64,000 nucleotides of DNA from Actinophytocola sp. (lineage in GTDB: Bacteria > Actinomycetota > Actinomycetes > Mycobacteriales > Pseudonocardiaceae): NCBI RefSeq assembly GCF_035634895.1, contig NZ_DASQCC010000100.1, forward strand, positions 333-64,332, in the 5' to 3' direction. This document shows positions 1 through 64,000 of this stretch, in pieces (within the stretch, counting starts at the first letter, position 1; the number at the start of each line of letters is the position of its first letter). The translations under genes were made by a program, and so were the position numbers. The notes beneath the pieces were generated by a model, which worked only from the letters and a program-made list of their open reading frames with translations, was not told where the DNA came from and did not search any database.

Positions 1-2
1 TC

Positions 3-1082
3 GGCGTTCTTGGTCCGTGGAACTACCCGGTACACACGCCGATGGGCTCGATCTCCTACGCGTTGGCCGCGGGCAACGCGGTCGTGTTCAAGCCGAGCGA
101 GTACACGCCGGGCGTCGGCAGGTGGCTGGCCGAGAGCTTCGCCGAGATCGTGCCGGAGCAGCCGGTCTTCCAGCTGGTCACGGGCTACGGCGAGACCGGC
201 GCGGCGCTGTGCCGGTCGGGCGTGGACAAGCTGGCGTTCACCGGCTCCCCCGCGACGGGCAAGAAGATCATGGCCGCGTGCGCCGAGACGCTGACGCCGG
301 TCCTGGTCGAGGCGGGCGGCAAGGACGCGCTGCTGGTGGACGCGGACGCGGACCTCGACGCGGCGGCCGACGCGGCCGTGTGGGGCGGCATGTCGAACGC
401 GGGCCAGACGTGCGTCGGCGTCGAGCGGGTCTACGTGCACGAACGCGTGTACGACGACTTCGTGTCCAAGGTCGTGAAGATCGCCGGTGACGTGCGGGCG
501 GGCGACGACGCGGAGGCACAGATCGGGCCGATCACGATGCCGGGCCAACTGGCGATCATCCAACGGCACATCAAGGACGCGCTGGCCCGCGGTGGCCGGG
601 CGCTGGTCGGCGGCGCCGACGCGGTGGGCGAGCGTTTCGTGCAGCCGACGGTGCTGGTGGACGTGCCCGAGGACTCGTCGGCCGTGCGGGAGGAGACGTT
701 CGGCCCGACGCTGACGATCGCGAAGGTCGCCGACATGGACGAGGCGATCACGAAGGCCAACGACTCGAAGTACGCCCTGGCGTCGACGGTCTTCTCGAAG
801 CGGCGCGGAATGGAACTGGCACGGCGCCTGCGGTCCGGCATGACGGCGGTGAACGGGGTGATCTCGTTCGCGGGAATCCCGTCGCTGCCCTTCGGCGGCA
901 TCGGCGAGTCGGGTTTCGGCCGCATCCACGGCCCCGAGGGGCTCAAGGAGTTCGCCCGCCCGAAGGCGATCGCCCGTCAGCGGTTCCGCGCGCCACTGGT
1001 GCTGACCACGTTCAGCCGCACCGCTAAGACGGACGCGACGGTGGCGAAGCTGATCACCCTGCTGCACGGCAAGCGCCGCTGA
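3..1082 (+). CDS. aldehyde dehydrogenase family protein (5' end cut by window edge)
   Basis: The frame of ORF 42..1082 stays open to base 3 (GVLGPWNYPVHTP precedes the listed Met). FTGS, EAGGKD, QTCVGVERVYV and EETFGP motifs are typical of NAD(P)+ ALDHs. Confidence 0.9.
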   Translation, partial: GVLGPWNYPVHTPMGSISYALAAGNAVVFKPSEYTPGVGRWLAESFAEIVPEQPVFQLVTGYGETGAALCRSGVDKLAFTGSPATGKKIMAACAETLTPVLVEAGGKDALLVDADADLDAAADAAVWGGMSNAGQTCVGVERVYVHERVYDDFVSKVVKIAGDVRAGDDAEAQIGPITMPGQLAIIQRHIKDALARGGRALVGGADAVGERFVQPTVLVDVPEDSSAVREETFGPTLTIAKVADMDEAITKANDSKYALASTVFSKRRGMELARRLRSGMTAVNGVISFAGIPSLPFGGIGESGFGRIHGPEGLKEFARPKAIARQRFRAPLVLTTFSRTAKTDATVAKLITLLHGKRR

Positions 1083-1102
1083 GGTTCGGCCTCCGGCCCC
1101 GG

Positions 1103-1132
1103 TTTCCAGCGTACCGGCGGCCACCGACAATC
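1103..1132 (+). repeat. intergenic repeat module, copy 1 (TTTCCAGCGTACCGGCGGCCACCGACAATC)
   Basis: 22 of 28 aligned positions are identical to 1219-1249. Shares GGCCCCGGT..TACCGGC with 29637-29659. Confidence 0.7.
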
Positions 1133-1218
1133 CCCGCGCCCCACGACGGTTGTCCACAGCCCCGACCGGGCGAAGCTCGCACGAAAGGGACTTTCGTACG
1201 CCCCCGGGGGTCCCCCGA

Positions 1219-1249
1219 TTTCAACGCTACCGGGAGCCACCGACAAATC
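1219..1249 (+). repeat. intergenic repeat module, copy 2 (TTTCAACGCTACCGGGAGCCACCGACAAATC)
   Basis: Direct repeat of 1103-1132, 116 bp downstream. Preceded by CCCCCGGGGGTCCCCC. Confidence 0.7.
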
Positions 1250-1309
1250 TGGTGCTCACGCTGGTCAGGCGTCTGGTGGGACCAACAGCCGGGTTTTCGC
1301 GGACCGAGG

Positions 1310-2050
1310 TCAGGCCGCCTGGGCCGTCTGCCTGGTGAGCAGTGCCGGGTAGGTGATGGGGACCGCGTCGTGGTGTAGCGCGATGTCCACCGCGTCCAGG
1401 AGGGCCTGGCGGGGTCCGGAGCGGGACAGGTCCGTGGTGTCGACGGCCAGCCGGATCAGGTGACCCCGCCGTGCCGCCCGGGCCGTGCCCATCACCAGGG
1501 CGAAGCACCACCACGGCTCGGTTCGCTCACCGAAGCCGAAGCCCTGCACACGTCCTCTGTGGACGGTTTCGGTACGCAGGTCCCGGATGCCCATGAGGTC
1601 CGCGCACATCGTGAAACCCTTGTGGCGCAACGCGACCATCGCGCCAGGGGACACTATCCACCGCGGTGGCACGAAGGCGTCCGTGGTCAGGTTGAGGCGT
1701 TCCATCGCGGCGGCGGACGCCGTCAGGCGCAGTTTCGCCTCGTGGGCGGGAAGCGACGCGAACTCCGCGCGCCGGCGGACGGTGCGGGTTCTCGCGTCGG
1801 CCGGGTGGTCGTAGCCGTGCTGGAGCAGTGCGTTGCCGGCGGCCCGCTGCTCGCGCACCCAGCTCAGCACCATCCCCGGCTGGTCGGCGCCCGCGATCCT
1901 GGGGGCGAACAACATCGAGAAAGGTACGCCTCGAGAGGCCAGTTCCATGCTCAGATCGCTGGCGCGATCCAGTGTCCAGGCGTTGATCCCGGACAGCGAC
2001 ACCATCAGTCGAGCGGACACGCCACCCATGACGACATGCATGGATGACAC
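1310..2050 (-). CDS. DUF2334 / polysaccharide-deacetylase-like protein
   Basis: 246-aa ORF with GTG 2050 or ATG 2041. HGYDH and FVPPRW stretches resemble DUF2334 proteins. The family call is from memory only. Confidence 0.5.
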   Translation of the reverse strand: MSSMHVVMGGVSARLMVSLSGINAWTLDRASDLSMELASRGVPFSMLFAPRIAGADQPGMVLSWVREQRAAGNALLQHGYDHPADARTRTVRRRAEFASLPAHEAKLRLTASAAAMERLNLTTDAFVPPRWIVSPGAMVALRHKGFTMCADLMGIRDLRTETVHRGRVQGFGFGERTEPWWCFALVMGTARAARRGHLIRLAVDTTDLSRSGPRQALLDAVDIALHHDAVPITYPALLTRQTAQAA

Positions 2051-2162
2051 CTACCTGACGCGAAGGTGACGTGTCGCCGAACAGTGGCCCGGTTTCATGC
2101 GGAGTTCATGCATGCCACGAGTGGGTGTCATTGTCCAGTTTGCCTGCTCGTAGGGTTTGACG

Positions 2163-2975
2163 ATGAGCTACGACTGGATCTCGTTCACCACCGACTACGG
2201 AACCGATGACGGGTTCGTCGGTGTCTGCGAGGGAGTCGTCGCGGGGATCGCGGCCGGGCCGCGGATCATCCACATCAGCCACACGATACCGCCCCAGGAT
2301 GTGCGGCGGGGGGCCGCGGTTCTCGCCCAGTCCGTACCGTTCCTCCCGCCGTCGGTGCACCTGGCGGTGGTCGACCCGGGGGTCGGGACCGACCGAAAGG
2401 GTGTCGTGGTCGTGACCTCGCGGGGGTTGCTCGTCGGACCGGACAACGGCCTCCTGATGCCGGCCGCTGAGTTGCTCGGCGGGGCGCGGGCGGCCTACGA
2501 GCTGACCGAGCCGGCCTACCGGCTGTCGCCGGTGTCGGCCACCTTCCACGGGCGGGACGTCTTCGCGCCCGCCGCCGCGCACCTGGCCGCCGGGGTGCCG
2601 GCCGAGCGCCTCGGCCCGCCGGTCGACCCGGCCACGCTCGTGCGCCTACCGGAGCCGAAGACGTTCGTGGAGACGGGAAAGCTGTCCACGGAGATCCGGT
2701 ACATCGACACCTTCGGCAACCTCCAACTGGCCGCGACCGCCGCCGACCTGGACGCCAGCGGCGCGGTCCTCGGCGCCACCGCACACGCCGACCTCAACGG
2801 CCGCTCGATGACGGCCACCGTCGCCCGCACCTTCGCCGACACGACCCGCGACGGGCTGATCCTCTACGTCGACTCGGGCGGCCGGGTGGCACTCGCGGTC
2901 AACGGCGGCTCGGCGGCCCACGCCTTCGGCGGCAAGGTCGGCGACCCGGTACGACTCCTGTTCGCACGGAGTTAG
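2163..2975 (+). CDS. SAM hydroxide adenosyltransferase / halogenase-like (DUF62) family protein
   Basis: ATG 2163 (TTG 2157 is an alternative). ISFTTDYGTDDGFVGVCEGV and VDPGVGT are hallmarks of the DUF62 SAM-cleaving family. Confidence 0.8.
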   Translation: MSYDWISFTTDYGTDDGFVGVCEGVVAGIAAGPRIIHISHTIPPQDVRRGAAVLAQSVPFLPPSVHLAVVDPGVGTDRKGVVVVTSRGLLVGPDNGLLMPAAELLGGARAAYELTEPAYRLSPVSATFHGRDVFAPAAAHLAAGVPAERLGPPVDPATLVRLPEPKTFVETGKLSTEIRYIDTFGNLQLAATAADLDASGAVLGATAHADLNGRSMTATVARTFADTTRDGLILYVDSGGRVALAVNGGSAAHAFGGKVGDPVRLLFARS

Positions 2976-3804
2976 GACCTGCCGGCACCCAGCGACACCT
3001 GGAAATCCCGGGGAGGCGGACTAGCCCTGGATCATGCTGCGCCAGTCGCGGCCGTGCGATAGGTCCTTCAGCAGCGCCAGGTAGTTGTCGTGCAGTACAA
3101 CCCGGTAGCACGGGGCCACCCGTGAGGGTCGTGACCACGCCGCCCGCCTCCGTCACGATCACCGGAATTGGCGCGAGATCCTCGTAGTCCATGCTCCCGC
3201 CGGCGATGACGACAGCGTCGACCCGGCCGGTGACCAGTCCGACGATGTCGCCGGTCGTCTGCAGGAAGACCGTGCGGTGCAACGTGGTCAGCAGTTCCTC
3301 GGACCAGGTCCCGGGGTTGATCATCGCGGTGCGGGCGCCGCTGAGCTTCACGCGGTCGCCAACCCGCGTCGGCGTGGTCGCCGAGCCGATCGACCGCCAG
3401 CAGCCCCGTCCACGGCCCGCGTAGATCGTCTGCCGAGCGACCGGCTCGTGGATGACGCCGATGGCCGGTCCGTGCTCGTCCTCGAAGGCGATCCGCGTCG
3501 AGAAGACCGGGATCCGGTGGGCGAAGTAGTAGGTCCCGTCGATGGGGTCGACCACCCAGCGGCGGCCCGACGTACCGGCGGAGGTCCCCAGCTCCTCGCC
3601 GTAGACCTCGTCGCGGGGAAACCGGTCGGCCAGCTCTGTGCGGACCAGCGCCTCGACGGCGAGATCGGCCTCGGTGACCTCGGTGCCGTCAGGCTTGAAG
3701 GACACCCGTGTGCCGGCGAAGAACCGCTCGGTGACCAGGTCGCCGGCGCGCCGGGCGAGGCCGACGGCGAAGTCGACCAGGTCCTGGTCGGCCGGTGGGG
3801 TCAA
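2899..3804 (-). CDS. inositol monophosphatase / histidinol-phosphatase (HisN/SuhB) family protein, apparently frameshifted near 3100-3118
   Basis: WVVDPIDGT and EAGG motifs of the IMPase superfamily. The start overlaps the MOSC gene stop (ATGA). The last ~70 aa of the listed ORF are Arg/Pro-rich and overlap the convergent gene. A shifted frame gives a family-like C-terminus ending at 3021. Confidence 0.8.
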   Translation of the reverse strand: MTPPADQDLVDFAVGLARRAGDLVTERFFAGTRVSFKPDGTEVTEADLAVEALVRTELADRFPRDEVYGEELGTSAGTSGRRWVVDPIDGTYYFAHRIPVFSTRIAFEDEHGPAIGVIHEPVARQTIYAGRGRGCWRSIGSATTPTRVGDRVKLSGARTAMINPGTWSEELLTTLHRTVFLQTTGDIVGLVTGRVDAVVIAGGSMDYEDLAPIPVIVTEAGGVVTTLTGGPVLPGCTARQLPGAAEGPIARPRLAQHDPGLVRLPGISRCRWVPAGPNSVRTGVVPGRRPCRRRRGPPSRR

Positions 3805-4607
3805 TGGACGACGACCTCGTCGCCGGGGTTGATCTCGCCCGGGGTCGTCACCGCCACCTTGATGCCGAAGCTCACGCCGCCCTCCGGCTCCCTGCGGTAG
3901 TCGGCCAGCGTGCGTAGCGGCTCGGGGCCGGCGGAGGTGCCGGTCGGCTGGTCGACCATCGTCACCTTGCAGCGGACGTCCGGCTTCACCCAGCGCAGGC
4001 GCGTCGAGCCGATGGTGAACTCGCGGATCCCGTCCTCGGTGTACGGCGCCTCCCAGCCGGTGACCACGATGTTGGGCCGGAACCGTGCCATCGGCACCGG
4101 CTTCGCGCCCCTCGCCAGGATCCGGGCGTTGAGATCGTCCAGGGACGACTGCGACGTCAGGTGCAGCGGCGTGGAGTCGGTGAAGGTGATGTCGCCATGC
4201 CGGTCGTCCACCGCCCGCCGGTGGTCCGGGGCCACGCGGACCAGGCGCACGGGCTCGCCGAGCAGCGTGCTCGCCCAGTCCGCCGGCTCGTCGCCCTGGT
4301 CGACCGCCTCGCCGTCCCAGACGCCGTGGATTCCCACCGTCAGCCGGGGACCGTCCGGACGGACGTTCACGATCACCGACTCGTGGTCCGGCGCGGACAG
4401 GGTCAGCTTGTCGGCCTCGGTGGTCAGCTCCGGCCGGACGACGGCGAGCTTCGACGTGCTGCGCTGGCTGCGGAACAGCCCGTCCGGCCGGACGAACATG
4501 AACGTGCGGTCGTGCAGTACTCCGGTGGGGAGTACCCGCGCGTGGGTCAGAGGGGTGCCGGCACAGCCCTTGACCGGGTAGAGCATCAGCTGGGAGACAG
4601 TCGCCAC
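3801..4607 (-). CDS. MOSC domain-containing protein (YcbX-like)
   Basis: N-terminal LYPVKGCAG beta-barrel signature plus a C-terminal MOSC-like region. 4-nt overlap with the downstream IMPase gene. Confidence 0.8.
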   Translation of the reverse strand: MATVSQLMLYPVKGCAGTPLTHARVLPTGVLHDRTFMFVRPDGLFRSQRSTSKLAVVRPELTTEADKLTLSAPDHESVIVNVRPDGPRLTVGIHGVWDGEAVDQGDEPADWASTLLGEPVRLVRVAPDHRRAVDDRHGDITFTDSTPLHLTSQSSLDDLNARILARGAKPVPMARFRPNIVVTGWEAPYTEDGIREFTIGSTRLRWVKPDVRCKVTMVDQPTGTSAGPEPLRTLADYRREPEGGVSFGIKVAVTTPGEINPGDEVVVH

Positions 4608-4651
4608 CCCACCGAGACTAACGGCGCCGGCCAGGCGGAACCTCCCGGTTT

Positions 4652-6085
4652 CTAGAGGATCGCCCCCGGCACGTACGCGGCCGCCTCCGGGAAGCGGGCC
4701 ACGACGTCCGACACGCGCTTCACCACCGCCGCCACCTGGGCGTTCGCCACGCCGGTGAACGGGAGGCGGTCGGCCAGCAGGTCGTCCAGCCCTGCGCGCG
4801 ACAGCGGGATCCGGTCGTCCGCGGCCAGCCGGTCCAGCAGGTCGTTGCGCTCGACCCCCTGCTCACGCATGGCCAGGGCCACCGCGACCGCGTGTTCCTT
4901 GATCGCCTCGTGGGCGGTCTCCCGGCCGACGCCGGCCTGCACCGACGCCATCAGCACCTTCGTCGTCGCCAGGAACGGCAGGTAGCGGTCCAGCTCTCTG
5001 CCGATCACCGCCGGGTACGCGCCGAACGAGTCGAGCACGGTCAGGAACGTCTCGATCAGCCCGTCCAGCGCGAAGAACGCGTCCGGCAACGCCACCCGGC
5101 GCACCACCGAGCACGACACGTCGCCCTCGTTCCACTGGTCGCCGGCCAGCTCGCCGACCATCGACGCGTAGCCGCGGAGGATCACCGCGAAGCCGTTGAC
5201 GCGTTCGCTGGACCGGGTGTTCATCTTGTGCGGCATGGCCGACGAGCCCACCTGGCCGGGGCGGAAGCCCTCCGTCGCCAGCTCGTGACCGACCATCAGG
5301 CGGATGGTCTTCGCGAGGCTCGACGGCGCGGCGGCCACCTGCACCAGCGCGGTCACCACGTCGTAGTCCAGCGACCTCGGGTACACTTGGCCGACGCTGT
5401 CGAAGACGTGCGCGAAACCGAGATGACCCGCGATGGTCCGCTGGAGCCTGTCCAGCTTGGCCGCGTCGCCGCCCAGCAGGTCCAGCATGTCCTGCGCGGT
5501 GCCGACCGGACCCTGGATGCCACGCAGCGGGTAGCGCTCCACCAGCGAGTCGAGCCGCTCGAACGCGACCAGCAGCTCGTCCGCCGCGGACGCGAACCGC
5601 TTGCCCAGCGTCGTGGCCTGGGCGGCCACGTTGTGCGACCGGCCGGCCATCACCAGCTCGCCGTGCTCGGTCGCGAGCGTCGCCAGCCGGGCCAGCACGG
5701 CCACCGTCCTGACCCGGACGTGCTCCAGCGACCTGCGGAGCTGCAGCTGCTCAACGTTCTCCGTGAGGTCGCGGGACGTCATGCCCTTGTGCACGTGCTC
5801 GTGCCCGGCGAGCTCGTTGAACTCCTCGATCCGGGCCTTGACGTCGTGCAGCGTCACTCGTTCACGGGCCGCGATCGACGCCAGGTCGACGTGGTCGACC
5901 ACCCGCTCGTAGTCGGCGATCACCCCGTCGGGCACGTCGATGCCCAGTTCGGCCTGCGCACGCAGCACGGCGAGCCACAGCCTGCGCTCCAGCACGATCT
6001 TGTGCTCGGGCGACCACAGCTCGGCCAGCTCGGCGGAGGCGTAGCGGTTGGCCAGGACGTTCGGGATGCGTGGCTTGGGCGTCAC
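4652..6085 (-). CDS. purB: adenylosuccinate lyase
   Basis: GTG at 6085 gives 477 aa starting VTPKPRIPNVLANRYAS. The upstream 98 aa of the 575-aa ORF are Arg/Ser-rich junk. Fumarate-lyase signature GSSAMPHKMN. Confidence 0.95.
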   Translation of the reverse strand: MTPKPRIPNVLANRYASAELAELWSPEHKIVLERRLWLAVLRAQAELGIDVPDGVIADYERVVDHVDLASIAARERVTLHDVKARIEEFNELAGHEHVHKGMTSRDLTENVEQLQLRRSLEHVRVRTVAVLARLATLATEHGELVMAGRSHNVAAQATTLGKRFASAADELLVAFERLDSLVERYPLRGIQGPVGTAQDMLDLLGGDAAKLDRLQRTIAGHLGFAHVFDSVGQVYPRSLDYDVVTALVQVAAAPSSLAKTIRLMVGHELATEGFRPGQVGSSAMPHKMNTRSSERVNGFAVILRGYASMVGELAGDQWNEGDVSCSVVRRVALPDAFFALDGLIETFLTVLDSFGAYPAVIGRELDRYLPFLATTKVLMASVQAGVGRETAHEAIKEHAVAVALAMREQGVERNDLLDRLAADDRIPLSRAGLDDLLADRLPFTGVANAQVAAVVKRVSDVVARFPEAAAYVPGAIL

Positions 6086-6095
6086 GCACCCCAGC

Positions 6096-6917
6096 CTAGA
6101 GTCCCAGCTCGGTGTCGGTCGCGAGCCTGCGCAGCTGCTCGACGGACACCGGGATGGTCTCCTTGGTGAGCTTCGGGCCGCCGCTGAGCGCGTAGTTGTA
6201 CGCGGCGGCCTCGACCGCGGCACCGTCGCGCCGGAGGTGGTAGACGGCCGAGATCTTCCCGCCGGCCACGAACCCGCCCAGGTCCTGGTCCACGGCCATG
6301 AGCACGCCGCCGTCCTGCTCGCCGATCTTTCGGCAGGTGCCCTCCGAGCACGCCGTGTCGACCAGGTCGTTCGCGCCACCGGGCACCCATGTCTGGACCA
6401 GGATCGAGTACCGGACGCCGTCGATGGTGAAGTCGATGGCGCCGTTCACGTTCGTCTGGCCCTCGTAGTACTCACCGGTGGCCTCGCCGCCGAACTCGGA
6501 GACCTCGATCTCCGACGCGTTGGGCAGCACGGAAGGCATGATCTCCCGCAGGTGCGCCGCCATGTCCGTGCCACGCGCACGCAGCTTGTCGATCGGGAAC
6601 TGGACCGGCGTGACGTCCTTGGCCGGCCACTGGATCCGAGACGGCGACGGGGACGTCTCGGACCCGGTGGCCGTCGACTCGGTGGTCGTGGCCGGCCCCT
6701 GGCCCGCCTCCACCTGCGACGACAGGCGGCCCAGCGCGACCGGCAGCGCCACGGCCGCCACCGCGACCGCCACGGTCGCCACGCCGACCCCCATCAGCGC
6801 GCGGCGCCGCCTGACCTGCTGACGCGCGGCCGCGACCAGCACGTCCGGGTCGAAGTCGAGCGGCGGCTCCTCGGCGACGGCGTCCCGCATACCGCCGCGC
6901 ACGTCTTCCTCACTCAT
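6096..6917 (-). CDS. membrane-anchored partner of ECF sigma factor (putative anti-sigma / regulatory protein)
   Basis: ATG 6917 overlaps the sigma gene stop (ATGA). Charged N-terminus, a single TM (VGVATVAVAVAAVALPVAL), a Ser/Thr/Pro linker and a ~190-aa extracytoplasmic domain. Confidence 0.6.
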   Translation of the reverse strand: MSEEDVRGGMRDAVAEEPPLDFDPDVLVAAARQQVRRRRALMGVGVATVAVAVAAVALPVALGRLSSQVEAGQGPATTTESTATGSETSPSPSRIQWPAKDVTPVQFPIDKLRARGTDMAAHLREIMPSVLPNASEIEVSEFGGEATGEYYEGQTNVNGAIDFTIDGVRYSILVQTWVPGGANDLVDTACSEGTCRKIGEQDGGVLMAVDQDLGGFVAGGKISAVYHLRRDGAAVEAAAYNYALSGGPKLTKETIPVSVEQLRRLATDTELGL

Positions 6918-7438
6918 GACGCGACCCTCCCCATCAGTTCCGACACACAGGTCCGCAGCGATTCGAGGCCGCGGGCCGACTGGCTCTTGACCGTGCCCTC
7001 CGAGCAGGCCATGACGTCGGCCGTCTCGGCGACGGACAGGTCGTCGAAGTAGCGAAGGACCAGCACGGCGCGTTGCCGGGGCGGCAGGCGCAGCAGGCCC
7101 TGGTGGACGAGGTCGCGGGCCCACAGCCGCTCCGGGCTGTCGGCCGGGCCGCGTCCCTCGTCGTGGCGTTCCGGGACCTCGGCGGCCGACTGCTCGGACC
7201 GCCGCCACGGCCGGCGCTTCTCGTCCAGCCAGGTGCGCAGCAGGACCGTGCGGCTGTAGTTCGAGAGGCTCTCGTCCTTCTCGACCCGCGTCCACGACCG
7301 GTAGATCTTGATCAATGTGGTCTGCATCAGGTCCTCCGCGAGGTGCCAGTCACCGCAGTACAGGTACGCCGACCTGCGCAGTCGGGCGGCGTGCTCGACC
7401 GCGAACCGGCGAAAGCTCTCCTCGTCGGACTGTCGCAT
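6914..7438 (-). CDS. SigE-family ECF RNA polymerase sigma factor
   Basis: SAYLYCGDWHLAEDLMQ (region 2), PPRQRAVLVLRYFDDLS and CSEGTVKSQSARGL (region 4). ATG 7438 has an AAGGGGG RBS and aligns with the N-terminus of the paralog at 8871-9389. The alternative ATG 7477 overlaps the TetR stop (TGATG). Confidence 0.85.
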   Translation of the reverse strand: MRQSDEESFRRFAVEHAARLRRSAYLYCGDWHLAEDLMQTTLIKIYRSWTRVEKDESLSNYSRTVLLRTWLDEKRRPWRRSEQSAAEVPERHDEGRGPADSPERLWARDLVHQGLLRLPPRQRAVLVLRYFDDLSVAETADVMACSEGTVKSQSARGLESLRTCVSELMGRVAS

Positions 7439-7476
7439 GGGCCCCCTTTCGCCCATTACCCACGACGCGATGCCCA

Positions 7477-8064
7477 TCAGGGTTGCAAGGACTCGCGGAG
7501 CATCCGTTTCGCGACCGCGCGGGGGTCCGGGTTCACCTCGATCAGCGCGTTGACCACGGCGCCGTCCACCAGCGCGATGAGGTGCTCGATGCGTCGCTCG
7601 TCGACCGGGACGCCCGAGCGGGCCAGGATCTCGGCGAGCAGCGCCCGCAGCTCGACGCCGAGCGTGCGCATCAGTGGGCGCAGGTAGGGGCGGCGGAACG
7701 TCGCCACCAGGCGCTCGTACCGCAGCAGCACCAGCTCGGCGTCCCGTTCGCCGGCCGGCGAGCCGAGCAGCTGGTCGAGCACGAGGTCGATGACGGACTC
7801 GAGGTCGCGCCGCTCGGCGGGGAGCGCCTCCAGCAGCTCACGGCCGCGGACCAGCTCGGCCCTGGCGTGGTGCTCGACCGCGGCCGTCATCAGCTCGTCC
7901 AGCGAGTCGAAGTAGTACGTGGTGGACGCCAGCGGCAGGCCGGCGCGCTCGGCGACGGCCCGGTGCCGGACGGCGTCGAAGCCGCCCTCGACCAGCAGCG
8001 CCGCCGCGGCCGCCACGAGCGACTGGCGACGCCGCTCGCCTTTGGGGGTGCTGGCGGCCGTCAT
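7477..8064 (-). CDS. TetR/AcrR family transcriptional regulator
   Basis: N-terminal HTH (FDAVRHRAVAERAGLPLASTTYYF) and an all-helical C-terminal domain, 195 aa. Confidence 0.85.
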   Translation of the reverse strand: MTAASTPKGERRRQSLVAAAAALLVEGGFDAVRHRAVAERAGLPLASTTYYFDSLDELMTAAVEHHARAELVRGRELLEALPAERRDLESVIDLVLDQLLGSPAGERDAELVLLRYERLVATFRRPYLRPLMRTLGVELRALLAEILARSGVPVDERRIEHLIALVDGAVVNALIEVNPDPRAVAKRMLRESLQP

Positions 8065-8100
8065 GCCGAGAAATCGTACGGCTCAGTAGATCCTGGCGAT

Positions 8101-8874
8101 TCAGTAGATTCTGGCGATGTCCCTGGCGAAGCGGGACAGGTCCGCCTCGTACGGCGCGGCGTCACCCGCGCTCGCCGGCTCGCTCACCACGAGCACCTGC
8201 CGGCCGTCGCTCGTGGGCGCGAGGGCCTGGGCGCTGCCGGAGCTGGCCGCGGTGAAGGCCGTGTCACTGGCAGACACGAGAAGGACGTTGAGCCGGCCTT
8301 CCGGAAGGTCGAAAGCGGCGCCCGTGGTGTCGCCGCCGCAGCTCATGGAGACCGGCACGGCATCGTTGGCTTTGATTCCGGCGGCGGCCGGGAGCTCGCC
8401 CGCGAGGGCAGCAGCGAGCTCCCGGTCCACCTGTTCGCACCCACTAGGAGTGCCGGTGGGCCCCGCAGGCCCACCATTCCCATTCGGAGTGCCCCCCTGC
8501 TTGGGCGACCCCGACGGGAAGTCTTCCGCACGCTGACTCTCCGTCGGTGCGGCAGTTTTACCGTCCTCGTTTGGTAACTCGTCTGGAGCAGCGAGTTCGT
8601 TACCGGTTGAAGCGGAAACGCCAGCACTTGCCGAGTCCGAGTACGAACCCTGCCCTGTCCACAATGCCACGCCCAACGCCGTCGCGCCCGCGAGAACCGC
8701 CACACCAAAGGCGGAACCTGCGAGTAACCCGTTCCGGCGACGGGCCCGCTGGCGTTCCGACTCCCTGGTGACGTCGGTCCGCGTGAACGTCGGCGGCGGA
8801 GTGTCCGCGACCGCGTCTTTCAGCAGCTCGGCGAGCTTCTTCTCGTCCATTCCGCCACCTCCTTCCACGCTCAT
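8101..8874 (-). CDS. membrane-anchored partner of ECF sigma factor (putative anti-sigma / regulatory protein)
   Basis: ATG 8874 overlaps the sigma stop (ATGA). Single TM (LLAGSAFGVAVLAGATALGVALW), a low-complexity linker and a C-terminal domain with Cys residues. Same architecture as 6096-6917, but the C-terminal domain is unrelated. Confidence 0.6.
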   Translation of the reverse strand: MSVEGGGGMDEKKLAELLKDAVADTPPPTFTRTDVTRESERQRARRRNGLLAGSAFGVAVLAGATALGVALWTGQGSYSDSASAGVSASTGNELAAPDELPNEDGKTAAPTESQRAEDFPSGSPKQGGTPNGNGGPAGPTGTPSGCEQVDRELAAALAGELPAAAGIKANDAVPVSMSCGGDTTGAAFDLPEGRLNVLLVSASDTAFTAASSGSAQALAPTSDGRQVLVVSEPASAGDAAPYEADLSRFARDIARIY

Positions 8875-9389
8875 GAGGCGGACCTCAGGTCGTCCAGTGT
8901 GCCGCCGAGCGCCGTCCGCAACGCCGTCAGCCCTCTGGCAGTCTGGCTCTTCACGGTCCCTTCCGAGCACTTGAGCGCCTCGGCCGTGGCCGCGACGTCC
9001 AGACCCTCGAGGTACCGCAGGACGAGCACCGCACGCTGCCGCGGCGGGACCGCCCGCAGGCCGGCGAGCAGCGCGGACCTCGTCGCTACGGCGTCGCCGA
9101 TCTCGCCGTCCGTGGACGGCCGGTCCGGCAGTTCCTCGACGAACCGCTCCCGGCGCCACGGGCGCCGGGACTCGTCGATCACCGCGCGCACCAGCGTCCT
9201 GCGGACGTAGGCGTCCAGGGCCCCGCGGTCCCGGATCCTGCGCCATCGCCGGTGCAACGAGACGAACGCGGTCTGCGCGAGATCGTCCGCGCGGTGCCAG
9301 TCACCGCACAGCAGATACGCGGATCTCCGCACGGCGTCTCGCCGAGCCGCGAAGTACTCCGCGAAGTCCTCCTCGTCGCGCTGATCCAC
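8871..9389 (-). CDS. SigE-family ECF RNA polymerase sigma factor
   Basis: SAYLLCGDWHRADDLAQ, PPRQRAVLVLRYLEGLD and CSEGTVKSQTARGL. Clear paralog of 6914-7438. Confidence 0.9.
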   Translation of the reverse strand: MDQRDEEDFAEYFAARRDAVRRSAYLLCGDWHRADDLAQTAFVSLHRRWRRIRDRGALDAYVRRTLVRAVIDESRRPWRRERFVEELPDRPSTDGEIGDAVATRSALLAGLRAVPPRQRAVLVLRYLEGLDVAATAEALKCSEGTVKSQTARGLTALRTALGGTLDDLRSAS

Positions 9390-9524
9390 GCGGGCTCTCT
9401 CTGCTCGTCGTCCTGCACGTCCGGGACGGAAAGTGCGGTGTCTACGGTTGCACGACCCTTCGTTGTGACGTACGCCACCCCCTCCTGGGACGCACGGGAC
9501 GTCGCCGAGGTGCCGCCCAGGGGG

Positions 9525-10556
9525 ATGTGGTGTGATCAGATCGTGACCAAAGTGCGGGAGATCGATCTTCGTTCGGACACTGTCACCCAGCCGGACGAAC
9601 GGATGCGGCTCGCGATGTCGCGGGCCGAGGTCGGGGATGACGTGCTCGACCGGGACCCCACGATGCGGGCCCTCGAGGAGCGGGCGGCCGACCTGCTCGG
9701 CGTCGACGCGATGCTGTGGGTGCCGACCGCGAGCATGGGCAACATCATCGCGTTGACCTCACACCTGCGAAGAGGCGACCGATTTCTCGCGCCACGCCTG
9801 GCGCATGTGCTGGAGAACGAGTTGGGCACCGCGGCCTGGCTGTCCGGCGGCATGCCGGAGGCCGTGGACTGGGGCGCGTGGCCGGGGCGGATGCCGGTCG
9901 AGTCGGTGCGGGCGGCCGGGCGCGTCGGGCCCTACCACTCGCTGCGAACCACGCTGCTGTGCCTGGAGAACACGCACAACGGCGCGGGCGGCACGGTCAC
10001 CCCACCGGACGAGCACGCGAAGCTGGTCGCGACCGCCAGGGACGTGGGGCTGAAGGTGCACCTGGACGGCGCCCGGCTCTGGCACGCCTCGGTCGCGCTG
10101 TCCGTGCCGCCGGCCGCGCTGACGGTCGGGGTCGACACCGTGCAGGTGTGCCTGACCAAGGGACTTGGCGCGCCGATGGGCAGCCTGGTCGGCGGCAGCA
10201 CCGCGTTCGTCGAGGAGGCGCGGCGGATCAGGAAGATGCTGGGCGGCGGGGTCCGCCAGGGCGGGATCGTCGCCGCCGCCGGGCTGGTCGCGCTGGACCG
10301 GATCCCGGACCTGGCCGAGGACCACGTCAACGCGCGGAAGCTCGCGACCGGACTGGCCGAGCTCGGTTGGGAGGTCGACCAGCCGGAGACGAACATCGTG
10401 CTGGCGGGGACGCCGGACACCGAGGCGTCGCTCGCCGCGCTCAAACGGGTCGGCGTGCTGGCCGTCCCGATGAGCGGCAAGGTGCGGTTCATCCCGCACC
10501 GCGACATCACGGCCAAGGACATCAGCGAGGTCGTCGGCCGGATCGCCGGGCTCTAG
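9525..10556 (+). CDS. low-specificity threonine aldolase / beta-eliminating lyase family (PLP)
   Basis: IDLRSDTVTQP N-terminus, DGARLWHA and KGLGAPMGS (PLP lysine). ATG 9525 is chosen; GTG 9543 is possible. The upstream part of the listed ORF overlaps the divergent sigma gene. Confidence 0.85.
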   Translation: MWCDQIVTKVREIDLRSDTVTQPDERMRLAMSRAEVGDDVLDRDPTMRALEERAADLLGVDAMLWVPTASMGNIIALTSHLRRGDRFLAPRLAHVLENELGTAAWLSGGMPEAVDWGAWPGRMPVESVRAAGRVGPYHSLRTTLLCLENTHNGAGGTVTPPDEHAKLVATARDVGLKVHLDGARLWHASVALSVPPAALTVGVDTVQVCLTKGLGAPMGSLVGGSTAFVEEARRIRKMLGGGVRQGGIVAAAGLVALDRIPDLAEDHVNARKLATGLAELGWEVDQPETNIVLAGTPDTEASLAALKRVGVLAVPMSGKVRFIPHRDITAKDISEVVGRIAGL

Positions 10557-10729
10557 CGGATCTGCTTACGGTGCGAGCCGGCCTGGATGGCCTTGTAACC
10601 GACGAAGCCGACGGTGACGACCGCGGCCGCGACGAGCAGGAAGCCCACGACCTTGAAGATCGCACCGATGATCCAGAAAGCGGCCCAGATGACCAGGATC
10701 GCGCCGGCGATCTTGAGCAGCGTGTTCAT
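10553..10729 (-). CDS. small (58 aa) two-TM membrane protein
   Basis: ATG 10729 is preceded by GGAGGAAAG. MNTLLKIAGAILVIWAAFWIIGAIFKVVGFLLVAAAVVTVGFVGY is strongly hydrophobic. The stop overlaps the convergent aldolase stop. Confidence 0.6.
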   Translation of the reverse strand: MNTLLKIAGAILVIWAAFWIIGAIFKVVGFLLVAAAVVTVGFVGYKAIQAGSHRKQIR

Positions 10730-10848
10730 TGTGTCTTTCCTCCCCTGTACCGGGTTCACCCGGCTGAACGAACGGCGCTCGCCGCCGGTTCCTTCAGTCA
10801 ACCACCGGCGGAGCCCCGAGACATCGGGGAATTCCACCGGTCTTCGTC

Positions 10849-11991
10849 TCAGGGTGTGAGCCACTCACCCAGCCGTTCCAGGGCCGCCTCGACGTCCTGG
10901 GTCGGACCCGCGAAGGAGAACCGGACGAAACGCGTGCCCAGCGCGGGGTCGAAGTCGACGCCGGGGACGATCGCGACGCCGGTCTCGGCGAGCAGGCGCT
11001 GGCACCAGGACATGGTGTCGGTGGTCAGGTGGGACACGTCGGCGTAGGCGTAGAACGCGCCGTCGACCGGGGCGACCCGGTCGATGCCCAGCTTGGCGAG
11101 GCCGGTGACCAGCAGGTCGCGGTTGACCCGGTAGTGGTCGACGTGGGCGTCGAGCTCCGCGTACTGGAAGGCGGCGGTCGCGGCGTGCTGGGCGAGGGTC
11201 GGCGGGCAGAGCGTGAAGTTGCCGGTCAGGCAGTCGACGGCGCGCAGCAGGCGCCGCGGCACGAGGAGCCAACCGAGCCGCCAGCCGGTCATGGCGAAGT
11301 ACTTGGAGAACGAGTTGACCACGATGGCCTCGCGGGAGAACTGCCATGCCGAGGCCGGCGGGTCGGCCAGGTACGAGATGCCGTGGTAGATCTCGTCGCT
11401 GACCAGCTGCACGTCGTGGTCGGCGCACCAGCCGGCGATGGCGGCGAACTCGCCGGTGGGCAGGACCGTGCCGGTCGGGTTGGCCGGGGACGCGATGATC
11501 AGGCCGTCGAGCCTTCCCGCTCGTGCCAACATGTCGACGGTGGGTTGGAAGCGGGTCTCGGGACCGCAGGGCAGCTCGACGACCTCGCAGCCCAGGGTCC
11601 TGAGGATGTTGCGGTAGGCCGGGTAGCCGGGACGGGCCAGGGCGACGCGGTCGCCGGCGTCGAAGGCCGCGAGGAAGGCCAGCAGGAAGCCGCCGGACGA
11701 GCCGGTGGTGGCGACGACGTCGCTCGGGTCGACGTCGAGGGCGTACCTCTGGTCGTAGTGGTGGGCGATCGCCTCGCGCAGCTCGGGGATGCCGAGCTGC
11801 TCGGTGTAGCCGAGGTAGCCGTGGAGCGACTCGGCCGCCCTGTCGAGAACGGCGCGTGGTGCCGCGGCCGACGGTTGCCCGGCGGCCAGCGACACCACGT
11901 CCCCCTGTGCGCGCTGCCGGGCGTTGGCCGCGGACAGCACGTCCATCACGTGGAAGGGTGGGATGTTTGCGCGAGCGGCGACGTTCAGCAT
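10849..11991 (-). CDS. class I/II pyridoxal-phosphate-dependent aminotransferase
   Basis: SFSKYFAMTGWRLGW (PLP-Lys) and ASPANPTG. ATG 11991 has an AAGGGTGG RBS; GTG 12000 is an alternative. Confidence 0.9.
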   Translation of the reverse strand: MLNVAARANIPPFHVMDVLSAANARQRAQGDVVSLAAGQPSAAAPRAVLDRAAESLHGYLGYTEQLGIPELREAIAHHYDQRYALDVDPSDVVATTGSSGGFLLAFLAAFDAGDRVALARPGYPAYRNILRTLGCEVVELPCGPETRFQPTVDMLARAGRLDGLIIASPANPTGTVLPTGEFAAIAGWCADHDVQLVSDEIYHGISYLADPPASAWQFSREAIVVNSFSKYFAMTGWRLGWLLVPRRLLRAVDCLTGNFTLCPPTLAQHAATAAFQYAELDAHVDHYRVNRDLLVTGLAKLGIDRVAPVDGAFYAYADVSHLTTDTMSWCQRLLAETGVAIVPGVDFDPALGTRFVRFSFAGPTQDVEAALERLGEWLTP

Positions 11992-12002
11992 GGTCACCAC
12001 CC

Positions 12003-13445
12003 TTACACGGCCGCGGGCACCAGCTCCTCCTCCTGTGCGACCTTCGGTTGGCGCAACACGGTGACCGCGAGTACGACCCCCAAGGCGACGAGCCCGGCGG
12101 CGATGCCGAACGCGAGGTGGAAACCGCTGGTCACCGCCTCGGTCCGGCCGATGCCCTCGGCGAGCAGCCCGTTGGTGTGAGCCGTTGCCACCGTGGCGAG
12201 GACGGCGAGCCCGAGCGCGCCACCGACCTGCTGGGTGGTGTTGACCAGGCCGGACGCGACGCCGGAGTCGTCCCTGGTGGCGTCGGACATGGCGAGGGTC
12301 ATCATCGCGGGGAAGCCGAGGCCGGCGCCGATGCCCAACAGCGTGACCGCGGGGAAGACGTCGGCGAGGTAGCCGGCGTCCACGGGCGCGCGGGTGAACA
12401 GGACAAGGCCGGCCGTGACGAGGACGAGCGCCGCCACCAGGACGTTCCGTTCCCCGAAGCGGGCGTTGACCCGCGCGGAGACACCGAGCGACAGCCCGCC
12501 GATGCCGACGGCGACGGGCAGGAACCCGAGGCCGATCTGGAGTGGGTCGTAGTGCAGGACCTTCTCCAGGTAGAGGGCGCCGAGGAAGAACATGCCGAAC
12601 ATGCCGGCGACCAGGAGGACCTGGATGAGGTTGGCGCCCGCGACGTTGCGGCTGCGGAGGATGCGCAGGGGCAGGAGCGGGTTCGCGCTGGTGGCCTGGC
12701 GGGTGACGAAGCCGGCGAGGAGTGCCACGGACGCCGCGCCGACGAGGAGCGTGTGGGCGGAGCCCCAGCCGTAGTCGGCGGCCTTGACGATCGTGTAGAC
12801 GCCGAGCATGAGACCGGTGGTGACGAGGAGGGCGCCGAGGACGTCCGCGCCTTCCTTCAGTCCGATGCCCTGCTCGCCGGGGACCCTCCGGACGGCCAGC
12901 AAGGTGGTGAGGACGCCGATCGGCACGTTGACGAAGAAGATCCAGTGCCAGCTGATGGCCTCGGTCAGCACGCCGCCCGCGAGGAGGCCGATCGAACCGC
13001 CGGCCGCCGCGACGAAGCTGAACACGCCGATCGCCCTGGCCTGCTCCCCCCTGCCGGGAAACATGGTGACGATCATGCCGAGAATGACGGCGGCGGCCAT
13101 CGCGCCACCGACCCCCTGGACGAACCGCGCGGCGATGAGCAGTCCCTGTGTGGTGGCGAGGCCGCAGAGCAGCGAGGCGGCGGTGAAGACCGCGATGCCG
13201 CCGAGAAACATGCGCTTGCGACCGACGAGGTCCCCGGTCCGGCCGGCGAGGAGAAGGAGACCGCCGAAGGGGATGAGGTATGCGTTGACCACCCAGGCAA
13301 GCCCCGACTGGGAGAAGCCGAGGTCAGCCTGGATGACGGGCAGCGCGACGTTGACGATGGTGCCGTCGAGAATGATCATCAACATCCCGGCGCACAACAC
13401 GACGAGCGCGAACCACCTGGAGTCGCGCCTTTCGTTCTGGGACAT
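12003..13445 (-). CDS. MFS transporter, DHA2 (EmrB/QacA-like, 14-TM) family
   Basis: 480 aa, many TM segments, an LPVIQADLGFS-type DHA2 N-terminal motif and an AGRTGDLVGRKR loop. Confidence 0.9.
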   Translation of the reverse strand: MSQNERRDSRWFALVVLCAGMLMIILDGTIVNVALPVIQADLGFSQSGLAWVVNAYLIPFGGLLLLAGRTGDLVGRKRMFLGGIAVFTAASLLCGLATTQGLLIAARFVQGVGGAMAAAVILGMIVTMFPGRGEQARAIGVFSFVAAAGGSIGLLAGGVLTEAISWHWIFFVNVPIGVLTTLLAVRRVPGEQGIGLKEGADVLGALLVTTGLMLGVYTIVKAADYGWGSAHTLLVGAASVALLAGFVTRQATSANPLLPLRILRSRNVAGANLIQVLLVAGMFGMFFLGALYLEKVLHYDPLQIGLGFLPVAVGIGGLSLGVSARVNARFGERNVLVAALVLVTAGLVLFTRAPVDAGYLADVFPAVTLLGIGAGLGFPAMMTLAMSDATRDDSGVASGLVNTTQQVGGALGLAVLATVATAHTNGLLAEGIGRTEAVTSGFHLAFGIAAGLVALGVVLAVTVLRQPKVAQEEELVPAAV

Positions 13446-13584
13446 GTGGAGCCGCCTCCTGAGCGTTCAAGTACAGGAGAGACCGTAGCAGATAGTCCCG
13501 AAGCGGACGATCCAGTGTGGGATTGCCTACATCGAGACGAATCTGAGGACACACGTCTCCCACGTCCGCAAGGGGGACCCCTGG

Positions 13585-13615
13585 TTCCACACTATCGGCA
13601 GGCACCGACAAAAAC
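13585..13615 (+). repeat. intergenic repeat module, copy 3 (TTCCACACTATCGGCAGGCACCGACAAAAAC)
   Basis: Aligns with 1219-1249 (about 23 of 29 positions). Preceded by GGGGGACCCC. Lies in the 370-nt MarR-MFS gap. Confidence 0.6.
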
Positions 13616-13816
13616 GGGGCCCGAGCTGCACGAACGGACCGTTCGCGCGGACGACATCGAAAAAGTCTCCATTCGCGCGGCGCCACGGACCGGTGCGCGG
13701 TTCGCCGCGCGTTGACCTGATGCGGCGGTACTCGCGGGCGGTCTCTTGCGGCGGCACCGGCATGAACCGCGACCCGTTGACCACGGCGGTGCGCAGGCGG
13801 GACGGCGCCGTGTGGG

Positions 13817-14263
13817 TCACATGCGACGGCGGGGTGGGCGTTGGCAGGCGACCGGTGTGGAAAGGCGGCCCTCCACCAGGCGGGTCAGGCCGGCCACGAA
13901 GCCCTCGCGTTCACCGTCCGGCAGCGCCGCCAGAACGTCCTCGTGCACGCGGGACACCACGTCCTTCGCCGAGGCGTGGACCTTCCGGCCCAGCTCCGTC
14001 ACCACGATGATCCGCGCGCGGCGGTCCGTCGCCGAGGTCTGGCGTTCCACCAGCCCGGCCTTCTCCAGCTCGTCGATGGTGACGACCATCGTCGTCTTGT
14101 CCAGTTCGCAGATCTCGGCCAGCTGGATCTGCGTCCGCTCGCCGGCCTGCGCCGCGGACAGCACGCAGCTGGCCCGCGGCGTGATCCCGAGGCCGGCCAG
14201 CTCCGCGGTCAGCTCGGTCGACAACACGTGACTGGCGTGGGAGAGCAGGAACGAGAGATCCAT
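13817..14263 (-). CDS. MarR family transcriptional regulator
   Basis: Winged-HTH core TQIQLAEICELDKTTMVVTIDELEKAGLVERQTSATDRRA. Lies upstream of, and co-oriented with, the MFS gene. Confidence 0.9.
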   Translation of the reverse strand: MDLSFLLSHASHVLSTELTAELAGLGITPRASCVLSAAQAGERTQIQLAEICELDKTTMVVTIDELEKAGLVERQTSATDRRARIIVVTELGRKVHASAKDVVSRVHEDVLAALPDGEREGFVAGLTRLVEGRLSTPVACQRPPRRRM

Positions 14264-14317
14264 GTCGGCCAGGTTACGCCGATAGGTCTGTCAGCAGATA
14301 ATCCCGTGACGAACCAA

Positions 14318-15469
14318 TCAGTACCCGACGTACGAGCCGCCCGAGGCCGTGGCCTTGATGCCGGGCACGTTGCCCAGCGACCCGTACCTGGAGATCGCGT
14401 AGTTCACGCCGGCGCAGATGTTGTCCACCGGGTTCCAGATGTCGCCGTGGCCCGGCAGCTTGTACGAGTTGAACGTCGGGTCGATGCACTGCATCAACCC
14501 CTTCGACGGCGTGCCCTTCGCGGCGTTCGAGTCCCAGTTGTTGATCGCGTGTGGGTTGCCGCCCGACTCGTGCTGGATGATCTGCCAGATCCGCTGGGCG
14601 TCCGCCTCGCTGACGTTGATGCCCTGCTTGCGCAGCTCCTCGATGGCTTGCTTGATCCACTCCTGCACGTTCCCGGGAGGCGGGCCCCCCGCGGGCGGGC
14701 CACCGGACGAGCCCATGCCACCGCCACCGCCACTGAAACCGCCGCCACCGCCCCCACCGCCGCCGCCATGTGACGAGCCGCCGGAGTGGGCGGCGGTCTG
14801 CTGGACCGGCTCCTGGGTCTGGGTCGCGTTCGCGTTCGCCGGGGCCGTCTGCGCCTCCGGCGTCTCCTTCCACGTGACCGGCTGACCCGACTGCGGGCTG
14901 AACGGCTGCGTGTTCGGCTGTGGCAGCGTGGAGAACCTGGTGGCCGGTGACTTGCTCGCGTTGATCGTCCCGAGCGACGCGCTGAGTGTCTGCTCGGTGC
15001 TCTGGAGGTGGCTGTCGATGTCCCCGGCCGCGCTCTGGCACACCCGCGTGGTCATGGCGTCGAAGTCCGCCGTCGACGCCTTCGGGTTGTTGGTGGTCCA
15101 CGTCCGGATCTCGGTGAGCGCCTGGTCGCAGCGGGTCGAGATGTAGCTCTGCGCGCCGGTGATGGCGCCTGCGGCGTTCGTGAGCGCGGTCGCGGCGTTC
15201 GACATGGCCGTGCCGACGTCCGAGCCCGCGGTCTTGAACTTGTTCATGTACCCGACGAACTCGTCCGCGGACGTGCCCTCCCACGCCGCGTCGAGCTTGG
15301 TGACCGCGCCCGCCACCTCGCCGCTGTACGTCGAGACGTTCGTCGCGGCCATGGACAGCTTGCTCGCGGCCGTGGTGACCGCCGAGGCGTCCGCGTCCTT
15401 GATCTTCGCCACGGCCGTGGCGACGACACCGCCACCCGCGTAGCCCGCCAGCGTCTCCGCCGAACCCAC
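14318..15469 (-). CDS. WXG100-like N-terminal domain fused to a lytic transglycosylase (SLT) domain
   Basis: GTG 15469 with an AGGAGGGG RBS. The N-terminal ~180 aa are helical with LDAAWEGTSADEF (W-x-G). A Gln/Pro-rich segment is followed by HGGGGGGGGGGFSGGGGGMGSSGG. The C-terminus has IIQHESGGNPHAINNWDSNAAKGTPSKGLMQ (SLT catalytic Glu-Ser and GLMQ motifs). Confidence 0.8.
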   Translation of the reverse strand: MGSAETLAGYAGGGVVATAVAKIKDADASAVTTAASKLSMAATNVSTYSGEVAGAVTKLDAAWEGTSADEFVGYMNKFKTAGSDVGTAMSNAATALTNAAGAITGAQSYISTRCDQALTEIRTWTTNNPKASTADFDAMTTRVCQSAAGDIDSHLQSTEQTLSASLGTINASKSPATRFSTLPQPNTQPFSPQSGQPVTWKETPEAQTAPANANATQTQEPVQQTAAHSGGSSHGGGGGGGGGGFSGGGGGMGSSGGPPAGGPPPGNVQEWIKQAIEELRKQGINVSEADAQRIWQIIQHESGGNPHAINNWDSNAAKGTPSKGLMQCIDPTFNSYKLPGHGDIWNPVDNICAGVNYAISRYGSLGNVPGIKATASGGSYVGY

Positions 15470-15487
15470 CGTCGTCCCCTCCTAGAC

Positions 15488-15811
15488 CTACACGTAGTGG
15501 GGTTGCCCCTGCCCGTACCGGTGCTGCCCCTCGTCCTCGACGTTCTGGACGGTCCGCAGTACCGCGTCGAGCGCGCCAGCCACCCCGTTCAACCGGTTCT
15601 CGGCGGCGTCGAACTCGTCATGCATGACGTCGTTGAGCGAGTCGAGCGCGGAGGCCAGCCCCGCGGAACTCGGCAGCTTGCCGAACGTGCTCGCCGACGT
15701 CGTGGCCGTGCCCCCGTCGGGAAACGAGTCGGAGACCGAGCCGAACTTCGGCTTGTAGTCCTGTGCCTTCGAGATGAGGCCGTTGATGGCGTCGATGTTG
15801 TACTGCGTCAT
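15488..15811 (-). CDS. small helical protein, EspC/DUF2580-like ESX-associated candidate
   Basis: ATG 15811 with an AAGGGGTGGG RBS, 107 aa. The pattern TFGKLPSS..L..L......F..AE..L..V..AL..VLRTVQNVEDE resembles ESX-1 secretion-associated (EspC-like) proteins. Recognition is weak. Confidence 0.45.
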   Translation of the reverse strand: MTQYNIDAINGLISKAQDYKPKFGSVSDSFPDGGTATTSASTFGKLPSSAGLASALDSLNDVMHDEFDAAENRLNGVAGALDAVLRTVQNVEDEGQHRYGQGQPHYV

Positions 15812-15877
15812 GTCCCACCCCTTCGCACCCCGTCCGACGGCCACGAGCCAGCCGCGGTTCCCTCAACTTTATGCCGG

Positions 15878-16645
15878 TCAGACCTCGGCCATCAGCTCTT
15901 CGACACAGCTCGCGAGGCGGCGTCCGTCGGCCGGCGTGACGGTGCTCCACATGCGGCCGTCGTTGTTCGCCCTGGCGAGATGGACATACCGCCCGTTCGG
16001 CGTGTCGTGGAAGGCGACGACCCGGTCGGCGCGGAGCATCCGCTGGTCGCGCTGCATGCGGGTGACGCCGAACTGGCCGCGCACGTTCATGTCGCGCACC
16101 ATGTCGGCCATCGTCTTCGCGTCCTTGCCCGCGACACCCCGCCCGGTCAGCTCGGCCGCGAGCAACCGCACGTCACCACGAGCCTCGGCGTCCGCGGCGA
16201 CGAGCACGTCGGTCGGCACGCTGACCGACAGCCCCGGCCCGGCGACCACGTCCCCCGCGATCGACACGGCGGCGTCGGCGATGGCGGTCTCGCGTGCGGG
16301 AATGAGCCAGACCTCGGGCCCGTCGACGGCGGCGAGCAGCGCGGTATGGCCCGCGACGACCGCGAGCGAGGAGATGCGGTGGTCGGTCCACACCCAACTG
16401 TCGATGGAGAGTTGGTGGTGGGCAAGCAGGTTCAGCTGGTCGACGAGCTCGGGCACGGCCCGGTCGCGCTTGGCGAGCCCACGCGCCTCGAGATCGTCGA
16501 ACGCCTTGCGGACCAGCTGGCGACGTTCGGTGTGGGTGCGGCCCGGGCTCGGCACCGTGAGCGCCTCATGTTTTGCCGGGAGCCCTTCGGACTCCCAGAG
16601 CACGTCGAACTCGAGCTTGGAGAGGACGATGCTGCCCCTGCTCAT
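15878..16645 (-). CDS. EspG family ESX secretion-associated chaperone-like protein
   Basis: The N-terminus LSKLEFDVLWESEGLPAKHEALTVPSPGRTHTERRQL matches the characteristic start of actinobacterial EspG-family proteins. The start codon abuts the PPE-like gene stop (0-nt gap). Confidence 0.7.
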   Translation of the reverse strand: MSRGSIVLSKLEFDVLWESEGLPAKHEALTVPSPGRTHTERRQLVRKAFDDLEARGLAKRDRAVPELVDQLNLLAHHQLSIDSWVWTDHRISSLAVVAGHTALLAAVDGPEVWLIPARETAIADAAVSIAGDVVAGPGLSVSVPTDVLVAADAEARGDVRLLAAELTGRGVAGKDAKTMADMVRDMNVRGQFGVTRMQRDQRMLRADRVVAFHDTPNGRYVHLARANNDGRMWSTVTPADGRRLASCVEELMAEV

Positions 16646-17836
16646 CTACCCCTCATCGTCATCCCCGATGGACTCCGGCGCGACGACCCGCTCGTCGTCG
16701 AACACGTCGCTCGACTCGACACCGTAGCGGCGAACGTGCTCCAGGTCCTCCTCGCCCTCTTCCTTCCGGCCGGCGGCCGCCGGCTGCATGAGCGAGCTGC
16801 CGGGCCGGCCGCTCTTGGCACCGAACCGCTCGGCGTTGCGCGCGGCACGGGCCTCCTCTTCCGGCGCGGTACCAAGGGGAGTGCCGTTCTTGACCGGCCC
16901 GCGGTTGGCCGTGTTACGAGAGAGGCGTTCCTCCTCTGCGCCCGCGCCGGCACCCGTGGCGCCACCGGTCCCGATGGCGGTGGCGGCGTCGGCCATGAGC
17001 AGGGGGTTGGCCGCGGCGCGAAGCGCGGCCGGGAAAGGAGCGGCGGTGTTCGGGAAGGAGGGGGCGCTGGGGAGCGGGCCGCCGCCGGTGATGGGTCCGG
17101 TGCCGACGGGCGGATTGCCGCCGGGGGTGGGGATGGGGCTGGTGCCGCCACCACCCGGTGCTCCGGGAACGAAGCCGGTCGACCCGCCCGGCGCGCCACC
17201 GGCGGGGTTGAAGTTGCCACCCGGGTTGAAAGTGCCGACGGAGGACATGTGCGTGCTGGTGTCGACGGGCTGGGCGTTGAGGTTCATGCCGGGCGGGACG
17301 GGGAGCGCCTGGGACCTGCCGAGGGCGTCGGAACTGCTGGACTGGTAGCCGTTCATGGCGTCGACGGCCTGCTGCCGGGAGGCGTTCGTGTCCTTGACCT
17401 GTTGGGCGTGGTCGGTCGTGTGACCGAGGAAGCCCATGAACTGGTCGAAGCCGTTCTCGTCGGTGGGGCCGTTGAGCGAGCCCGCGTCCGGGGCATTGTT
17501 CTTGCCGGTGGAGAAAGCGGCGCCCTGGGAGTCGACACCCTTGGCGGAGTTGTCGACCGGGCCCTGGGACTGGTCGGCGTAGATGCTCGCGTCCTTGGTG
17601 GCAGACGTGCCACCGTCAGCCGCCTCACCCTGCCAGGTGACGCCGATGTCAGCGAGTTGCTGACGAAGCGCGGCATCCGTGTCGGAAAGGCCGTCGGAGA
17701 GCTTCATCAACGCCGTGACCGCGCTGTAGAGCGTGGAAGGGCCAGGTCCGTTACGCAGCCCGGTCACCTGCTCGGCGAGCGCGTGGTTGTCGTATCCGTC
17801 GAAACGCAGGTTACTGAGTCCGTGGTCCCCGGCCAT
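16646..17836 (-). CDS. PPE-like domain protein with Gly/Pro-rich C-terminal region
   Basis: AAGGAAG RBS. The N-terminal ~180 aa carry FDGY..L...V....GPGP, VTWQGEAAD (W-x-G) and AVDAMNGY, mirroring the PPE helical domain. The C-terminus is Gly/Pro/Ala low-complexity with an acidic tail. Confidence 0.65.
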   Translation of the reverse strand: MAGDHGLSNLRFDGYDNHALAEQVTGLRNGPGPSTLYSAVTALMKLSDGLSDTDAALRQQLADIGVTWQGEAADGGTSATKDASIYADQSQGPVDNSAKGVDSQGAAFSTGKNNAPDAGSLNGPTDENGFDQFMGFLGHTTDHAQQVKDTNASRQQAVDAMNGYQSSSSDALGRSQALPVPPGMNLNAQPVDTSTHMSSVGTFNPGGNFNPAGGAPGGSTGFVPGAPGGGGTSPIPTPGGNPPVGTGPITGGGPLPSAPSFPNTAAPFPAALRAAANPLLMADAATAIGTGGATGAGAGAEEERLSRNTANRGPVKNGTPLGTAPEEEARAARNAERFGAKSGRPGSSLMQPAAAGRKEEGEEDLEHVRRYGVESSDVFDDERVVAPESIGDDDEG

Positions 17837-17846
17837 AGCTACTTCC

Positions 17847-18467
17847 TTACCTCATGGTCTGCAGTGTCTGCAGCGCCATCTCGGCCGCTTCCTTGCCACC
17901 CTGGCAGATGGCATCCCCGGTGATGTCGTCGCTGATCGGTTCCATCTCGACATGCAGATGCTGGTTCTTCGCTACGCCGACCGCGATGGCGCATTCGTGC
18001 TTTCCGCCACCCAGGAGGTGGAACTGGGCCGCCGGATAGCCGCCGACAGAGATCAACTTGACGTCGGCGTTGTGTGGTTCATTGATCCACCACGCCACGT
18101 CGACGTTCGTGACAGCGATCACGCTGTAGCTGATGAATGGCTCCTCGGCATCCTTGTCGAGAGTGCAGTTCTTCATGTCCTTGTAGATCGTCCCGGCATC
18201 GCCGCCGTCATCGGGGGTGACCTCGTTGATCTGCAGATCCGATCGCTGGGCTGTCGTGAACAGCGTGCACGGGTCGATGCCGTCGAGTGAGAGGTCCCGA
18301 GGTGGAGGCGGGACGTCCACCGAGGAAGTGCTCGGATTGCCGGTCGAAGTCGAACCGCCACCGGCCGTGGAAGAGTCGGAGGTCGCGCTGCCAGCCTGGC
18401 TGACCGTGCATCCCGCCACAAGGGCCACAGCCGCGACCACGGGGAGCAGGATCGACTTCCTACGCAC
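17847..18467 (-). CDS. DUF3558-like lipoprotein
   Basis: Lipobox LVAGC after VRRKSILLPVVAAVA, a Ser/Thr-rich linker, then DPCTLFTTAQRSDL...C...GYPAAQF...C...C. Candidate starts are GTG 18467, TTG 18479 or the ORF maximum 18530. Confidence 0.6.
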   Translation of the reverse strand: MRRKSILLPVVAAVALVAGCTVSQAGSATSDSSTAGGGSTSTGNPSTSSVDVPPPPRDLSLDGIDPCTLFTTAQRSDLQINEVTPDDGGDAGTIYKDMKNCTLDKDAEEPFISYSVIAVTNVDVAWWINEPHNADVKLISVGGYPAAQFHLLGGGKHECAIAVGVAKNQHLHVEMEPISDDITGDAICQGGKEAAEMALQTLQTMR

Positions 18468-18858
18468 CCTTTTTCCCAAAAGCCGTGGCGATCTGGTCCT
18501 CGGTGTAGCCATAGGTCTTGGCTGCGTCACCCAACTGGACTGCCAGCTTCTTCAGGCCCAGGACGTATTCCCTGATCCGCGTGTCGTAGGAGTCGTCGTT
18601 GTCGACGAGGACCTCGTTCCATGCCTTCGCCATACGGATGCTCACGTCGTCAGTGCCCGGCGGCTGGATACGAAGGTCGTGTCTGCGTTCTTGCCACACC
18701 TTCTGGAGGGCGTCAGCCTGGGACTCGACGATGCGGCCGGCGGCCAGGACGTTGTCCCTTGTCACTGTGAAGGTGCCGGACGTGATGGCCGCAGTCGCCT
18801 TGTTGAGCTTGGTGAAGGCGGTATCGACGCCGCTGGCTATGTCGCCGGCGAGGTACAT
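18460..18858 (-). CDS. PE-like small helical secretion-substrate candidate
   Basis: ATG 18858 with a GGGGAG RBS (GTG 18873 is an alternative), 132 aa. PPGTDDVSIRMAKAW resembles the PE core ..ADEVSAAIAALF. The C-terminal helix ends in AAKTYGYTED (YxxxE). Confidence 0.45.
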   Translation of the reverse strand: MYLAGDIASGVDTAFTKLNKATAAITSGTFTVTRDNVLAAGRIVESQADALQKVWQERRHDLRIQPPGTDDVSIRMAKAWNEVLVDNDDSYDTRIREYVLGLKKLAVQLGDAAKTYGYTEDQIATAFGKKGA

Positions 18859-18981
18859 CTCGTCGCTCCCCACTCTTCGTGACGGGCCGGTCTCTTTCCG
18901 CAGGTTACCAATGCCGCGCAGGACTCACCTGAACTTTGACGAAGAAGTGGCACTACCGGTTCCGCTGATTGGCTGAACCCG

Positions 18982-20238
18982 TTACGGAGCGGTGACCTCG
19001 CCCTTGGCCGCGCGTGCCGCGATGTCCGTCCGGTGGTGCGAGCCCGCCAGGTGGACCTCGTCCACTCGCCGGTACGCGTCCTCGCGGGCCTCCGTCAGGG
19101 TCTCGCCCGTGCCCACCACCGACAGGACGCGACCACCAGCGGACACGATCGCGCCGTCGTCGCGGCGGCGGGTGCCCGCGTGGAGGACGGCGTGGGCCTC
19201 GGCGCCGGTGATCACGTCGCCCGCGCGGGCTCGTGCGGGGTAGCCCTCGGCGGCGACCACCACCGTCACCGCGTAACCGTCGCTCCACTCCAGGGGTGGG
19301 TATGCCGCCAGGGTGCCCGTCGCGGCGGCGTTCAGTAGGCCGGCTATGGGGGTGCGGAGCAGGGGCAGGACAACCTGCGTCTCCGGGTCGCCGAAGCGGC
19401 AGTTGAACTCGATCACCTGCGGGCCGTCGCTCGTCAGTGCCAGGCCCGCGTACAGGAGGCCGGAGAACGGGGTGCCCCGCGCCGCCAGCTCGTCGACCAC
19501 CGGTTGGATGATCTTCGCCAGCACGTCCTTGACCATGCCGGGTGGTGCCCATGGCAGCGGGGCGTACGCGCCCATGCCGCCCGTGTTCGGGCCGGCGTCG
19601 TCGTCGCCGACGCGCTTGAAGTCCTGCGCGGGCACCAGTGGGACGACCGTCGTGCCGTCGACCACGCAGAACAGGGACGCCTCGGGGCCGTCCAGGAACG
19701 ACTCCAGCAGCACGGGGTGGCCGCCGTCCAGGAGGGTCATGGCGTGGGTGCGAGCCGCCGCTCGGTCGCTCGTGACCAGGACACCCTTGCCCGCGGCCAG
19801 GCCGTCGTCCTTGACGACCCAGGTGGGGCCGAAGTGGGCCAGGGCCGCGTCCAGCTTGGCCGGGTTGTCGACGATCTCGCTCTGGGCGGTCGGCACGCCG
19901 GCGGCGGCCATGACCTCCTTGGCGAACGCCTTCGAGCCCTCGATGCGGGCCGCCTCGGTGGACGGGCCGAAGCACGCGATGCCGGCCGCGCGCACGGCGT
20001 CGGCGGCACCCGCTACCAGCGGCACCTCCGGGCCGACGACGACCAGATCGGCGTCCCACTCCGTGGCCCGCGCGGCGATGGCCGCGGGGTCGGCGACGTC
20101 GACACCGTAGGACTCGGCGACGGCCGCCGTGCCCGCGTTGCCGGGGGCGCACGCCAGCGCCGTCACCGTGGGGTCGTGAGACAGCGCGAGCACCAGCGCG
20201 TGCTCACGCGCACCGGACCCAATCACCAGTACACGCAC
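18982..20238 (-). CDS. purD: phosphoribosylamine--glycine ligase
   Basis: GTG 20238 gives [23 protein letters not shown]-grasp motifs ([20 protein letters not shown]). The upstream ORF extension is junk. Confidence 0.95.
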
Positions 20239-20427
20239 GAGCAAACAGCGTAGATGGGACGGCCGGCCGGGGCAGCGCCAGGGCCGAGACGTGCTCGAAC
20301 CCATGCGATACCGACACCGGTTCTTGGTCTCGCGAACCACGCCGTCCCGCCGGAAAGCCCGTTGCCCGTCAGGAAACCGACCATCGCCGAAGAAATTTCA
20401 GCTTTGTGGACCTCTTGTGGTTACGTA

Positions 20428-20521
20428 GGCAGCCCCCACCCGATCCCGGGGGCCACCCCGCTTGCCAGTCTACCGGGTGGGGGTGACGGGAGGGGGGATC
20501 TTGATCTTGACTGTGGATAAC
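20428..20521 (+). repeat. ~94-nt intergenic element (C5-loop-G5 hairpin ... CTACCGG ... G-run ... TGTGGATAAC), copy upstream of purD
   Basis: GGCAGCCCCCACCCGATCCCGGGGGCC matches 24 of 28 positions of 29609-29636. Both copies end in TGTGGATA(A/G)C at the same distance. Confidence 0.65.
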
Positions 20522-20571
20522 TGGGGCGGTTGTGGATGGCTGGCCCGACACCCGGCCTGACCAGCCTTTTC

Positions 20572-21549
20572 CTACTTCGCGGCCAGGGCTTGGGCGGCGC
20601 CCGGGTGGAGTTTCACGGGGGCGGTGTCCGTGGCTTTCACCCGGTCGAGGGCTCTTGCCGCCTGGTGGACCTTCACCAGTTCGTCCTTCTTGTCGAAGAT
20701 CAGTTTGGTGATGGCGCACGCGTTGTTGTTCGGGAAGTCCTTGCGGACCAGCAACATGTTCGGCACCACGATGCTCGGGACGTCCTTGGGCAACCCGTAC
20801 GTGGCCGCCGGCATCGTCCCCTTCTCGTAGACCGGGTTGACCTTCTTCAGGTCGTCCAGCAGGTTCGTCACGTCGACGAACTTCACGTCCACCGAGGTCG
20901 TCAGGTCGGTCAGCTCGGGGGTTGGCAGGCCGCCTGACCAGATCAGCCCGTCGATCTGCCCCGCCTTCATCTGGTCCACCGTCGGGCGCAGGGCGAGGCG
21001 TTGGGCCGAGATGTCCGTGTCCGACAGGCCCGCCGCCGTCAGCAGGCGGTTCGCGATCACCTCCGTGCCGGACTTCGGGGAACCCGTGGAGATCCGCTTG
21101 CCCTTCATGTCCGCCATCGTGTCGATGCCGCTGTTCGCGCGCACGACCACCTGCGTGTAGTTCGGGTAGATGCGGGCCAGTGCCTCGACGTCCTGGCGCT
21201 TTCCGTCGAACGACGCCTTGCCCTCCACCGCGTCCGCCGCCGTGTCGGCCAGCGCGAACGCCACGTCGTAGTCACCCGCCACCAGCTGCTGGATGTTCTG
21301 CACCGACGCCCCGGTCTCCGCCGCCGTCGCCTTCAGTGGGGTGTTGTCGCTGATCAGCTGCGCCAGGCCGCCGCCGAGCGTGTAGTACACCCCGCCCGTG
21401 TTCCCGGTCGCGATCGTGATTCTGCCGCTGGACGCCTCGCAGCCGCCCGACGACTCGTTCGACGCGTTGCTCGCCTGTTTCCCCCCGCACGCCGCCGCCA
21501 CCATGGCGACCGCCAGCGCGGCGGACGCGATCCGCATGGCTCGCATCAT
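20572..21549 (-). CDS. TAXI-family TRAP transporter solute-binding protein (lipoprotein)
   Basis: MMRAMRIASAALAVAMVAAACGG signal/lipobox and IATGNTGGVYYTLGGGLAQL (TAXI signature). The start overlaps the permease stop. Confidence 0.9.
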   Translation of the reverse strand: MMRAMRIASAALAVAMVAAACGGKQASNASNESSGGCEASSGRITIATGNTGGVYYTLGGGLAQLISDNTPLKATAAETGASVQNIQQLVAGDYDVAFALADTAADAVEGKASFDGKRQDVEALARIYPNYTQVVVRANSGIDTMADMKGKRISTGSPKSGTEVIANRLLTAAGLSDTDISAQRLALRPTVDQMKAGQIDGLIWSGGLPTPELTDLTTSVDVKFVDVTNLLDDLKKVNPVYEKGTMPAATYGLPKDVPSIVVPNMLLVRKDFPNNNACAITKLIFDKKDELVKVHQAARALDRVKATDTAPVKLHPGAAQALAAK

Positions 21550-23594
21550 TGGGCTCCTTGTTCTCTCGGGGTCCTGCGGCCGATCAGGTGGATGACGACC
21601 GCCACCGCAAAGAAACCGACGCCGATCGCTATCGACAGCGGTTGCAGGTAGAGCAAGAGCAGGGCCGCCGGCACGCACATGGCACGTTCCGGCCACCGAG
21701 CCGGGCCGAACAGCCAGCCGCCCGTGACGACCGCCAGGGCCGCCACGCCGAGCGCGGACACCACGACGACCCACAGCACCGTCACCGCGTCCTGCTGGAG
21801 CAGCAACGCGGAACCGTTGTCCGTCAACACGAACGCCAACGGCACCAGGAACGCGGGCAGCGTGTACTTCCACGTCTGCCACATCGTCCTCATCACCGAA
21901 CCGCCGGTGATCGCGGCCGCCGCCACCGCGGCCAGGGCGGTCGGCGGGGTCACCTCCGACAGGACCGCGTAGTAGAAGATGAACATCGCGACCTCGGGCG
22001 GCGCCACGTTCAGATCCGCCAGCGCCGGGCCAAGCACCACCCACGCGATGATGAACGACGCGGTCACCGGCACCGCAAGGCCCAGCACGCTCACCGCGAC
22101 CGCCGCGAAGACGGCCGTCAGCACCAGGGCCATGGTCGGGTTCGACGCCAGCGCCTGTGCCTTGTCCACGAGTGTCGACGCCAGCTCCTGGCCCAGCCCC
22201 GTCTTCGTGATCGTCGACGTGATCACCCCCGCCGCCGCGCACACCGCGACCACCGGGAGCGCGCCGCGGATGCCTTCCGCCAACGAGTCCGCGATCAGGC
22301 GCACCCAGGCGAGCGGCGACCCGCCGCCCACCAGTTGCGAGATCAGCGCGAACAGCGCCGACACACCCGTCGCGTAGACCACCGCGGTGAACGGCGGGAT
22401 GTCCAGTGCCAGGAACACCACGATGATCCCCAGCGACACGAAGTGGTAGCCGCCGCCCTTCAGCAGCTCCCACACCCGCGGGGTGTCCAGGTCCACCGGC
22501 TTCGCGCCGAAGCGCCGCGCGTCGGCCTCCACCGCGAACGCGATGCCCAGGTAGTACAGGACCGTCGGCATGATCGCCCACAGCAGCACGGTCAGGTACG
22601 AGACCTGCAGGTACTCCGCGATGATGAACGCCGCCGCGCCCAGCGTCGGCGGCGACAGGATCGCGCCGATGCCCGACGCGGCGAGGAGTCCGCCCGCGTT
22701 CTCGCGCGGGTAGCCGGCACGCCGCAGCACCGGCCACGTGATCGCGCCGAGGCTCACCGTCGTCGCCGTGCCCGAGCCCGACACCGTGCCGAGCAGGAAG
22801 CCCGACAGCGCGGCCGTGCGCCCGGGCGCGGTGCGGGACCTGCGGAACGTGGCGAAGCTCAGGTCCACGAAGAACGTGCCGGCACCGGACGCGGACAGCA
22901 CCGCGCCGTAGATCGTGAACAGCACGATGTACGTCGCGGCCACGTCCAGCGGGATGCCGTAGAACCCGCTCTGGTCGTTGTACAGCGCGTTGACGATCTG
23001 GCTGAAGTCCACGCCCGCGTGCGCGATGTCCCAGTCCTGCGGCAGGTAGCCGCCGTAGTACGCGTACGCCAGAAAAGCCAGGCACACCAACGGAAGCACC
23101 AGACCGGTCGTGCGCCTGGTCGCCTCCAGGACCAGGACCAGCAGCAGCGCGCCCGCTATGACGTCCGGTGTGGACAGGATCCCCTGCCGGTCCAGGAACG
23201 CGTCGAAGCCGCCCGCGAAGCCGTCGCCGCCGACCGGCAGCACCGGGTACAGACCGACCAGCAACGCGATCACCGCGAACGCCCAGTCGAGCGGGCCGGG
23301 GTTGTCGGGGTCCTTGGCCGTGCCACGCATCCGGTAGCACAGGAACACCAGCGGCAGCGTGAGTGCCAGGAAGATCACCAGGTAGAACTGGTTGCCCGTG
23401 GCGAACGGCCAGAAGACCTGTTTGAGCACGAGCAGGGCGACCGCGATCGACGCCGCCCAGACGAACCGGTCCCAGCGGCCGGTCAGCCGCCGCGCCGGGC
23501 GTTCCTCGTCGTGCTCGCCGACCGTGCCGGCCACACCCACCTCGGCGTCCATGTCTTCCGTAGACCTGGTCACCATCCGCAACCTACCGGTCAC
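21546..23594 (-). CDS. TRAP transporter fused permease subunit (TAXI-type)
   Basis: 682 aa with many TM segments, immediately upstream of and overlapping the TAXI receptor gene. The start is uncertain (GTG 23594, ATG 23576 or ATG 23552). Confidence 0.85.
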   Translation of the reverse strand: MTGRLRMVTRSTEDMDAEVGVAGTVGEHDEERPARRLTGRWDRFVWAASIAVALLVLKQVFWPFATGNQFYLVIFLALTLPLVFLCYRMRGTAKDPDNPGPLDWAFAVIALLVGLYPVLPVGGDGFAGGFDAFLDRQGILSTPDVIAGALLLVLVLEATRRTTGLVLPLVCLAFLAYAYYGGYLPQDWDIAHAGVDFSQIVNALYNDQSGFYGIPLDVAATYIVLFTIYGAVLSASGAGTFFVDLSFATFRRSRTAPGRTAALSGFLLGTVSGSGTATTVSLGAITWPVLRRAGYPRENAGGLLAASGIGAILSPPTLGAAAFIIAEYLQVSYLTVLLWAIMPTVLYYLGIAFAVEADARRFGAKPVDLDTPRVWELLKGGGYHFVSLGIIVVFLALDIPPFTAVVYATGVSALFALISQLVGGGSPLAWVRLIADSLAEGIRGALPVVAVCAAAGVITSTITKTGLGQELASTLVDKAQALASNPTMALVLTAVFAAVAVSVLGLAVPVTASFIIAWVVLGPALADLNVAPPEVAMFIFYYAVLSEVTPPTALAAVAAAAITGGSVMRTMWQTWKYTLPAFLVPLAFVLTDNGSALLLQQDAVTVLWVVVVSALGVAALAVVTGGWLFGPARWPERAMCVPAALLLLYLQPLSIAIGVGFFAVAVVIHLIGRRTPREQGAQ

Positions 23595-23718
23595 GCCGAC
23601 AAGATGATCGGATGCGTAATCGCTTCGTCACCTTCTCCTCTGGTGGAGTTTCCTCAGCTGGGCAACGATGCGCAGGCCTTGCGGCAGCGCCGTGAGGCTT
23701 CGATCGGAGGAGGAGACC

Positions 23719-24831
23719 GTGAGTTCGAAGTTACTGCGCCTGGCCGTCACGGCGACGGCGGCGCTCGCCCTGGTCGGCGCGGCTCCCGCGACGGCCGAGC
23801 ACGGCCCGGCCACGACCACCGCCGCACACGACGACTTCACCGTCGTCGGGCACCGCGGCGCCGCGGGGTACCGGCCGGAGCACACGCTCGCGTCCTACGA
23901 GCTCGCGGCCCGGATGGGCGCCGACTACATCGAGCCGGACCTGGTCGTCACCAGGGACGGCGTGCTGGTCGCCCGGCACGAGCCGGAGATCGGCGGCACC
24001 ACCGACGTCGCGGCCCACCCCGAGTTCGCCGGCCGCAAGACCACCAAGCTGCTCGACGGTGTGGCCACCACCGGCTGGTTCACCGAGGACTTCACGCTCG
24101 CCGAGCTGAAGACGTTGCGTGCCAAGGAACGCATCCCGGCCGTCCGCCAGCGCAACACGATCTACGACGGGAAGTACCAGGTCCCGACGTTCCAGGAGGT
24201 CATCGACCTGTCGCGGCGGCTGTCGCGCGAGCTGCACCGGGAGATCGGCATCTACCCGGAGACCAAGCACCCCACGTACTTCCGCAAGCAGGGCCTGCCG
24301 CTGGAGCCGCGACTCGTGGCGGCGCTCAACCGCAACGGGCTGAACCGCCCCAGCGCCAAGGTGTTCGTGCAGTCGTTCGAGGTCACGAACCTGATCCAGC
24401 TGCACAGGGTGCTGCGGGTGCCCCTCGTGCAGCTGACCTCCGCGTCGGGAGCGCCGTTCGACTTCGTGGACTCCGGTGACCCGCGGACCTACGCGGACAT
24501 CACCTCGGCCACGGGCCTGAAGGACGTCGCCAGGTACGCCGAGGGCCTCGGGCCGGACAAGAACCAGATCATCCCGCGCGACGCCGCCGGCTTCCTTGCG
24601 GCGCCGACGACGCTGGTCCGGGACGCGCACCGGGCGGGCCTGAAGGTCCACCCGTACACGTTCCGCGCGGAGAACACGTTCCTGCCGGCGGACTTCCGCT
24701 CCTCAGCGGACCCGAACGCGTACGGCGACCTGTTCGGTGAGATCGCCACGTTCAAGGCCACGGGCATCGACGGCCTGTTCACCGACAACACCGACATCGC
24801 GGTGGCACAGGAGCAGTTGGCCGCCGCCTAG
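23719..24831 (+). CDS. glpQ: secreted glycerophosphodiester phosphodiesterase
   Basis: GTG 23719 after GGAGGAGGAG. Signal peptide, then VVGHRGAAGYRPEHT and YIEPDLV motifs of the GDPD family. Confidence 0.9.
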   Translation: MSSKLLRLAVTATAALALVGAAPATAEHGPATTTAAHDDFTVVGHRGAAGYRPEHTLASYELAARMGADYIEPDLVVTRDGVLVARHEPEIGGTTDVAAHPEFAGRKTTKLLDGVATTGWFTEDFTLAELKTLRAKERIPAVRQRNTIYDGKYQVPTFQEVIDLSRRLSRELHREIGIYPETKHPTYFRKQGLPLEPRLVAALNRNGLNRPSAKVFVQSFEVTNLIQLHRVLRVPLVQLTSASGAPFDFVDSGDPRTYADITSATGLKDVARYAEGLGPDKNQIIPRDAAGFLAAPTTLVRDAHRAGLKVHPYTFRAENTFLPADFRSSADPNAYGDLFGEIATFKATGIDGLFTDNTDIAVAQEQLAAA

Positions 24832-24835
24832 GCTT

Positions 24836-24876
24836 ACGGACCCCCTCGGGACGCCCAATGTCCCGAGGGGGGTCCG

Positions 24877-24877
<1 letters not shown>
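24836..24877. terminator. bidirectional stem-loop between convergent glpQ-like gene and purA
   Basis: ACGGACCCCCTCGGGAC / GTCCCGAGGGGGGTCCGT form a 17-bp stem with one bulged G and a 7-nt loop. The right arm touches the purA stop codon. Confidence 0.7.
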
Positions 24878-26893
<2,016 letters not shown>

Positions 26894-27034
26894 GGCGCGA
26901 GCCCCGGCGCTCACAGTCCTGCCGGACCACTGCTGATCCCTTTGGACCACAACGAAAGTCGGCAATTCGCCGAGGTCATTGCCCTGCCGGCCAACGGTGT
27001 CGCATCGTCGATGCACTCTACTCAGGAGGGCACG

Positions 27035-27661
27035 ATGTCGGGGAAAGCTTTTGTCGGCGCGGTGTTGCTGGCCGCCGGGGCCGTGATCGGGCTCGGCGGT
27101 GCGGCTCAGGCGACTCCACCGGGTATCCCTTCGGCGGGTACCGCTCGGACCGAGCTGGCGGCGCTCACGGTAGCGCCGGACGGCTCCATGGACGGCTACG
27201 ACCGGGACCGGTTCCCGCACTGGCACAGCGTCGAAGGTGCTTGCAACACAAGGGAGATGGTGCTCCAGCGGGACGGCGACGGGGTCGAGACGGGCAGCGA
27301 CTGCGCGCCGACGTCCGGGAGCTGGACCAGTCCGTACGACGGGGACACCTGGACCCAGGCGTCCGATGTGGACATCGACCACATGGTCCCGCTCGCGGTC
27401 GCGTGGCGGTCCGGTGCGTCGAGCTGGACGACGGCCGAGCGTGAGGCGTTCGCCAACGACCTGAACTCGCCGCAGCTGTGGGCGGTCACGGACAACGTGA
27501 ACCAGGAGAAGAGCGACCAGACGCCGGACGAGTGGAAACCGCCACTGGAGTCGGAGTGGTGTGAGTACGCGCGGGCCTACACGCACGTGAAGTACCTCTA
27601 CGAGCTGACGGTCGACTCGACCGAGGAGGGCGCGCTAGCCGACATGCTCGCGACCTGCTGA
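27035..27661 (+). CDS. secreted DUF1524 / HNH (His-Me finger) nuclease family protein
   Basis: ATG 27035 after CAGGAGGG. Signal peptide AVIGLGGAAQA. DRDRFPHW, DIDHMVPLAVAWRSGA and NQEKSDQTPDEW match the DUF1524 motif pattern. Confidence 0.7.
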   Translation: MSGKAFVGAVLLAAGAVIGLGGAAQATPPGIPSAGTARTELAALTVAPDGSMDGYDRDRFPHWHSVEGACNTREMVLQRDGDGVETGSDCAPTSGSWTSPYDGDTWTQASDVDIDHMVPLAVAWRSGASSWTTAEREAFANDLNSPQLWAVTDNVNQEKSDQTPDEWKPPLESEWCEYARAYTHVKYLYELTVDSTEEGALADMLATC

Positions 27662-27671
27662 CCCGTCCCGG

Positions 27672-27712
27672 CGGACCCCCTTCGAGGCGATGACCGTCTC
27701 GAAGGGGGTCCG
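27672..27712. terminator. bidirectional stem-loop between convergent nuclease gene and DUF3151 gene
   Basis: CGGACCCCCTTCGAG / CTCGAAGGGGGTCCG form a perfect 15-bp stem with an 11-nt loop. Confidence 0.7.
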
Positions 27713-27720
27713 TCACGGCG

Positions 27721-28140
27721 TCAGGCCAGGCCGAGCTGGGCGGGCGCCTCGGGGTCGGAGTCGGCGAGGAACTGCCTGCACCGCTCGTACTCCTCGACGT
27801 CGTTGATCGCCTGCGCGGCCCGCGACAGCGCGGCGAGCGCCCGGAGGAAGCCCTGGTTGGGCCGGTGTGCCCACGGGATGGGGCCGTGGCCCTTCCAGCC
27901 AGCCCGGCGCAGCTGGTCGAGCCCGCGGTGGTAGCCGGTGCGTGCGTAGGCGTAGGCGGCGACCGGGTTGTTCTCCGTCAGCGCCAGCTCGGCGAGCGCC
28001 GCCCAGCCCTCGCTGAAGTCCGGCCACTCGGTGACGACCTTCGACGGCTCCGTACCGCCCTCCATCGCCGCCTGCGCCTCGGGGCGCTCGGGCAGGTGGG
28101 TGGCCGGCGGACCGCCGAACAGGTTCTCCTGCAAGGTCAT
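27721..28140 (-). CDS. DUF3151 domain-containing protein
   Basis: 139 aa from ATG 28140, immediately downstream of fba (the typical actinobacterial pairing). WAALAELALTENNPVAAYAYARTGYHRGLD. Confidence 0.75.
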   Translation of the reverse strand: MTLQENLFGGPPATHLPERPEAQAAMEGGTEPSKVVTEWPDFSEGWAALAELALTENNPVAAYAYARTGYHRGLDQLRRAGWKGHGPIPWAHRPNQGFLRALAALSRAAQAINDVEEYERCRQFLADSDPEAPAQLGLA

Positions 28141-28145
28141 GGCGC

Positions 28146-29177
28146 TCAGCCCGCCAGCATTCGGCCGGTCGACCTCAGCTGCTCGCACGCCTGGGTGATG
28201 CGTGCGGCCATGCCCTGCTCGGCCGCCTTCAGGTACGAGCGCGGGTCGTAGGCCTTCTTGTTGCCGACCTCGCCGTCGATCTTCAGCACGCCGTCGTAGT
28301 TGTTGAACATGTGCGCGACCACCGGACGGGTGAACGCGTACTGGGTGTCCGTGTCGATGTTCATCTTCACGACGCCGTACGACACGGCCTCCTGGATCTC
28401 CTCCACCAGCGAGCCGGAGCCGCCGTGGAAGACCAGCTCGAACGGCTTCTCGCCCGGCCGGCCCAGCTTCTCGGCGACGACCTCCTGGCCGCGCTTGAGC
28501 ACGTCCGGACGCAGCTTGACGTTGCCCGGCTTGTAGACGCCGTGCACGTTGCCGAACGTGGCGGCCAGCAGGTAGCGGCCGCGCTCGCCGGCGCCGAGCA
28601 CGTCGACCGTCCTGATGAAGTCGCCCTCCGCTGTGTACAGCTTCTCGTTGATCTCGTGGGCGACGCCGTCCTCCTCGCCGCCGACGACGCCGATCTCGAC
28701 CTCGAGGATGATCTTCGCCTTGGCCGCCGCGTCGAGCAGCTCGGCCGCGATGGTCAGGTTCTCCTCCAGGTCGATGGCCGAGCCGTCCCACATGTGCGAC
28801 TGGAACAGCGGCTCCTTGCCCGCGGCGACCCGCTCCTGCGAGATGGCGATCAGCGGCCGGACGAACCCGTCGAGCTTGTCCTTCGGGCAGTGGTCGGTGT
28901 GCAGGGCGATGTTGACCGGGTACTTCGCGGCGATCACGTGCGCGTACTCGGCGAGTGCCGTGGCACCGGTGACCATGTCCTTGACCTTGGTGCCGGAGGC
29001 GAACTCGGCCCCGCCGGTCGAGACCTGGACGATGCCGTCGCTCTCGGCCTCGGCGAAGCCGCGCAGGGCGGCGTTGAGCGTCTCGGAAGAGGTCACGTTG
29101 ATGGCTGGGAAGGCGAACTCGTTCGCCTTGGCCCGGTCCAGCATCTCCGCGTAGACCTCGGGGGTGGCGATGGGCAT
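28146..29177 (-). CDS. fba: class II fructose-bisphosphate aldolase
   Basis: FAFPAINV, ALHTDHC, FQSHMWDGS, VFHGGSGS and MNIDTDTQYA signatures, 343 aa. Confidence 0.97.
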   Translation of the reverse strand: MPIATPEVYAEMLDRAKANEFAFPAINVTSSETLNAALRGFAEAESDGIVQVSTGGAEFASGTKVKDMVTGATALAEYAHVIAAKYPVNIALHTDHCPKDKLDGFVRPLIAISQERVAAGKEPLFQSHMWDGSAIDLEENLTIAAELLDAAAKAKIILEVEIGVVGGEEDGVAHEINEKLYTAEGDFIRTVDVLGAGERGRYLLAATFGNVHGVYKPGNVKLRPDVLKRGQEVVAEKLGRPGEKPFELVFHGGSGSLVEEIQEAVSYGVVKMNIDTDTQYAFTRPVVAHMFNNYDGVLKIDGEVGNKKAYDPRSYLKAAEQGMAARITQACEQLRSTGRMLAG

Positions 29178-29283
29178 CGGTACGTCCTCCTCGTGCCTGG
29201 CAGAGCCGTCGGCCCGATCCTACGAGGCGGCGCTCGCGGCTCGGACGCAGGATGACCGATTCAGAAGGAGCACACTGGAGCCC

Positions 29284-29568
29284 ATGGCAACTGCACGCTG
29301 GAACGGCGAGGTAATCGCACAGAGTGACGACACCAAGGTCGTCGAGGGCAACGAGTACTTCCCACCGGACTCGGTCCGCGCCGACTTCCTCGCACCGTCC
29401 GAAACCCGCTCGACCTGCCCGTGGAAGGGCGAGGCGAGCTACTACACCCTCCGCGTGAACGGCGACGAGAACCCGGACGCCGCCTGGTACTACCCGACCC
29501 CCAAGGACGCGGCCGCCGAGATCAAGGACCACGTCGCCTTCTGGCGCGGCGTCGAGGTGACAGCCTGA
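29284..29568 (+). CDS. DUF427 domain-containing protein
   Basis: ATG 29284. WNGEVIAQSDDTKVVEGNEYFPPDSV...CPWKGEASYY...AAWYYPTPK...HVAFWRGVEV is the DUF427 pattern. Confidence 0.8.
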   Translation: MATARWNGEVIAQSDDTKVVEGNEYFPPDSVRADFLAPSETRSTCPWKGEASYYTLRVNGDENPDAAWYYPTPKDAAAEIKDHVAFWRGVEVTA

Positions 29569-29608
29569 CAACTTTTTCTTGATCAACGCGAACGCAGGTG
29601 GTCGCGTG

Positions 29609-29701
29609 GGCAGTCCCCCACCCAACCCAGGGGGCCGGCCCCGGTCCCATTGTACCGGCTGAGACGGACGAAACGGCTGGTCAACGGGGGGTGTGGATAG
29701 C
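29609..29701 (+). repeat. ~93-nt intergenic element, copy downstream of the DUF427 gene
   Basis: GGCAGTCCCCCACCCAACCCAGGGGGCC ... TGTACCGG ... GGGGGG TGTGGATAGC. Homologous to 20428-20521. Followed by CGAAAGGGAC, also found at 1182-1191. Confidence 0.65.
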
Positions 29702-29987
29702 TTTCACCCGGTGAGTGCGAGCGAAAGGGACACTCGTGCGGCGGGTGGGGTTGGAGCGGGCCGCGCAGGCAGGCTCGGACGAACGCTGATGCGGGATCGG
29801 GCCCCGCCCGCTCGGTGAGCGGGCCGTTCAAGGTGGACGGGACTTCATCGCGGGGTGAGTCTGAGGGCGACCTGGGTGAGCGGTCGCTTACGCCGGCCGA
29901 GCTTGCAGGCCGACCCGGGGCAGTCGAGCCGGCACGACTTGGAACCGACCCACCAGCACGAAACATCGCTCAGCTGACAAACGCGTT

Positions 29988-30020
29988 GGGCGAGCGGCCG
30001 CATGAACAGACCGCTCGCCC
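29988..30020 (-). terminator. stem-loop 10 nt downstream of the LLM oxidoreductase stop
   Basis: GGGCGAGCGG / CCGCTCGCCC form a perfect 10-bp stem with a 13-nt loop. Confidence 0.6.
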
Positions 30021-30029
30021 AGGCTGGGG

Positions 30030-30857
30030 TCAGACCAGCGCCGCCGACAGGGCCCTGAGCACCGGCAGCCGGTTCTCGTTCAGGACCTGGATCGCCACCT
30101 GGTCGGCGCCCGCGTCTCGGTGGGCCTGGATGCGTTCGCGGATGGCCTCCTCGTCGCCCCAGGCGACCAGGGCGTCCACCAGTCGGTCGCTGCCGCCGTC
30201 GGTTATGTCGGCCTCGGTGAAGCCGAGGCGCAGCCAGTTGTTGGTGTAGTTCGGCAGGCGGTAGTACATCTCCAGCCGCTCCCGGGCGAGTGCTCGCGCC
30301 TCGTCCGGGTCCGTGGACAGGACCACCTTCTGCTCCGGCACCAGCAGCTTGTCGGGCCCCAGGATCTCCCTCGCCTGCGCCGTGTGTTCCGGCGTCGTCA
30401 GGTACGGGTGCGCGCCCGCCGTGCGTTCCCCGGCCAGGCGCAGCACCTTCGGGCCCAGCGCGGCCAGCACCCGACCGGACTCCGGAACGCCACCCTCGTC
30501 CAGCACGTCCAGGTAGCTCACCAGCTTGTCGTACGGCTTCGTGTAGCGCTCGCCCACCAGCGGGCGGTGGCCTGCCCCGATCCCCAGCACCAACCGGTCG
30601 GGGTAGGCCGCCGCCACGCGGTGGTAGCCGCCGACGGCCACGGTCGGGTCGGCGTCCCAGACGTTCACGATCCCCGTCGCCACCACCAGGCTGGTGGACG
30701 CGGCCAGGATCGGCTCGATCGTGGACAGGTCGGCCGGCGGTGAGCCGCCCAGCCACGCCGTGCCGTAGCCGAGGTGTTCCAGTTCCGCCAGTGCCGAAGG
30801 GTCACCGAACTCCGACCACGAACCGTGCCCCCACACGCCAACCGGACCGATGTCCAT
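30030..30857 (-). CDS. LLM-class F420-dependent oxidoreductase
   Basis: 275 aa with a luciferase-like TIM-barrel pattern (LGYGTAWLGGSP, LVLGIGAGH, GAHPY). Confidence 0.8.
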   Translation of the reverse strand: MDIGPVGVWGHGSWSEFGDPSALAELEHLGYGTAWLGGSPPADLSTIEPILAASTSLVVATGIVNVWDADPTVAVGGYHRVAAAYPDRLVLGIGAGHRPLVGERYTKPYDKLVSYLDVLDEGGVPESGRVLAALGPKVLRLAGERTAGAHPYLTTPEHTAQAREILGPDKLLVPEQKVVLSTDPDEARALARERLEMYYRLPNYTNNWLRLGFTEADITDGGSDRLVDALVAWGDEEAIRERIQAHRDAGADQVAIQVLNENRLPVLRALSAALV

Positions 30858-30911
30858 GCTGCCTCCAAGTTGTCTTCGACAAATATCGAAGACAACTCGC
30901 CGGCGCGGCGG

Positions 30912-32534
30912 CTAATTCCCGATCGGGGTGCCCACCGACTGGACCTTCTGGGTGCCGGCCCGCGTGCGGAACGAGCGCGCCCAGTTCAGCGTGCTCGCCG
31001 GGTCCGCCTTGTTCGCGAGGTAGTACCAGTCCATCTGGGCACCCGCAGGCGTCACCTCCAGCACCGACGGGCCGTGCGAGTCCAGCTCCACGTACTTGAT
31101 GTGCCGGTTCAGCACCCGGATCGCGGACTCCAGCGCCGGCGACACGGTCCTCGGCGGCACGCCCAGGATCTCGTCGATGTTGTCCGAGGTCACCGACGTG
31201 CACACGAACTCCGTCGCCACCGAGGGGGACAGCGGGTACAGGCCCGCGTCCCTGGGCACGTCGCTCGCCCACGACGAGTGGATGTCGCCGGTCAGGAACA
31301 CGGTGTCGCGCACGCCATGACCCGCGAGGGTCGCGAGCAGGCGACGGCGGTCGGCCGCGTAGCCGTCCCACTGGTCGGGGTTGATCGACAGGCCCTCGGA
31401 CGGCAGGCCCAGCAGCTCCGCCAGCGGGCCGAGCAGCTCAGGCGAGAGCGGTGGCAGCTGGAACGGCGCGATCATCACCGAGTTGCCGACCAGTTTCCAC
31501 TGCGCGCCGCTCGTGACCAGGCCGTTCTCCAACCACGCCATCTGCTCGGCGCCGGTGATCGTCCGGTTCGGGTCGTCCGTGCCGCCGTTGCCGACGGCCA
31601 CCTGCTTCGACCGGTAGCTGCGCAGGTCGAGCATGAACAGCTCGCCCAGCAGGCCGAAGCGCAGGCGCCGGTAGATCTTGTCCGCCTCGTTGCGTACCGG
31701 CATCCACTCGAAGTACGCCTGGTGGGCGGCCGCCTTCCGGGTGGCGTAGTCGCCCTCGGTGTCCGGCTGGTGGTTCTCGGCGCCGCCGGACCACGCATCG
31801 TTGGCCACCTCATGGTCGTCCCAGGTCGCGATCATCGGGACCGTCGCGTGCAGCCGCCGCAGGTGCTCGTCGGACTTGTACTGCGCGTGCCGCCGCCGGT
31901 AGTCGGCCAATGTCAGGATCTCGTGCGGCGGGTCGTGGGGCCGGACGGCCTCGCCGTTGAAGTCGCCGGCGTACTCGTAGATGTAGTCACCCAGATGGAG
32001 GACGGCGTCCAGGTCGCCGCGCTCGGCGAGGTAGCGGTACGCGGCGAAGTAGCCGGCCGGGACGTTCGAGCAGGACACCACGCCGAAGCGCAGCCGGGCG
32101 ACGGCGGCGGTCAGCGCGGGCGCGGTGCGGGTGGTGCCGACGGCGGAGACCGCGCCACCCAGCCGGAAGCGGTAGTAGTACGTGCTCGCCGGGTTCAGGC
32201 CGGTCGCGTCGGCCTTCACGGTGTGGTCCCGGCCGGGGCCGGTGCCGACCACACCGGAGGCGACCACGGCGGCGAAGGCCGGGTCCGTGGCGACCTCCCA
32301 GGTCACGTCGACGGTCGGGCCGACGCCGGAACCCGGGGTGGCGTCGGGGGTCGGGGTGACGCGCGTCCACAGCAGGACCGCGTCTGGCAGGGGGTCACCT
32401 GAGGCGACACCGTGCGCGAAGACGGGTTCGGCGGCGCTGGCGGCGGTCGCACCCGCGGCCACCACGCCCGCACCGAGCACCACACCCGCCGCGCCTACTC
32501 GCAGTACGGATCTACGGTCGTAGGTCTGCTCCAT
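30912..32534 (-). CDS. phoD: alkaline phosphatase D family protein (Tat-exported)
   Basis: ATG 32534 gives [19 protein letters not shown] (twin-arginine signal). [23 protein letters not shown] and TGDIHSSW metallophosphatase motifs. The upstream part of the 702-aa ORF is junk. Confidence 0.9.
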
Positions 32535-32645
32535 GTCACCGATCCTGGTGTCACCCAGGGGTGTGACATACAGCCGTTCTTCGTAAACATTCCGTGCACA
32601 TTTACCATCTACTCGAAGTAAGTTACTAGTGGTAGGTTCGATGGC

Positions 32646-33539
32646 ATGTCGAAGGTGACGGGAAAGGTCGTGCTGATCACGGGCGCTGCCCGGGGCATCG
32701 GCGCAGGTGTCGCGCGGGACCTGGCCGCCAAGGGCGCGAAGGTGGCGCTGGTCGGGCTCGAACCCGAGGAGCTGGCCGAGGTCGCGCGGGAGTGCGGACC
32801 GGACGCCGGTGCCTGGGAGGCCGACGTCACCAGCTGGGCAGACCTCGAGAAGGTGACCGCGGAGATCGTCGCGCGGTACGGCCGGATCGACGTCGTGCTG
32901 GCCAACGCGGGCATCGCGGCCACCGGCTTCACCCGGTCGATCGACACGGCCTCGTTCGAGCGGGTGATCAACGTGAACCTGTTGGGTGTCTGGCGCACCA
33001 TCCGCGTGACGCTGCCCCACCTGATCGAGTCAAAGGGCTACGCGCTGCTCGTGTCGTCCGCGGCTGCGATCGTCCACATCCCCGGCAACGCGGCCTACTC
33101 CGCGGCGAAGGCCGGCGTCGAGGCGTTCGCGAACGCGCTGCGTGCGGAGGTCAGGCACCTCGGCGTGGACGTCGGCGTCGTACACCCGACCTGGATCGCG
33201 ACGGACATGGTCAACTCCGCCGACGAGCACCCGGTGTTCGGCAGGATGCGGGCCACCAACGGCGGAATCGCCAGCAGGACCTATCCGCTCTCGGTTGCCG
33301 TCGACCTCATCTCCGCCGGCATCGCCAAACGCACGCGGGCAGTGCACGTGCCGGGCTGGGTCGGCGTGCTGAAGCTGTTCCGCACGCTGATCCCGCGCGT
33401 GGTCGAGTGGCAGGCGCGCCGGTTCGTGCCGGCCGGGGACAAGGCGGCGATCGAGGACATCGAGAAGCGCGGCGCGGTCGAGGCGAGCATGGTCGGCCCC
33501 GGCGCGAAGGCTGCGGCCCGCCGCGACGGTGCGCTATAA
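32646..33539 (+). CDS. SDR family oxidoreductase
   Basis: [11 protein letters not shown] Rossmann motif, NAG and YSAAKAG catalytic motif. Confidence 0.9.
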
Positions 33540-33545
33540 CGTGTT

Positions 33546-34013
33546 ATGCCGTCGCGCCGTGACAAGATCAAGATGACCTCTGACGAGGTCGCCGCCTTCC
33601 TCGCCGAGGGGAAGACGGCGAACCTCGCGACCATCGGCCCGAACGGGCGACCCCACCTGACGGCGCTCTGGTACGTGCCGAACGGCGAGGTCATCGAGAC
33701 GTGGACGTTCGCCAAGTCGCAGAAGGCCGCCAACCTGCAGCGGCTGCCGCAGGCCACGATCCTCGTCGAGACCGGCGACTCCTACGAGAAGCTGCGCGGC
33801 GTCTCCATGGAGTGCGACGTGGAGCTGGTGACCGACGTGGAGCGGATCACGGCCATCGGTCAGCAGCTCATGCACCGGTACAACGACAACCCGGAGATCG
33901 CCACGTCGGCGAGCCAGTTCGTCCGGTTGCAGGCGCCCAAGCGGGTGGGCCTGATCTGCCGGCCGACGAAGATCGTGAGCTGGGACCACTCGAAGCTAGC
34001 GGGCACCTACTGA
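33546..34013 (+). CDS. PPOX-class F420-dependent (pyridoxamine 5'-phosphate oxidase-like) protein
   Basis: ANLATIGPNGRPHLTALWYV split-barrel signature, 155 aa. ATG 33573 is an alternative start. Confidence 0.75.
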   Translation: MPSRRDKIKMTSDEVAAFLAEGKTANLATIGPNGRPHLTALWYVPNGEVIETWTFAKSQKAANLQRLPQATILVETGDSYEKLRGVSMECDVELVTDVERITAIGQQLMHRYNDNPEIATSASQFVRLQAPKRVGLICRPTKIVSWDHSKLAGTY

Positions 34014-34280
34014 GCCCATGACGAGCTTCCACTCGTTGACCGTGCGGGACGCGGCCACCCCGTCGATCGTGTACGGGTCCTGGGCGAGCAGCTGGTCCAG
34101 CTCGGCACGGTCCGCGACCTGGTAGATCGCGAACCCCGCCGAGTCGTCCACCCACGGACCGGCCGCGCCGACCTTGCCCTGCTCGACCAGCGCCTGCAGG
34201 TAGACGCGGTGGCGAGGACGGCTGTCCGCGAGCTTGCCGGGGTCGTCGATGTACTTGGTCTCTACCGTGAACCAGGCCAT
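33996..34280 (-). CDS. YciI family protein
   Basis: MAWFTVETKYIDD...RPRHRVYLQALVEQGKVGAAGPW...DPY, 94 aa. The 3' ends overlap the convergent gene by 18 nt. Confidence 0.75.
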   Translation of the reverse strand: MAWFTVETKYIDDPGKLADSRPRHRVYLQALVEQGKVGAAGPWVDDSAGFAIYQVADRAELDQLLAQDPYTIDGVAASRTVNEWKLVMGSVGAR

Positions 34281-34329
34281 AGCGCGAACGGTACAGACGG
34301 CGGCCGGGGCGGACCGGTAGGGTGCGCCT

Positions 34330-34920
34330 GTGCCTGGGGAACTCAGTGCGGAACGCAGCGTCGAGCAGACGCTCGGTCATCTGCGTGCGATCGACACGGG
34401 GAGCTTCCCCGTGCCCACAGCGCCCGTCCAGCAGGCGCCGCTGACCCTCGAGGACCTGTATCGCACACATCGCATGCGTCTCGTCCGGCTCGCGTTGCTG
34501 CTGGTAGACGAGCCGGCGACGGCCGAGGACGTCGTGCAGGAGGCGTTCACCGGGCTGCACCGCAACTGGGGCAACCTCCGCGACGCCGCCGCGGCCCTCG
34601 GCTACCTGCGCACCGCCGTGGTCAACGGGTCGCGGTCCGTGCTGCGCCGCCGCAAGACCGCCCGCGAGTACACCCCGCCGCACCAGGTCAACGCGCGGTC
34701 CGCGGAGAGCCTCGCGATGCTGACGGCCGAGCACCAGGGGGTCGTGCGCGCGTTGTCGCAGCTGCCGCCCCGCCAGCGCGAGGTACTGGTGCTGCGTTAC
34801 TACGGCGACCTGTCCGAGGCGGAGATCGCCGAGGCCGCCGGCATCTCCAAGGGGACGGTCAAGTCGACGGCCAGCCGGGCCCTGGACGCGCTGCAGAAGA
34901 TCATGCGCACCCCTAACTGA
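34330..34920 (+). CDS. SigE-family ECF RNA polymerase sigma factor (no adjacent partner gene)
   Basis: RLALLLVDEPATAEDVVQEAF, PPRQREVLVLRYYGDLSEAEIA and ISKGTVKSTASRAL. Confidence 0.85.
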   Translation: MPGELSAERSVEQTLGHLRAIDTGSFPVPTAPVQQAPLTLEDLYRTHRMRLVRLALLLVDEPATAEDVVQEAFTGLHRNWGNLRDAAAALGYLRTAVVNGSRSVLRRRKTAREYTPPHQVNARSAESLAMLTAEHQGVVRALSQLPPRQREVLVLRYYGDLSEAEIAEAAGISKGTVKSTASRALDALQKIMRTPN

Positions 34921-35026
34921 CAGCCGCTTGGAAGCGATTCTCCACCTAGTCGCGCCCACGAAACGTTAGGCAATAACGCGACTGCATTGGTATATAGTGA
35001 ATAACCCCCATGCGGGCAACAGGCGC

Positions 35027-35042
35027 TATGGTATAGACCAAT
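35027..35042. promoter_or_regulatory. DasR/NagR-type (GntR-HutC) operator-like site upstream of nagA
   Basis: TATGGTATAGACCAAT matches 12/16 positions of the Streptomyces dre consensus ACTGGTCTAGACCACT. It lies 26 nt upstream of the nagA ATG in a locally AT-rich gap. Confidence 0.55.
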
Positions 35043-35067
35043 AGCGTCAGGTGTTGAGGGGTGAGGG

Positions 35068-36222
35068 ATGGCTGCGCAGCTCATCAGCGGGGGACGGGTC
35101 GCCACGCCGGATGGCGTGCTCGACCCGGGCTGGTTGCTCGTCGACGACGGCCGGATCACCGCGCTCGGCAGCGGTGAGCCACACTTCCGCCCCGGTACGA
35201 CAGTCACCGACGCCTCGGGCAGTTGGGTGGTTCCCGGCTTCGTCGACATCCACTGCCACGGTGGTGGCGGCGCCGCGTTCACCAGCGCGGATCCCGCCCA
35301 CGTGCGGCAGGTCGTCGACTCGCACACCGCGCACGGCACCACGACGATGCTCGCGAGCCTGGTCACGCGGCCGGTGAGCGAGCTGGTCGAGCAGGTCGCG
35401 GCCCTGGCCGAGCTGGTCCAGGAGGGCCTGGTCGCGGGCATCCACCTCGAGGGGCCGTTCCTGTCGGCGGCCCGCTGCGGCGCACACGACCCGGTGTTGC
35501 TCAGGCCTCCTGACCCGGTCTCGGTGGACGCGCTGCTGTCGGCCGGCCGCGGCACGATCCGGATGGTGACCGTCGCGCCCGAGCTGGAAGGTGCGGTCCC
35601 CGCGGTCAAGCGGCTGGTCGACGCCGGTGTGCTCGCGGCGATCGGCCACACGGACGCGCTGGCCGAGGACGTCGTGCCGGCGGTGGACGCGGGCGCGACC
35701 GTGGCGACGCACCTGTTCAACGGCATGCGGCCGCTGCACCACCGCGAGCCGGGTCCGATCGGCGTGCTGCTGGACGACGAGCGGGTGACGGTCGAGCTGA
35801 TCTGCGACCTCGTGCACCTGCACCCGACGATCGTGCGGCTGGCCGCCCGGCACGCGGGCGCCGCCCGCACCGTGTTGATCACCGACGCGATCGCGGCCGC
35901 GGCGGCCGGCGACGGGACCTACGACATCGGCGGGCTGAAGGTCGACGTGACGAACGGCGTGCCGACGCTGGCGGACGGCGGTTCGCTCGCGGGCAGCACG
36001 CTGACCATGGACGCGGCGTTCCGGAACCTGGTGAAGAGCTGCGGGCTGGGCGTGCTCGACGCGGTGGCGGCGGCGTCCACGCGACCAGCCGCCCTGCTCG
36101 GCCTCGGCGACGTGACCGGCAGGCTGGCCCCCGGGTTCGCGGCCGATGTCGTCTTGTTGGACGACGCGCTGCGCCCGGTGTCGGTGATGCGGCGAGGCGA
36201 GTGGGTACCTTCTGGTACGTGA
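35068..36222 (+). CDS. nagA: N-acetylglucosamine-6-phosphate deacetylase
   Basis: PGFVDIHCHGGGG, IHLEGPF, GHTDA and THLFNGM metal-ligand motifs, 384 aa. Confidence 0.93.
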   Translation: MAAQLISGGRVATPDGVLDPGWLLVDDGRITALGSGEPHFRPGTTVTDASGSWVVPGFVDIHCHGGGGAAFTSADPAHVRQVVDSHTAHGTTTMLASLVTRPVSELVEQVAALAELVQEGLVAGIHLEGPFLSAARCGAHDPVLLRPPDPVSVDALLSAGRGTIRMVTVAPELEGAVPAVKRLVDAGVLAAIGHTDALAEDVVPAVDAGATVATHLFNGMRPLHHREPGPIGVLLDDERVTVELICDLVHLHPTIVRLAARHAGAARTVLITDAIAAAAAGDGTYDIGGLKVDVTNGVPTLADGGSLAGSTLTMDAAFRNLVKSCGLGVLDAVAAASTRPAALLGLGDVTGRLAPGFAADVVLLDDALRPVSVMRRGEWVPSGT

Positions 36223-36485
36223 CACCCGACGACCCGGAGAAACTGCTCGCCGACGCGCTGCGTGCGCAGGCGCGGCAGGCCCCGGCCGACACCTCGCCGG
36301 TCGGGTACGGGTTGCTGTCGGGGAGCGACCTGCCGCCGACCCTGCCTCGTGCCGAGGACGTGACGACCCACATCCCGGAGGAGCCGGACGAGCCGCGTCA
36401 GGTGCCGATGCTGCTCGTCCTGCTGTTGGCGCTGCTCCTGGGCCTCGCGTCGGGTGCGGTCGTGGGGCTGCTCACGCTCCTGTGA
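36219..36485 (+). CDS. hypothetical Pro/Asp-rich protein with C-terminal TM anchor
   Basis: GTG 36219 overlaps the nagA stop (GTGA); the listed ORF starts at 36201. The C-terminus is MLLVLLLALLLGLASGAVVGLLTLL. No family recognised. Confidence 0.4.
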   Translation: MTPDDPEKLLADALRAQARQAPADTSPVGYGLLSGSDLPPTLPRAEDVTTHIPEEPDEPRQVPMLLVLLLALLLGLASGAVVGLLTLL

Positions 36486-36537
36486 CGCTCGCGTACCCTT
36501 CGATGGTGTGACGCCCGCCGCCGCCACCGTGCACGCG

Positions 36538-37209
36538 ATGTCCTTTTTGCCCTCCTGGCTGGACCCGGAGGTCATCCTGCGTGGGATGGGCGGCTGGGCA
36601 CTGGCCGTGCTCTGCCTGATCATCTTCGCGGAGTGCGGGCTGCTGGTCGGCTTCTTCCTGCCGGGCGACTCGCTGCTGTTCGTCGCGGGCCTGTTCGTGG
36701 CGACGGGGACCATCCAGACGCCGCTGTGGCTGGTCTGCGTGCTGGTGACGGTGTGCGCGTTCGTGGGGAACGTGTGCGGGTACTGGATCGGCGCGAAGGC
36801 CGGGCCGGCGCTGTTCAACAAGCCGAACTCGAAGCTGTTCAAGCAGGAGCACGTCGCCAAGACGCACGAGTTCTTCGAGAAGTACGGCGCGCGGGCGGTC
36901 ATCATGGCCCGGTTCGTGCCGATCGTGCGGACGTTCATCACGGCGACCGCCGGTGTGGGGCGGATGGACGCGAGGAAGTTCTTCACCTACTCGGCGATCG
37001 GCGCGTTGTTCTGGGCGTCGGGCGTGACGGTCCTGGGTTACTTCCTAGGCGAGGTCTCGTTCATCGAGAAGAACATCGACGCGATGGCGGTCCTGATCGT
37101 GTTGATCTCGGTCATCCCGATCGTTATCGAAGTCGTGAAGGCCCGCCGCGAGAAGAAGCAGGCCGCGAAGCTGGCCAACGAGGACACCCAGATCATCAAA
37201 CGTCTCTAG
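36538..37209 (+). CDS. DedA family membrane protein
   Basis: ATG 36538. FAECGLLVGFFLPGDSLLF and ARFVPIVRTF DedA signatures. Confidence 0.9.
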   Translation: MSFLPSWLDPEVILRGMGGWALAVLCLIIFAECGLLVGFFLPGDSLLFVAGLFVATGTIQTPLWLVCVLVTVCAFVGNVCGYWIGAKAGPALFNKPNSKLFKQEHVAKTHEFFEKYGARAVIMARFVPIVRTFITATAGVGRMDARKFFTYSAIGALFWASGVTVLGYFLGEVSFIEKNIDAMAVLIVLISVIPIVIEVVKARREKKQAAKLANEDTQIIKRL

Positions 37210-37216
37210 GCCGTCT

Positions 37217-38605
37217 CTAGGCCATCGAGAACATCGAGCCCGGGTTGAACAGGTTGTCCGGGTCCAGGGCCGCCTTGATCGCACGATGGGTGCGCATCGC
37301 GACGGGGCCCAGCTCTCGTTCCAGCCAGTCTCGTTTTATCTTTCCTATGCCGTGTTCGCCGGTCACCGTGCCGCCCAGGGCCAGGCCTGCCGCCAGGATG
37401 CCGTTGAACGCCACGTTCGCCCTGGCGAACTCGTCCTCCGAGGTCGCGTCGTAGACGATCGTGGGGTGCATGTTGCCGTCGCCGGCGTGGCCGACCACCG
37501 CTATGCGTAGGTCGACCTCTCTCGAGATCTTCTCGCAGGTGGCTATCAGCTCGGCGATCCTGTTCCTCGGCACGCACACATCGTCGGTCATCCAGGCGCC
37601 GTAGAGCTCCAGTGCCGGCAGCACCGCGCGGCGGGCCGCCAGCAGCATCGATCCCTCGGCCGGGTCGAACGTCGAGTGGACCAGGTCGGCGCCCACGTCC
37701 TCGCACACCTGCTCGATCGCCCGCAGCTCCTGCCTCGCCGCTTCCCCGCCCGAGTCCGACTGGCACAGCAGCAGCGCCGCGCAGCCCTTCCCCGCGCCCA
37801 GCTCCGTCTTCAGGTGGGCCTCCACCGCGGCGATCGACGTCGCGTCCATGATCTCCATCAGGGACGGCACGATCCCTTCTCGCACGATCCTGCTCACCGC
37901 AGCGCCGGCGGTCTCCATCGCCGAGAACGCCGCCACCATCGTGCCCGGGGCCTGTGGCAGCGGCCGCAACGCCAGCGTCGCCTGGGTGATCACGCCCAGC
38001 GTGCCCTCGCTGCCCACGAACAGCTTCGTCAGGTCGTAGCCCGCCACGCCCTTCACGGTGCGGCGGCCCGTCCGCAGGATCTCGCCGTCCGCCAGGACGA
38101 CCTCCAGGCCCAGCACGGAGTCCGTGGTCACCCCGTACTTCACGCAGCACAGGCCGCCCGCGTTCGTGGACACGTTGCCGCCGATCGTGCACCAGTCGTA
38201 GCTCGACGGGTCCGGTGGGTAGAACAGGCCGTGCTTCTCCACGGCGCTCCGCAGGTCCAGGTTCACCACGCCCGGCTGGACCACCGCCAGCCGGTTGTCC
38301 GGGTCGATCTCCACGATCTCGTTCATCCTGGTCATCGCCAGTACGACACAACCCTCGATCGCGTTCGCCGCGCCGGACAACCCCGAGCCGGCGCCCCTTG
38401 GCACGACCGGCACCGCCGCCGCCGCCGCGCAGGCTCGGACCACCGCCTGCACCTCTGTCGCGGTCCGGGGCAGCACCACCGCCAGTGGTCGCCCGTGCGG
38501 GGCCAGCGGCATCATGTCGCGGCGATAACTCTCCGTCACATCTGGGTCGACGAGCACCGCGCTGTCCCCCACCGCCGTGCGAAGGTCGTCCAGGATAGTG
38601 CTCAT
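37217..38605 (-). CDS. FAD-binding oxidoreductase (GlcD / D-lactate dehydrogenase-like)
   Basis: PRGAGSGLSG FAD-binding PCMH motif, GTLGVIT and GEHGIGK, 462 aa. Confidence 0.9.
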   Translation of the reverse strand: MSTILDDLRTAVGDSAVLVDPDVTESYRRDMMPLAPHGRPLAVVLPRTATEVQAVVRACAAAAAVPVVPRGAGSGLSGAANAIEGCVVLAMTRMNEIVEIDPDNRLAVVQPGVVNLDLRSAVEKHGLFYPPDPSSYDWCTIGGNVSTNAGGLCCVKYGVTTDSVLGLEVVLADGEILRTGRRTVKGVAGYDLTKLFVGSEGTLGVITQATLALRPLPQAPGTMVAAFSAMETAGAAVSRIVREGIVPSLMEIMDATSIAAVEAHLKTELGAGKGCAALLLCQSDSGGEAARQELRAIEQVCEDVGADLVHSTFDPAEGSMLLAARRAVLPALELYGAWMTDDVCVPRNRIAELIATCEKISREVDLRIAVVGHAGDGNMHPTIVYDATSEDEFARANVAFNGILAAGLALGGTVTGEHGIGKIKRDWLERELGPVAMRTHRAIKAALDPDNLFNPGSMFSMA

Positions 38606-38727
38606 GCCCTCACGTTAACCGGGTGCTTGAGCGAAATTCGAGTGCTTCGACCAACACTCGACCAGGTGAAGGCGTGACACCGAACCGAGATCCACATTCT
38701 CTGTGATCCGCCACTCGATCGTTTATC

Positions 38728-39753
38728 GTGGTTGACAGGTCAATGATGACTGCCGAGCAGGAGGGCGGGGGTGCGATGACGCGGCCTGCGGTGCCTACGA
38801 GCCCCAGCGTCCAGAGCCGGGCCCTCGCGCAACTGCTCATGAGCGGTCTTCGACCGATCGGCGACCGGATGAGCGTCACGAGCTGGCCGCAGCGACGGCT
38901 GGTTCGCGAGGTCTTCGACACCGTCGGCCTGACCCCGTTGCCCCGCGGCACCCGGTTGGCGGCAGTAGCGGACGGTGACGTTCACGGGTTGTGGCTCACC
39001 GGCCGGGGTGCCGATCCGGCGAACGGCGTCGTCCTGTACCTCCACGGCGGTGGCTTCGTGTTCGGGTCCCGGCGCACGCACCGGCACCTCGCCGCGGCCC
39101 TGTCGGTCGCGACCAGGCGTCCCGTGCTCCTGGTGGACTACCGGCGGGCGCCCGAGCACCCCTTCCCGGCCGCCGCCGACGACGTGCTCGCCGCCTACAG
39201 ATGGCTGCTGCGGACGGGGCACACGCCGGAGAGCATCACCGTCATGGGTGACTCGGCCGGCGGCCACCTGACCGCGGGCCTGCTCGCGGACCTGTCCCGG
39301 CGCCGCGTCCCCATGCCGGCCGCCGCGGTCATGTTCTCGCCGTTCCTCGACCTGGGCTGTGCCGAGGTGGCCGAACGCGACGCGGTACGGCGTGACCCGT
39401 TCGTGCCACCCCAACGGGCGATCGAGTGCGGGCTCAGCTACGCGGGGACATACTCACTCACCCACCGCAGGATCAACGTGCTCGGCGCGAGCAAGCGCCG
39501 CTGGCCACCGGTGCTGATCCAGGTCGGCGACACCGAGTGCCTCCTGGGCGACTCCGAACGGATGGCCGAGAGCATCAGAGCCGCCGGCGCGCACTGCGAG
39601 CTGCAGGTGTGGCCGGGTCAGGTGCACGTGTTCCCGGCGTTCTACCCGCTGATCCCGGAAGGACGGGCGGCCGTCAGGTATGTGGGTGACTTCGTGCGTA
39701 CCCATTCCACCGTTGGCGTCACGGAACAGGACATCATCGCCACCGCCAGTTGA
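38728..39753 (+). CDS. alpha/beta hydrolase (hormone-sensitive-lipase-like esterase, fold-3)
   Basis: LHGGGF oxyanion motif, GDSAGGHL nucleophile elbow and a C-terminal His region. The start is uncertain (GTG 38728 or ATGs at 38743/38746). Confidence 0.85.
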   Translation: MVDRSMMTAEQEGGGAMTRPAVPTSPSVQSRALAQLLMSGLRPIGDRMSVTSWPQRRLVREVFDTVGLTPLPRGTRLAAVADGDVHGLWLTGRGADPANGVVLYLHGGGFVFGSRRTHRHLAAALSVATRRPVLLVDYRRAPEHPFPAAADDVLAAYRWLLRTGHTPESITVMGDSAGGHLTAGLLADLSRRRVPMPAAAVMFSPFLDLGCAEVAERDAVRRDPFVPPQRAIECGLSYAGTYSLTHRRINVLGASKRRWPPVLIQVGDTECLLGDSERMAESIRAAGAHCELQVWPGQVHVFPAFYPLIPEGRAAVRYVGDFVRTHSTVGVTEQDIIATAS

Positions 39754-39827
39754 CACGATGGTGGAGATCGGGCGAATTCGGGCACGTTCGGCGTACGCCG
39801 CCGAAGTGGACACGTACGCTACCTGTC

Positions 39828-40493
39828 GTGAGTTCAGTGGCTGAGGCGAGCGCGGTGGCCAGCGGCGTGCTCGAATCCGCCGGGCCCGTGATGGTGTGGA
39901 TCATCGTACTCGGGTTCGTGTTCACGGAGTGTGCCTTCATCATCGGCCTGTTCCTGCCGGGTGACGTCCTGCTGTTCGGAGCCGGCGTCGTGCTGGCCGA
40001 ACACCACGCGGAACTGCAGGCGTGGGCGCTCTCCGTCGTCGCACTGGTGACCGCGGTGGTCGGCAACATGGTCGGCTACTACATCGGCGCCAAGGCCGGC
40101 CACACGCTCATCGCGCGACGCGGCGGACGGGTGCTCAACGTCGAGAACCTCGCCAAGGCACGCGACTTCCTCGACCGGCGCGGCTTCTGGGCCATCGTCC
40201 TGGCGCGGTGGATCCCGTGGGTCCGCACGCTGGCGCCGCTGATCGCGGGCGCGGCCAAGATGGACAACCGCCGGTTCATGTTCGCCACGACGATCGGCGG
40301 CCTGGCCTGGGTGCCGACGCTCGTGCTGCTCGGCTACTACGGCGCGGGCCTGCTGGACAACCTGCCGTGGCTCAAGGCCGTGGCGCTGTGGGGCAGCATC
40401 GCGTTCTTCGTCGGCGGGACCGCGTACGGCGTGTTCCGCTACCGGCAGGAGATGCGCAAGCCGCCGGTGGAGGACACGGTCACCCGCGCGTGA
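39828..40493 (+). CDS. DedA family membrane protein (second paralog)
   Basis: GTG 39828 is preferred over the ORF maximum 39750. FTECAFIIGLFLPGDVLLF and ARWIPWVRTL. Confidence 0.85.
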   Translation: MSSVAEASAVASGVLESAGPVMVWIIVLGFVFTECAFIIGLFLPGDVLLFGAGVVLAEHHAELQAWALSVVALVTAVVGNMVGYYIGAKAGHTLIARRGGRVLNVENLAKARDFLDRRGFWAIVLARWIPWVRTLAPLIAGAAKMDNRRFMFATTIGGLAWVPTLVLLGYYGAGLLDNLPWLKAVALWGSIAFFVGGTAYGVFRYRQEMRKPPVEDTVTRA

Positions 40494-40545
40494 GCGGGCC
40501 GACTGAGCAGCGTCGGACACGCGCGCACACAAGGAGCAGGACCAG

Positions 40546-40953
40546 CTAGGGCTGGCGGGCCCAGAGCACGAGCTGGATGCCGTCCGGGTCACGCATCGAG
40601 ATGACCTCGGTGCCCGGCGCCGAGTGCTCCTCGGTGATCGGTGAGAAGGTCACGCCGTGCTCGTTGAGCCGCTCGGTCCACTCCTTCAGGCCGGCCCGGT
40701 CCGGCACGGAGAACGTCAGGTGGTCCAGACCTGGCCGGCGCTCGTCGAACCGCGTGTACTCCGACACCGGGTGCTGCACGAGGGTCAGGGAGATGCCGAG
40801 CCCGGGGCCGCGTAAGAAGGCCTTCCGCATGCCGGAGGGTGACTCGTCCTTGCCGATCGACTCGAACCCCAGCACCCGCTCGTACCACGGGACGCTTCGG
40901 TCGACGTCGGTGACGGTGAGCGCGACATGGTGAACACCGGTCAGCGTGGGCAT
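40546..40953 (-). CDS. VOC (glyoxalase/bleomycin-resistance/dioxygenase) family protein
   Basis: ATG 40953. GVHHVALTVTDVDRSVPWYERVLGF and DPDGIQLVL, 135 aa. Confidence 0.85.
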   Translation of the reverse strand: MPTLTGVHHVALTVTDVDRSVPWYERVLGFESIGKDESPSGMRKAFLRGPGLGISLTLVQHPVSEYTRFDERRPGLDHLTFSVPDRAGLKEWTERLNEHGVTFSPITEEHSAPGTEVISMRDPDGIQLVLWARQP

Positions 40954-41122
40954 CAGAGTCCTTCCCGACCCGGGGTTGCGGGCCGCCTCAGCCATAGTGC
41001 CGCAGCTCTCCGACAAAACCCCCGCCGTTATCGGATCTTCTGCATGCCGCAACCACCTCAGCGATAACCGCTGGTTAGCGGTGTGCACCGGTGACGTCTC
41101 ACGCCGGTGGCACGATGCGCGG

Positions 41123-41863
41123 ATGACTGGAGTGCTCGTGGTGACCGGTGGCAGCAGGGGAATCGGGGCGGCCGTGTGCAGGTTGGCCGCGGATCGGGGC
41201 TACGACGTGGTGGTGAACTATGCCGCCGACTCGACCGCCGCGCAAGATGTGGTCGGCGGTCTGACCAATGTGCGGGCCGTGGCGGTCGCCGGCGACGTGT
41301 CCGACGCGGACGACGTGACCCGCCTGTTCGACGCGGCCGCGTCGCTGGGCCCGCTGGCCGGGCTTGTCAACAACGCCGGCATCACCGGCAACACGCCGGG
41401 CCGGCTGGACGAGCACGATCCCGAGGTGGTGCGCCGCGTGCTCGACGTGAACGTGACCGGCGTGTTCCTGTGCGCCCGCGAGGCCGTGCGGCGGATGTCG
41501 ACGCGGTACGGCGGGCAGGGCGGGGCGATCGTGAACGTCTCGTCGACCGCCGCGCACCGCGGGTCGCCGGGCGAGTGGGTGCCGTACGCGGCCAGCAAGG
41601 CGGCGGTCGAGACCATGACCCTCGGCCTGGCAAAGGAGGTCGCCGCCGAGGGCATCCGGGTGAACGCCGTCGCGCCGGGCCTGGTGCACACGGACCTGCA
41701 CGCGGCGGCCGGCATGCCCGACCGTCCCGACCGCATCGCGCCCATGATCCCGATGCGGCGCGCGGGACAGCCGGACGAGATCGCCGAGGGGATCGTGTGG
41801 CTGCTCTCGCCGGCCGCGTCCTTCGTCACGGGCGCGGTCCTGCCGATCAGCGGCGGCTTCTGA
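41123..41863 (+). CDS. SDR family oxidoreductase
   Basis: ATG 41123. VVTGGSRGIG, NNAG, YAASKAA, PGLVHTD. Confidence 0.9.
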   Translation: MTGVLVVTGGSRGIGAAVCRLAADRGYDVVVNYAADSTAAQDVVGGLTNVRAVAVAGDVSDADDVTRLFDAAASLGPLAGLVNNAGITGNTPGRLDEHDPEVVRRVLDVNVTGVFLCAREAVRRMSTRYGGQGGAIVNVSSTAAHRGSPGEWVPYAASKAAVETMTLGLAKEVAAEGIRVNAVAPGLVHTDLHAAAGMPDRPDRIAPMIPMRRAGQPDEIAEGIVWLLSPAASFVTGAVLPISGGF

Positions 41864-41869
41864 CCCGCA

Positions 41870-43054
41870 CTAACCGCGCTCCAGCAGGGCCGCCGCCTCC
41901 AGCACCATCCAGCCGGACAGTTGCACCGAGAGATCCAGCTCGACGCGGCGGTGTGCCGGTGAGCGGGGCACGCGGGCCGGCTGCGACCACTCGGGCCCGA
42001 ACAACGGGCCGGACCGGGCAAGGGCCCGGTTGCGCCACGCCGCCGCGGCCGAGCCGAGCACCAGCTCGCGCGCGACGCCGGCGGCCGGCGAGTCCAGGCG
42101 CAGCGCGGCCTGGGCCAGGTAGCGGGCGAGGATGCCGGCGAACAGGCCGCCGTCGCCGCCGCCCCGGCCGCGCAGGACCCTGTCGTCGTTGAGGTGCGCG
42201 GCCACGGCGTAGATCGTGCGCTCGGCACGCTCGACCCAGACGCCGGACGAGTCGCCCTCGGCCAGCTCAACGCACGCGCCGATGTAGACGCCCTGGCAGT
42301 AGGTGTAGGTGACCTTGACGATGTCCTTGATCGACCCGTCCTGCTCGACGTAGACGCCGTCCCACAGCAGGCCGGTGCGCGGGTCGACCAGGACCTGCGA
42401 CATCCACTCGGTCATCGAGCGGGCCCGCTGGAGGTCGGCCTTCTCCCCACCGCGGTCCGCCCAACGCGTGAACAGGATCGCCGCCGGGCCGTTGGCCGGC
42501 ACGTTCTTGAACATGTCCCTGCGCCGCCACCAGATGCCGCCGCCCCCGTGGTCGGTCCAGCCGGCGCGCAGCTGAGCGGCGATCCGGGTCATCGCCGTCC
42601 TGACCGGGACGTCCTCGCAGTCGTTCGCCCGCATCAGCGCGAGGCCCAGCCAGGCTACGTCGTCGTAGTAGTCGTTGGTCCACGAGCCGAAGTTGCGCAG
42701 GTGGATACCCCGGACCAGCTTGCTGATCGTGCCGGCGCGGGTGGCGTTCGGCTGGCGTTCCTGCGCGTCGACGAGGCAGTCCAACAGGTGCGCCTGCCAC
42801 CAGTAGTTCCAGTGGCCGTGCAGGCGGTTGCCCACCGACTGCGGCCAGCCGGCGACGCCCAGCCTCGTGCCGGGCAGTGCCCACACGCGGCGCACGTGAC
42901 GAGCGACGACGGCCCGTTCCGCCACCGCCGCCCTCGCACACCAGAGGGACGGCGAGTTCTCCGGCGGACTTTCCGCCGAGTCCAGGCGCTGCGTCACCTC
43001 TCCATCGTGCGTGCTGAATCGATTCCGATGACTCGGCCGGAAGAGTGATGTCAC
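41870..43054 (-). CDS. glycoside hydrolase family 76-like protein
   Basis: NYWWQAHLLDCLVDA, YYDDVAWLGLAL and GGIWW motifs resemble GH76 alpha-1,6-mannanase-like proteins. GTG 43054; a later start (GTG 42997) is possible. Confidence 0.65.
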   Translation of the reverse strand: MTSLFRPSHRNRFSTHDGEVTQRLDSAESPPENSPSLWCARAAVAERAVVARHVRRVWALPGTRLGVAGWPQSVGNRLHGHWNYWWQAHLLDCLVDAQERQPNATRAGTISKLVRGIHLRNFGSWTNDYYDDVAWLGLALMRANDCEDVPVRTAMTRIAAQLRAGWTDHGGGGIWWRRRDMFKNVPANGPAAILFTRWADRGGEKADLQRARSMTEWMSQVLVDPRTGLLWDGVYVEQDGSIKDIVKVTYTYCQGVYIGACVELAEGDSSGVWVERAERTIYAVAAHLNDDRVLRGRGGGDGGLFAGILARYLAQAALRLDSPAAGVARELVLGSAAAAWRNRALARSGPLFGPEWSQPARVPRSPAHRRVELDLSVQLSGWMVLEAAALLERG

Positions 43055-43077
43055 CGTCCTGTGTCACAGTTGGGGCT

Positions 43078-45219
43078 ATGACCACGGCGCCTGTGACCTG
43101 TCCCCTGTGCGAAGCGACGTGTGGGTTGTCGGTCTCGGTCGAGGACGACCGGGTTACTACGGTGCGTGGCGACGACGCCGACGTGTTCTCGCGGGGCTAC
43201 ATCTGCCCGAAGGGCGCGTCGCTGGGCGCGCTGCACCACGACCCCGACCGGTTGCGGCGGCCGATGGTGCGGCGGGACGGCGAGCTCGTCGAGGTCGGCT
43301 GGGACGAGGCCTTCGCGGAGATCGACCGGAGGCTCCCCGCACTGATCGCCGAGCATGGGCGGGACGCGGTCGGGGTGTACGCCGGTAACCCGTCGGTGCA
43401 CAACACGTCGACCTCGCTGTACGGGCCCGTGTTCTACAAGGCGCTGAACACCAGGAACTTCTACACGGCCAGCACCGTCGACCAGCTGCCGAAGCACTTC
43501 TCCGCCGGGCACATGTTCGGCCACGCGCTGACGATCCCGGTGCCGGACCTCGACCGGGTCGACCACCTGCTGATGCTCGGCGCGAACCCGCTCGTGTCCA
43601 ACGGCAGCCTGATGACCGCGCCGGACGTGCGTGGCCGGCTCAGGAAGCTGCGCGAACGCGGCGGCAAGCTCGTCGTGGTCGACCCCAAGCGGTCCCGCAC
43701 GGCCGAGCTGGCCGACGAGCACCACGCGATCCGGCCCGGCACGGACGCGTTGCTGCTGTTCGCACTCGTGCGGACGCTGTTCGCGGAGTCGCTGGTCGAC
43801 CTGCGCGACCTGCCGGTCAACGGCGTCGACGAGGTCCGCGCGCTGGCCACGCCCTTCACGCCGGAGGCCGTCGCGGCCCACGCGGGCCTGTCCGCCGACA
43901 CGATCCGCGGCATGGCCCGCGAGCTGGCGGCCGCCGAGCGGGCCGTCGTGTACGGCCGCATCGGCACGACCACGCAAACGTTTGGCACCCTCGCGAGCTG
44001 GCTGATCGACGTGCTCAACACCCTGACCGGCAACCTCGACCGCGAGGGTGGCGCCATGTTCCCGCTCGCCGCGGCGGGCCAGGCCAACGCACGGCCGGGG
44101 AAGAAGCGCCGCGAGTTCCGGACCGGCCGGTGGCACAGCCGGGTCCGCGGCCTGCCGGAGGTGATGGGCGAGCTGCCGGTGGCGACGCTCGCCGACGAGA
44201 TCCTGACCCCGGGCGACGGCCAGATCCGCGCGCTGATCACCGTGTGCGGCAACCCGTGCCTGTCCACCCCGAACGCAGGGCGGCTGGCGGAGGCGCTGGG
44301 CCGGCTGGACTTCATGGTGTCGCTGGACGTCTACCTCAACGAGACCAGCCGCCACGCGGACGTGATCCTGCCGGGGCCGACACCCCTGGAACGCCCGCAC
44401 TACGACCTGGCGCTGTACCAGCTTGCCGTCCGCAACGTCGCGAACTGGACGCCGGCCGTGCTGCCCACCGACGTGCCGCAGGAGTGGGAGACACTGCTGC
44501 GCCTGACCGGCGTCGTGATGGGCATGGGCGCGACGCCGGACCTAGCGGCGCTGGACGACTTCGTGGCCAACCAGATGGCGGAGCGCCACGGCGTCGAGGC
44601 CGGCGAGCGTCGAGGCCCGGAGCGGCTGGTCGACATCATGCTGCGTGGCGGCCCGTACGACCTGACGCTGGCCGACCTGGAGGCCGCGCCGCACGGTGTC
44701 GACCTCGGTGCGCTCGAGCCACGACTGCCCGACGTCCTGACGACGCCGTCCGGCCGCGTCGAGCTGGCGCCGGAAGCGATCACCGTGGACGTGCCGCGGC
44801 TGGTGGCGGCCCTGGACACGCCCGTGAACGGCGAGCTGCTGCTGATCGGCAGGCGACAGCTGTCGTCCAACAACTCGTGGATGCACAACCTCGAGCCGCT
44901 GGTCCGGGGCTCGAACCGGTGCACGGCACAGGTGCACCCGGACGACGCGGCCCGGCTCGGCCTGGTCGACGGCGCCACCGCGGTGGTCCGCTCGCGGGCC
45001 GGCAAGATCGAGGTGCCGGTCGAGATCACGGACACGATCCGGCCGGGCGTGGTGAGCATCCCGCACGGCTGGGGTCACGACGTGCAGGGCACCCGCACGG
45101 CGGTCGCACGTGCACATGCGGGTGTTAACACCAATGTGCTGGCCGACGACCTACTCCTTGACGCCCTCTCCGGCACGGCGGCGCTCAACGGCATCCCCGT
45201 CGAGATGGAGCGCGCCTGA
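43078..45219 (+). CDS. molybdopterin-dependent oxidoreductase (formate-dehydrogenase-like, 4Fe-4S N-terminal motif)
   Basis: ATG 43078. CPLCEATCG...C Fe-S motif, a molybdopterin oxidoreductase body and a C-terminal MopB_CT-like domain (VHPDDAARLGL...G). Confidence 0.9.
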   Translation: MTTAPVTCPLCEATCGLSVSVEDDRVTTVRGDDADVFSRGYICPKGASLGALHHDPDRLRRPMVRRDGELVEVGWDEAFAEIDRRLPALIAEHGRDAVGVYAGNPSVHNTSTSLYGPVFYKALNTRNFYTASTVDQLPKHFSAGHMFGHALTIPVPDLDRVDHLLMLGANPLVSNGSLMTAPDVRGRLRKLRERGGKLVVVDPKRSRTAELADEHHAIRPGTDALLLFALVRTLFAESLVDLRDLPVNGVDEVRALATPFTPEAVAAHAGLSADTIRGMARELAAAERAVVYGRIGTTTQTFGTLASWLIDVLNTLTGNLDREGGAMFPLAAAGQANARPGKKRREFRTGRWHSRVRGLPEVMGELPVATLADEILTPGDGQIRALITVCGNPCLSTPNAGRLAEALGRLDFMVSLDVYLNETSRHADVILPGPTPLERPHYDLALYQLAVRNVANWTPAVLPTDVPQEWETLLRLTGVVMGMGATPDLAALDDFVANQMAERHGVEAGERRGPERLVDIMLRGGPYDLTLADLEAAPHGVDLGALEPRLPDVLTTPSGRVELAPEAITVDVPRLVAALDTPVNGELLLIGRRQLSSNNSWMHNLEPLVRGSNRCTAQVHPDDAARLGLVDGATAVVRSRAGKIEVPVEITDTIRPGVVSIPHGWGHDVQGTRTAVARAHAGVNTNVLADDLLLDALSGTAALNGIPVEMERA

Positions 45220-45242
45220 ATCGCGCCGAATCACCGCGAATC
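45218..45242 (+). repeat. three GAATC pentamers at exact 10-bp spacing
   Basis: GAATC at 45218, 45228 and 45238. The first overlaps the stop of the molybdoenzyme gene. Further GAATC/GATTC copies occur up to 45405. Confidence 0.5.
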
Positions 45243-45348
45243 AGCTGATCACAGCCCGTCGACTGTATGCATGCTGTACATCGGATCGAGTGCTACACCT
45301 ACGGCTGAGTAGTCTCACGTTCAGTCTTGACTTTTGTGTGGTAAAACT

Positions 45349-45368
45349 GATCTGATTCGCATCAGATC
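45349..45368. promoter_or_regulatory. 20-bp palindrome GATCTGAT-TCGC-ATCAGATC upstream of the WhiJ-like regulator gene
   Basis: Perfect 8-bp arms, nested with GATTCG/CGAATC. Lies 46-65 nt upstream of ATG 45414 in a locally AT-richer gap. Confidence 0.5.
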
Positions 45369-45413
45369 GAATCATCTCGGTCATCGCCGGTCCTGGATGA
45401 CGGGAGGATTCGC

Positions 45414-46286
45414 ATGGACACCTCGGGTGGTTTGGGACCGCCGCCGACCGGAAGGGAGCGGTTGGCGACGGAACTACGCAAGTTGCGCGACATCGCCGGA
45501 GTCTCCGGGCGAGAGCTCGCACACCGCATCGGCATCAGCCAGTCCAAGGTGTCCCGGATCGAGTCGGGCGCCGTCGTCCCGTCCCTTCCGGAGGTCACGG
45601 CTTGGGGAAAGGAGCTGGGCGTGTCCGTCGAGACCCAGGCGCGGCTCACGGGAATGACCGAGGCGGCATACAACGAGGTGCATCCGTGGGGGGCCGCGGT
45701 TCGTCTCGGCAACCTGCAGGAGGGGGTCCAGGAGCATGAGTCGACCGCGACACGGATAGCGGTGTTCCAGCCGTCGGTCGTGCCGGGTTTACTGCAGATC
45801 GCGGGATACGCGCAGCGTGTGATCGCACTGTTCCACCGGCAGTACAGCGAGACCGACCAGGCCGCCGAGATCGCGAGCAGGCTGGACCGGCAGCTCGCGC
45901 TCTACGACACGAACCGCCACTTCGACTTCCTCGTCACGGAGGCGGCGCTGCGTTGGCGGCCCGGGCCGGCGCAACTGCTGATCGCCCAGCTCGAGCGCAT
46001 CATGTCGATCGGCTCGCTGGAGAACGTGTCGATAGGACTGATCCCGCTGAGCGCCCAGGCCACCACCCTCACCACACACGGGTTCGTGCTGTACGAGGGC
46101 GAGCACCAGGACTCGTGGGTCACCGTCGAAACCATTCACGCCGACATGAAGGTGGCCGCGCCGGAGCACGTCGAGATCTACCGCTCCCGCTGGTCCCTTC
46201 TCCGCAGGATGGCGTTGTTCGATGCAGATGCACAGGATTTCATGGGGGGGATTATCGATGACCTCCGCAGCGCGCCAGTCCAATAA
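45414..46286 (+). CDS. XRE-family HTH regulator with DUF5753-like C-terminal domain (WhiJ-like)
   Basis: LRKLRDIAGVSGRELAHRIGISQSKVSRIESG HTH. C-terminal region with QPSVVPGLLQIAGYA..., typical of Streptomyces WhiJ-type paralogs. Confidence 0.8.
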   Translation: MDTSGGLGPPPTGRERLATELRKLRDIAGVSGRELAHRIGISQSKVSRIESGAVVPSLPEVTAWGKELGVSVETQARLTGMTEAAYNEVHPWGAAVRLGNLQEGVQEHESTATRIAVFQPSVVPGLLQIAGYAQRVIALFHRQYSETDQAAEIASRLDRQLALYDTNRHFDFLVTEAALRWRPGPAQLLIAQLERIMSIGSLENVSIGLIPLSAQATTLTTHGFVLYEGEHQDSWVTVETIHADMKVAAPEHVEIYRSRWSLLRRMALFDADAQDFMGGIIDDLRSAPVQ

Positions 46287-46297
46287 GACAACCGCCG

Positions 46298-46495
46298 CTA
46301 ATCTCTGGCCAGCAATCCGGCGAACGAGTCCCACCCGCGCCGGGTGAACAGCAACACAGGGCCGTCGGGATCCTTGGAGTTCCGCACTCCGACGATCTCC
46401 GTTCTGGTCACCTCCACGCAGTCACCGCCCTCGCTGAAGCTGCTCTTGGCGAAGGTGGCGTGCGTCCGAATCCAGCTCTCGAATTGGCCGTCCAT
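46298..46495 (-). CDS. DUF397 domain-containing protein (BldB-like)
   Basis: 65 aa from ATG 46495. FAKSSFSEGGDCVEVT...VRNSKDPDGPVLLFTRRGWDSF is the DUF397 signature. Confidence 0.85.
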   Translation of the reverse strand: MDGQFESWIRTHATFAKSSFSEGGDCVEVTRTEIVGVRNSKDPDGPVLLFTRRGWDSFAGLLARD

Positions 46496-46561
46496 GATGT
46501 CAATAAACACCGAAGGTGAGAGATGGCGAAAGAGGTAAGCTTTCTTTCTACCAAAACTGTC

Positions 46562-47308
46562 ATGTTTCACCTGTACGGCCCGGTCGACACGACCATCGAC
46601 GGTGTGCGGATCGGGCCGGACACCGAAAAGGAACGCCGGATGGTGGTGCCGCTCCTGCTGACCATCAGACGACCAGTGTCCTATCTGGAGCTGTCGGACT
46701 GGATGTGGGACGGCACGCCGGGGAGCGCACCGGACGACCTGGGCCGGTACATGGGTGAATTCCGCCTCCGGCTCACACGGCTGGGTCTCCGGGGCGCGCT
46801 GGTGAACCGCGACCGCGTGTGCCGCCTGAACGTGGACCCGGACCAGGTGGACCTGCACTGCCTGAGCACGCTGTTGACGGAGGTCGACCAGCTCGACGAC
46901 GTGACGGCGGCGGCCCGGCTGCGTGCGGTCCTGGCGCTGTGCGAGGGGGAGCCGCTGGAAGGGCTGTCGGGTCACCGGATCGACAGCTGCCGGCAGATGC
47001 TGCTGGAGGAGCGACGGCGCGCGGAAATGACGCTGATCCGCGTGGACTTCCGCCTCGGCCGGGCGACCCACCGGGTGCCGGACCTGATGCGGTTGTTCCA
47101 CGACCGACCGGAGGACACGACGGTCGCGACGCTGACGATGCAGGCACTCGCCAAGGCGGGCCGGCAGGCGGAGGCGCTGGGGGTGTACCGGCGGTGCTGC
47201 GAGCGGGTGGTCGAGCTGGGGATGAAGGTGCCGCCTCAGATGGCGGACCTGCACGGCCGCATCCTCCGCGACGAGCCGGCGGACCGGGAGCTGGAAACAC
47301 ACCGCTGA
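46562..47308 (+). CDS. SARP (AfsR/DnrI/RedD-like) transcriptional regulator, wHTH + BTAD
   Basis: ATG 46562 gives MFHLYGPVDTTIDGVRIG (the typical SARP start). The listed start 46523 adds 13 AT-rich codons. BTAD-like C-terminus (ALCEGEPLEGL, ALAKAGRQAEALGVYRRC). Confidence 0.8.
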   Translation: MFHLYGPVDTTIDGVRIGPDTEKERRMVVPLLLTIRRPVSYLELSDWMWDGTPGSAPDDLGRYMGEFRLRLTRLGLRGALVNRDRVCRLNVDPDQVDLHCLSTLLTEVDQLDDVTAAARLRAVLALCEGEPLEGLSGHRIDSCRQMLLEERRRAEMTLIRVDFRLGRATHRVPDLMRLFHDRPEDTTVATLTMQALAKAGRQAEALGVYRRCCERVVELGMKVPPQMADLHGRILRDEPADRELETHR

Positions 47309-47357
47309 CCTTGGGGGCCGGCCTTGCTGGGGGTAGGGCCGGCTCCCAGTCCCTCGC

Positions 47358-48008
47358 CTACCAGGCGGTGTCGAGGTTCGCGTGTTCGCGGATCCAGGCG
47401 TGCATGACGATGCCCGCCGCCACGCCCGCGTTGATCGAGCGGGTCGAGCCGAACTGGGCGATCGACACCACCTGTGTCGCCTGCTTGCGGGCGTCCTCCG
47501 TCAGGCCGGGGCCCTCCTGTCCGAAGACCAGCACGCACCGGCGCGGCAGCGAGACCGTCTCGATGCGAGACGCACCGGGTGTGTTGTCCACCGCGACCAC
47601 CGCCAGTCCCGAGACCGTCGCGAAGTCCAGCAGGGACGCCATGTCCGGGTGGTGCCGCACGTGCTGGTACCGGTCCGTCACCATCGCGCCCCTGCGGTTC
47701 CAGCGGCGGCGGCCGACGATGTGGACGGCCTGCGCGGCGAAGGCGTTGGCCGTCCGCACCACCGTGCCGATGTTATGGTCGTGCTGGAAGTTCTCGATCG
47801 CGACGTGGAACTCGTGCCGCCGGGTGTCCAGGTCGGCCACCACCGCGTCGCGGCGCCAGTAGCGGTAGGCGTCGACCACGTTGCGGCGGTCACCCTCCGC
47901 CAGCAGCACCGGGTCGTAGCGGTCGTCCGTCGGCCGCTCGCCCTCCCATGGGCCTACACCGACGGGCTCGCCGAACTCCCACTCGGTTGGACCGGGCTCC
48001 TCGGCCAC
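47358..48008 (-). CDS. TrmH/SpoU family RNA 2'-O-methyltransferase
   Basis: NIGTVVRTANAF, VFGQEGPGL and QFGSTRSINAGVAAGIVMH SPOUT motifs. GTG 48008 or GTG 48017. Confidence 0.85.
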   Translation of the reverse strand: MAEEPGPTEWEFGEPVGVGPWEGERPTDDRYDPVLLAEGDRRNVVDAYRYWRRDAVVADLDTRRHEFHVAIENFQHDHNIGTVVRTANAFAAQAVHIVGRRRWNRRGAMVTDRYQHVRHHPDMASLLDFATVSGLAVVAVDNTPGASRIETVSLPRRCVLVFGQEGPGLTEDARKQATQVVSIAQFGSTRSINAGVAAGIVMHAWIREHANLDTAW

Positions 48009-48343
48009 CGCTTCCACACTCCCACGTACGACGCGACCACGACCGCGACCGCCCCGGCGCCCACCACCGGCAGCAGTGCCCGCGGGATGATCTCGCCATA
48101 GATGTAGTACTCGTTGAAACCGCCTGGTAGCGGGCCCAGCCCCTGCATGCCGCGGAACCAGTTTTCCAGAGCCGTCAGCGGGCACTGGATCGGCGTCACG
48201 TTGACGATCACACCCCACGCGGCGAAGAACACGTGCACGAAAATCGCCCTGTGCCAACGCCAGGCCAGGAACCCCCCTAGGCCGATGTACAGCAGCGCGA
48301 TGAAGTGCACAACCACCGTGACGTCGGCCAATAACCACGCCAT
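47954..48343 (-). CDS. DUF2784 domain-containing membrane protein
   Basis: MAWLLADVTVVVHFIALLYIGLGG...CPLTALENWFR pattern, 129 aa. The 3' end overlaps the TrmH start region by ~55 nt. Confidence 0.7.
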   Translation of the reverse strand: MAWLLADVTVVVHFIALLYIGLGGFLAWRWHRAIFVHVFFAAWGVIVNVTPIQCPLTALENWFRGMQGLGPLPGGFNEYYIYGEIIPRALLPVVGAGAVAVVVASYVGVWKRWPRSPVQPSGSSASPSV

Positions 48344-48473
48344 ACCGCCAAGCTAACCGAAATCCCACCCCAGCGCCGTTGGGTTTGGTGGCGGTTGGAT
48401 ACCGATCAGCTGAGAGGCGTGACCTGGTCGAACGCCCTCACGAGCACGGGTGCCGCGTATCTTCCTGGTCAGC

Positions 48474-49028
48474 TCACAGACCGAGGTCGTCCTTGCTCAG
48501 CAGGTAACGGTACGGGAGCCCCCTGGCCTCGATGGCCTCGCGGGCGCCGGTGTCCCGGTCCACGACCGTCGCGACGCCGATCACCCGCGCGCCGGCCTCG
48601 GTCAGCGCGTCGACCGCCTTGAGCACGCTGCCACCGGTGGTGGACGTGTCCTCGACGGCGAGCACCGGCTGTCCGGCGACCTCGATGCCCTCGATCAGCC
48701 GCTGCATGCCGTGCGACTTGGTCTCCTTGCGGACGACGAACACGTCGAGCACCTCGCCGGCGGCCGCGGCCGCGTGCATCATCGCGCACGCCACGGGGTC
48801 GGCGCCGAGGGTGAGGCCGCCGGCCGCCACGTAGTCCCAGTCGGCGGTGAGCTGGCGGAGCAGCCGGCCGATCAACGGCGCCGCCGCGTGGTGGAGGGTG
48901 GCGCGGCGGAGGTCGACGTAGTAGTCGGCCTCCTTGCCGGACGCCAGCGTGACACGTCCGTGGACGACGGCGAGTTCGGTGATCAGGCGGGCTAGCTCGC
49001 CCTTCGCGGAGAGGTCAAGGGTGCGCAC
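48474..49028 (-). CDS. pyrE: orotate phosphoribosyltransferase
   Basis: GTG 49028 with a GAAGGTG RBS. LASGKEADYYVDLR and VLAVEDTSTTGGS (PRPP motif). Confidence 0.93.
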   Translation of the reverse strand: MRTLDLSAKGELARLITELAVVHGRVTLASGKEADYYVDLRRATLHHAAAPLIGRLLRQLTADWDYVAAGGLTLGADPVACAMMHAAAAAGEVLDVFVVRKETKSHGMQRLIEGIEVAGQPVLAVEDTSTTGGSVLKAVDALTEAGARVIGVATVVDRDTGAREAIEARGLPYRYLLSKDDLGL

Positions 49029-49094
49029 AGGTCCACACCTTCTCACATTCGACGGGCGGGATGAGGACAGCGGCTCCCCCGACGAGCCACCGGA

Positions 49095-49904
49095 TCATCC
49101 GAAGCCGCGGCTGTCCTGCTTGAGGGCGGTGTCCACGGTGAGCGCGGACGCGACGACCATGCTGGCGAGCGGGTCCTGCAGCTGCCGGTGGATCTGCACG
49201 ACGTAGTTGTCCGCCGTGGTGAACATGGTCTTCGCGAAGCCCTCCCAGGTCTTCGTGATGCGGGCGATCTCGGCGCCGGTGTGGTCGACGACCGCGAAGT
49301 TCCACGCGCGCCAGTTCTCGGCCTGGATGCCGCCGATCTGCTGGCCGCCCACCATGTACGAGAAGCGGATCTTGCCGATCATGTTGTCCTGCTGGATCTG
49401 GCCGATCTCCTGGCCGTCGGGTCGCTGCACGATCACCCGGGACTTGACCAGCTTCGCCGGCCGGGTCAGGTACAGCACCGGCTGGTGGTTGACGTCCCGC
49501 ACCTCGAGGCGGTGCGTCATGAACTGGTCCCAGCTGCTGAGGAACCGCACGGCCTTCTTGAGCGCGCTCTGGCCGATCTCGGCGACCGACCCGAGCTGGC
49601 GGCCGTTCTGGTCGAAGACCCCGTACTCGTTGGCCATCTCGATGAGCTTGACCTTCTGGTTGACGACGAGCACGGGCTCGGTGAACAGCGTCCCGCCGCC
49701 GTAGCCGACCTGCCCGACGCCGGCGCGCCGCGTCTGTTCCTTGACCTTGTCCGGCGTCGGTCCACTGCCGACCTGGACCTCCCACGCGCTCGCGTCGCTG
49801 CGCGGTTGCTGCTGCTGTGTGTGCTGGGTCCACTGCTGTCCGTCCCACCAACGGAGCATCGTGGAGCCGGGCTGTTCGGGGTACCACCCGGGTGGCTGTG
49901 TCAT
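49095..49904 (-). CDS. scramblase/LURP-one-related family protein with N-terminal DUF2510-like motif
   Basis: The N-terminus PPGWYPEQPGSTMLRWWDGQQWT is the DUF2510 pattern. The C-terminal ~190 aa are beta-rich and resemble the scramblase family. Family call from memory. Confidence 0.55.
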   Translation of the reverse strand: MTQPPGWYPEQPGSTMLRWWDGQQWTQHTQQQQPRSDASAWEVQVGSGPTPDKVKEQTRRAGVGQVGYGGGTLFTEPVLVVNQKVKLIEMANEYGVFDQNGRQLGSVAEIGQSALKKAVRFLSSWDQFMTHRLEVRDVNHQPVLYLTRPAKLVKSRVIVQRPDGQEIGQIQQDNMIGKIRFSYMVGGQQIGGIQAENWRAWNFAVVDHTGAEIARITKTWEGFAKTMFTTADNYVVQIHRQLQDPLASMVVASALTVDTALKQDSRGFG

Positions 49905-49973
49905 GCCGGTCAGCTTCGCACTTCGCAGGTCAGAGCGCAGCCGATGTCCGATAATTCAGGGTTCGCACCGTAC

Positions 49974-50753
49974 TCAGGTGCGGTCCCGGCCACTGGCGAC
50001 GCGTGCCTCCACGCGGCGCAACAGCCCGCGGGGCAGCAGTCGCGGCACGGTGGTGATGGCCTTGTACGCGAACCCGGGAACCGAGCGTGGCCGCCCGCGC
50101 CGCAGGTCACGCAGGCAGTCCGCGACCACGCGGTCGGCGTTGAGCCACAGCGCGTCGGGCAGCGCGGACATGTCGTCGCCGGCCCGGTCGTGGAACTCGG
50201 TCCTCGTGAACCCGGGGACCAGCGCGATGACCCGTACCCCCGTGCCGGCGAGGTTCGCCGCCATGCCCTCGGAGAACGTGGTCACCCAGGCCTTCGACGC
50301 CGCGTAGGTCGGGCCGGTGCCGGGGAAGAAGCCCGCGACGCTCGACACGTTCACGACGGCGCCGAAGCGGCGTTCGAGCATGCCCGGCAGCGCCGCCCTG
50401 GTGAGCCGCAGGACGGTGGTGACGTTGAGGTCCAGCTGTGCCTGCAGCAGGTCGATGTCGCTCGACGCGAACGCGCCGCGGGTGCCGAAGCCGGCGTTGT
50501 TGACCAGCAGGTCGACCGGGTGCTCCGCGTCGGCCAGCCGGTCCTCGACCCGCCTGCGGGCCCGCGCGGTGGACAGGTCCGCGGTCATCGGCGTGACCGT
50601 GACGCCGTGCCGGTCGGACAGCTCGGTCGCGGCCTCCTTCAGGCGCTCCCTGGTCCGGGCGACGATCACCAGGTCGTACCCCTCGGCGGCGAGCTTCCTG
50701 GCGAACGCGGCGCCTATTCCGGCCGTTGCTCCCGTGACGAGTGCGGTTGGCAT
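49974..50753 (-). CDS. SDR family oxidoreductase
   Basis: [21 protein letters not shown]. Confidence 0.9.
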
Positions 50754-50810
50754 GTTGCCAACCTAGCGTCCCGCCGCCACGAATTTTCGGGTGCGGGTCG
50801 CGACCTGGCC

Positions 50811-51527
50811 CTAGTCCTGGCGTTCGCCGTGTCTGCCGGTCGGCCGCTCGGACTCGCCGACGGGGTCGATCTCGGCGTCGAAGGGATCGATCACGTCCGC
50901 GATCTCGCCGATGCCCCGCAGCAGCCGCTCCAGCCGGGACGGCGACGCGTGCGGTGCGACGCTCGCCAGCACCCAGCCGGCCTCGATCCACGCGACCGGG
51001 ATGTCCGCGCCGATCTCCTCGGTGGCGTCCACCAGGTCCGGCGTGATCAGGCCGCGCGCCGCGGAGATGTCGGAGACGAACGCGTACCGCTGGCCGACCG
51101 GACCGAGCAGCTCGGGCATGGTGTCCCGCTGGAACGGCGCGCTCGGCAGCCACAGCTCGATGGTCGCGGGATGCACCCGGCGGCACTGCACCGCCGTGAT
51201 CACCGTGGTGATCCGGCCGTTCGTCTCGAGGTCGAACACGTACACCTTGCGCCGGCCGTCCGCGGTGAACGTCGACCCGGCGACCGCGTCACGTGCCACC
51301 CCGCCGCCGTGGAACGCGATCGCACCGCCCTCCCACTGCGCGGGCAGCAGGTGGTCGGTGTCGGCGTACGCCCAGCCGCGCAGCGCGGCCCAGTGCCGGC
51401 GTTCCCTGTTTCGCGAGGTCAGGCGGGCGCGGTCACGCAGCAACAAGCCGGCGCCGGCCAGCCCGGCGACGATCGCCACGACGAACCACACCCATGCCGG
51501 TATGCCCACGCCGCACAGCGTAGTCAT
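50811..51527 (-). CDS. hypothetical membrane-anchored protein
   Basis: 238-aa ORF with an N-terminal TM (IPAWVWFVVAIVAGLAGAGLLL) and codon usage like its neighbours. No family recognised. Confidence 0.55.
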   Translation of the reverse strand: MTTLCGVGIPAWVWFVVAIVAGLAGAGLLLRDRARLTSRNRERRHWAALRGWAYADTDHLLPAQWEGGAIAFHGGGVARDAVAGSTFTADGRRKVYVFDLETNGRITTVITAVQCRRVHPATIELWLPSAPFQRDTMPELLGPVGQRYAFVSDISAARGLITPDLVDATEEIGADIPVAWIEAGWVLASVAPHASPSRLERLLRGIGEIADVIDPFDAEIDPVGESERPTGRHGERQD

Positions 51528-51630
51528 CGCGACGTCAGAGCGAAGATCACCGCCCCCGTGTCACCCGTTGTGGCGGACACTTGTGCCGTAGTCCTATAGT
51601 GCTAGTTAGCTAGATAAATGGAGGTGAATC

Positions 51631-52023
51631 TTGATCGAGTTCTTCCTGGACGCCAAGTCGGGCCTGTCGCCGTACCAGCAGCTCGTCCAGCAGGTCCGGC
51701 ATGCCCTGCGGCTCGGGCTGCTCAACGAGGGCGACCAGCTCCCGAAGGTGAAGGACGTGGTGGCGAGCCTCGCCATCAACCCGAACACCGTGCTGAAGGC
51801 CTACCGCGAGCTGGAGCACGACGGGCTCGTCGGCGCTCGGCCGGGAGTCGGGACGTTCGTGACCGCGACCCTCAACGGCGGCTCGTTCGCCGCCATCGGC
51901 CCGCTGCGGCAGGAGCTGCGGCGCTGGCTCACGAAGGCGCGCAAGGCCGGCCTCGACGAGGAGAGCATCGAGGCCCTGCTGATGTCCACGTTTCGCGACT
52001 CCACAAGAGAGGAAATAGCGTGA
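51631..52023 (+). CDS. GntR family (YtrA-like, short) transcriptional regulator
   Basis: TTG start after GGAGGTG. LPKVKDVVASLAINPNTVLKAYRELEHDGLV wHTH, 130 aa. The stop overlaps the next gene start. Confidence 0.85.
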   Translation: MIEFFLDAKSGLSPYQQLVQQVRHALRLGLLNEGDQLPKVKDVVASLAINPNTVLKAYRELEHDGLVGARPGVGTFVTATLNGGSFAAIGPLRQELRRWLTKARKAGLDEESIEALLMSTFRDSTREEIA

Positions 52024-52901
52024 CCGTCCTGCGTGCCCAGGGGCTGGGCAAGAAGTACAAGCGCAAATGGGCGTTGACGGACTGCACGCTCGAGATCGAG
52101 CCCGGGCACGTCACCGGGCTCGTCGGTCCCAACGGCGCCGGCAAGTCGACGCTGCTGAACATCGCGTCCGGCATGCTCGAGCCGAGCGCCGGCACGATCG
52201 AGGTGTGCGGCGGCGTGCCCGGCAGCGGTCCGGAGCAACTGGCCAAGGTCGGCTACGTCGCACAGAACACGCCGGTCTACGCGAGCCTGTCCATCGAGGA
52301 CCACCTGCGGCTCGGCGCGCACCTCAACCCGAACTGGGACGCCGCGCTCGCCACCGGGCGGATCGAGCGGCTCGGGCTGGATCCCAGGCAGCACGCCGGC
52401 AAGCTGTCCGGTGGCCAGCGTGCCCAGCTGGCACTCACGATGGGGATCGCCAAGCGGCCCGAGCTGCTGCTGCTCGACGAGCCGGTCGCCGCGCTGGACC
52501 CGCTCGCGCGCCGGGAGTTCCTGTCCGACCTCATGGCGGCGGTGGCCGAGGACGGGCTGTCCGTCGTGCTGTCCTCCCACCTGGTCAACGACCTCGAACG
52601 GGTCTGTGACCAGCTGATCGTGCTGGTGGACTCGCAGGTGCGGATCGCGGGTGACATCGAGGAGCTGATCGCCACGCACCACCGGCTGACCGGTCCCCGC
52701 CGCGACCTCGACACGCTGCCGTCGAACCAGCACGTCATCTCGGCGAAGCACACCGACCGGCAGACCACCGTGCTGGTCCGCACCGAGGCGCCGATCCTCG
52801 ACCCCGCCTGGACGGTCGCCCAGCTCAACCTGGAGGACGTCGTCCTCGAGTACATGAGCAACCCGGCCACCGTCCGTCCCGCCCTGGAGGTGCTCCGATG
52901 A
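52020..52901 (+). CDS. ABC transporter ATP-binding protein
   Basis: GTG 52020 (GTGA overlap with the GntR stop). Walker A GPNGAGKST, signature LSGGQRAQ, Walker B LLLLDEP. Confidence 0.93.
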   Translation: MTVLRAQGLGKKYKRKWALTDCTLEIEPGHVTGLVGPNGAGKSTLLNIASGMLEPSAGTIEVCGGVPGSGPEQLAKVGYVAQNTPVYASLSIEDHLRLGAHLNPNWDAALATGRIERLGLDPRQHAGKLSGGQRAQLALTMGIAKRPELLLLDEPVAALDPLARREFLSDLMAAVAEDGLSVVLSSHLVNDLERVCDQLIVLVDSQVRIAGDIEELIATHHRLTGPRRDLDTLPSNQHVISAKHTDRQTTVLVRTEAPILDPAWTVAQLNLEDVVLEYMSNPATVRPALEVLR

Positions 52902-53902
52902 CCTGGTTGACCTGGCGCCAGTTCCGCGTCCCCGCGGTGTCGGTGTTCGCGGGCCTGGCCGTGATCGGCGTGGTACTCGCGATCACCGGCCCCGACCTGG
53001 TCGGCAGGACGGACTTCTCCGACTCGGACTTCCTCTACAGCGCGACCATCCTCCTGATGTACCTGCTGCCGGCGGTCATCGGCGTGTTCTGGGGCGTGCC
53101 CATGATCACGCGCGAGCTGGAGACCGGCACGCACAGCCTGATCTGGAACCAGACCATCACCCGCGGCCGGTGGCTCGCGACCAAGCTCGGCGTCGGCGTG
53201 CTGGCCGGCATGGTGGCGTCCGGGCTGCTGAGCCTGGCGGTCACCTGGTGGGCGAGCCCCATCGACGCGCTGGCGAACCAGCAGACGGAACGGGGGATGC
53301 TGAACTGGTTGTCGCCGGTGGTGTTCTCCGCCCGCGGCATCGCGCCGATCGGCTACGCGGCGTTCGCGTTCGTCCTCGGCGTCGCGGTCGGGATGCTGCT
53401 GCGCCGCACCGTGCTCGCCATGGGCGTCACCCTTCTCGCCCTCGTCGGCGTGTTCCTGGCGGTCCCGTTCCTGGTTCGCCCGTACCTCCTGCCCCCGCTG
53501 GAACAGACGGTCGCGATCGAGAGCGACTCGATCCTGGGGGCGCACGGGGACAACACGGGCCTGGTCGAAGCGATCATCGTGCGCGAGCCGACCGGCGCCT
53601 GGGTGCTGGCCGACGAGACCGTGGACCCGGCGGGCAACGTGGTCACCCCGCTGCCCGACTTCGTACAGAACTGCATGCCGACACCGGGTCGCAACCCGCA
53701 GAACGCCCAGCCCGGCCCGCCGGAACCGGGAGACATGCGGGCGTGCCTCGCCAAGCTGGGCGAACGCGGTTACCACCAGCGGATCACCTACCAGCCCGGC
53801 TACCGCTTCTGGCCGCTGCAGTGGCTCGAGCTCGCCATCTACCTCGCGTTCTCCGCGCTGCTCACCTGGCTCTGCTTCCGGCGACTCCGCCACCTTTCCT
53901 GA
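52898..53902 (+). CDS. ABC-2 type transporter permease
   Basis: ATGA overlap with the ATPase gene. 334 aa with about 6 TM segments. Confidence 0.8.
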   Translation: MTWLTWRQFRVPAVSVFAGLAVIGVVLAITGPDLVGRTDFSDSDFLYSATILLMYLLPAVIGVFWGVPMITRELETGTHSLIWNQTITRGRWLATKLGVGVLAGMVASGLLSLAVTWWASPIDALANQQTERGMLNWLSPVVFSARGIAPIGYAAFAFVLGVAVGMLLRRTVLAMGVTLLALVGVFLAVPFLVRPYLLPPLEQTVAIESDSILGAHGDNTGLVEAIIVREPTGAWVLADETVDPAGNVVTPLPDFVQNCMPTPGRNPQNAQPGPPEPGDMRACLAKLGERGYHQRITYQPGYRFWPLQWLELAIYLAFSALLTWLCFRRLRHLS

Positions 53903-53920
53903 GATTCCACAGGGGGAATC

Positions 53921-55048
53921 ATGCGTGCTCTCGCGGTTGCCACCGCACTGACCGCCGCCGTCCTGACCGCCGCGCCCGCCGCCGCGGACACGACCGCGCC
54001 GTACCTACCCGTCCCGACCGGGCACCAGCCGGTCGGCGTCACCTCGCTCTGGCTGAAGGACACCTCCCGGCCCGACCCGTGGGTGCCGGCCGTGCCCTAC
54101 CGGGAGCTGATGGTCTCGGTCTTCTACCCGACGAACTCGGCCAACGGGCCGAAGAAGCAGTACATGACACCGAGGGAGTCGGAGCTGAACCTCGCGCGGC
54201 AGAACATCCCCGGCCTGCCGCTCGACGTCTTCAGCACGGTCCGGACGAACGCCGTCGTCGACGCGAGACCGGTCGGCCGGCCGCACAGCCTGCCGCTGGT
54301 GGTGCTCTCTCCCGGCTGGACCCAACCTCGCGCCACGCTCACCACCTGGGCCGAGGACCTGGCGAGCCACGGGTACGCCGTGGCGGTGATCGACCACACC
54401 TACGAGAACCGCGCCCAGACCTTCCCGGACGGCCACGTCACCGAGTGCGCCGCCTGCGCGTTCGACGACGACGAGGCCACGTTCTGGCCGAAGTTCTACG
54501 CGGTCCGGACCGCGGACACGTCGTTCGTGCTCGACGAGCTGCTCAGCCGGCATTCGAAGTGGCGCGGCGGCTCGCTCATCGACCCGTCACGGATCGGCAT
54601 GACCGGCCACTCCGCCGGTGGCGCGGAGACCACGCACGCGATGCTCGCCGACCCCCGGATCCGCGCCGGGGCCGACGTCGACGGTTCCCAGCACGTCACG
54701 CTGCCCGCCGCCGGGCTGTCCAGGCCGTTCATGTTCATGGGCAGCATGGACGAGTACGTCCCGGGTCAGATGGGTCCCTACGACGACTGGGAGACGGACT
54801 GGCAGCACCTGTACGGGTGGAAGCGCTGGATCATGGTGTCGGGCACGGCGCACGCGTCGTTCGGCGACCTCGGCCCGCTCGCCGCACAGCTGGGCGTCGA
54901 CATCGGCAACTCCATCGACGCGTTCCGCGCCGTCGACATCACCCGGGCCTATCTCAGGGCCTTCTTCGACCAGAACCTGCGTTGCCAGCACCAGCCCCTG
55001 ATGGCCGCACCGTCGCCGTCCTACCCGGAAGTGACCTTCATCGGATGA
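53921..55048 (+). CDS. secreted alpha/beta hydrolase, PAF-acetylhydrolase-like lipase
   Basis: Signal peptide (TAAPAAAD) and GMTGHSAGG nucleophile elbow. DHTYEN and SFVLDEL blocks are shared with the downstream paralog. Confidence 0.8.
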   Translation: MRALAVATALTAAVLTAAPAAADTTAPYLPVPTGHQPVGVTSLWLKDTSRPDPWVPAVPYRELMVSVFYPTNSANGPKKQYMTPRESELNLARQNIPGLPLDVFSTVRTNAVVDARPVGRPHSLPLVVLSPGWTQPRATLTTWAEDLASHGYAVAVIDHTYENRAQTFPDGHVTECAACAFDDDEATFWPKFYAVRTADTSFVLDELLSRHSKWRGGSLIDPSRIGMTGHSAGGAETTHAMLADPRIRAGADVDGSQHVTLPAAGLSRPFMFMGSMDEYVPGQMGPYDDWETDWQHLYGWKRWIMVSGTAHASFGDLGPLAAQLGVDIGNSIDAFRAVDITRAYLRAFFDQNLRCQHQPLMAAPSPSYPEVTFIG

Positions 55049-56199
55049 GGAAGACAACGACCATCGGCGGCATCGTGGCCGCCGCACTGACCCTCGCCAT
55101 GGGGACGGCGCCCGCCTCGGCGGACTCCGCGCTCGCGCTGGCCAGGCCGACCGGCGACCGGCCGGTGGGCACCACGTCCCTGTACTTCAAGGACACCTCG
55201 CGGCCGGACCCGTGGGTGCCGACAGTGCCCTACCGGGAGCTGATGGCCTCCCTCTTCTACCCGACCGCCTCTTCCGACGGACCGAAGAAGCAGTTCATGT
55301 CGGAGGCGGAGGCAGCGGCCCTGTTCGAGGAGGCCGGTCTCACCGACATCGACCCGACCGTGATGACGACCGTCAGGACCGACGCCGTGGTCGACGCACG
55401 ACCGGTCGGGCACCACCTGCCCGTCGTCGTCCTGTCACCCGGCTTCAAGCGGTCGCGTGCCGAGCTGACCTCGCTGTCCGAGGACCTGGCGAGCCACGGT
55501 TACGTGGTCGTGCTGGTCGACCACACCTACGAGAACGTGGCCACCACGTTCCCGGACGGCCGCGTCACCGGGTGCGAGGCCTGCGGCAGCTACAACCTGG
55601 CCTTCTGGCGGAAGCTGACGCAGGGCCGGGCCGCGGACGTGTCGTTCGTGCTCGACGAGCTGACGCACTCGAGGTGGGCCAGGCTCATCGACCCGCACCG
55701 AATCGGCATGGCGGGCCACTCGGTCGGTGGCTCGAGCACCATCACCACGATGGTGGCCGACCCGCGGGTCAGGGCGGGGATCGACATCGACGGCACCACG
55801 GACGTTCCGCTGGCCGCGCCCGGGCTGTCCCGGCCGTTCATGTTCATGGGCCGGCAGAACCTGTACACCCCCGGCACCGGGGTCGAGTCCGACAGCTGGG
55901 ACCGCGACTGGCAGCGGCTGACCGGCTGGAAACGCTGGCTCACCGTGGCCGGCGTGGTGCATTCGTCGTTCACCGACCTCGGGTTGGTGGGTGAACAGCT
56001 CGGCCTCGACTTCGGCGCGCCCACGCCGGCGGCCCGCGGCCAGGCCATCACGGCGGCGTACGTCCGGGCGTTCTTCGACCAGCACCTGCGGGGCAGGCCG
56101 GCGCCGCTGATGTCGCGGCCGTCCGCCGACTACCCGGAGGTCATGTTCGCGCGGGCCTCGACGCCGCCCGATTGTCCGGAGGTCACGGGCCGCCGGTGA
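55045..56199 (+). CDS. secreted alpha/beta hydrolase, PAF-acetylhydrolase-like lipase (tandem paralog)
   Basis: ATG 55045 overlaps the upstream stop (ATGA). Signal peptide (GTAPASAD) and GMAGHSVGG. Long identical blocks with 53921-55048 (DTSRPDPWVP, VPYRELM, EDLASHGY, GLSRPFMFMG). Confidence 0.8.
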   Translation: MRKTTTIGGIVAAALTLAMGTAPASADSALALARPTGDRPVGTTSLYFKDTSRPDPWVPTVPYRELMASLFYPTASSDGPKKQFMSEAEAAALFEEAGLTDIDPTVMTTVRTDAVVDARPVGHHLPVVVLSPGFKRSRAELTSLSEDLASHGYVVVLVDHTYENVATTFPDGRVTGCEACGSYNLAFWRKLTQGRAADVSFVLDELTHSRWARLIDPHRIGMAGHSVGGSSTITTMVADPRVRAGIDIDGTTDVPLAAPGLSRPFMFMGRQNLYTPGTGVESDSWDRDWQRLTGWKRWLTVAGVVHSSFTDLGLVGEQLGLDFGAPTPAARGQAITAAYVRAFFDQHLRGRPAPLMSRPSADYPEVMFARASTPPDCPEVTGRR

Positions 56200-56298
56200 G
56201 CGGGCCGCCGGCTTCTGGACCGAGCGGCGCGGCGAGGGAGGTCGTCGGTTACCGGCCCGAACCGTCGGGCGGAGCGGGGCAGGGCCAGCACCGGGGGT

Positions 56299-56344
56299 AA
56301 ACGAAAGCGGCGCCACTCCACAGGGGGAGGGCGCCGCTTTCGTT
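56299..56344. terminator. bidirectional stem-loop between convergent lipase gene and clpB
   Basis: AAACGAAAGCGGCGCC / GGCGCCGCTTTCGTTT form a perfect 16-bp stem flanked by A- and T-runs. Confidence 0.75.
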
Positions 56345-56443
56345 TGTGCCATCTTCGAGTCGCGGTTTCGGGATGTGCACGAAACCGCAACTCGGGGTGT
56401 GTGCACGCGGGACTCGCTGTGTTTGAACGCGGGACTCGCGGGG

Positions 56444-59035
<2,592 letters not shown>

Positions 59036-59085
59036 GGGTCCCCTCGTGTGCGTGCTCGTACTCACTATGCACAACGTCAGCAAAG

Positions 59086-59105
59086 TTGAGTGTGTTCCGC
59101 TCAAG
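59086..59105 (-). promoter_or_regulatory. HspR operator (HAIR-like inverted repeat) upstream of clpB
   Basis: The minus strand reads CTTGAGC-GGAACAC-ACTCAA(C). The published HAIR consensus is CTTGAGT-N7-ACTCAAG. It lies 51-70 nt upstream of the clpB ATG. Confidence 0.75.
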
Positions 59106-59176
59106 TCCGACTTCGTCTTGGACTAGCGCAAGGTCACGATGCTCGGGTTCGCTCTCACCCACATGTCCTAGCAGGG

Positions 59177-59227
59177 TTGTCCACAGCAGGCACCTGGTTG
59201 TCCACAATCCCCAGGTGCCTATCCACA
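59177..59227 (+). repeat. three DnaA-box-like 9-mers phased at exactly 21 bp (TTGTCCACA, TTGTCCACA, CTATCCACA)
   Basis: The boxes start at 59177, 59198 and 59219. The middle box sits in the loop of a perfect 10-bp inverted repeat AGGCACCTGG/CCAGGTGCCT (59188-59197 / 59211-59220). Confidence 0.6.
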
Positions 59228-59243
59228 GGCTGTGTGCAAGATG

Positions 59244-59269
59244 CGTTCTGACAGCGTTCTGTCAGAACG
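59244..59269 (-). terminator. stem-loop downstream of the PNPOx-family gene
   Basis: CGTTCTGACA / TGTCAGAACG form a perfect 10-bp stem with a 6-nt loop, 36 nt after the stop at 59305. Confidence 0.5.
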
Positions 59270-59304
59270 ATCAACGAAAGTGCTACCGCCGATCGAGTGA
59301 ATGG

Positions 59305-60195
59305 TCAGCCCAGTAGTGAGTGACCGGCGGTCTGGCGAGCACGCACACCGAAGTAGTCGGCGCCCTTGCGCTTCATGTCGTCCGTGCCCCAGTCGCGTTC
59401 GCGGGGGACGGGTTCCAGGCGCGGGATGTGCTTGCGGCAGTGCACGTAAGTCTCCTCCACGTGCACGACCACCCAGCGTTCGGGGGTGCGGCCACGGTCC
59501 TGCGCCTTGGGCAGCGCGGGGTGCTCGGCACGCAGCTCGCGGTCGTCGATGATGCTCGCCCGGCCGTTGACGTGCAGGCCGATCAGGTCCCGTACGAAGT
59601 CGATCATCAGGACGGCGACGTGCGGGTTCTCGCTGATGTTGCCGAGGCTCGCGAGGACGCCGTTGCCGCGGTACTCCGGGTAGGCGATCCGCTTCGGGTC
59701 GAGGACGTGCAGGAAGCCGGGCGGCCCGGCACGAAAGCTGGAGTCGCACTCGCCTCCGGCGTCCGCGGTGCTGATGAAGGCCATCTCCATGCGCTCGACG
59801 AACTCGGCCATCTCCGGGTTGAGGTGGTCGAGCACCTGGTCGCGGTAGAAACGCTCGGCCCGCTCGGCGGTGCCGTAGGTCTGCTGGAGGAGACGCTCGC
59901 CGTCACAGCCAGGAAGGGTGGAGACTCCGCCGAACGGGTGAAATTCGATGGTCGGCGGGTCTACTGCGGGTATGTGTGCAGGGGCAGCGGGCTGCGGTGC
60001 GGGTTCGGCGGATGGTTCGGCGAACTCGAGGCTGTGCAGGGCCGCGTCGGCTACACCGGTGGGAGTCACCAGATCAGGACGCACGTCGGACACGTTTTCA
60101 TAACGGCGAGGTGAATGCGAGACCCGCCCCCGGCCTGTCGCCGAACGGGTCGCCCGATCGTCCGAAGGGGACGACTTTGCGTAGTGGTCCCTCAC
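59305..60195 (-). CDS. pyridoxamine 5'-phosphate oxidase family protein (start uncertain)
   Basis: The C-terminal ~200 aa (FISTADAGGECDSSFRAGPPGF, YRGNGVLASLGNI) look like a PNPOx-like split barrel. The first ~80 codons use many A/T-ending codons and may not be translated. Confidence 0.6.
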   Translation of the reverse strand: MRDHYAKSSPSDDRATRSATGRGRVSHSPRRYENVSDVRPDLVTPTGVADAALHSLEFAEPSAEPAPQPAAPAHIPAVDPPTIEFHPFGGVSTLPGCDGERLLQQTYGTAERAERFYRDQVLDHLNPEMAEFVERMEMAFISTADAGGECDSSFRAGPPGFLHVLDPKRIAYPEYRGNGVLASLGNISENPHVAVLMIDFVRDLIGLHVNGRASIIDDRELRAEHPALPKAQDRGRTPERWVVVHVEETYVHCRKHIPRLEPVPRERDWGTDDMKRKGADYFGVRARQTAGHSLLG

Positions 60196-60302
60196 ACGAA
60201 AGTGTCAGGAGGGCGGACAACCGGGGAGTTTCCGTCTAGGGTCCTGGTGTCGGGGACGGACGACGACCACGGTGGCGGGGCGTCTTCCCCGTACGCCGAG
60301 AG

Positions 60303-61496
60303 GTGGACTGTGTCCCGACCATGACAGCCAACGCCGTTGTGAGCCCATTACCGAGCCAGGACGGTCCTGCGACGACCGAGGGTCCCGTAGCGACCATGGT
60401 GCGCCTGGTACGCGAGAGCTTCGCGGTCGCGGAGCCGTACGCCGACAAGGTGGCCGAGCTTTTCTACGCCACCTTGTTCAGCATCGCGCCCGTGACCCGC
60501 GAGATGTTTCCCGTGAACATGGAGGTTCAGCGTTCGCGTCTGTTACGTGCCCTCGTCCACATCGTGCAGATGGTGGATCGCCCGGACGACCTCATGCCGT
60601 TCCTGCGGCAGCTCGGGCGTGACCACCGCAAGTTCGGCGTGATCACCGAGCACTACGAGGCCGTGGGGATGGCCCTGCTGTCGTCCGTCAAGGCCTACGC
60701 CCGTCCCGCGTGGACCGAGGACGTCGAGCGCGCGTGGGCGGAGGCCTACACGATCATGGCGCGGGCCATGCTGGAGGCGGCCAACTCCGAGAACGGCCCC
60801 TCGTGGTGGAACGGCATGGTCGTGGAGCGGCACCGCCTGGCCAGGGACCTCGCCGTGGTCCGGGTCCAACCGGACTACGCGGTGCCCTACCAGCCGGGCC
60901 AGTACGTGAGCGTCGAGGTGCCCCAACGCCCGCGCATGTGGCGTTACTTCACCCCGGCGACGGCCCCCCGCGAGGACGGCCTGCTGGAGTTCCACATCCG
61001 CACCGTCGACGGCGGCTGGGTGTCACGGGCGGTGGTGGGCCACGGGGAGATCGGCGACGTGTGGCGAATCGGGCCGCCGATGGGACGCCTGGCGGTGAAC
61101 AGGGAGTCCGGCCGCGACATCCTGATGGTCGCCGGCGGCACCGGCGTGGCCCCGATGCGCGCGATCATCGACCACCTGTCCCAGTGGGGCGAGAACCCGA
61201 ACGTCACGCTGTTCTTCGGCGGCCGCACCCGGGCCGACCTGTACGACCTGGAGAACCTCCAGGCGATGGCGGCGAGCAACCCGTGGCTGCGGGTCGTGCC
61301 GGTCCTGGAGGCGGAGGCACGGCCCAACATGGAACAGGGCACCCTGGCCGACGCGGTGACCCGCTATGGGGCGTGGGCGGATCACGACGTCCTGGTCTCG
61401 GGCTCACCGGGCATGGTCAGGTCGACGGTGTCGAGGATGCTGGTGGCGGGCACGGCCCTGGACCGCATCGTCTACGACCCGTTCACAGTGGACTGA
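60303..61496 (+). CDS. globin domain fused to FAD/NAD(P)-binding ferredoxin-reductase domain (flavohemoprotein-like oxidoreductase)
   Basis: N-terminal globin-like region (LGRDHRKFGV), then an FNR-like part (GQYVSVEV, GGTGVAPMRAI). ATG 60321 is an alternative start. Confidence 0.8.
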   Translation: MDCVPTMTANAVVSPLPSQDGPATTEGPVATMVRLVRESFAVAEPYADKVAELFYATLFSIAPVTREMFPVNMEVQRSRLLRALVHIVQMVDRPDDLMPFLRQLGRDHRKFGVITEHYEAVGMALLSSVKAYARPAWTEDVERAWAEAYTIMARAMLEAANSENGPSWWNGMVVERHRLARDLAVVRVQPDYAVPYQPGQYVSVEVPQRPRMWRYFTPATAPREDGLLEFHIRTVDGGWVSRAVVGHGEIGDVWRIGPPMGRLAVNRESGRDILMVAGGTGVAPMRAIIDHLSQWGENPNVTLFFGGRTRADLYDLENLQAMAASNPWLRVVPVLEAEARPNMEQGTLADAVTRYGAWADHDVLVSGSPGMVRSTVSRMLVAGTALDRIVYDPFTVD

Positions 61497-62013
61497 CCAC
61501 TCGCTCCATACACACCAGCCGGTCCCGCTCGTCCCACGGCTCCACGACTGCGAAGCCGAACCGCTCGTAGAGTGCGACGGCCCCGGCACGCCAGTCCCAC
61601 ACCGAGAGCCGCACCGTGCATCGGCCGGCATGCGCGAGGGCGGCGCGGAGCAGGCTGGTGGCGACGCCCCGGCCTCGGCACGCGGGGTCCGTCCACAGTC
61701 GCTTGATCTCCACTCGACCACCGACCGCGGCCGTGACCACCACACAGCCGACGGCGGTGTGGTCGTCGAGTGCCACCAGGACAGCGTCCCGGGCGAACGC
61801 GGCCCGCGGATCCAGGACCTCTGCCCGGTACCGGGCCGGCAGCTCGTGCACGCCGGTGACGACGTTGCCCTTCTCGGCCTCGGTCCGCAGGTGGTAGGCG
61901 GCCAGCAACCCGGCCAACCCGTCCTGGTCCGACCAGCGAACGACCCGCGAACTGGAGCTGATGAGGCACCTCCTCACGGAGCCCTGCGTCCACATGCGAA
62001 AGCGAGCCCCCAC
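61483..62013 (-). CDS. GNAT family N-acetyltransferase
   Basis: The RGRGVATSLLRAAL acetyl-CoA motif A and YERFGF are typical of GNAT. The start is uncertain. The 3' end overlaps the convergent gene by 14 nt. Confidence 0.8.
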   Translation of the reverse strand: MGARFRMWTQGSVRRCLISSSSRVVRWSDQDGLAGLLAAYHLRTEAEKGNVVTGVHELPARYRAEVLDPRAAFARDAVLVALDDHTAVGCVVVTAAVGGRVEIKRLWTDPACRGRGVATSLLRAALAHAGRCTVRLSVWDWRAGAVALYERFGFAVVEPWDERDRLVCMERVVSPL

Positions 62014-62058
62014 CGGCGCCGTCCCGGATGGACCGGCGCGGTGTCGGGGCTCGCTTTG

Positions 62059-62487
62059 CTATCTCTTGCGGGGTTTCCAGACCACCAGGGCCGTCTGCCG
62101 GGAGATCGGCACCAGCTCGTTCCGATAGGACCGGTGGATGGCCGCCGCGGCCTGTTCCGCCGCGGCATGGACCGCGGCCAGTTCTTCCGTCAGTTCGACA
62201 AGGCGCTCGCGCAGCGCGTCGACCTCACGTTCCAGTTCGATGATGCGTTTGATCCCCGCGAGGTTGACGCCCTGTTCCTGGGAGAGCCGCTGGACCTCGC
62301 GCAGGAGGGCGATGTCCCGCATCGAGTACCGGCGGCCACCGCCCGAGGTCCGGCCCGGGGACACCAGGCCCATGCGGTCGTAGCCGCGCAGGGTCTGGGC
62401 GTGCAGGCCGGACAGCTCGGCCGCCACCGAGATGACGAAGACCGGTGTGTCCTCGTCGGCCCCCGGGGGGAACGGAACGCCCTTCAT
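62059..62487 (-). CDS. hspR: heat-shock transcriptional repressor HspR (MerR family)
   Basis: MerR HTH VFVISVAAELSGLHAQTLRGYDRMGLVSPGRTSGGGRRYS. Lies directly downstream of dnaJ, as in the actinobacterial dnaK-grpE-dnaJ-hspR operon. Confidence 0.93.
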   Translation of the reverse strand: MKGVPFPPGADEDTPVFVISVAAELSGLHAQTLRGYDRMGLVSPGRTSGGGRRYSMRDIALLREVQRLSQEQGVNLAGIKRIIELEREVDALRERLVELTEELAAVHAAAEQAAAAIHRSYRNELVPISRQTALVVWKPRKR

Positions 62488-62490
62488 CGC

Positions 62491-63690
62491 CTAGCTCCGT
62501 TTCTCCAGCATCGCGGTCAGCTCGGGCCGGGGGTCCTGTCCGCCGGTCGCGGCGGCGTACGCCTCCAGCGCGGCCTTCGCGGAGTCGTCGAGCTTGGCCG
62601 GGACCGCCACCTGCAGTGTCACCAGCAGGTCACCGGTCTGGCCGTCGCGACGGACGATTCCCTTGCCACGCACGCGAAGTACCCGCCCGCTGGACGTGCC
62701 CTGCGGCACGCGCAACGTCACCTTGCCGTCCAGCGTCGGCACCTCGAGTGTGGTGCCGAGCGCCAGCTCGGAGAAGGTCACGGGCACCTTCAGTGTCAGA
62801 TCGTTGCCCGATCGGCCGAACACCGCGTGCGGGGTCACGTGCACGCGGACGTACAGGTCGCCGGCGTGGCCACCACCGTTGCCCGGCTCACCCTGGCCGG
62901 CCAGCCGGATCCGTTGGTCGTCGTCGACGCCCGCGGGGATCCGGACGGTCAGGGTCCGGGACTTCGTGCTCACCCCGTCGCCGCCGCACTCCGGACACGG
63001 GTCGTCGACGATCCGGCCCGTCCCACGGCAGTCGCGGCACGGCTCGCTGAACGCGAACGCGCCCTGCGAGCGGCTGACCAGACCGGCGCCCGCACACGTG
63101 GGACACGTGCGGGGCGTGGTGCCCGGCTTGGCGCCGGAACCCTTGCAGGTGTCGCAGGTGCTCGGGCTGGAAAGGCGCAACGGGACGGTCGCGCCCTTCA
63201 CCGCCTCCACGAAGTCGATGCGGACCTCGGTCTCCACGTCGGCGCCCCGCCGCGGCCGGTTGGCCGCCGTCTGGGCGCTGCCGCGGCGACCGAACAGGTT
63301 GCCGAGCAGGTCGCTGATCCCGCCACCGGCGGCGGCGCCGCCGGGCTGCTGCTGCCCGGCGAACAGGTCGCTGAAGTCGAAACCTCCGCCGCCGCTGCCG
63401 CTGCCGCTGCCCCCACCGAAACCACCGAAGCCGCCGGGACGGAACCCGCCGGAGCCGAAGAGCCGGCGGGCCTCGTCGTACTGCTTGCGCTTCTCCTGGT
63501 CGCCGAGCACGCCGTAGGCCTCCGACACGGACTTGAACCGCGCCTCCGCCTGGGTGTTGCCCGGGTTGGCGTCCGGGTGCAGCTCACGTGCGAGCTTCCG
63601 GTACGCCTTCTTGATCTCGGCCTCGCTCGCGTCGGACGAGACGCCCAACTCGCGGTAGAAGTCCTTGTCTATCCAGTCCCTAGCACTCAC
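62491..63690 (-). CDS. dnaJ: molecular chaperone DnaJ
   Basis: J-domain DFYRELGVSSDASEAEIKKAYRKLARELHPD, a G/F-rich region and four CxxCxGxG zinc-finger repeats. Confidence 0.97.
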   Translation of the reverse strand: MSARDWIDKDFYRELGVSSDASEAEIKKAYRKLARELHPDANPGNTQAEARFKSVSEAYGVLGDQEKRKQYDEARRLFGSGGFRPGGFGGFGGGSGSGSGGGGFDFSDLFAGQQQPGGAAAGGGISDLLGNLFGRRGSAQTAANRPRRGADVETEVRIDFVEAVKGATVPLRLSSPSTCDTCKGSGAKPGTTPRTCPTCAGAGLVSRSQGAFAFSEPCRDCRGTGRIVDDPCPECGGDGVSTKSRTLTVRIPAGVDDDQRIRLAGQGEPGNGGGHAGDLYVRVHVTPHAVFGRSGNDLTLKVPVTFSELALGTTLEVPTLDGKVTLRVPQGTSSGRVLRVRGKGIVRRDGQTGDLLVTLQVAVPAKLDDSAKAALEAYAAATGGQDPRPELTAMLEKRS

Positions 63691-63711
63691 CGGACGTCCC
63701 CTCCTCCCTGC

Positions 63712-64000
63712 TCAGTCCTTGTCAGCCGCGCCATCGGGATTGTTGGGGTCGTACCAGTCCTTCGAGGGCATCGACGGCTCCTCGTCGGCGGCCTCCTCGA
63801 CCACCACCGGCGCCGGCTCGTGGTCGGTGACCGCGACGAGCGCGGCCCGCACCACCCGGTCGCCGAAGCGGTAGCCGCGGCGTAGCACCGCGGTCACCGT
63901 CGGGCCCGTGACGTCCGGCGACGTGTCGTGCTGGACGGCCTCGTGCACGGCGGGGTCGAACTCCTCGCCCTCGTGCCCGAACGCCTCCAGCCCCGTGCGC
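63712..64000 (-). CDS. grpE: nucleotide exchange factor GrpE (C-terminal part; 5' end beyond window)
   Basis: The frame is open to base 64000. GEEFDPAVHEAVQHD is the conserved GrpE C-terminal motif. Position is upstream of dnaJ. Confidence 0.85.
   Translation of the reverse strand, partial: RTGLEAFGHEGEEFDPAVHEAVQHDTSPDVTGPTVTAVLRRGYRFGDRVVRAALVAVTDHEPAPVVVEEAADEEPSMPSKDWYDPNNPDGAADKD

Follow-up and report, generated by a model that had tools for sequence, protein, structure and literature searches.

A probable type VII cargo cassette joining PE-like, PPE and EspG genes to a WXG100-lytic transglycosylase fusion in Actinophytocola

Organisation and setting of the locus

The host is Actinophytocola (Pseudonocardiaceae), a soil actinomycete, in keeping with the filamentous actinomycete that had been guessed from the DNA in an initial annotation; the window, i.e. 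the whole stretch of 64,000 nucleotides that was analysed, is a metagenome contig. Gene families, motifs, synteny, promoter conservation and the spectrum of cargo domains were established by computation. An ORF check placed six tightly spaced minus-strand ORFs next to purD, at 14318-18858 (Table 1), with intergenic spacings, from the PE-like gene to the fusion gene, of -8, +10, 0, +66 and +18 nt, and so confirmed all the coordinates and spacings first annotated. The reading frames are intact and their third-position GC content is high. Searches yielded no tRNA and no Rfam match.

Table 1. Coordinates of the genes and regulatory features of the cassette
Feature	Position in window	Strand	Product size or sequence
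PE-like	18460-18858	-	132 aa
DUF3558 lipoprotein	17847-18467	-	206 aa
PPE-like	16646-17836	-	396 aa
EspG	15878-16645	-	255 aa
Small protein h107	15488-15811	-	107 aa
WXG100::SLT fusion	14318-15469	-	383 aa
Promoter P1, ECF-type -35/-10	18938..18963	-	GGAACCGGTAGTGCCACTTCTTCGTC, GGAACCG-N15-CGTC
Leader blocks, between P1 and PE-like start codon	18900..18933	-	TTCAGGT (18927-18933) and TTGGTARCCTGC (18900-18911)
Promoter P2, ECF-type, in the 66-nt gap between espG and h107	15836..15861	-	GGAACCGCGGCTGGCTCGTGGCCGTC

According to a Pfam scan, the remainder of the window is housekeeping DNA (purA, purD, purB, fba, phoD, clpB, dnaJ, hspR), with three ECF sigma factors, one SARP and one WhiJ-like regulator outside the cassette. 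In the same scan no FtsK/EccC, EccB, EccD, EccE, subtilase/MycP or free WXG100 gene was detected in the 64-kb window, which bears out the earlier statement that ESX core genes are missing from it, and the 10 kb past position 64000 (dnaK, grpE, groES, others) likewise contain no Ecc or MycP gene.

Families and motifs of the six proteins

The PE-like protein matches the Pfam PE model below threshold (E=0.0053, 17.5 bits; cut-off 22 bits), and this model is matched by 16 of 18 orthologues, the best at 4.7e-6. The first PDB match of the orthologue profile was PE25 (E about 0.01), and the AlphaFold2 model (pLDDT 79) had PE25 chains as its top Foldseek matches, with a target TM-score of about 0.8. 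The protein contains a PPGxDDVS motif and, at its C-terminus, a YxxxE (Y116, E120) that is invariant among orthologues. On this profile, motif and fold evidence it is a predicted distant PE-family helical hairpin, and the PE-like label of the initial annotation stands in the sense of distant homology.

The PPE protein passes the Pfam PPE cut-off (6.6e-08, 33.2 bits; cut-off 26 bits), and its PPE domain matches PPE4 in the PDB (E=4e-4). This N-terminal domain, which bears a WxG (TWQG), is followed by a Gly/Pro-rich linker and by an acidic C-terminal motif, HVRRYGVESSDVFDDERVVAPESIGDDDE, kept in 7/7 loci. The espG start codon comes immediately after the PPE stop codon; EspG matches Pfam ESX-1_EspG across the full model length (1.3e-62), and its orthologues, 56-85% identical, occupy the same position in six genomes. 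The PPE and EspG assignments first proposed were upheld by these matches, and the short motifs read earlier (DDVSIRMAKAW, YGYTE, GPGP, as NGPGP, TWQGEAAD and AMNGY) were all found.

With an EspG-family chaperone, WxG on PPE and YxxxE on the PE-like protein, these products resemble the mycobacterial PE-PPE-EspG complexes, PE25-PPE41-EspG5 (4KXR, 4W4L) by the best match of the PE-like model and PE5-PPE4-EspG3 (6UUJ) by the PPE4 match of the PPE domain. Unlike in the mycobacterial complexes, sequence similarity is very low, the window's PE-like protein lacks an N-terminal Pro-Glu and has in its model an additional N-terminal helix, PPE lacks the Pro-Pro-Glu tripeptide, a lipoprotein gene lies between pe-like and ppe, and the genes stand outside an esx locus; the complex itself is putative.

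The GTG start of the DUF3558 gene overlaps with the PE-like stop (GTGCGTAG). The protein (N-terminus RRKSILLPVVAAVALVAGC, lipobox included) matches Pfam DUF3558 at 7.4e-24, as expected from the DUF3558-like lipoprotein with lipobox LVAGC annotated initially, and consists of a signal peptide with this lipobox, a disordered Ser/Thr/Pro linker and an alpha/beta domain; an N-terminal hydrophobic signal-peptide segment was seen in none of the other five proteins. The AlphaFold2 model of the core has a pLDDT >90, and its Foldseek matches were weak throughout (DcrB, Eag chaperones, PsbP, LpqN). Invariant residues are the lipobox Cys and, in the alpha/beta domain, the four Cys C67, C101, C159 and C188. 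Identity is 42-60% where neighbouring genes reach 85-88%, which makes this the fastest-evolving gene of the cassette. Immunity proteins are likewise often extracytoplasmic and fast-evolving.

No Pfam, NCBIfam or PDB sequence match above noise was obtained for h107. The initial label 'EspC-like' was not confirmed, because there was no credible Pfam match, and profile searches gave no signal of EspC or of any other family. It is always found with the fusion gene, both being lost or decayed together, and is the probable partner of the downstream fusion. In the latter, a Gly-rich linker connects a WXG100-type N-domain (AAWEG) to a family-1 lytic transglycosylase domain at the C-terminus; WXG100 (2.6e-08) and SLT (2.8e-11) both pass the Pfam cut-offs, so that the WXG-like::SLT fusion annotated initially is retained, and the N-domain also matches ESAT-6 (E=6e-4). 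The SLT domain contains the catalytic-type motif HESGGNP, of which ESGGNP aligns with the same motif of E. coli EmtA. WxG is thus present in PPE and in the fusion. YxxxD/E is absent from h107 and the fusion together, and their secretion signal is therefore incomplete by the mycobacterial rule.

Relatives of the fusion N-domain carry SLT (31), NlpC/P60 (7), CHAP (1), amidase (1) or lysozyme (1) cargo; the enzyme domains matched are peptidoglycan hydrolases only, with no nuclease or other toxin type among them. Swapping of cargo domains is also typical of polymorphic toxins. Like LXG toxins with their Lap partners (T7SSb, Firmicutes) and CpnT with EsxE/EsxF (mycobacteria), the fusion joins a WXG-superfamily N-domain to a C-terminal enzyme, has a small protein encoded just 5', and belongs to a family in which the cargo domain is swapped. 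Unlike these, it does not match the LXG model (matched by 1 of 62 relatives), its family bears peptidoglycan hydrolase cargo only, and no candidate immunity gene was found 3' of it; the next gene in both A. oryzae and Prauserella encodes a housekeeping aminotransferase.

Conservation in relatives and promoter elements

The cassette was compared with six related genomes from at least three genera, making seven loci with the window: three named Actinophytocola, an uncultured-Actinomycetota MAG (67% EspG identity), Qaidamihabitans and Prauserella. In all six, purD is followed by PE-like, DUF3558, PPE and EspG in this order. Genes h107 and fusion are intact in four of the six; A. glycyrrhizae has lost both by deletion and one MAG carries decayed copies, with the first four genes intact in each of these two. 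Co-occurrence in relatives, which the initial annotation had suggested checking, was thus found, but the six genes are not one indivisible unit, and h107 and fusion have a conserved promoter of their own. From its constant order after purD, its uniform GC content and the lack of mobility genes or tRNAs nearby, the cassette is judged to be vertically inherited.

P1 precedes the PE-like start codon by about 80 nt, and its boxes are kept in 7/7 loci (one reads GGAACCC) while the spacer sequence varies. P2 is equal to P1 in motif and spacing. The motif precedes h107 in four loci, again with conserved boxes and variable spacers; it is conserved in A. oryzae, an Actinophytocola MAG and Prauserella, and its -35 is mutated in the MAG with decayed downstream genes. 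Qaidamihabitans has no P2 motif and a short gap, so that co-transcription is implied. Three matches at the fixed N16 spacing were counted in the window for 0.52 expected, and two of them are in the promoter-sized gaps of the cassette, on the coding strand. In a Nocardia locus, a bona fide PE-PPE-EspG operon has the same motif about 60 nt upstream.

Promoters resembling GGAAC...CGTC are used by several ECF groups. The -35 of P1 and P2 is identical to the heptamer GGAACCG reported as the SigM -35 of M. abscessus (PMC13491425), and P1 and P2 appear, from this heptamer and their context, to have SigM-like specificity. No SigM orthologue was found in the window or in the 10-kb flank; the three ECF sigma factors of the window, all of TIGR02983 type, have scores far under the cut-off of the SigM model. 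The two leader blocks that lie between P1 and the PE-like gene are invariant across three genera; they are able to pair (CAGGU/RCCUG), the main stem being without covariation.

Proposed function and alternatives

Operons of the SigM regulon of M. abscessus, outside the esx-4 locus, have the orders PE-DUF3558-PPE-WXG100-NlpC/P60, PE-DUF3558-PPE and PE-PPE-EspG, for example Mab_1828-1834 (PE, DUF3558, PPE, WXG100, NlpC/P60), Mab_0012c-0010c (PE, DUF3558, PPE) and Mab_0149c-0147c (PE, PPE, EspG) (PMC13491425, 2026). The cassette shares with them the order PE, DUF3558, PPE, small helical protein, wall hydrolase, the association of EspG with a PE/PPE pair outside any esx locus, and the -35 heptamer. 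It differs in that all elements and EspG are in one cassette, that the hydrolase is an SLT lytic transglycosylase instead of NlpC/P60, that there is a second, internal promoter, and that the host, a member of the Pseudonocardiaceae, has no mycolic-acid outer membrane. The M. abscessus operons belong to a SigM/ESX-4 regulon, whereas SigM control and ESX-4 export are what we infer for this cassette. The initial view that such a cassette is uncharacterised is therefore right for its function, but not for its architecture, already described in M. abscessus (PMC13491425, 2026).

The locus is probably an ESX-4-type T7SS cargo cassette under SigM-like ECF control, with its machine encoded elsewhere and a fusion acting on the producer's own wall (probability roughly 0.55). 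ESX-4 clusters were present in 9/9 non-mycolate actinobacterial orders surveyed, Pseudonocardiales included, and Saccharopolyspora erythraea, of this order, has two (PMC4791881); because of this, a type VII core elsewhere in the genome is plausible. The genes would be expressed through an ECF sigma factor whose promoter specificity is SigM-like. In the first module, read from P1, the PE-like/PPE pair would supply the two-part secretion signal, with WxG contributed by PPE and YxxxE by the PE-like protein, and the dedicated EspG would keep PPE soluble and hand it to the machine; the DUF3558 lipoprotein would be exported separately, by the Sec/lipoprotein route, probably as a partner or anchor of the secreted pair on the outer side of the membrane. 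The second, read from P2 or by read-through from P1, would provide the h107 partner and the WXG100-tagged lytic transglycosylase. This enzyme most likely makes local cuts in the producer's own peptidoglycan, and may thereby create an opening in the thick wall for type VII cargo or for cell-cell contact.

Two wall hydrolases invite comparison. EssH of Staphylococcus aureus is reported as a cell-wall hydrolase that the T7SSb recruits, enabling effector secretion (PMC13059805, 2026). Like the fusion, it is a peptidoglycan hydrolase functionally linked to a type VII system, and its proposed role is to make way for cargo through the wall. It differs in having CHAP domains and in reaching the wall via the general secretion pathway; the hydrolase of the cassette, with its WXG100 domain, would be exported as type VII cargo. 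Recipient cells of M. smegmatis need a SigM-induced NlpC/P60 protein for conjugation (Clark et al. 2018, summarised in PMC13491425); according to this summary it is a SigM/ESX-4-regulon wall hydrolase acting on the producer's own envelope in cell-cell contact, as proposed for the fusion, and differs from it in hydrolase class.

Killing of neighbours by the fusion is less likely than own-wall cutting, because the cargo of its N-domain family is all peptidoglycan hydrolase and no candidate immunity gene follows it. As an antibacterial T7SS effector delivered into competitors' walls, it would have h107 as targeting partner and DUF3558 as immunity protein, with PE/PPE/EspG aiding delivery. This reading, which we hold to be possible at best, draws on the exchange of SLT, NlpC/P60, CHAP, amidase and lysozyme on one N-domain, as in polymorphic toxin families, on the gain and loss of the h107/fusion pair between close relatives, and on the location of the fast-evolving DUF3558 on the outer side of the membrane, and harm to neighbouring cells was also considered by the M. 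abscessus authors (PMC13491425). However, DUF3558 is kept where the effector is deleted (A. glycyrrhizae) or decayed (MAG), M. abscessus operons listed without a hydrolase also have it between PE and PPE (PMC13491425), and the cargo lacks the usual toxin variety.

It is unlikely that the first four genes form a surface or uptake module and h107 and fusion an independent T7SS cargo pair, with no joint work, although the pair has its own conserved promoter, was lost independently with the first four genes intact, and hydrolase-free PE-DUF3558-PPE and PE-PPE-EspG operons occur in M. abscessus (PMC13491425). The adjacency is preserved over at least three genera, co-transcription is implied in Qaidamihabitans, and the gene order including the hydrolase recurs in Mab_1828-1832 (PMC13491425). 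P1 and P2 share one motif, so that co-regulation of both modules would be expected either way. That the helical proteins merely resemble T7SS cargo, with no type VII export or in a genome without the system, is very improbable: core genes are absent over 74 kb and the PE and h107 assignments are weak, but EspG matches at full length, frames are intact with high third-position GC, conservation of YxxxE, WxG, lipobox and catalytic-type ESGG is consistent with selection, promoters are conserved across genera, and ESX-4 is reported in Pseudonocardiales (PMC4791881).

In conclusion, the cassette is a variant of the operon kind described in M. abscessus, functionally uncharacterised in both; new here are two conserved ECF-type promoters, ahead of the PE-like gene and of h107, respectively, and a fusion N-domain whose relatives bear peptidoglycan hydrolase cargo only.

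Gene content of the cassette

The initial annotation had described six tightly spaced minus-strand genes in a 64-kb stretch devoid of ESX core genes, and this description was confirmed. The intergenic spacings along the cassette are -8, +10, 0, +66 and +18 nt; purD lies upstream and a marR-MFS pair downstream on the same strand. A Pfam scan of the called ORFs of the 64-kb window revealed no FtsK/EccC, EccB, EccD, EccE, MycP or free Esx pair, and the adjoining 10 kb beyond its far end likewise contained no EccB/C/D/E or MycP gene; the remaining called ORFs were housekeeping and regulatory genes, and a few without a match. The third-position GC of the six genes is 0.78-0.95, and GC content is flat across the region. 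tRNA and Rfam scans of the whole window gave no match, and a sigma-70 promoter and terminator scan of 13700-19100 was empty. The window corresponds to part of ENA metagenome contig k141_1272740 (145 kb), from which it differs by one G of a homopolymer in the marR-MFS intergenic region and by two substitutions; this suggests that one genome was assembled in two ways or that its assembly was polished.

Features of the cassette and of other parts of the window (window positions; E values are from Pfam)
Feature	Position	Strand	Observation
P1 (predicted promoter)	18963-18938	minus	GGAACCGGTAGTGCCACTTCTTCGTC, upstream of PE-like gene
Leader	18900-18933	minus	downstream of P1
PE-like gene	18460-18858	minus	PE, below cut-off, E=0.005
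DUF3558 gene	17847-18467	minus	DUF3558, 7.4e-24
PPE gene	16646-17836	minus	PPE, 6.6e-8, above cut-off
PPE C-terminus	16646-16870	minus	acidic motif
EspG gene	15878-16645	minus	EspG, 1.3e-62, whole model covered
P2 (predicted promoter)	15861-15836	minus	second motif copy
107-aa gene (h107)	15488-15811	minus	no credible match
WXG100::SLT fusion gene	14318-15469	minus	WXG100, 2.6e-8, and SLT, 2.8e-11, both above cut-offs
marR-MFS pair	12003-14263	minus	
Homopolymer	13572-13576		marR-MFS intergenic
ECF sigma factor gene	6914-7477	minus	TIGR02983 type
ECF sigma factor gene	8871-9389	minus	TIGR02983 type
ECF sigma factor gene	34330-34917	plus	TIGR02983 type
GmrSD_C-like gene	26942-27661	plus	DUF1524-type nuclease, near purA
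Motif match	27191-27215		rejected
Motif match	35209-35234		rejected

The PPE protein matched Pfam PF00823 at 33.2 bits (cut-off 26) over residues 27-173, and its PPE domain matched PPE4 in the PDB (6uuj_B, E=4e-4), TWQG being the WxG motif; the Pro-Pro-Glu tripeptide is absent from its N-terminus (MAGDHGLSNLRFDGYDNHALAEQ). At its C-terminus, a variable Gly/Pro-rich linker is followed by a strongly conserved acidic motif (EEEARAARNAERFG...HVRRYGVESSDVFDDERVVAPESIGDDDE), which is retained even in Qaidamihabitans and Prauserella and has no match in Pfam or the PDB. The EspG protein matched Pfam PF14011 at 212 bits over model positions 1-245 of 245 and is 85% identical to EspG of Actinophytocola oryzae. 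The espG start codon abuts the PPE stop codon, and the gene lies outside any esx locus within the window and the 10 kb past its end. Both families, as named in the initial annotation, were thus recovered by profile search.

The PE-like protein, entered at NCBI as 'hypothetical protein [Actinophytocola sp.]', scored 17.5 bits against Pfam PF00934, below the curated cut-off of 22; Pfam PE was matched by 16 of 18 PE-like orthologues at E<0.1, the best at 4.7e-6. In an alignment of the 18 orthologues, a PPGxDDVS...AWN block and Y116xxxE120 are invariant. A PDB search with the corresponding profile placed PE25 first (E about 0.01-0.02) and EspB next, PPGxDDVS aligning on PE25 PPAADLVS and YGYSE on YATAE. 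The AlphaFold2 model is a helical hairpin (pLDDT 79) preceded by an additional low-confidence N-terminal helix; its top five Foldseek matches in the PDB were PE25 chains (target TM-score 0.78-0.82, rmsd 2.4-3.1 Å, probability 1.00), and WXG100 proteins ranked below them. The protein is therefore predicted to form a PE25-like helix-turn-helix hairpin with YxxxD/E at the end of the second helix. We accept it as a distant PE relative on the profile, the YxxxE motif and the modelled fold, although it misses the Pfam cut-off and its N-terminus (MYLAGDIASGVDT) lacks Pro-Glu, the pair that names the family.

The DUF3558 protein matched Pfam PF12079 at 85 bits (cut-off 34). The start codon of its gene is a GTG overlapping the stop of the PE-like gene, and the product begins with a typical lipoprotein signal ending in LVAGC, which the metagenome gene call (157 aa) omits. 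The lipobox Cys and four further Cys are invariant in 30 DUF3558 relatives, in agreement with the lipoprotein and lipobox first proposed. The core of the AlphaFold2 model (pLDDT >90) is an antiparallel sheet packed on a long C-terminal helix. Foldseek gave no match to this model at E<0.001 (E of at least 0.003, TM-scores of at most 0.44), and its weak resemblances to DcrB, type VI Eag chaperones, PsbP and LpqN offer no more than a hint of the fold class.

The EspC-like label given to the 107-aa protein (h107) was not supported. This protein matched neither the EspC (PF10824) nor the WXG100 models, and its five orthologues gave noise only: one EspC match at E=0.021, and coiled-coil noise in a PDB profile search.

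The WXG100::SLT fusion and its relatives

Both domains of the WXG-like::SLT fusion were found as proposed. Residues 26-104 matched Pfam WXG100 PF06013 at 34.4 bits (cut-off 27.3), and the N-domain matched ESAT-6 (E=6e-4) with AAWEG aligned to AAWGG; the WXG100 domain here heads a 383-aa fusion and is not a free-standing paired protein of ~100 residues. The SLT domain matched Pfam PF01464 at 43.4 bits (cut-off 21.3), and its putative catalytic motif, IIQHESGGNPHAI, has its counterpart in an alignment with EmtA from E. coli in IIAIESGGNPNAV, with ESGGNP kept.

An exhaustive search with fusion residues 1-200 as query gave 77 representative clusters, 62 of which were scanned with Pfam. WXG100 was found in 61 of the 62, SLT in 31, a Hydrolase N-terminal helical domain in eight, NlpC/P60 in seven, and CHAP, Amidase_5 and phage tail lysozyme in one each; no nuclease, deaminase or pore-former domain was found among these 62 relatives. 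LXG polymorphic toxins have an LXG domain and an adjacent immunity gene, whereas the window fusion has neither: it gave no LXG match (one of the 62 relatives did), and the next gene is marR or, in relatives, an aminotransferase gene.

An action of the fusion on the wall of the producer itself is favoured, because every cargo domain of the family is a wall hydrolase, because there is no adjacent immunity candidate and because the precedent in M. smegmatis concerns the producer's own envelope; there, an NlpC/P60 protein of the SigM regulon is reported to be needed in the recipient for conjugation (PMC13491425). Antagonism of neighbouring cells is a serious rival. Of the genes at the locus, PE-like and DUF3558 have diverged fastest, with identities of 56-64% and 42-60%, respectively, in the two closest genomes, compared with 77-85% for EspG and the fusion and 85-89% for flanking housekeeping genes; such fast evolution is consistent with surface exposure or with a molecular arms race.

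The stretch 17847-18858 (PE-like and DUF3558) shows 42-64% identity to the loci L002-L005 (A. oryzae, an Actinophytocola MAG, A. glycyrrhizae and MAG CAWGVZ010000014.1), the values for purD, aminotransferase and MFS being 85-89%. The fusion orthologue of Qaidamihabitans albus (L006:11113-13353, 746 aa) has an SLT domain that is interrupted, after HAINNWD and before SNAAKGTPSKGLMQC, by an intein-like insert; this insert begins with CVPLDTMILTRRGW, ends in ...FLTGN and contains a LAGLIDADG_3 domain (1.1e-5). In a second lineage, MAG CAWGVZ010000014.1 (L005:10925-11930), this insert survives in decayed form and remains attached to the C-terminal part of SLT. An intein is unusual in a secreted wall hydrolase, and splicing would have to precede export.

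Conservation of the cassette and its predicted promoters

The initial annotation had named co-occurrence in related genomes as a check, and the four genes PE-like, DUF3558, PPE and EspG were found after purD, in identical order, in 6/6 other loci: A. oryzae, an Actinophytocola MAG, A. glycyrrhizae, an uncultured-Actinomycetota MAG (EspG identity 67%), Qaidamihabitans albus and Prauserella muralis. Four of these loci, those of A. oryzae, the Actinophytocola MAG, Qaidamihabitans and Prauserella, have intact h107 and fusion genes, the fusions of the last two having a diverged N-domain with linker and SLT domain conserved; both genes are absent in A. glycyrrhizae and decayed in the uncultured-Actinomycetota MAG. 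With a tail that is lost or decayed separately, the six genes form two modules and not one unit. As judged from these comparisons, the cassette is old and vertically inherited, with four core genes that are stable and two tail genes that are dispensable. Among the compared loci, the marR-MFS pair was confined to the window and two MAGs; since an aminotransferase gene directly follows the cassette in A. oryzae, A. glycyrrhizae, Qaidamihabitans and Prauserella, this pair is a variable insert that lies outside the cassette.

A predicted ECF-type promoter (P1) precedes the PE-like gene. Its boxes, of the form GGAACCG-N15-CGTC, are kept in all seven loci, in one as GGAACCC, and the sequence of the 15-16 nt that separate them is free to vary. 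The motif recurs with identical spacing (P2) within the 66 nt that separate espG from the 107-aa gene. P2 is retained by A. oryzae, the Actinophytocola MAG and Prauserella and has a mutated -35 in the MAG with decayed tail genes; Qaidamihabitans, which has a short gap at this place, lacks it. Fixed-spacing matches in the window numbered 3 versus 0.52 expected; two of them are P1 and P2, and the third is antisense inside a gene. On a Nocardia contig, a weak EspG relative sits in a bona fide PE (4.6e-12)-PPE (1.8e-25)-EspG operon that is preceded by GGAACCGATGCCGTCGCCGTCGCGTC, with the same spacing as the cassette promoters.

The predicted -35 is identical to the published -35 heptamer of SigM in M. 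abscessus, GGAACCG (PMC13491425). On this heptamer and its context, P1 and P2 may be of SigM type. In M. tuberculosis, the SigM -10 is close to GTCCGA. CGTCCGAC and CGTCGGAC, as observed here, would fit this sequence. The window encodes three ECF sigma factors, all of the TIGR02983 'SigE-family' (66-77 bits versus a SigM cut-off of 190) and none a SigM orthologue. A gene of ~250-270 aa, for which no Pfam match is recorded, comes after each of the first two sigma genes and may encode an anti-sigma factor, and GCAACC-N17-CGTC, a near-match to the cassette promoters, lies upstream of the second.

Two motif matches were rejected. The first lies inside the GmrSD_C-like coding sequence, which explains its conservation elsewhere: the conserved coding motif DGYDRDRF gives rise to a false promoter pattern on the strand opposite this gene. 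The second is antisense inside an amidohydrolase gene. The leader has two invariant blocks, TTCAGGT and TTGGTARCCTGC, which may be an operator or may pair into a short hairpin; the hairpin stem never varies in the compared loci and shows no covariation.

Proposed mechanism and relation to mycobacterial operons

An ECF sigma factor of SigM-like specificity would fire P1 and P2; the steps that follow we infer from family knowledge. The PE-like protein would pair with PPE, and EspG would hold PPE and pass both partners on to a machine of ESX-4 type whose genes lie at another site. The DUF3558 lipoprotein, separately exported, would meet this pair outside the membrane. The 107-aa protein would pair with the WXG100 domain of the fusion, which, once exported, would cleave glycan strands.

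The architecture has already been described in mycobacteria. SigM-induced M. abscessus operons outside esx-4 consist of PE, DUF3558, PPE, WXG100 and NlpC/P60, of PE, DUF3558 and PPE, or of PE, PPE and EspG (PMC13491425, 2026); their content and order are as in the cassette, which fits that class. Both DUF3558 enrichment and recurring hydrolases were noted there and left unexplained (PMC13491425). The initial interpretation is thus largely right, with corrections for EspC, for the two modules and for the earlier description; what is new here is the lineage of the host, the pair of conserved promoters, SLT as the cargo and what the cassette implies for evolution.

ESX-4 is present in all surveyed non-mycolate orders, including Pseudonocardiales (PMC4791881, 2016), and in the published model espG, pe and ppe were acquired on plasmids within the mycolate lineage (PMC4791881), a timing with which the cassette sits uneasily. 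We tentatively propose, at a probability of about 0.35, an ancient regulon in which a SigM-type ECF sigma factor drives scattered ESX-4-type cargo operons and which predates the Pseudonocardiales/Corynebacteriales split. The cassette may alternatively have reached the Pseudonocardiaceae by horizontal transfer, followed by long vertical inheritance. A mobile island was rejected in view of uniform GC, the lack of tRNA and mobility genes and an identical chromosomal position in at least three genera, and recent acquisition of an island is contradicted by the flat GC, the empty tRNA and Rfam scans and the housekeeping surroundings. If the ancient regulon is real, PE/PPE/EspG and DUF3558 would be older than the mycolic-acid outer membrane, in conflict with the plasmid model; in a cell with a single membrane, they would originally have served at that membrane or at the wall, DUF3558 being an extracytoplasmic receptor for the secreted PE/PPE pair.

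As a rule, PE/PPE and EspG are portrayed as inventions of the mycobacteria that are linked to the mycolic-acid outer membrane. Pseudonocardiaceae are not known to have mycolic acids, and the same gene set is stably inherited in them beside purD, with apparently the same promoter type. They provide a simpler, non-pathogenic setting in which the function of PE/PPE/EspG/DUF3558 can be studied in cells that lack an outer membrane; DUF3558 lipoproteins recur in such operons, and their role was flagged as open in 2026. With the promoter motif, the remaining members of the regulon can be sought directly in every Pseudonocardiaceae genome. The cassette also makes it possible to ask whether type VII systems themselves export the wall-cutting enzymes that belong to them, and it is relevant to the origin of the PE/PPE system.

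Follow-up and report, generated by a model that had tools for sequence, protein, structure and literature searches.

Architecture of the WXG100–SLT gene

The window considered here, i.e. the entire 64 000 nt stretch of Actinophytocola sp. DNA that was analysed, harbours on its reverse strand a gene for a 383 aa protein (14318–15469) in which a WXG100 domain is followed by a linker and an SLT domain. The call is based on the ORF itself, its ribosome-binding site, an upstream in-frame stop and Pfam matches for both WXG100 and SLT. Translation starts at a GTG (15469) with AGGAGG 8 nt ahead of it, and because the reading frame is closed by a TAG 5 codons upstream of this GTG, a hidden N-terminal extension is ruled out. 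No Sec or Tat signal peptide, TM segment, twin-arginine motif or lipobox occurs in the 383 aa protein, and the maximum 19-residue Kyte–Doolittle hydropathy is 0.98. With the start thus fixed, the lack of a Sec/Tat signal peptide noted in the initial annotation is confirmed, and a search for a cryptic signal peptide likewise returned none. The canonical YxxxD/E secretion motif is absent from the SLT protein, as it is from the 107 aa partner encoded upstream (see below). Throughout, synteny counts refer to 66 species genomes, statements of invariance to 32 orthologues and the payload survey to 96 family representatives.

Residues 1–172 (14954–15469, reverse strand) form a putative N-terminal helical export module, modelled by AF2 with a pLDDT of 83–98. 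It comprises a WXG100 hairpin (helices 28–62 and 66–127) and a third long helix (133–171), and contains LDAAWEGTSADEF with W63-E64-G65 (codons 15275–15283, reverse strand). Orthologue alignment and the AF2 model together define this WxG turn, as the triplet sits exactly between the two hairpin helices; W63 and G65 are invariant in the 32 orthologues and nearly invariant in the 96 family representatives. Pfam WXG100 (PF06013) matches residues 26–104 with 34.4 bits (E=2.6e-8), above the cut-off of 27.3, and NCBIfam TIGR03930 scores 32 bits, below its cut-off of 44.85. In addition, phmmer aligns the protein with ESAT-6 (3fav_B, 1wa8_B; E=6e-4), the W-x-G motifs coinciding, and the family profile matches at least seven solved WXG100 proteins, including EsxA/EsxB structures from five genera. 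At the level of sequence, then, the N-domain is WXG100/ESAT-6-like. The WXG-like hairpin originally proposed is accordingly upheld, as is the helical nature of the region, although its length is approximately 172 aa rather than the 180 or so first given. The protein does not have the stand-alone WXG100 form of approximately 100 residues; at 383 aa it fuses a WXG100 domain to an extra helix, a linker and an enzyme.

Structural comparison was less discriminating. The best-fitting PDB folds for the N-domain in Foldseek include PPE41, PPE15 and PPE4, with a target TM-score of up to 0.66 and none of them significant, the scores of PPE chains being similar to those of generic BAR-type helical folds. 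A Foldseek search of the PDB with the full 383 aa model gave no match at E≤1e-3. Similarly, the Pfam PPE model (PF00823) finds no match in the 383 aa protein at E≤0.1, and matches 6 of the 96 relatives weakly.

Downstream of the helical module lies a conserved linear motif (residues 179–200; 14870–14935, reverse strand) for which the orthologue alignment gives F-S-x-L-P-x-P-N-T-Q-P-F-x-P-x-x-G-x-x-V-x-W. Within it F179, P185, P192 and W200 are invariant among orthologues, and a clearly related Pro-rich motif is shared by most relatives whose payload is NlpC/P60, CHAP or lysozyme. The low-complexity linker (14672–14869, reverse strand), recognised by composition and pLDDT, is rich in Pro, Gln, Thr and Ala before passing into a Gly tract; residues 173–265 include 23 Gly, 14 Pro and 10 Ser. 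The AF2 pLDDT of the linker is below 50, and its length differs between orthologues. The Gly tract itself, HGGGGGGGGGGFSGGGGGMGSSGGPPAGGPPPG, corresponds to residues 234–266, is encoded by GGN codons and also varies in length among orthologues. Both the Gln/Pro-rich segment and the GGN-coded tract behind it had been described in the initial annotation; the tract was there placed at approximately 14690–14790, and its coordinates are instead 14672–14770.

The SLT (family-1 lytic transglycosylase) domain occupies residues 267–383 (14321–14671, reverse strand), as defined by Pfam and by invariant catalytic motifs. Pfam SLT (PF01464) matches residues 288–367 with 43.4 bits against a cut-off of 21.3, spanning positions 11–85 of the 117 in the model, which indicates a short version of the domain. 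The previously noted QHESGG (299–304) and GLMQ (324–327) are both present and invariant in the 32 orthologues, where invariance extends to E301-S302, G324-L-M-Q327 and N350-I-x-A-G-V-x-Y357. The predicted catalytic residue, Glu301 (codon 14567–14569, reverse strand; ESGGNP), aligns with Glu64 of Escherichia coli MltE/EmtA (3t36/2y8p). Residues 309–329 of the AF2 model are of low confidence. Over approximately 115 residues that take in the catalytic region, the domain is 44–53 % identical to lytic-transglycosylase modules of phage tape-measure proteins (1069 phage records). On these grounds the 383 aa protein is a candidate peptidoglycan lytic transglycosylase.

The upstream partner and the adjoining EspG/PPE/PE cassette

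Immediately upstream lies a gene for a 107 aa helix-loop-helix protein of an unnamed family (15488–15811, reverse strand), its stop codon 18 nt ahead of the SLT gene start. The pairing of the two genes recurs in 58/66 genomes, with the partner approximately 300 bp upstream on the same strand. A homologue of the partner (hhalign probability 92 %, E=7e-7) also precedes a relative with an NlpC/P60 payload in Streptosporangium, and this relative retains the partner without EspG or PPE. Since the pair is retained where the payload is NlpC/P60 and EspG/PPE are missing, the partner appears to serve the N-domain and not the payload. It probably pairs with the N-domain of the 383 aa protein, secretion as helical dimers being usual for T7SSa substrates. 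A model of the partner fused to the N-domain is of moderate confidence (pTM 0.66, with one of five models good), and a fold search with it was uninformative, EspB appearing at rank 27 with a target TM-score of 0.31.

As to the identity of the partner, no Pfam family matches it even at E≤1. The label ‘EspC’ borne by its orthologues in UniRef is unsupported, as PF10824 finds no match at E≤1 in any of 32 homologues, and no homology is detectable to the PE-like gene described below or to the WXG hairpin. PDB profile matches proved to be coiled-coil noise from coronavirus spike HR1.

Further upstream, all on the reverse strand, is a cassette of genes related for the most part to type VII secretion. 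The first encodes an EspG-family T7SS chaperone (15878–16645; PF14011, E=1.3e-62, full-length match), adjacent in 57/66 genomes, and the second a putative PPE-like T7SS substrate (16646–17836; Pfam PPE 33.2 bits, cut-off 26), adjacent in 56/66. The latter has WQG at residue 68, a Gly/Pro-rich middle and a conserved acidic C-terminal tail, and matches PPE4 in the PDB (6uuj_B) at E=4e-4 over 149 residues. It is followed by a DUF3558 lipoprotein (17847–18530; PF12079, E=7e-24; adjacent in 54/66 genomes) with a hydrophobic segment and a lipobox, VAGC, at residues 38–41; the true start of this gene probably lies downstream of 18530. The last member is a small helical PE-like protein (18460–18873; adjacent in 55/66 genomes) with weak, below-cut-off Pfam matches to PE/EspC. 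It ends in a C-terminal YxxxE (Y121-G-Y-T-E125), the only such motif within the cassette, and four genera share an invariant K-x-Y-G-[YF]-x-E. The EspG, PPE-like and PE-like genes share a strand with gaps of approximately 0–66 nt, and the cassette adjoins purD in approximately 55 of the 66 species genomes.

The constancy of these elements is not uniform. The partner and WXG–SLT pair exists without DUF3558 in Crossiella, Longimycelium and Streptosporangium, DUF3558 is multiplied in Saccharothrix, and the pair is found also in lineages without EspG/PE/PPE. The core unit is the partner plus the WXG-hydrolase, a combination also found in the absence of EspG/PE/PPE and where the payload is a different one. 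A T7SS connection draws its strongest contextual support from this upstream cluster of partner, EspG, PPE, PE and DUF3558 genes, which was overlooked in the initial annotation. T7SS core genes (EccB, EccC, EccD, MycP) are absent from the 64 kb window. ESX-4-type core clusters have been reported in Pseudonocardiales (PMC4791881), and it is from the literature on this order that a T7SS would be expected in the host genome. A scan of the operon for promoters and terminators found nothing, as expected for a genome of 70 % GC.

Distribution, conservation and payload spectrum

Homologues of the 383 aa protein number more than 1200, the top 120 of which share its architecture, and the family is represented in 196 species genomes or more. 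Relatives of the N-domain were gathered by exhaustive profile search, as a word-indexed protein database gave only 2, apparently a prefilter effect. The WXG100–SLT architecture is real, widespread and visible in database annotation. The gene is single-copy and occupies a fixed housekeeping locus by purD (58/66), with SLT as the payload at all 66 loci. The SLT domains share a mean pairwise identity of 0.81, compared with 0.46 for the N-domains.

Amongst the 96 family members the payloads include SLT (54), NlpC/P60 (7), Phage_lysozyme2 (5), CHAP (3) and Amidase_5 (3), all wall hydrolases. Relatives of the N-domain carrying other payloads had been sought on the basis of the initial annotation, and were indeed found; these relatives carry almost only predicted peptidoglycan hydrolases (SLT, NlpC/P60, CHAP, lysozyme-like). 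Variation occurs solely between distant lineages and solely among wall hydrolases, and a single member of the 96 touches the Pfam LXG model. The suggestion that the protein follows the logic of LXG/WXG polymorphic effectors consequently stands insofar as a secretion domain precedes an enzyme, but not with respect to the payload, which is fixed in orthologues and exchanged only for other peptidoglycan hydrolases. With a payload that is both fixed and more conserved than the N-domain, the orthologue group is the opposite of a polymorphic toxin.

The downstream gene differs by genus, being MarR, an aminotransferase or an alpha/beta hydrolase, and none is conserved. The MarR gene that follows here (13817–14263), already recognised as the next gene in the initial annotation, is found in this position only in Actinophytocola; in agreement with that account, no cognate immunity gene lies directly downstream, either here or in related genera.

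Proposed function and alternative explanations

The explanation we prefer, with a probability of approximately 60 %, is that the gene specifies a WXG100-tagged lytic transglycosylase that is exported by a T7SS and acts, most likely, on the producer's own wall. The 383 aa protein would most likely be exported by the type VII (ESX-type) secretion system and not by Sec or Tat. The ESAT-6/PPE-like residues 1–172 would pair with the partner of approximately 100 aa, and the resulting folded helical bundle would be presented to the T7SS machinery, with the Pro-rich linear motif and the disordered Gly/Pro linker tethering the compact SLT domain. Outside the membrane, Glu301 is predicted to cleave the MurNAc–GlcNAc bond, yielding 1,6-anhydro-MurNAc ends, and the producer's own sacculus would be the most likely target. 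The purpose may be local opening or remodelling of the wall for hyphal growth or septation or, alternatively, passage through the wall of co-encoded T7SS substrates, namely the PE/PPE pair handled by EspG.

Self-directed remodelling and interbacterial antagonism were originally offered side by side. On comparative-genomic grounds the former appears favoured over the latter, by the fixed chromosomal site, the fixed payload (66/66), which is more conserved than the delivery domain, and the lack of a conserved downstream gene. Even so, an antibacterial T7SS effector, in which competitors receive the lytic transglycosylase by way of the WXG module and immunity is encoded elsewhere, e.g. by the DUF3558 lipoprotein, is the strongest of the other explanations, if an unlikely one. 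Other secretion systems commonly employ wall hydrolases as antibacterial effectors, the interchangeable payloads of the N-domain family (SLT, NlpC/P60, CHAP, lysozyme-like, amidase) resemble effector modularity, and DUF3558 is an extracytoplasmic lipoprotein within the cassette that has multiplied in Saccharothrix. Against these points stand the invariance of the SLT payload and the single-copy, purD-adjacent location of the gene. DUF3558 is moreover disfavoured as an immunity protein by its absence from the three genera that keep the pair without it, and the partner tracks the N-domain across payload types, which argues that it is not a payload-specific immunity protein either.

Somewhat less probable again is that the N-domain is a regulatory or oligomerisation coiled coil, as in the FtsEX-controlled PcsB, CwlO and RipC, and that the protein leaves the cell by another route, e.g. 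non-classical release or a holin-like system. PcsB, CwlO and RipC do couple a long helical N-domain to a wall hydrolase (CHAP, NlpC/P60 and others), Pfam Hydro_N_hd is matched just below its cut-off by some relatives, Foldseek does not separate the N-domain from generic long-helix folds, and YxxxD/E is absent. These three proteins, however, possess Sec signal peptides, which the 383 aa protein does not; Pfam, the matches to solved Esx proteins and the invariance of WxG all mark its N-domain specifically as WXG100, and the neighbouring genes are those of EspG, PPE and PE. No ftsEX was present among the genes called around the WXG–SLT gene here or in three related genera, and in view of this and the missing signal peptide a hydrolase of the FtsEX type is rejected. 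Finally, that the gene is left over from a prophage tail (tape-measure) gene and has no cellular role is improbable in the extreme, given that the resemblance of the SLT domain to tape-measure modules and one database record labelling an orthologue ‘Phage...’ are set against an N-terminal part that is WXG100 and not tape-measure-like, neighbours that are purD, aminotransferase, EspG and PPE genes with no flanking phage genes, and an intact gene strongly conserved at one locus in dozens of genera, a synteny that contradicts such an origin.

A broader and distinctly more tentative proposal can also be framed, namely that non-mycolate actinomycetes may have in the T7SS a dedicated pathway by which a family of their own wall hydrolases (SLT, NlpC/P60, CHAP, lysozyme-like) is exported. 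These would bear the WXG/PPE-like tag and be escorted by the partner of approximately 100 aa, with a non-canonical signal (the K-P-K-F-G-x-x-S-D-x-F-P loop of the partner and/or the F-S-x-L-P...W motif) replacing YxxxD/E; on balance we consider this possible, with the odds against it. If true, it would assign ESX systems a housekeeping function in remodelling of the wall and would supply a missing wall-opening factor for T7SSa, how T7SS substrates cross thick peptidoglycan being an open question according to a 2026 review (PMC13492133). It would also help to explain the developmental phenotype of a Streptomyces T7SS mutant (Fyans 2013, as cited in PMC13492133). What type VII secretion does in actinomycetes beyond mycobacteria is largely unclear, and the WXG–SLT family offers a concrete and genetically tractable candidate. 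Confirmation of export would add peptidoglycan hydrolases to the T7SSa cargo list, establish a novel family of partners and perhaps a novel targeting signal, and link ESX systems to cell-wall growth or development; if export were not confirmed, the gene would simply be a correctly annotated two-domain protein. A literature search found no experimental study of fusions of WXG100 with transglycosylase, C40 or NlpC domains, and no such WXG100-hydrolase fusion is among those given by Zhang et al. (2012).

Comparison with known systems

EsxA/EsxB-type WXG100 substrates share with the present protein the helix-turn-helix with WxG at the turn, reflected in significant ESAT-6/EsxA/EsxB matches, and a small helical partner gene adjoining. 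They differ in being approximately 100 aa versus 383, whereas here the hairpin is extended by another long helix and a C-terminal enzyme, and the partner is not detectably WXG100 and is without YxxxD/E. LXG toxins with Lap/DUF3130-type partners (T7SSb, Bacillota) likewise have a helical T7SS N-domain of approximately 200 aa followed by an enzyme, with one or more small helical partners encoded upstream. In contrast to these, the present family has an actinomycete host (T7SSa), a fixed payload in its orthologues, wall-hydrolase payloads only and no immunity gene, and is all but untouched by the LXG model (1/96).

PE/PPE substrates handled by EspG are similar in context, with EspG and a true PPE homologue adjacent, and in the PPE-like size and topology of the N-domain (target TM-score of 0.66 to PPE41, not significant). 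The fusion of a secretion domain to a hydrolase also has a counterpart in LipY, a PE–lipase enzyme fusion of ESX-5. On the other hand, the 383 aa protein falls below the Pfam PPE model, the pair is found without EspG/PE/PPE and the host is a non-mycolate monoderm.

With regard to wall hydrolases tied to secretion, EssH of Staphylococcus aureus is exported with a Sec signal peptide, whereas here the SLT lytic transglycosylase itself bears the T7SS-type domain. Both are wall hydrolases functionally tied, or putatively so, to type VII secretion, and both are candidate answers to the passage of substrates across a thick wall. EssH is described as a T7SSb-dedicated peptidoglycan hydrolase with a CHAP domain that is non-lytic (PMC13059805). 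The same paper cites EtgA and VirB1 as specialised lytic transglycosylases of T3SS and T4SS. These too are small SLT enzymes, dedicated to opening the wall for the secretion apparatus, but they are Sec-exported, periplasmic, of diderm hosts and encoded in the apparatus locus, whilst the present gene lies away from core T7SS genes. Siphophage tape-measure modules, with which these phages cut Gram-positive walls, belong to the same SLT subfamily, and in both cases the enzyme comes after a long alpha-helical protein for which a dedicated apparatus provides ejection or, putatively, export; here, however, the gene is cellular, sits at a housekeeping locus, has a WXG100 N-domain and is no part of a virion.

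Further counterparts are sister fusions in Nonomuraea and Streptosporangium, named by NCBI ‘bifunctional WXG100 family type VII secretion target/C40 family peptidase’. They share a homologous N-domain (E 1e-43 to 1e-20) and a Pro-rich motif of similar form, and a homologous partner gene lies 5 nt upstream; they are distinguished by an NlpC/P60 endopeptidase payload instead of SLT, and by the lack of EspG/PE/PPE genes nearby.

Architecture of the WXG-SLT protein

The ORF at 14318–15469 (minus strand, 383 aa), read in the initial annotation as a candidate T7SS-exported lytic transglycosylase, is a real gene. AGGAGG stands 8 nt before the GTG start and an in-frame TAG five codons 5′ of it, making a longer N-terminus, and with it a hidden signal peptide, impossible. 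Hydropathy is low overall, and with the start site fixed and a Kyte–Doolittle maximum of 0.98 (19-residue), the claimed lack of a signal peptide holds; neither a twin-arginine motif nor a lipobox was found in the protein. The GC content of this region, ~70 %, is that of the remainder of the window.

The N-terminal segment LDAAWEGTSADEF, in which a W-x-G motif had been noted, is present and contains W63-E-G65. Pfam places WXG100 at residues 26–104 (34.4 bits against a cut-off of 27.3). On its own, the sequence also aligns to Mycobacterium tuberculosis ESAT-6 (3fav_B, 1wa8_B; E=6e-4), the W-x-G being in register. When a profile of 32 orthologues was searched against solved proteins, positions ~27–112 matched Geobacillus EsxA (E=4e-5), two Streptococcus agalactiae WXG100 proteins, an ESAT-6-like protein of M. 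abscessus, Bacillus anthracis EsxB and M. tuberculosis ESAT-6. An AlphaFold2 model built from the same 32 sequences (mean pLDDT 71.8; 83–98 across most of the N-domain) has helices at 13–21, 28–62, 66–127 and 133–171, W-E-G falling precisely on the turn between 62 and 66, and the WXG100-like hairpin that had been proposed is thus supported by Pfam, by the ESAT-6/Esx matches and by the model. Foldseek returned no significant match for this model in the PDB; the better-fitting, non-significant targets included PPE41, PPE15 and PPE4, beside generic BAR-type helical folds, the highest target TM-score among the PPE proteins (0.66) being that of PPE41 complexed with EspG5. The N-module is therefore a WXG100 hairpin lengthened to PPE-like size; the term PPE domain is avoided, as the protein has no match to Pfam PPE.

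Residues 172–265 are disordered in the model. The Pro/Gln/Thr-rich stretch reported after the helices is present, as is the GGN-coded Gly tract, although its coordinates were slightly off and should read residues 234–266, or 14672–14770. Between the last helix and this Gly linker lies a Pro-rich motif, F-S-x-L-P-x-P-N-T-Q-P-F-x-P-x-x-G-x-x-V-x-W (residues 179–200; 14870–14935, minus strand), the core residues of which are invariant and which travels with the N-domain in most relatives, regardless of payload. It may act as a targeting signal, be the site of mycosin processing or bind the wall.

The C-terminal domain is small and helical in the model, and Pfam SLT covers residues 288–367 (43.4 bits, cut-off 21.3), matching only positions 11–85 of the 117 in that model, i.e. 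a short version. Both catalytic motifs named from the sequence, QHESGG (299–304) and GLMQ (324–327), are found, with E301, S302, G-L-M-Q (324–327) and N350-I-x-A-G-V-x-Y357 invariant across the 32 orthologues. In a weak alignment with Escherichia coli MltE/EmtA, E301 falls on Glu64 (motif ESGGNP), the catalytic acid of that enzyme. Judged by its motifs, the domain appears catalytically intact. Over its C-terminal 122 residues the protein shares 44–53 % identity with a module situated close to the C-terminal end of phage tape-measure proteins, with 1069 matching records of phages that infect hosts including Bacillus, Lactococcus, Staphylococcus, Streptococcus, Gordonia, Rhodococcus and Streptomyces, and the best structural matches of the model in a viral library were likewise tape-measure proteins and a phage ‘lytic transglycosylase’. 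The domain belongs to a subfamily used for cutting Gram-positive walls. The extreme C-terminus, G-G-x-Y-x-G-Y (14318–14341, minus strand), is also invariant in 32/32 orthologues.

The upstream cassette

Five further genes lie upstream on the same strand, with gaps of ~0–66 nt. The most distal encodes a PE-like protein of 137 aa (18460–18873) in which K-x-Y-G-[YF]-x-E (YxxxE) is invariant in four genera, followed by a DUF3558 lipoprotein with a clear lipoprotein signal (17847–18530), a PPE homologue (16646–17836; Pfam PPE 33.2 bits, above cut-off; PDB PPE4 E=4e-4 over 149 residues), an EspG chaperone (15878–16645; E=1.3e-62) and a 107-aa helix–loop–helix protein without a named family (15488–15811), here termed the partner, the stop of which lies 18 nt before the WXG-SLT start. 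The true DUF3558 start is probably further downstream, as annotation from 18530 gives a 71-nt overlap with the PE-like gene. DUF3558 is present once in the window and four times in the Saccharothrix violaceirubra cassette (3899–7019 of that locus), which also holds a second, shorter EspG gene. The PPE homologue ends in an acidic tail (16646–16740, minus strand) conserved among orthologues in four genera, E-H-V-R-[RK]-Y-G-[VI]-E-x-x-D-V-F-x-D-x-R-[VM]-V-x-x-S-[IL]-G-[DE]-D, and a related tail, ‘EHKSKxR...FG...PPVIGE’, closes many distant WXG100_2-type proteins matched by the N-domain profile; the tail may act as a signal for secretion or anchoring.

Conservation of the locus

More than 1200 homologues of the WXG-SLT protein exist, of which the top 120 are all WXG100+SLT and all from Pseudonocardiaceae, the closest being from Actinophytocola (88–98 % identity). 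Actinophytocola algeriensis, S. violaceirubra and Kibdelosporangium philippinense share an identical order of purD, PE-like, DUF3558, PPE-like, EspG, small gene and WXG-SLT. The 3′ neighbours vary, being MarR and MFS genes, an aminotransferase or alpha/beta hydrolases; no 3′ gene is conserved across these genera, in agreement with the initial reading that no evident immunity gene follows. The MarR and MFS genes (12003–14263, minus strand) intervene before the aminotransferase in Actinophytocola only and are unrelated to the WXG-SLT finding; elsewhere the aminotransferase or hydrolases lie directly 3′.

With each species represented by one genome, N-domain relatives were detected in 196 genomes, the best 80 of which belong to Pseudonocardiaceae (a dozen genera) and Streptosporangiales. 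Sixty-six loci have at least 6 kb of upstream sequence; an SLT domain is fused downstream in all 66 of them, and the partner lies ~300 bp upstream on the same strand in 58. Nearby are purD (58/66), EspG (57/66), PPE-like (56/66), PE-like (55/66) and DUF3558 (54/66) genes. Crossiella, Longimycelium, Streptosporangium and others retain the partner and WXG-SLT pair alone, which marks these two as the core unit; the EspG/PE/PPE/DUF3558 block is a common neighbour of the pair and is not required.

Other payloads and the partner family

An exhaustive profile search with N-domain residues 1–204 gave 345 representative clusters. Of the 96 members that are 280 aa or longer, Pfam assigns WXG100 to 85 and SLT to 54, with relatives carrying different payloads also present: NlpC/P60 (7), Phage_lysozyme2 (5), CHAP (3) and Amidase_5 (3). 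Nearly all recognisable enzymatic payloads in these 96 are therefore cell-wall-acting, and no nuclease, deaminase or ADP-ribosyltransferase domain occurs amongst them. The NlpC/P60 versions (Nonomuraea, Streptosporangium) are named by NCBI ‘bifunctional WXG100 family type VII secretion target/C40 family peptidase’. In Streptosporangium, the NlpC/P60-payload gene has neither EspG nor PPE in its vicinity; 5 nt upstream of it lies a 99-aa gene whose homology to the partner family is seen with hhalign (probability 92 %, E=7e-7, 82 columns). Since a partner homologue also accompanies this payload, the partner is part of the export module rather than an inhibitor or immunity protein specific to one payload.

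A single-chain model of the partner with the N-domain reached a pTM of 0.66, with moderate confidence in the partner's long helix and only one of five models this good; a fold search with it was uninformative. Canonical YxxxD/E is absent from both proteins. The multiple aligner repeatedly laid the partner family over the WXG hairpin; profile comparison found no homology between them (probability 1 %), and the two may be alike solely in helix–loop–helix geometry and Ala-rich composition.

Putative function and relation to known systems

The WXG100-type helical module, which lacks an alternative export signal, is followed by a flexible linker and an SLT domain, and is accompanied by a small, constant helical partner and by neighbouring T7SS substrate and chaperone genes. 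Partner and N-module would form a helical bundle recognised by an ESX ATPase, the complex would be exported, and the tethered SLT domain would cut glycan strands. No Ecc or MycP genes occur in the 64-kb window; ESX-4-type clusters are described in Pseudonocardiales (PMC4791881). Interbacterial antagonism and remodelling of the producer's own wall had been offered as the two options. The producer's own wall is the most likely target, because the payload is invariant within the orthologue group and far better conserved (mean pairwise identity 0.81) than the delivery domain (0.46), the gene keeps one housekeeping locus across genera and it lacks a conserved 3′ gene. For such a self-directed enzyme, general hyphal or septal remodelling and opening of the wall locally to let the co-encoded PE/PPE substrates through are both plausible and equally compatible with the data; the latter would parallel EssH for the staphylococcal T7SSb and EtgA/VirB1 for T3SS/T4SS (PMC13059805).

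LXG toxins with Lap partners and PE/PPE–enzyme fusions are likewise T7SS substrates with enzymatic C-termini and follow the same logic. Five features set it apart from the characterised cases: a peptidoglycan hydrolase serves as payload, a non-mycolate actinomycete (T7SSa) is the host, the gene resembles conserved housekeeping genes in its behaviour and not polymorphic toxins, the partner comes from a family without a name and the pair is devoid of YxxxD/E. The component domains are individually ordinary and the architecture is already labelled by annotators; no paper on it was found in the literature. The observation itself is solid, was correctly read at the outset and provides a useful, testable lead, with the passage of T7SS substrates through peptidoglycan still listed as an open question in a 2026 review (PMC13492133).

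The remaining genes of the window are housekeeping (purA, purB, purD, aminotransferases, ClpB/DnaJ-like ORFs and others). One ORF, 26942–27661 (plus strand), carries a C-terminal GmrSD_C restriction-endonuclease-type domain (E=3e-6) and may be a defence gene. The PE-like/DUF3558/PPE/EspG cluster (15878–18873, minus strand), beside purD in ~55/66 species genomes and here in a non-mycolate member of the Pseudonocardiaceae, does not fit the statement that PE/PPE are unique to mycobacteria (PMC12209268), nor the model in which espG, pe and ppe were gained on plasmids within the Mycolata (PMC4791881).
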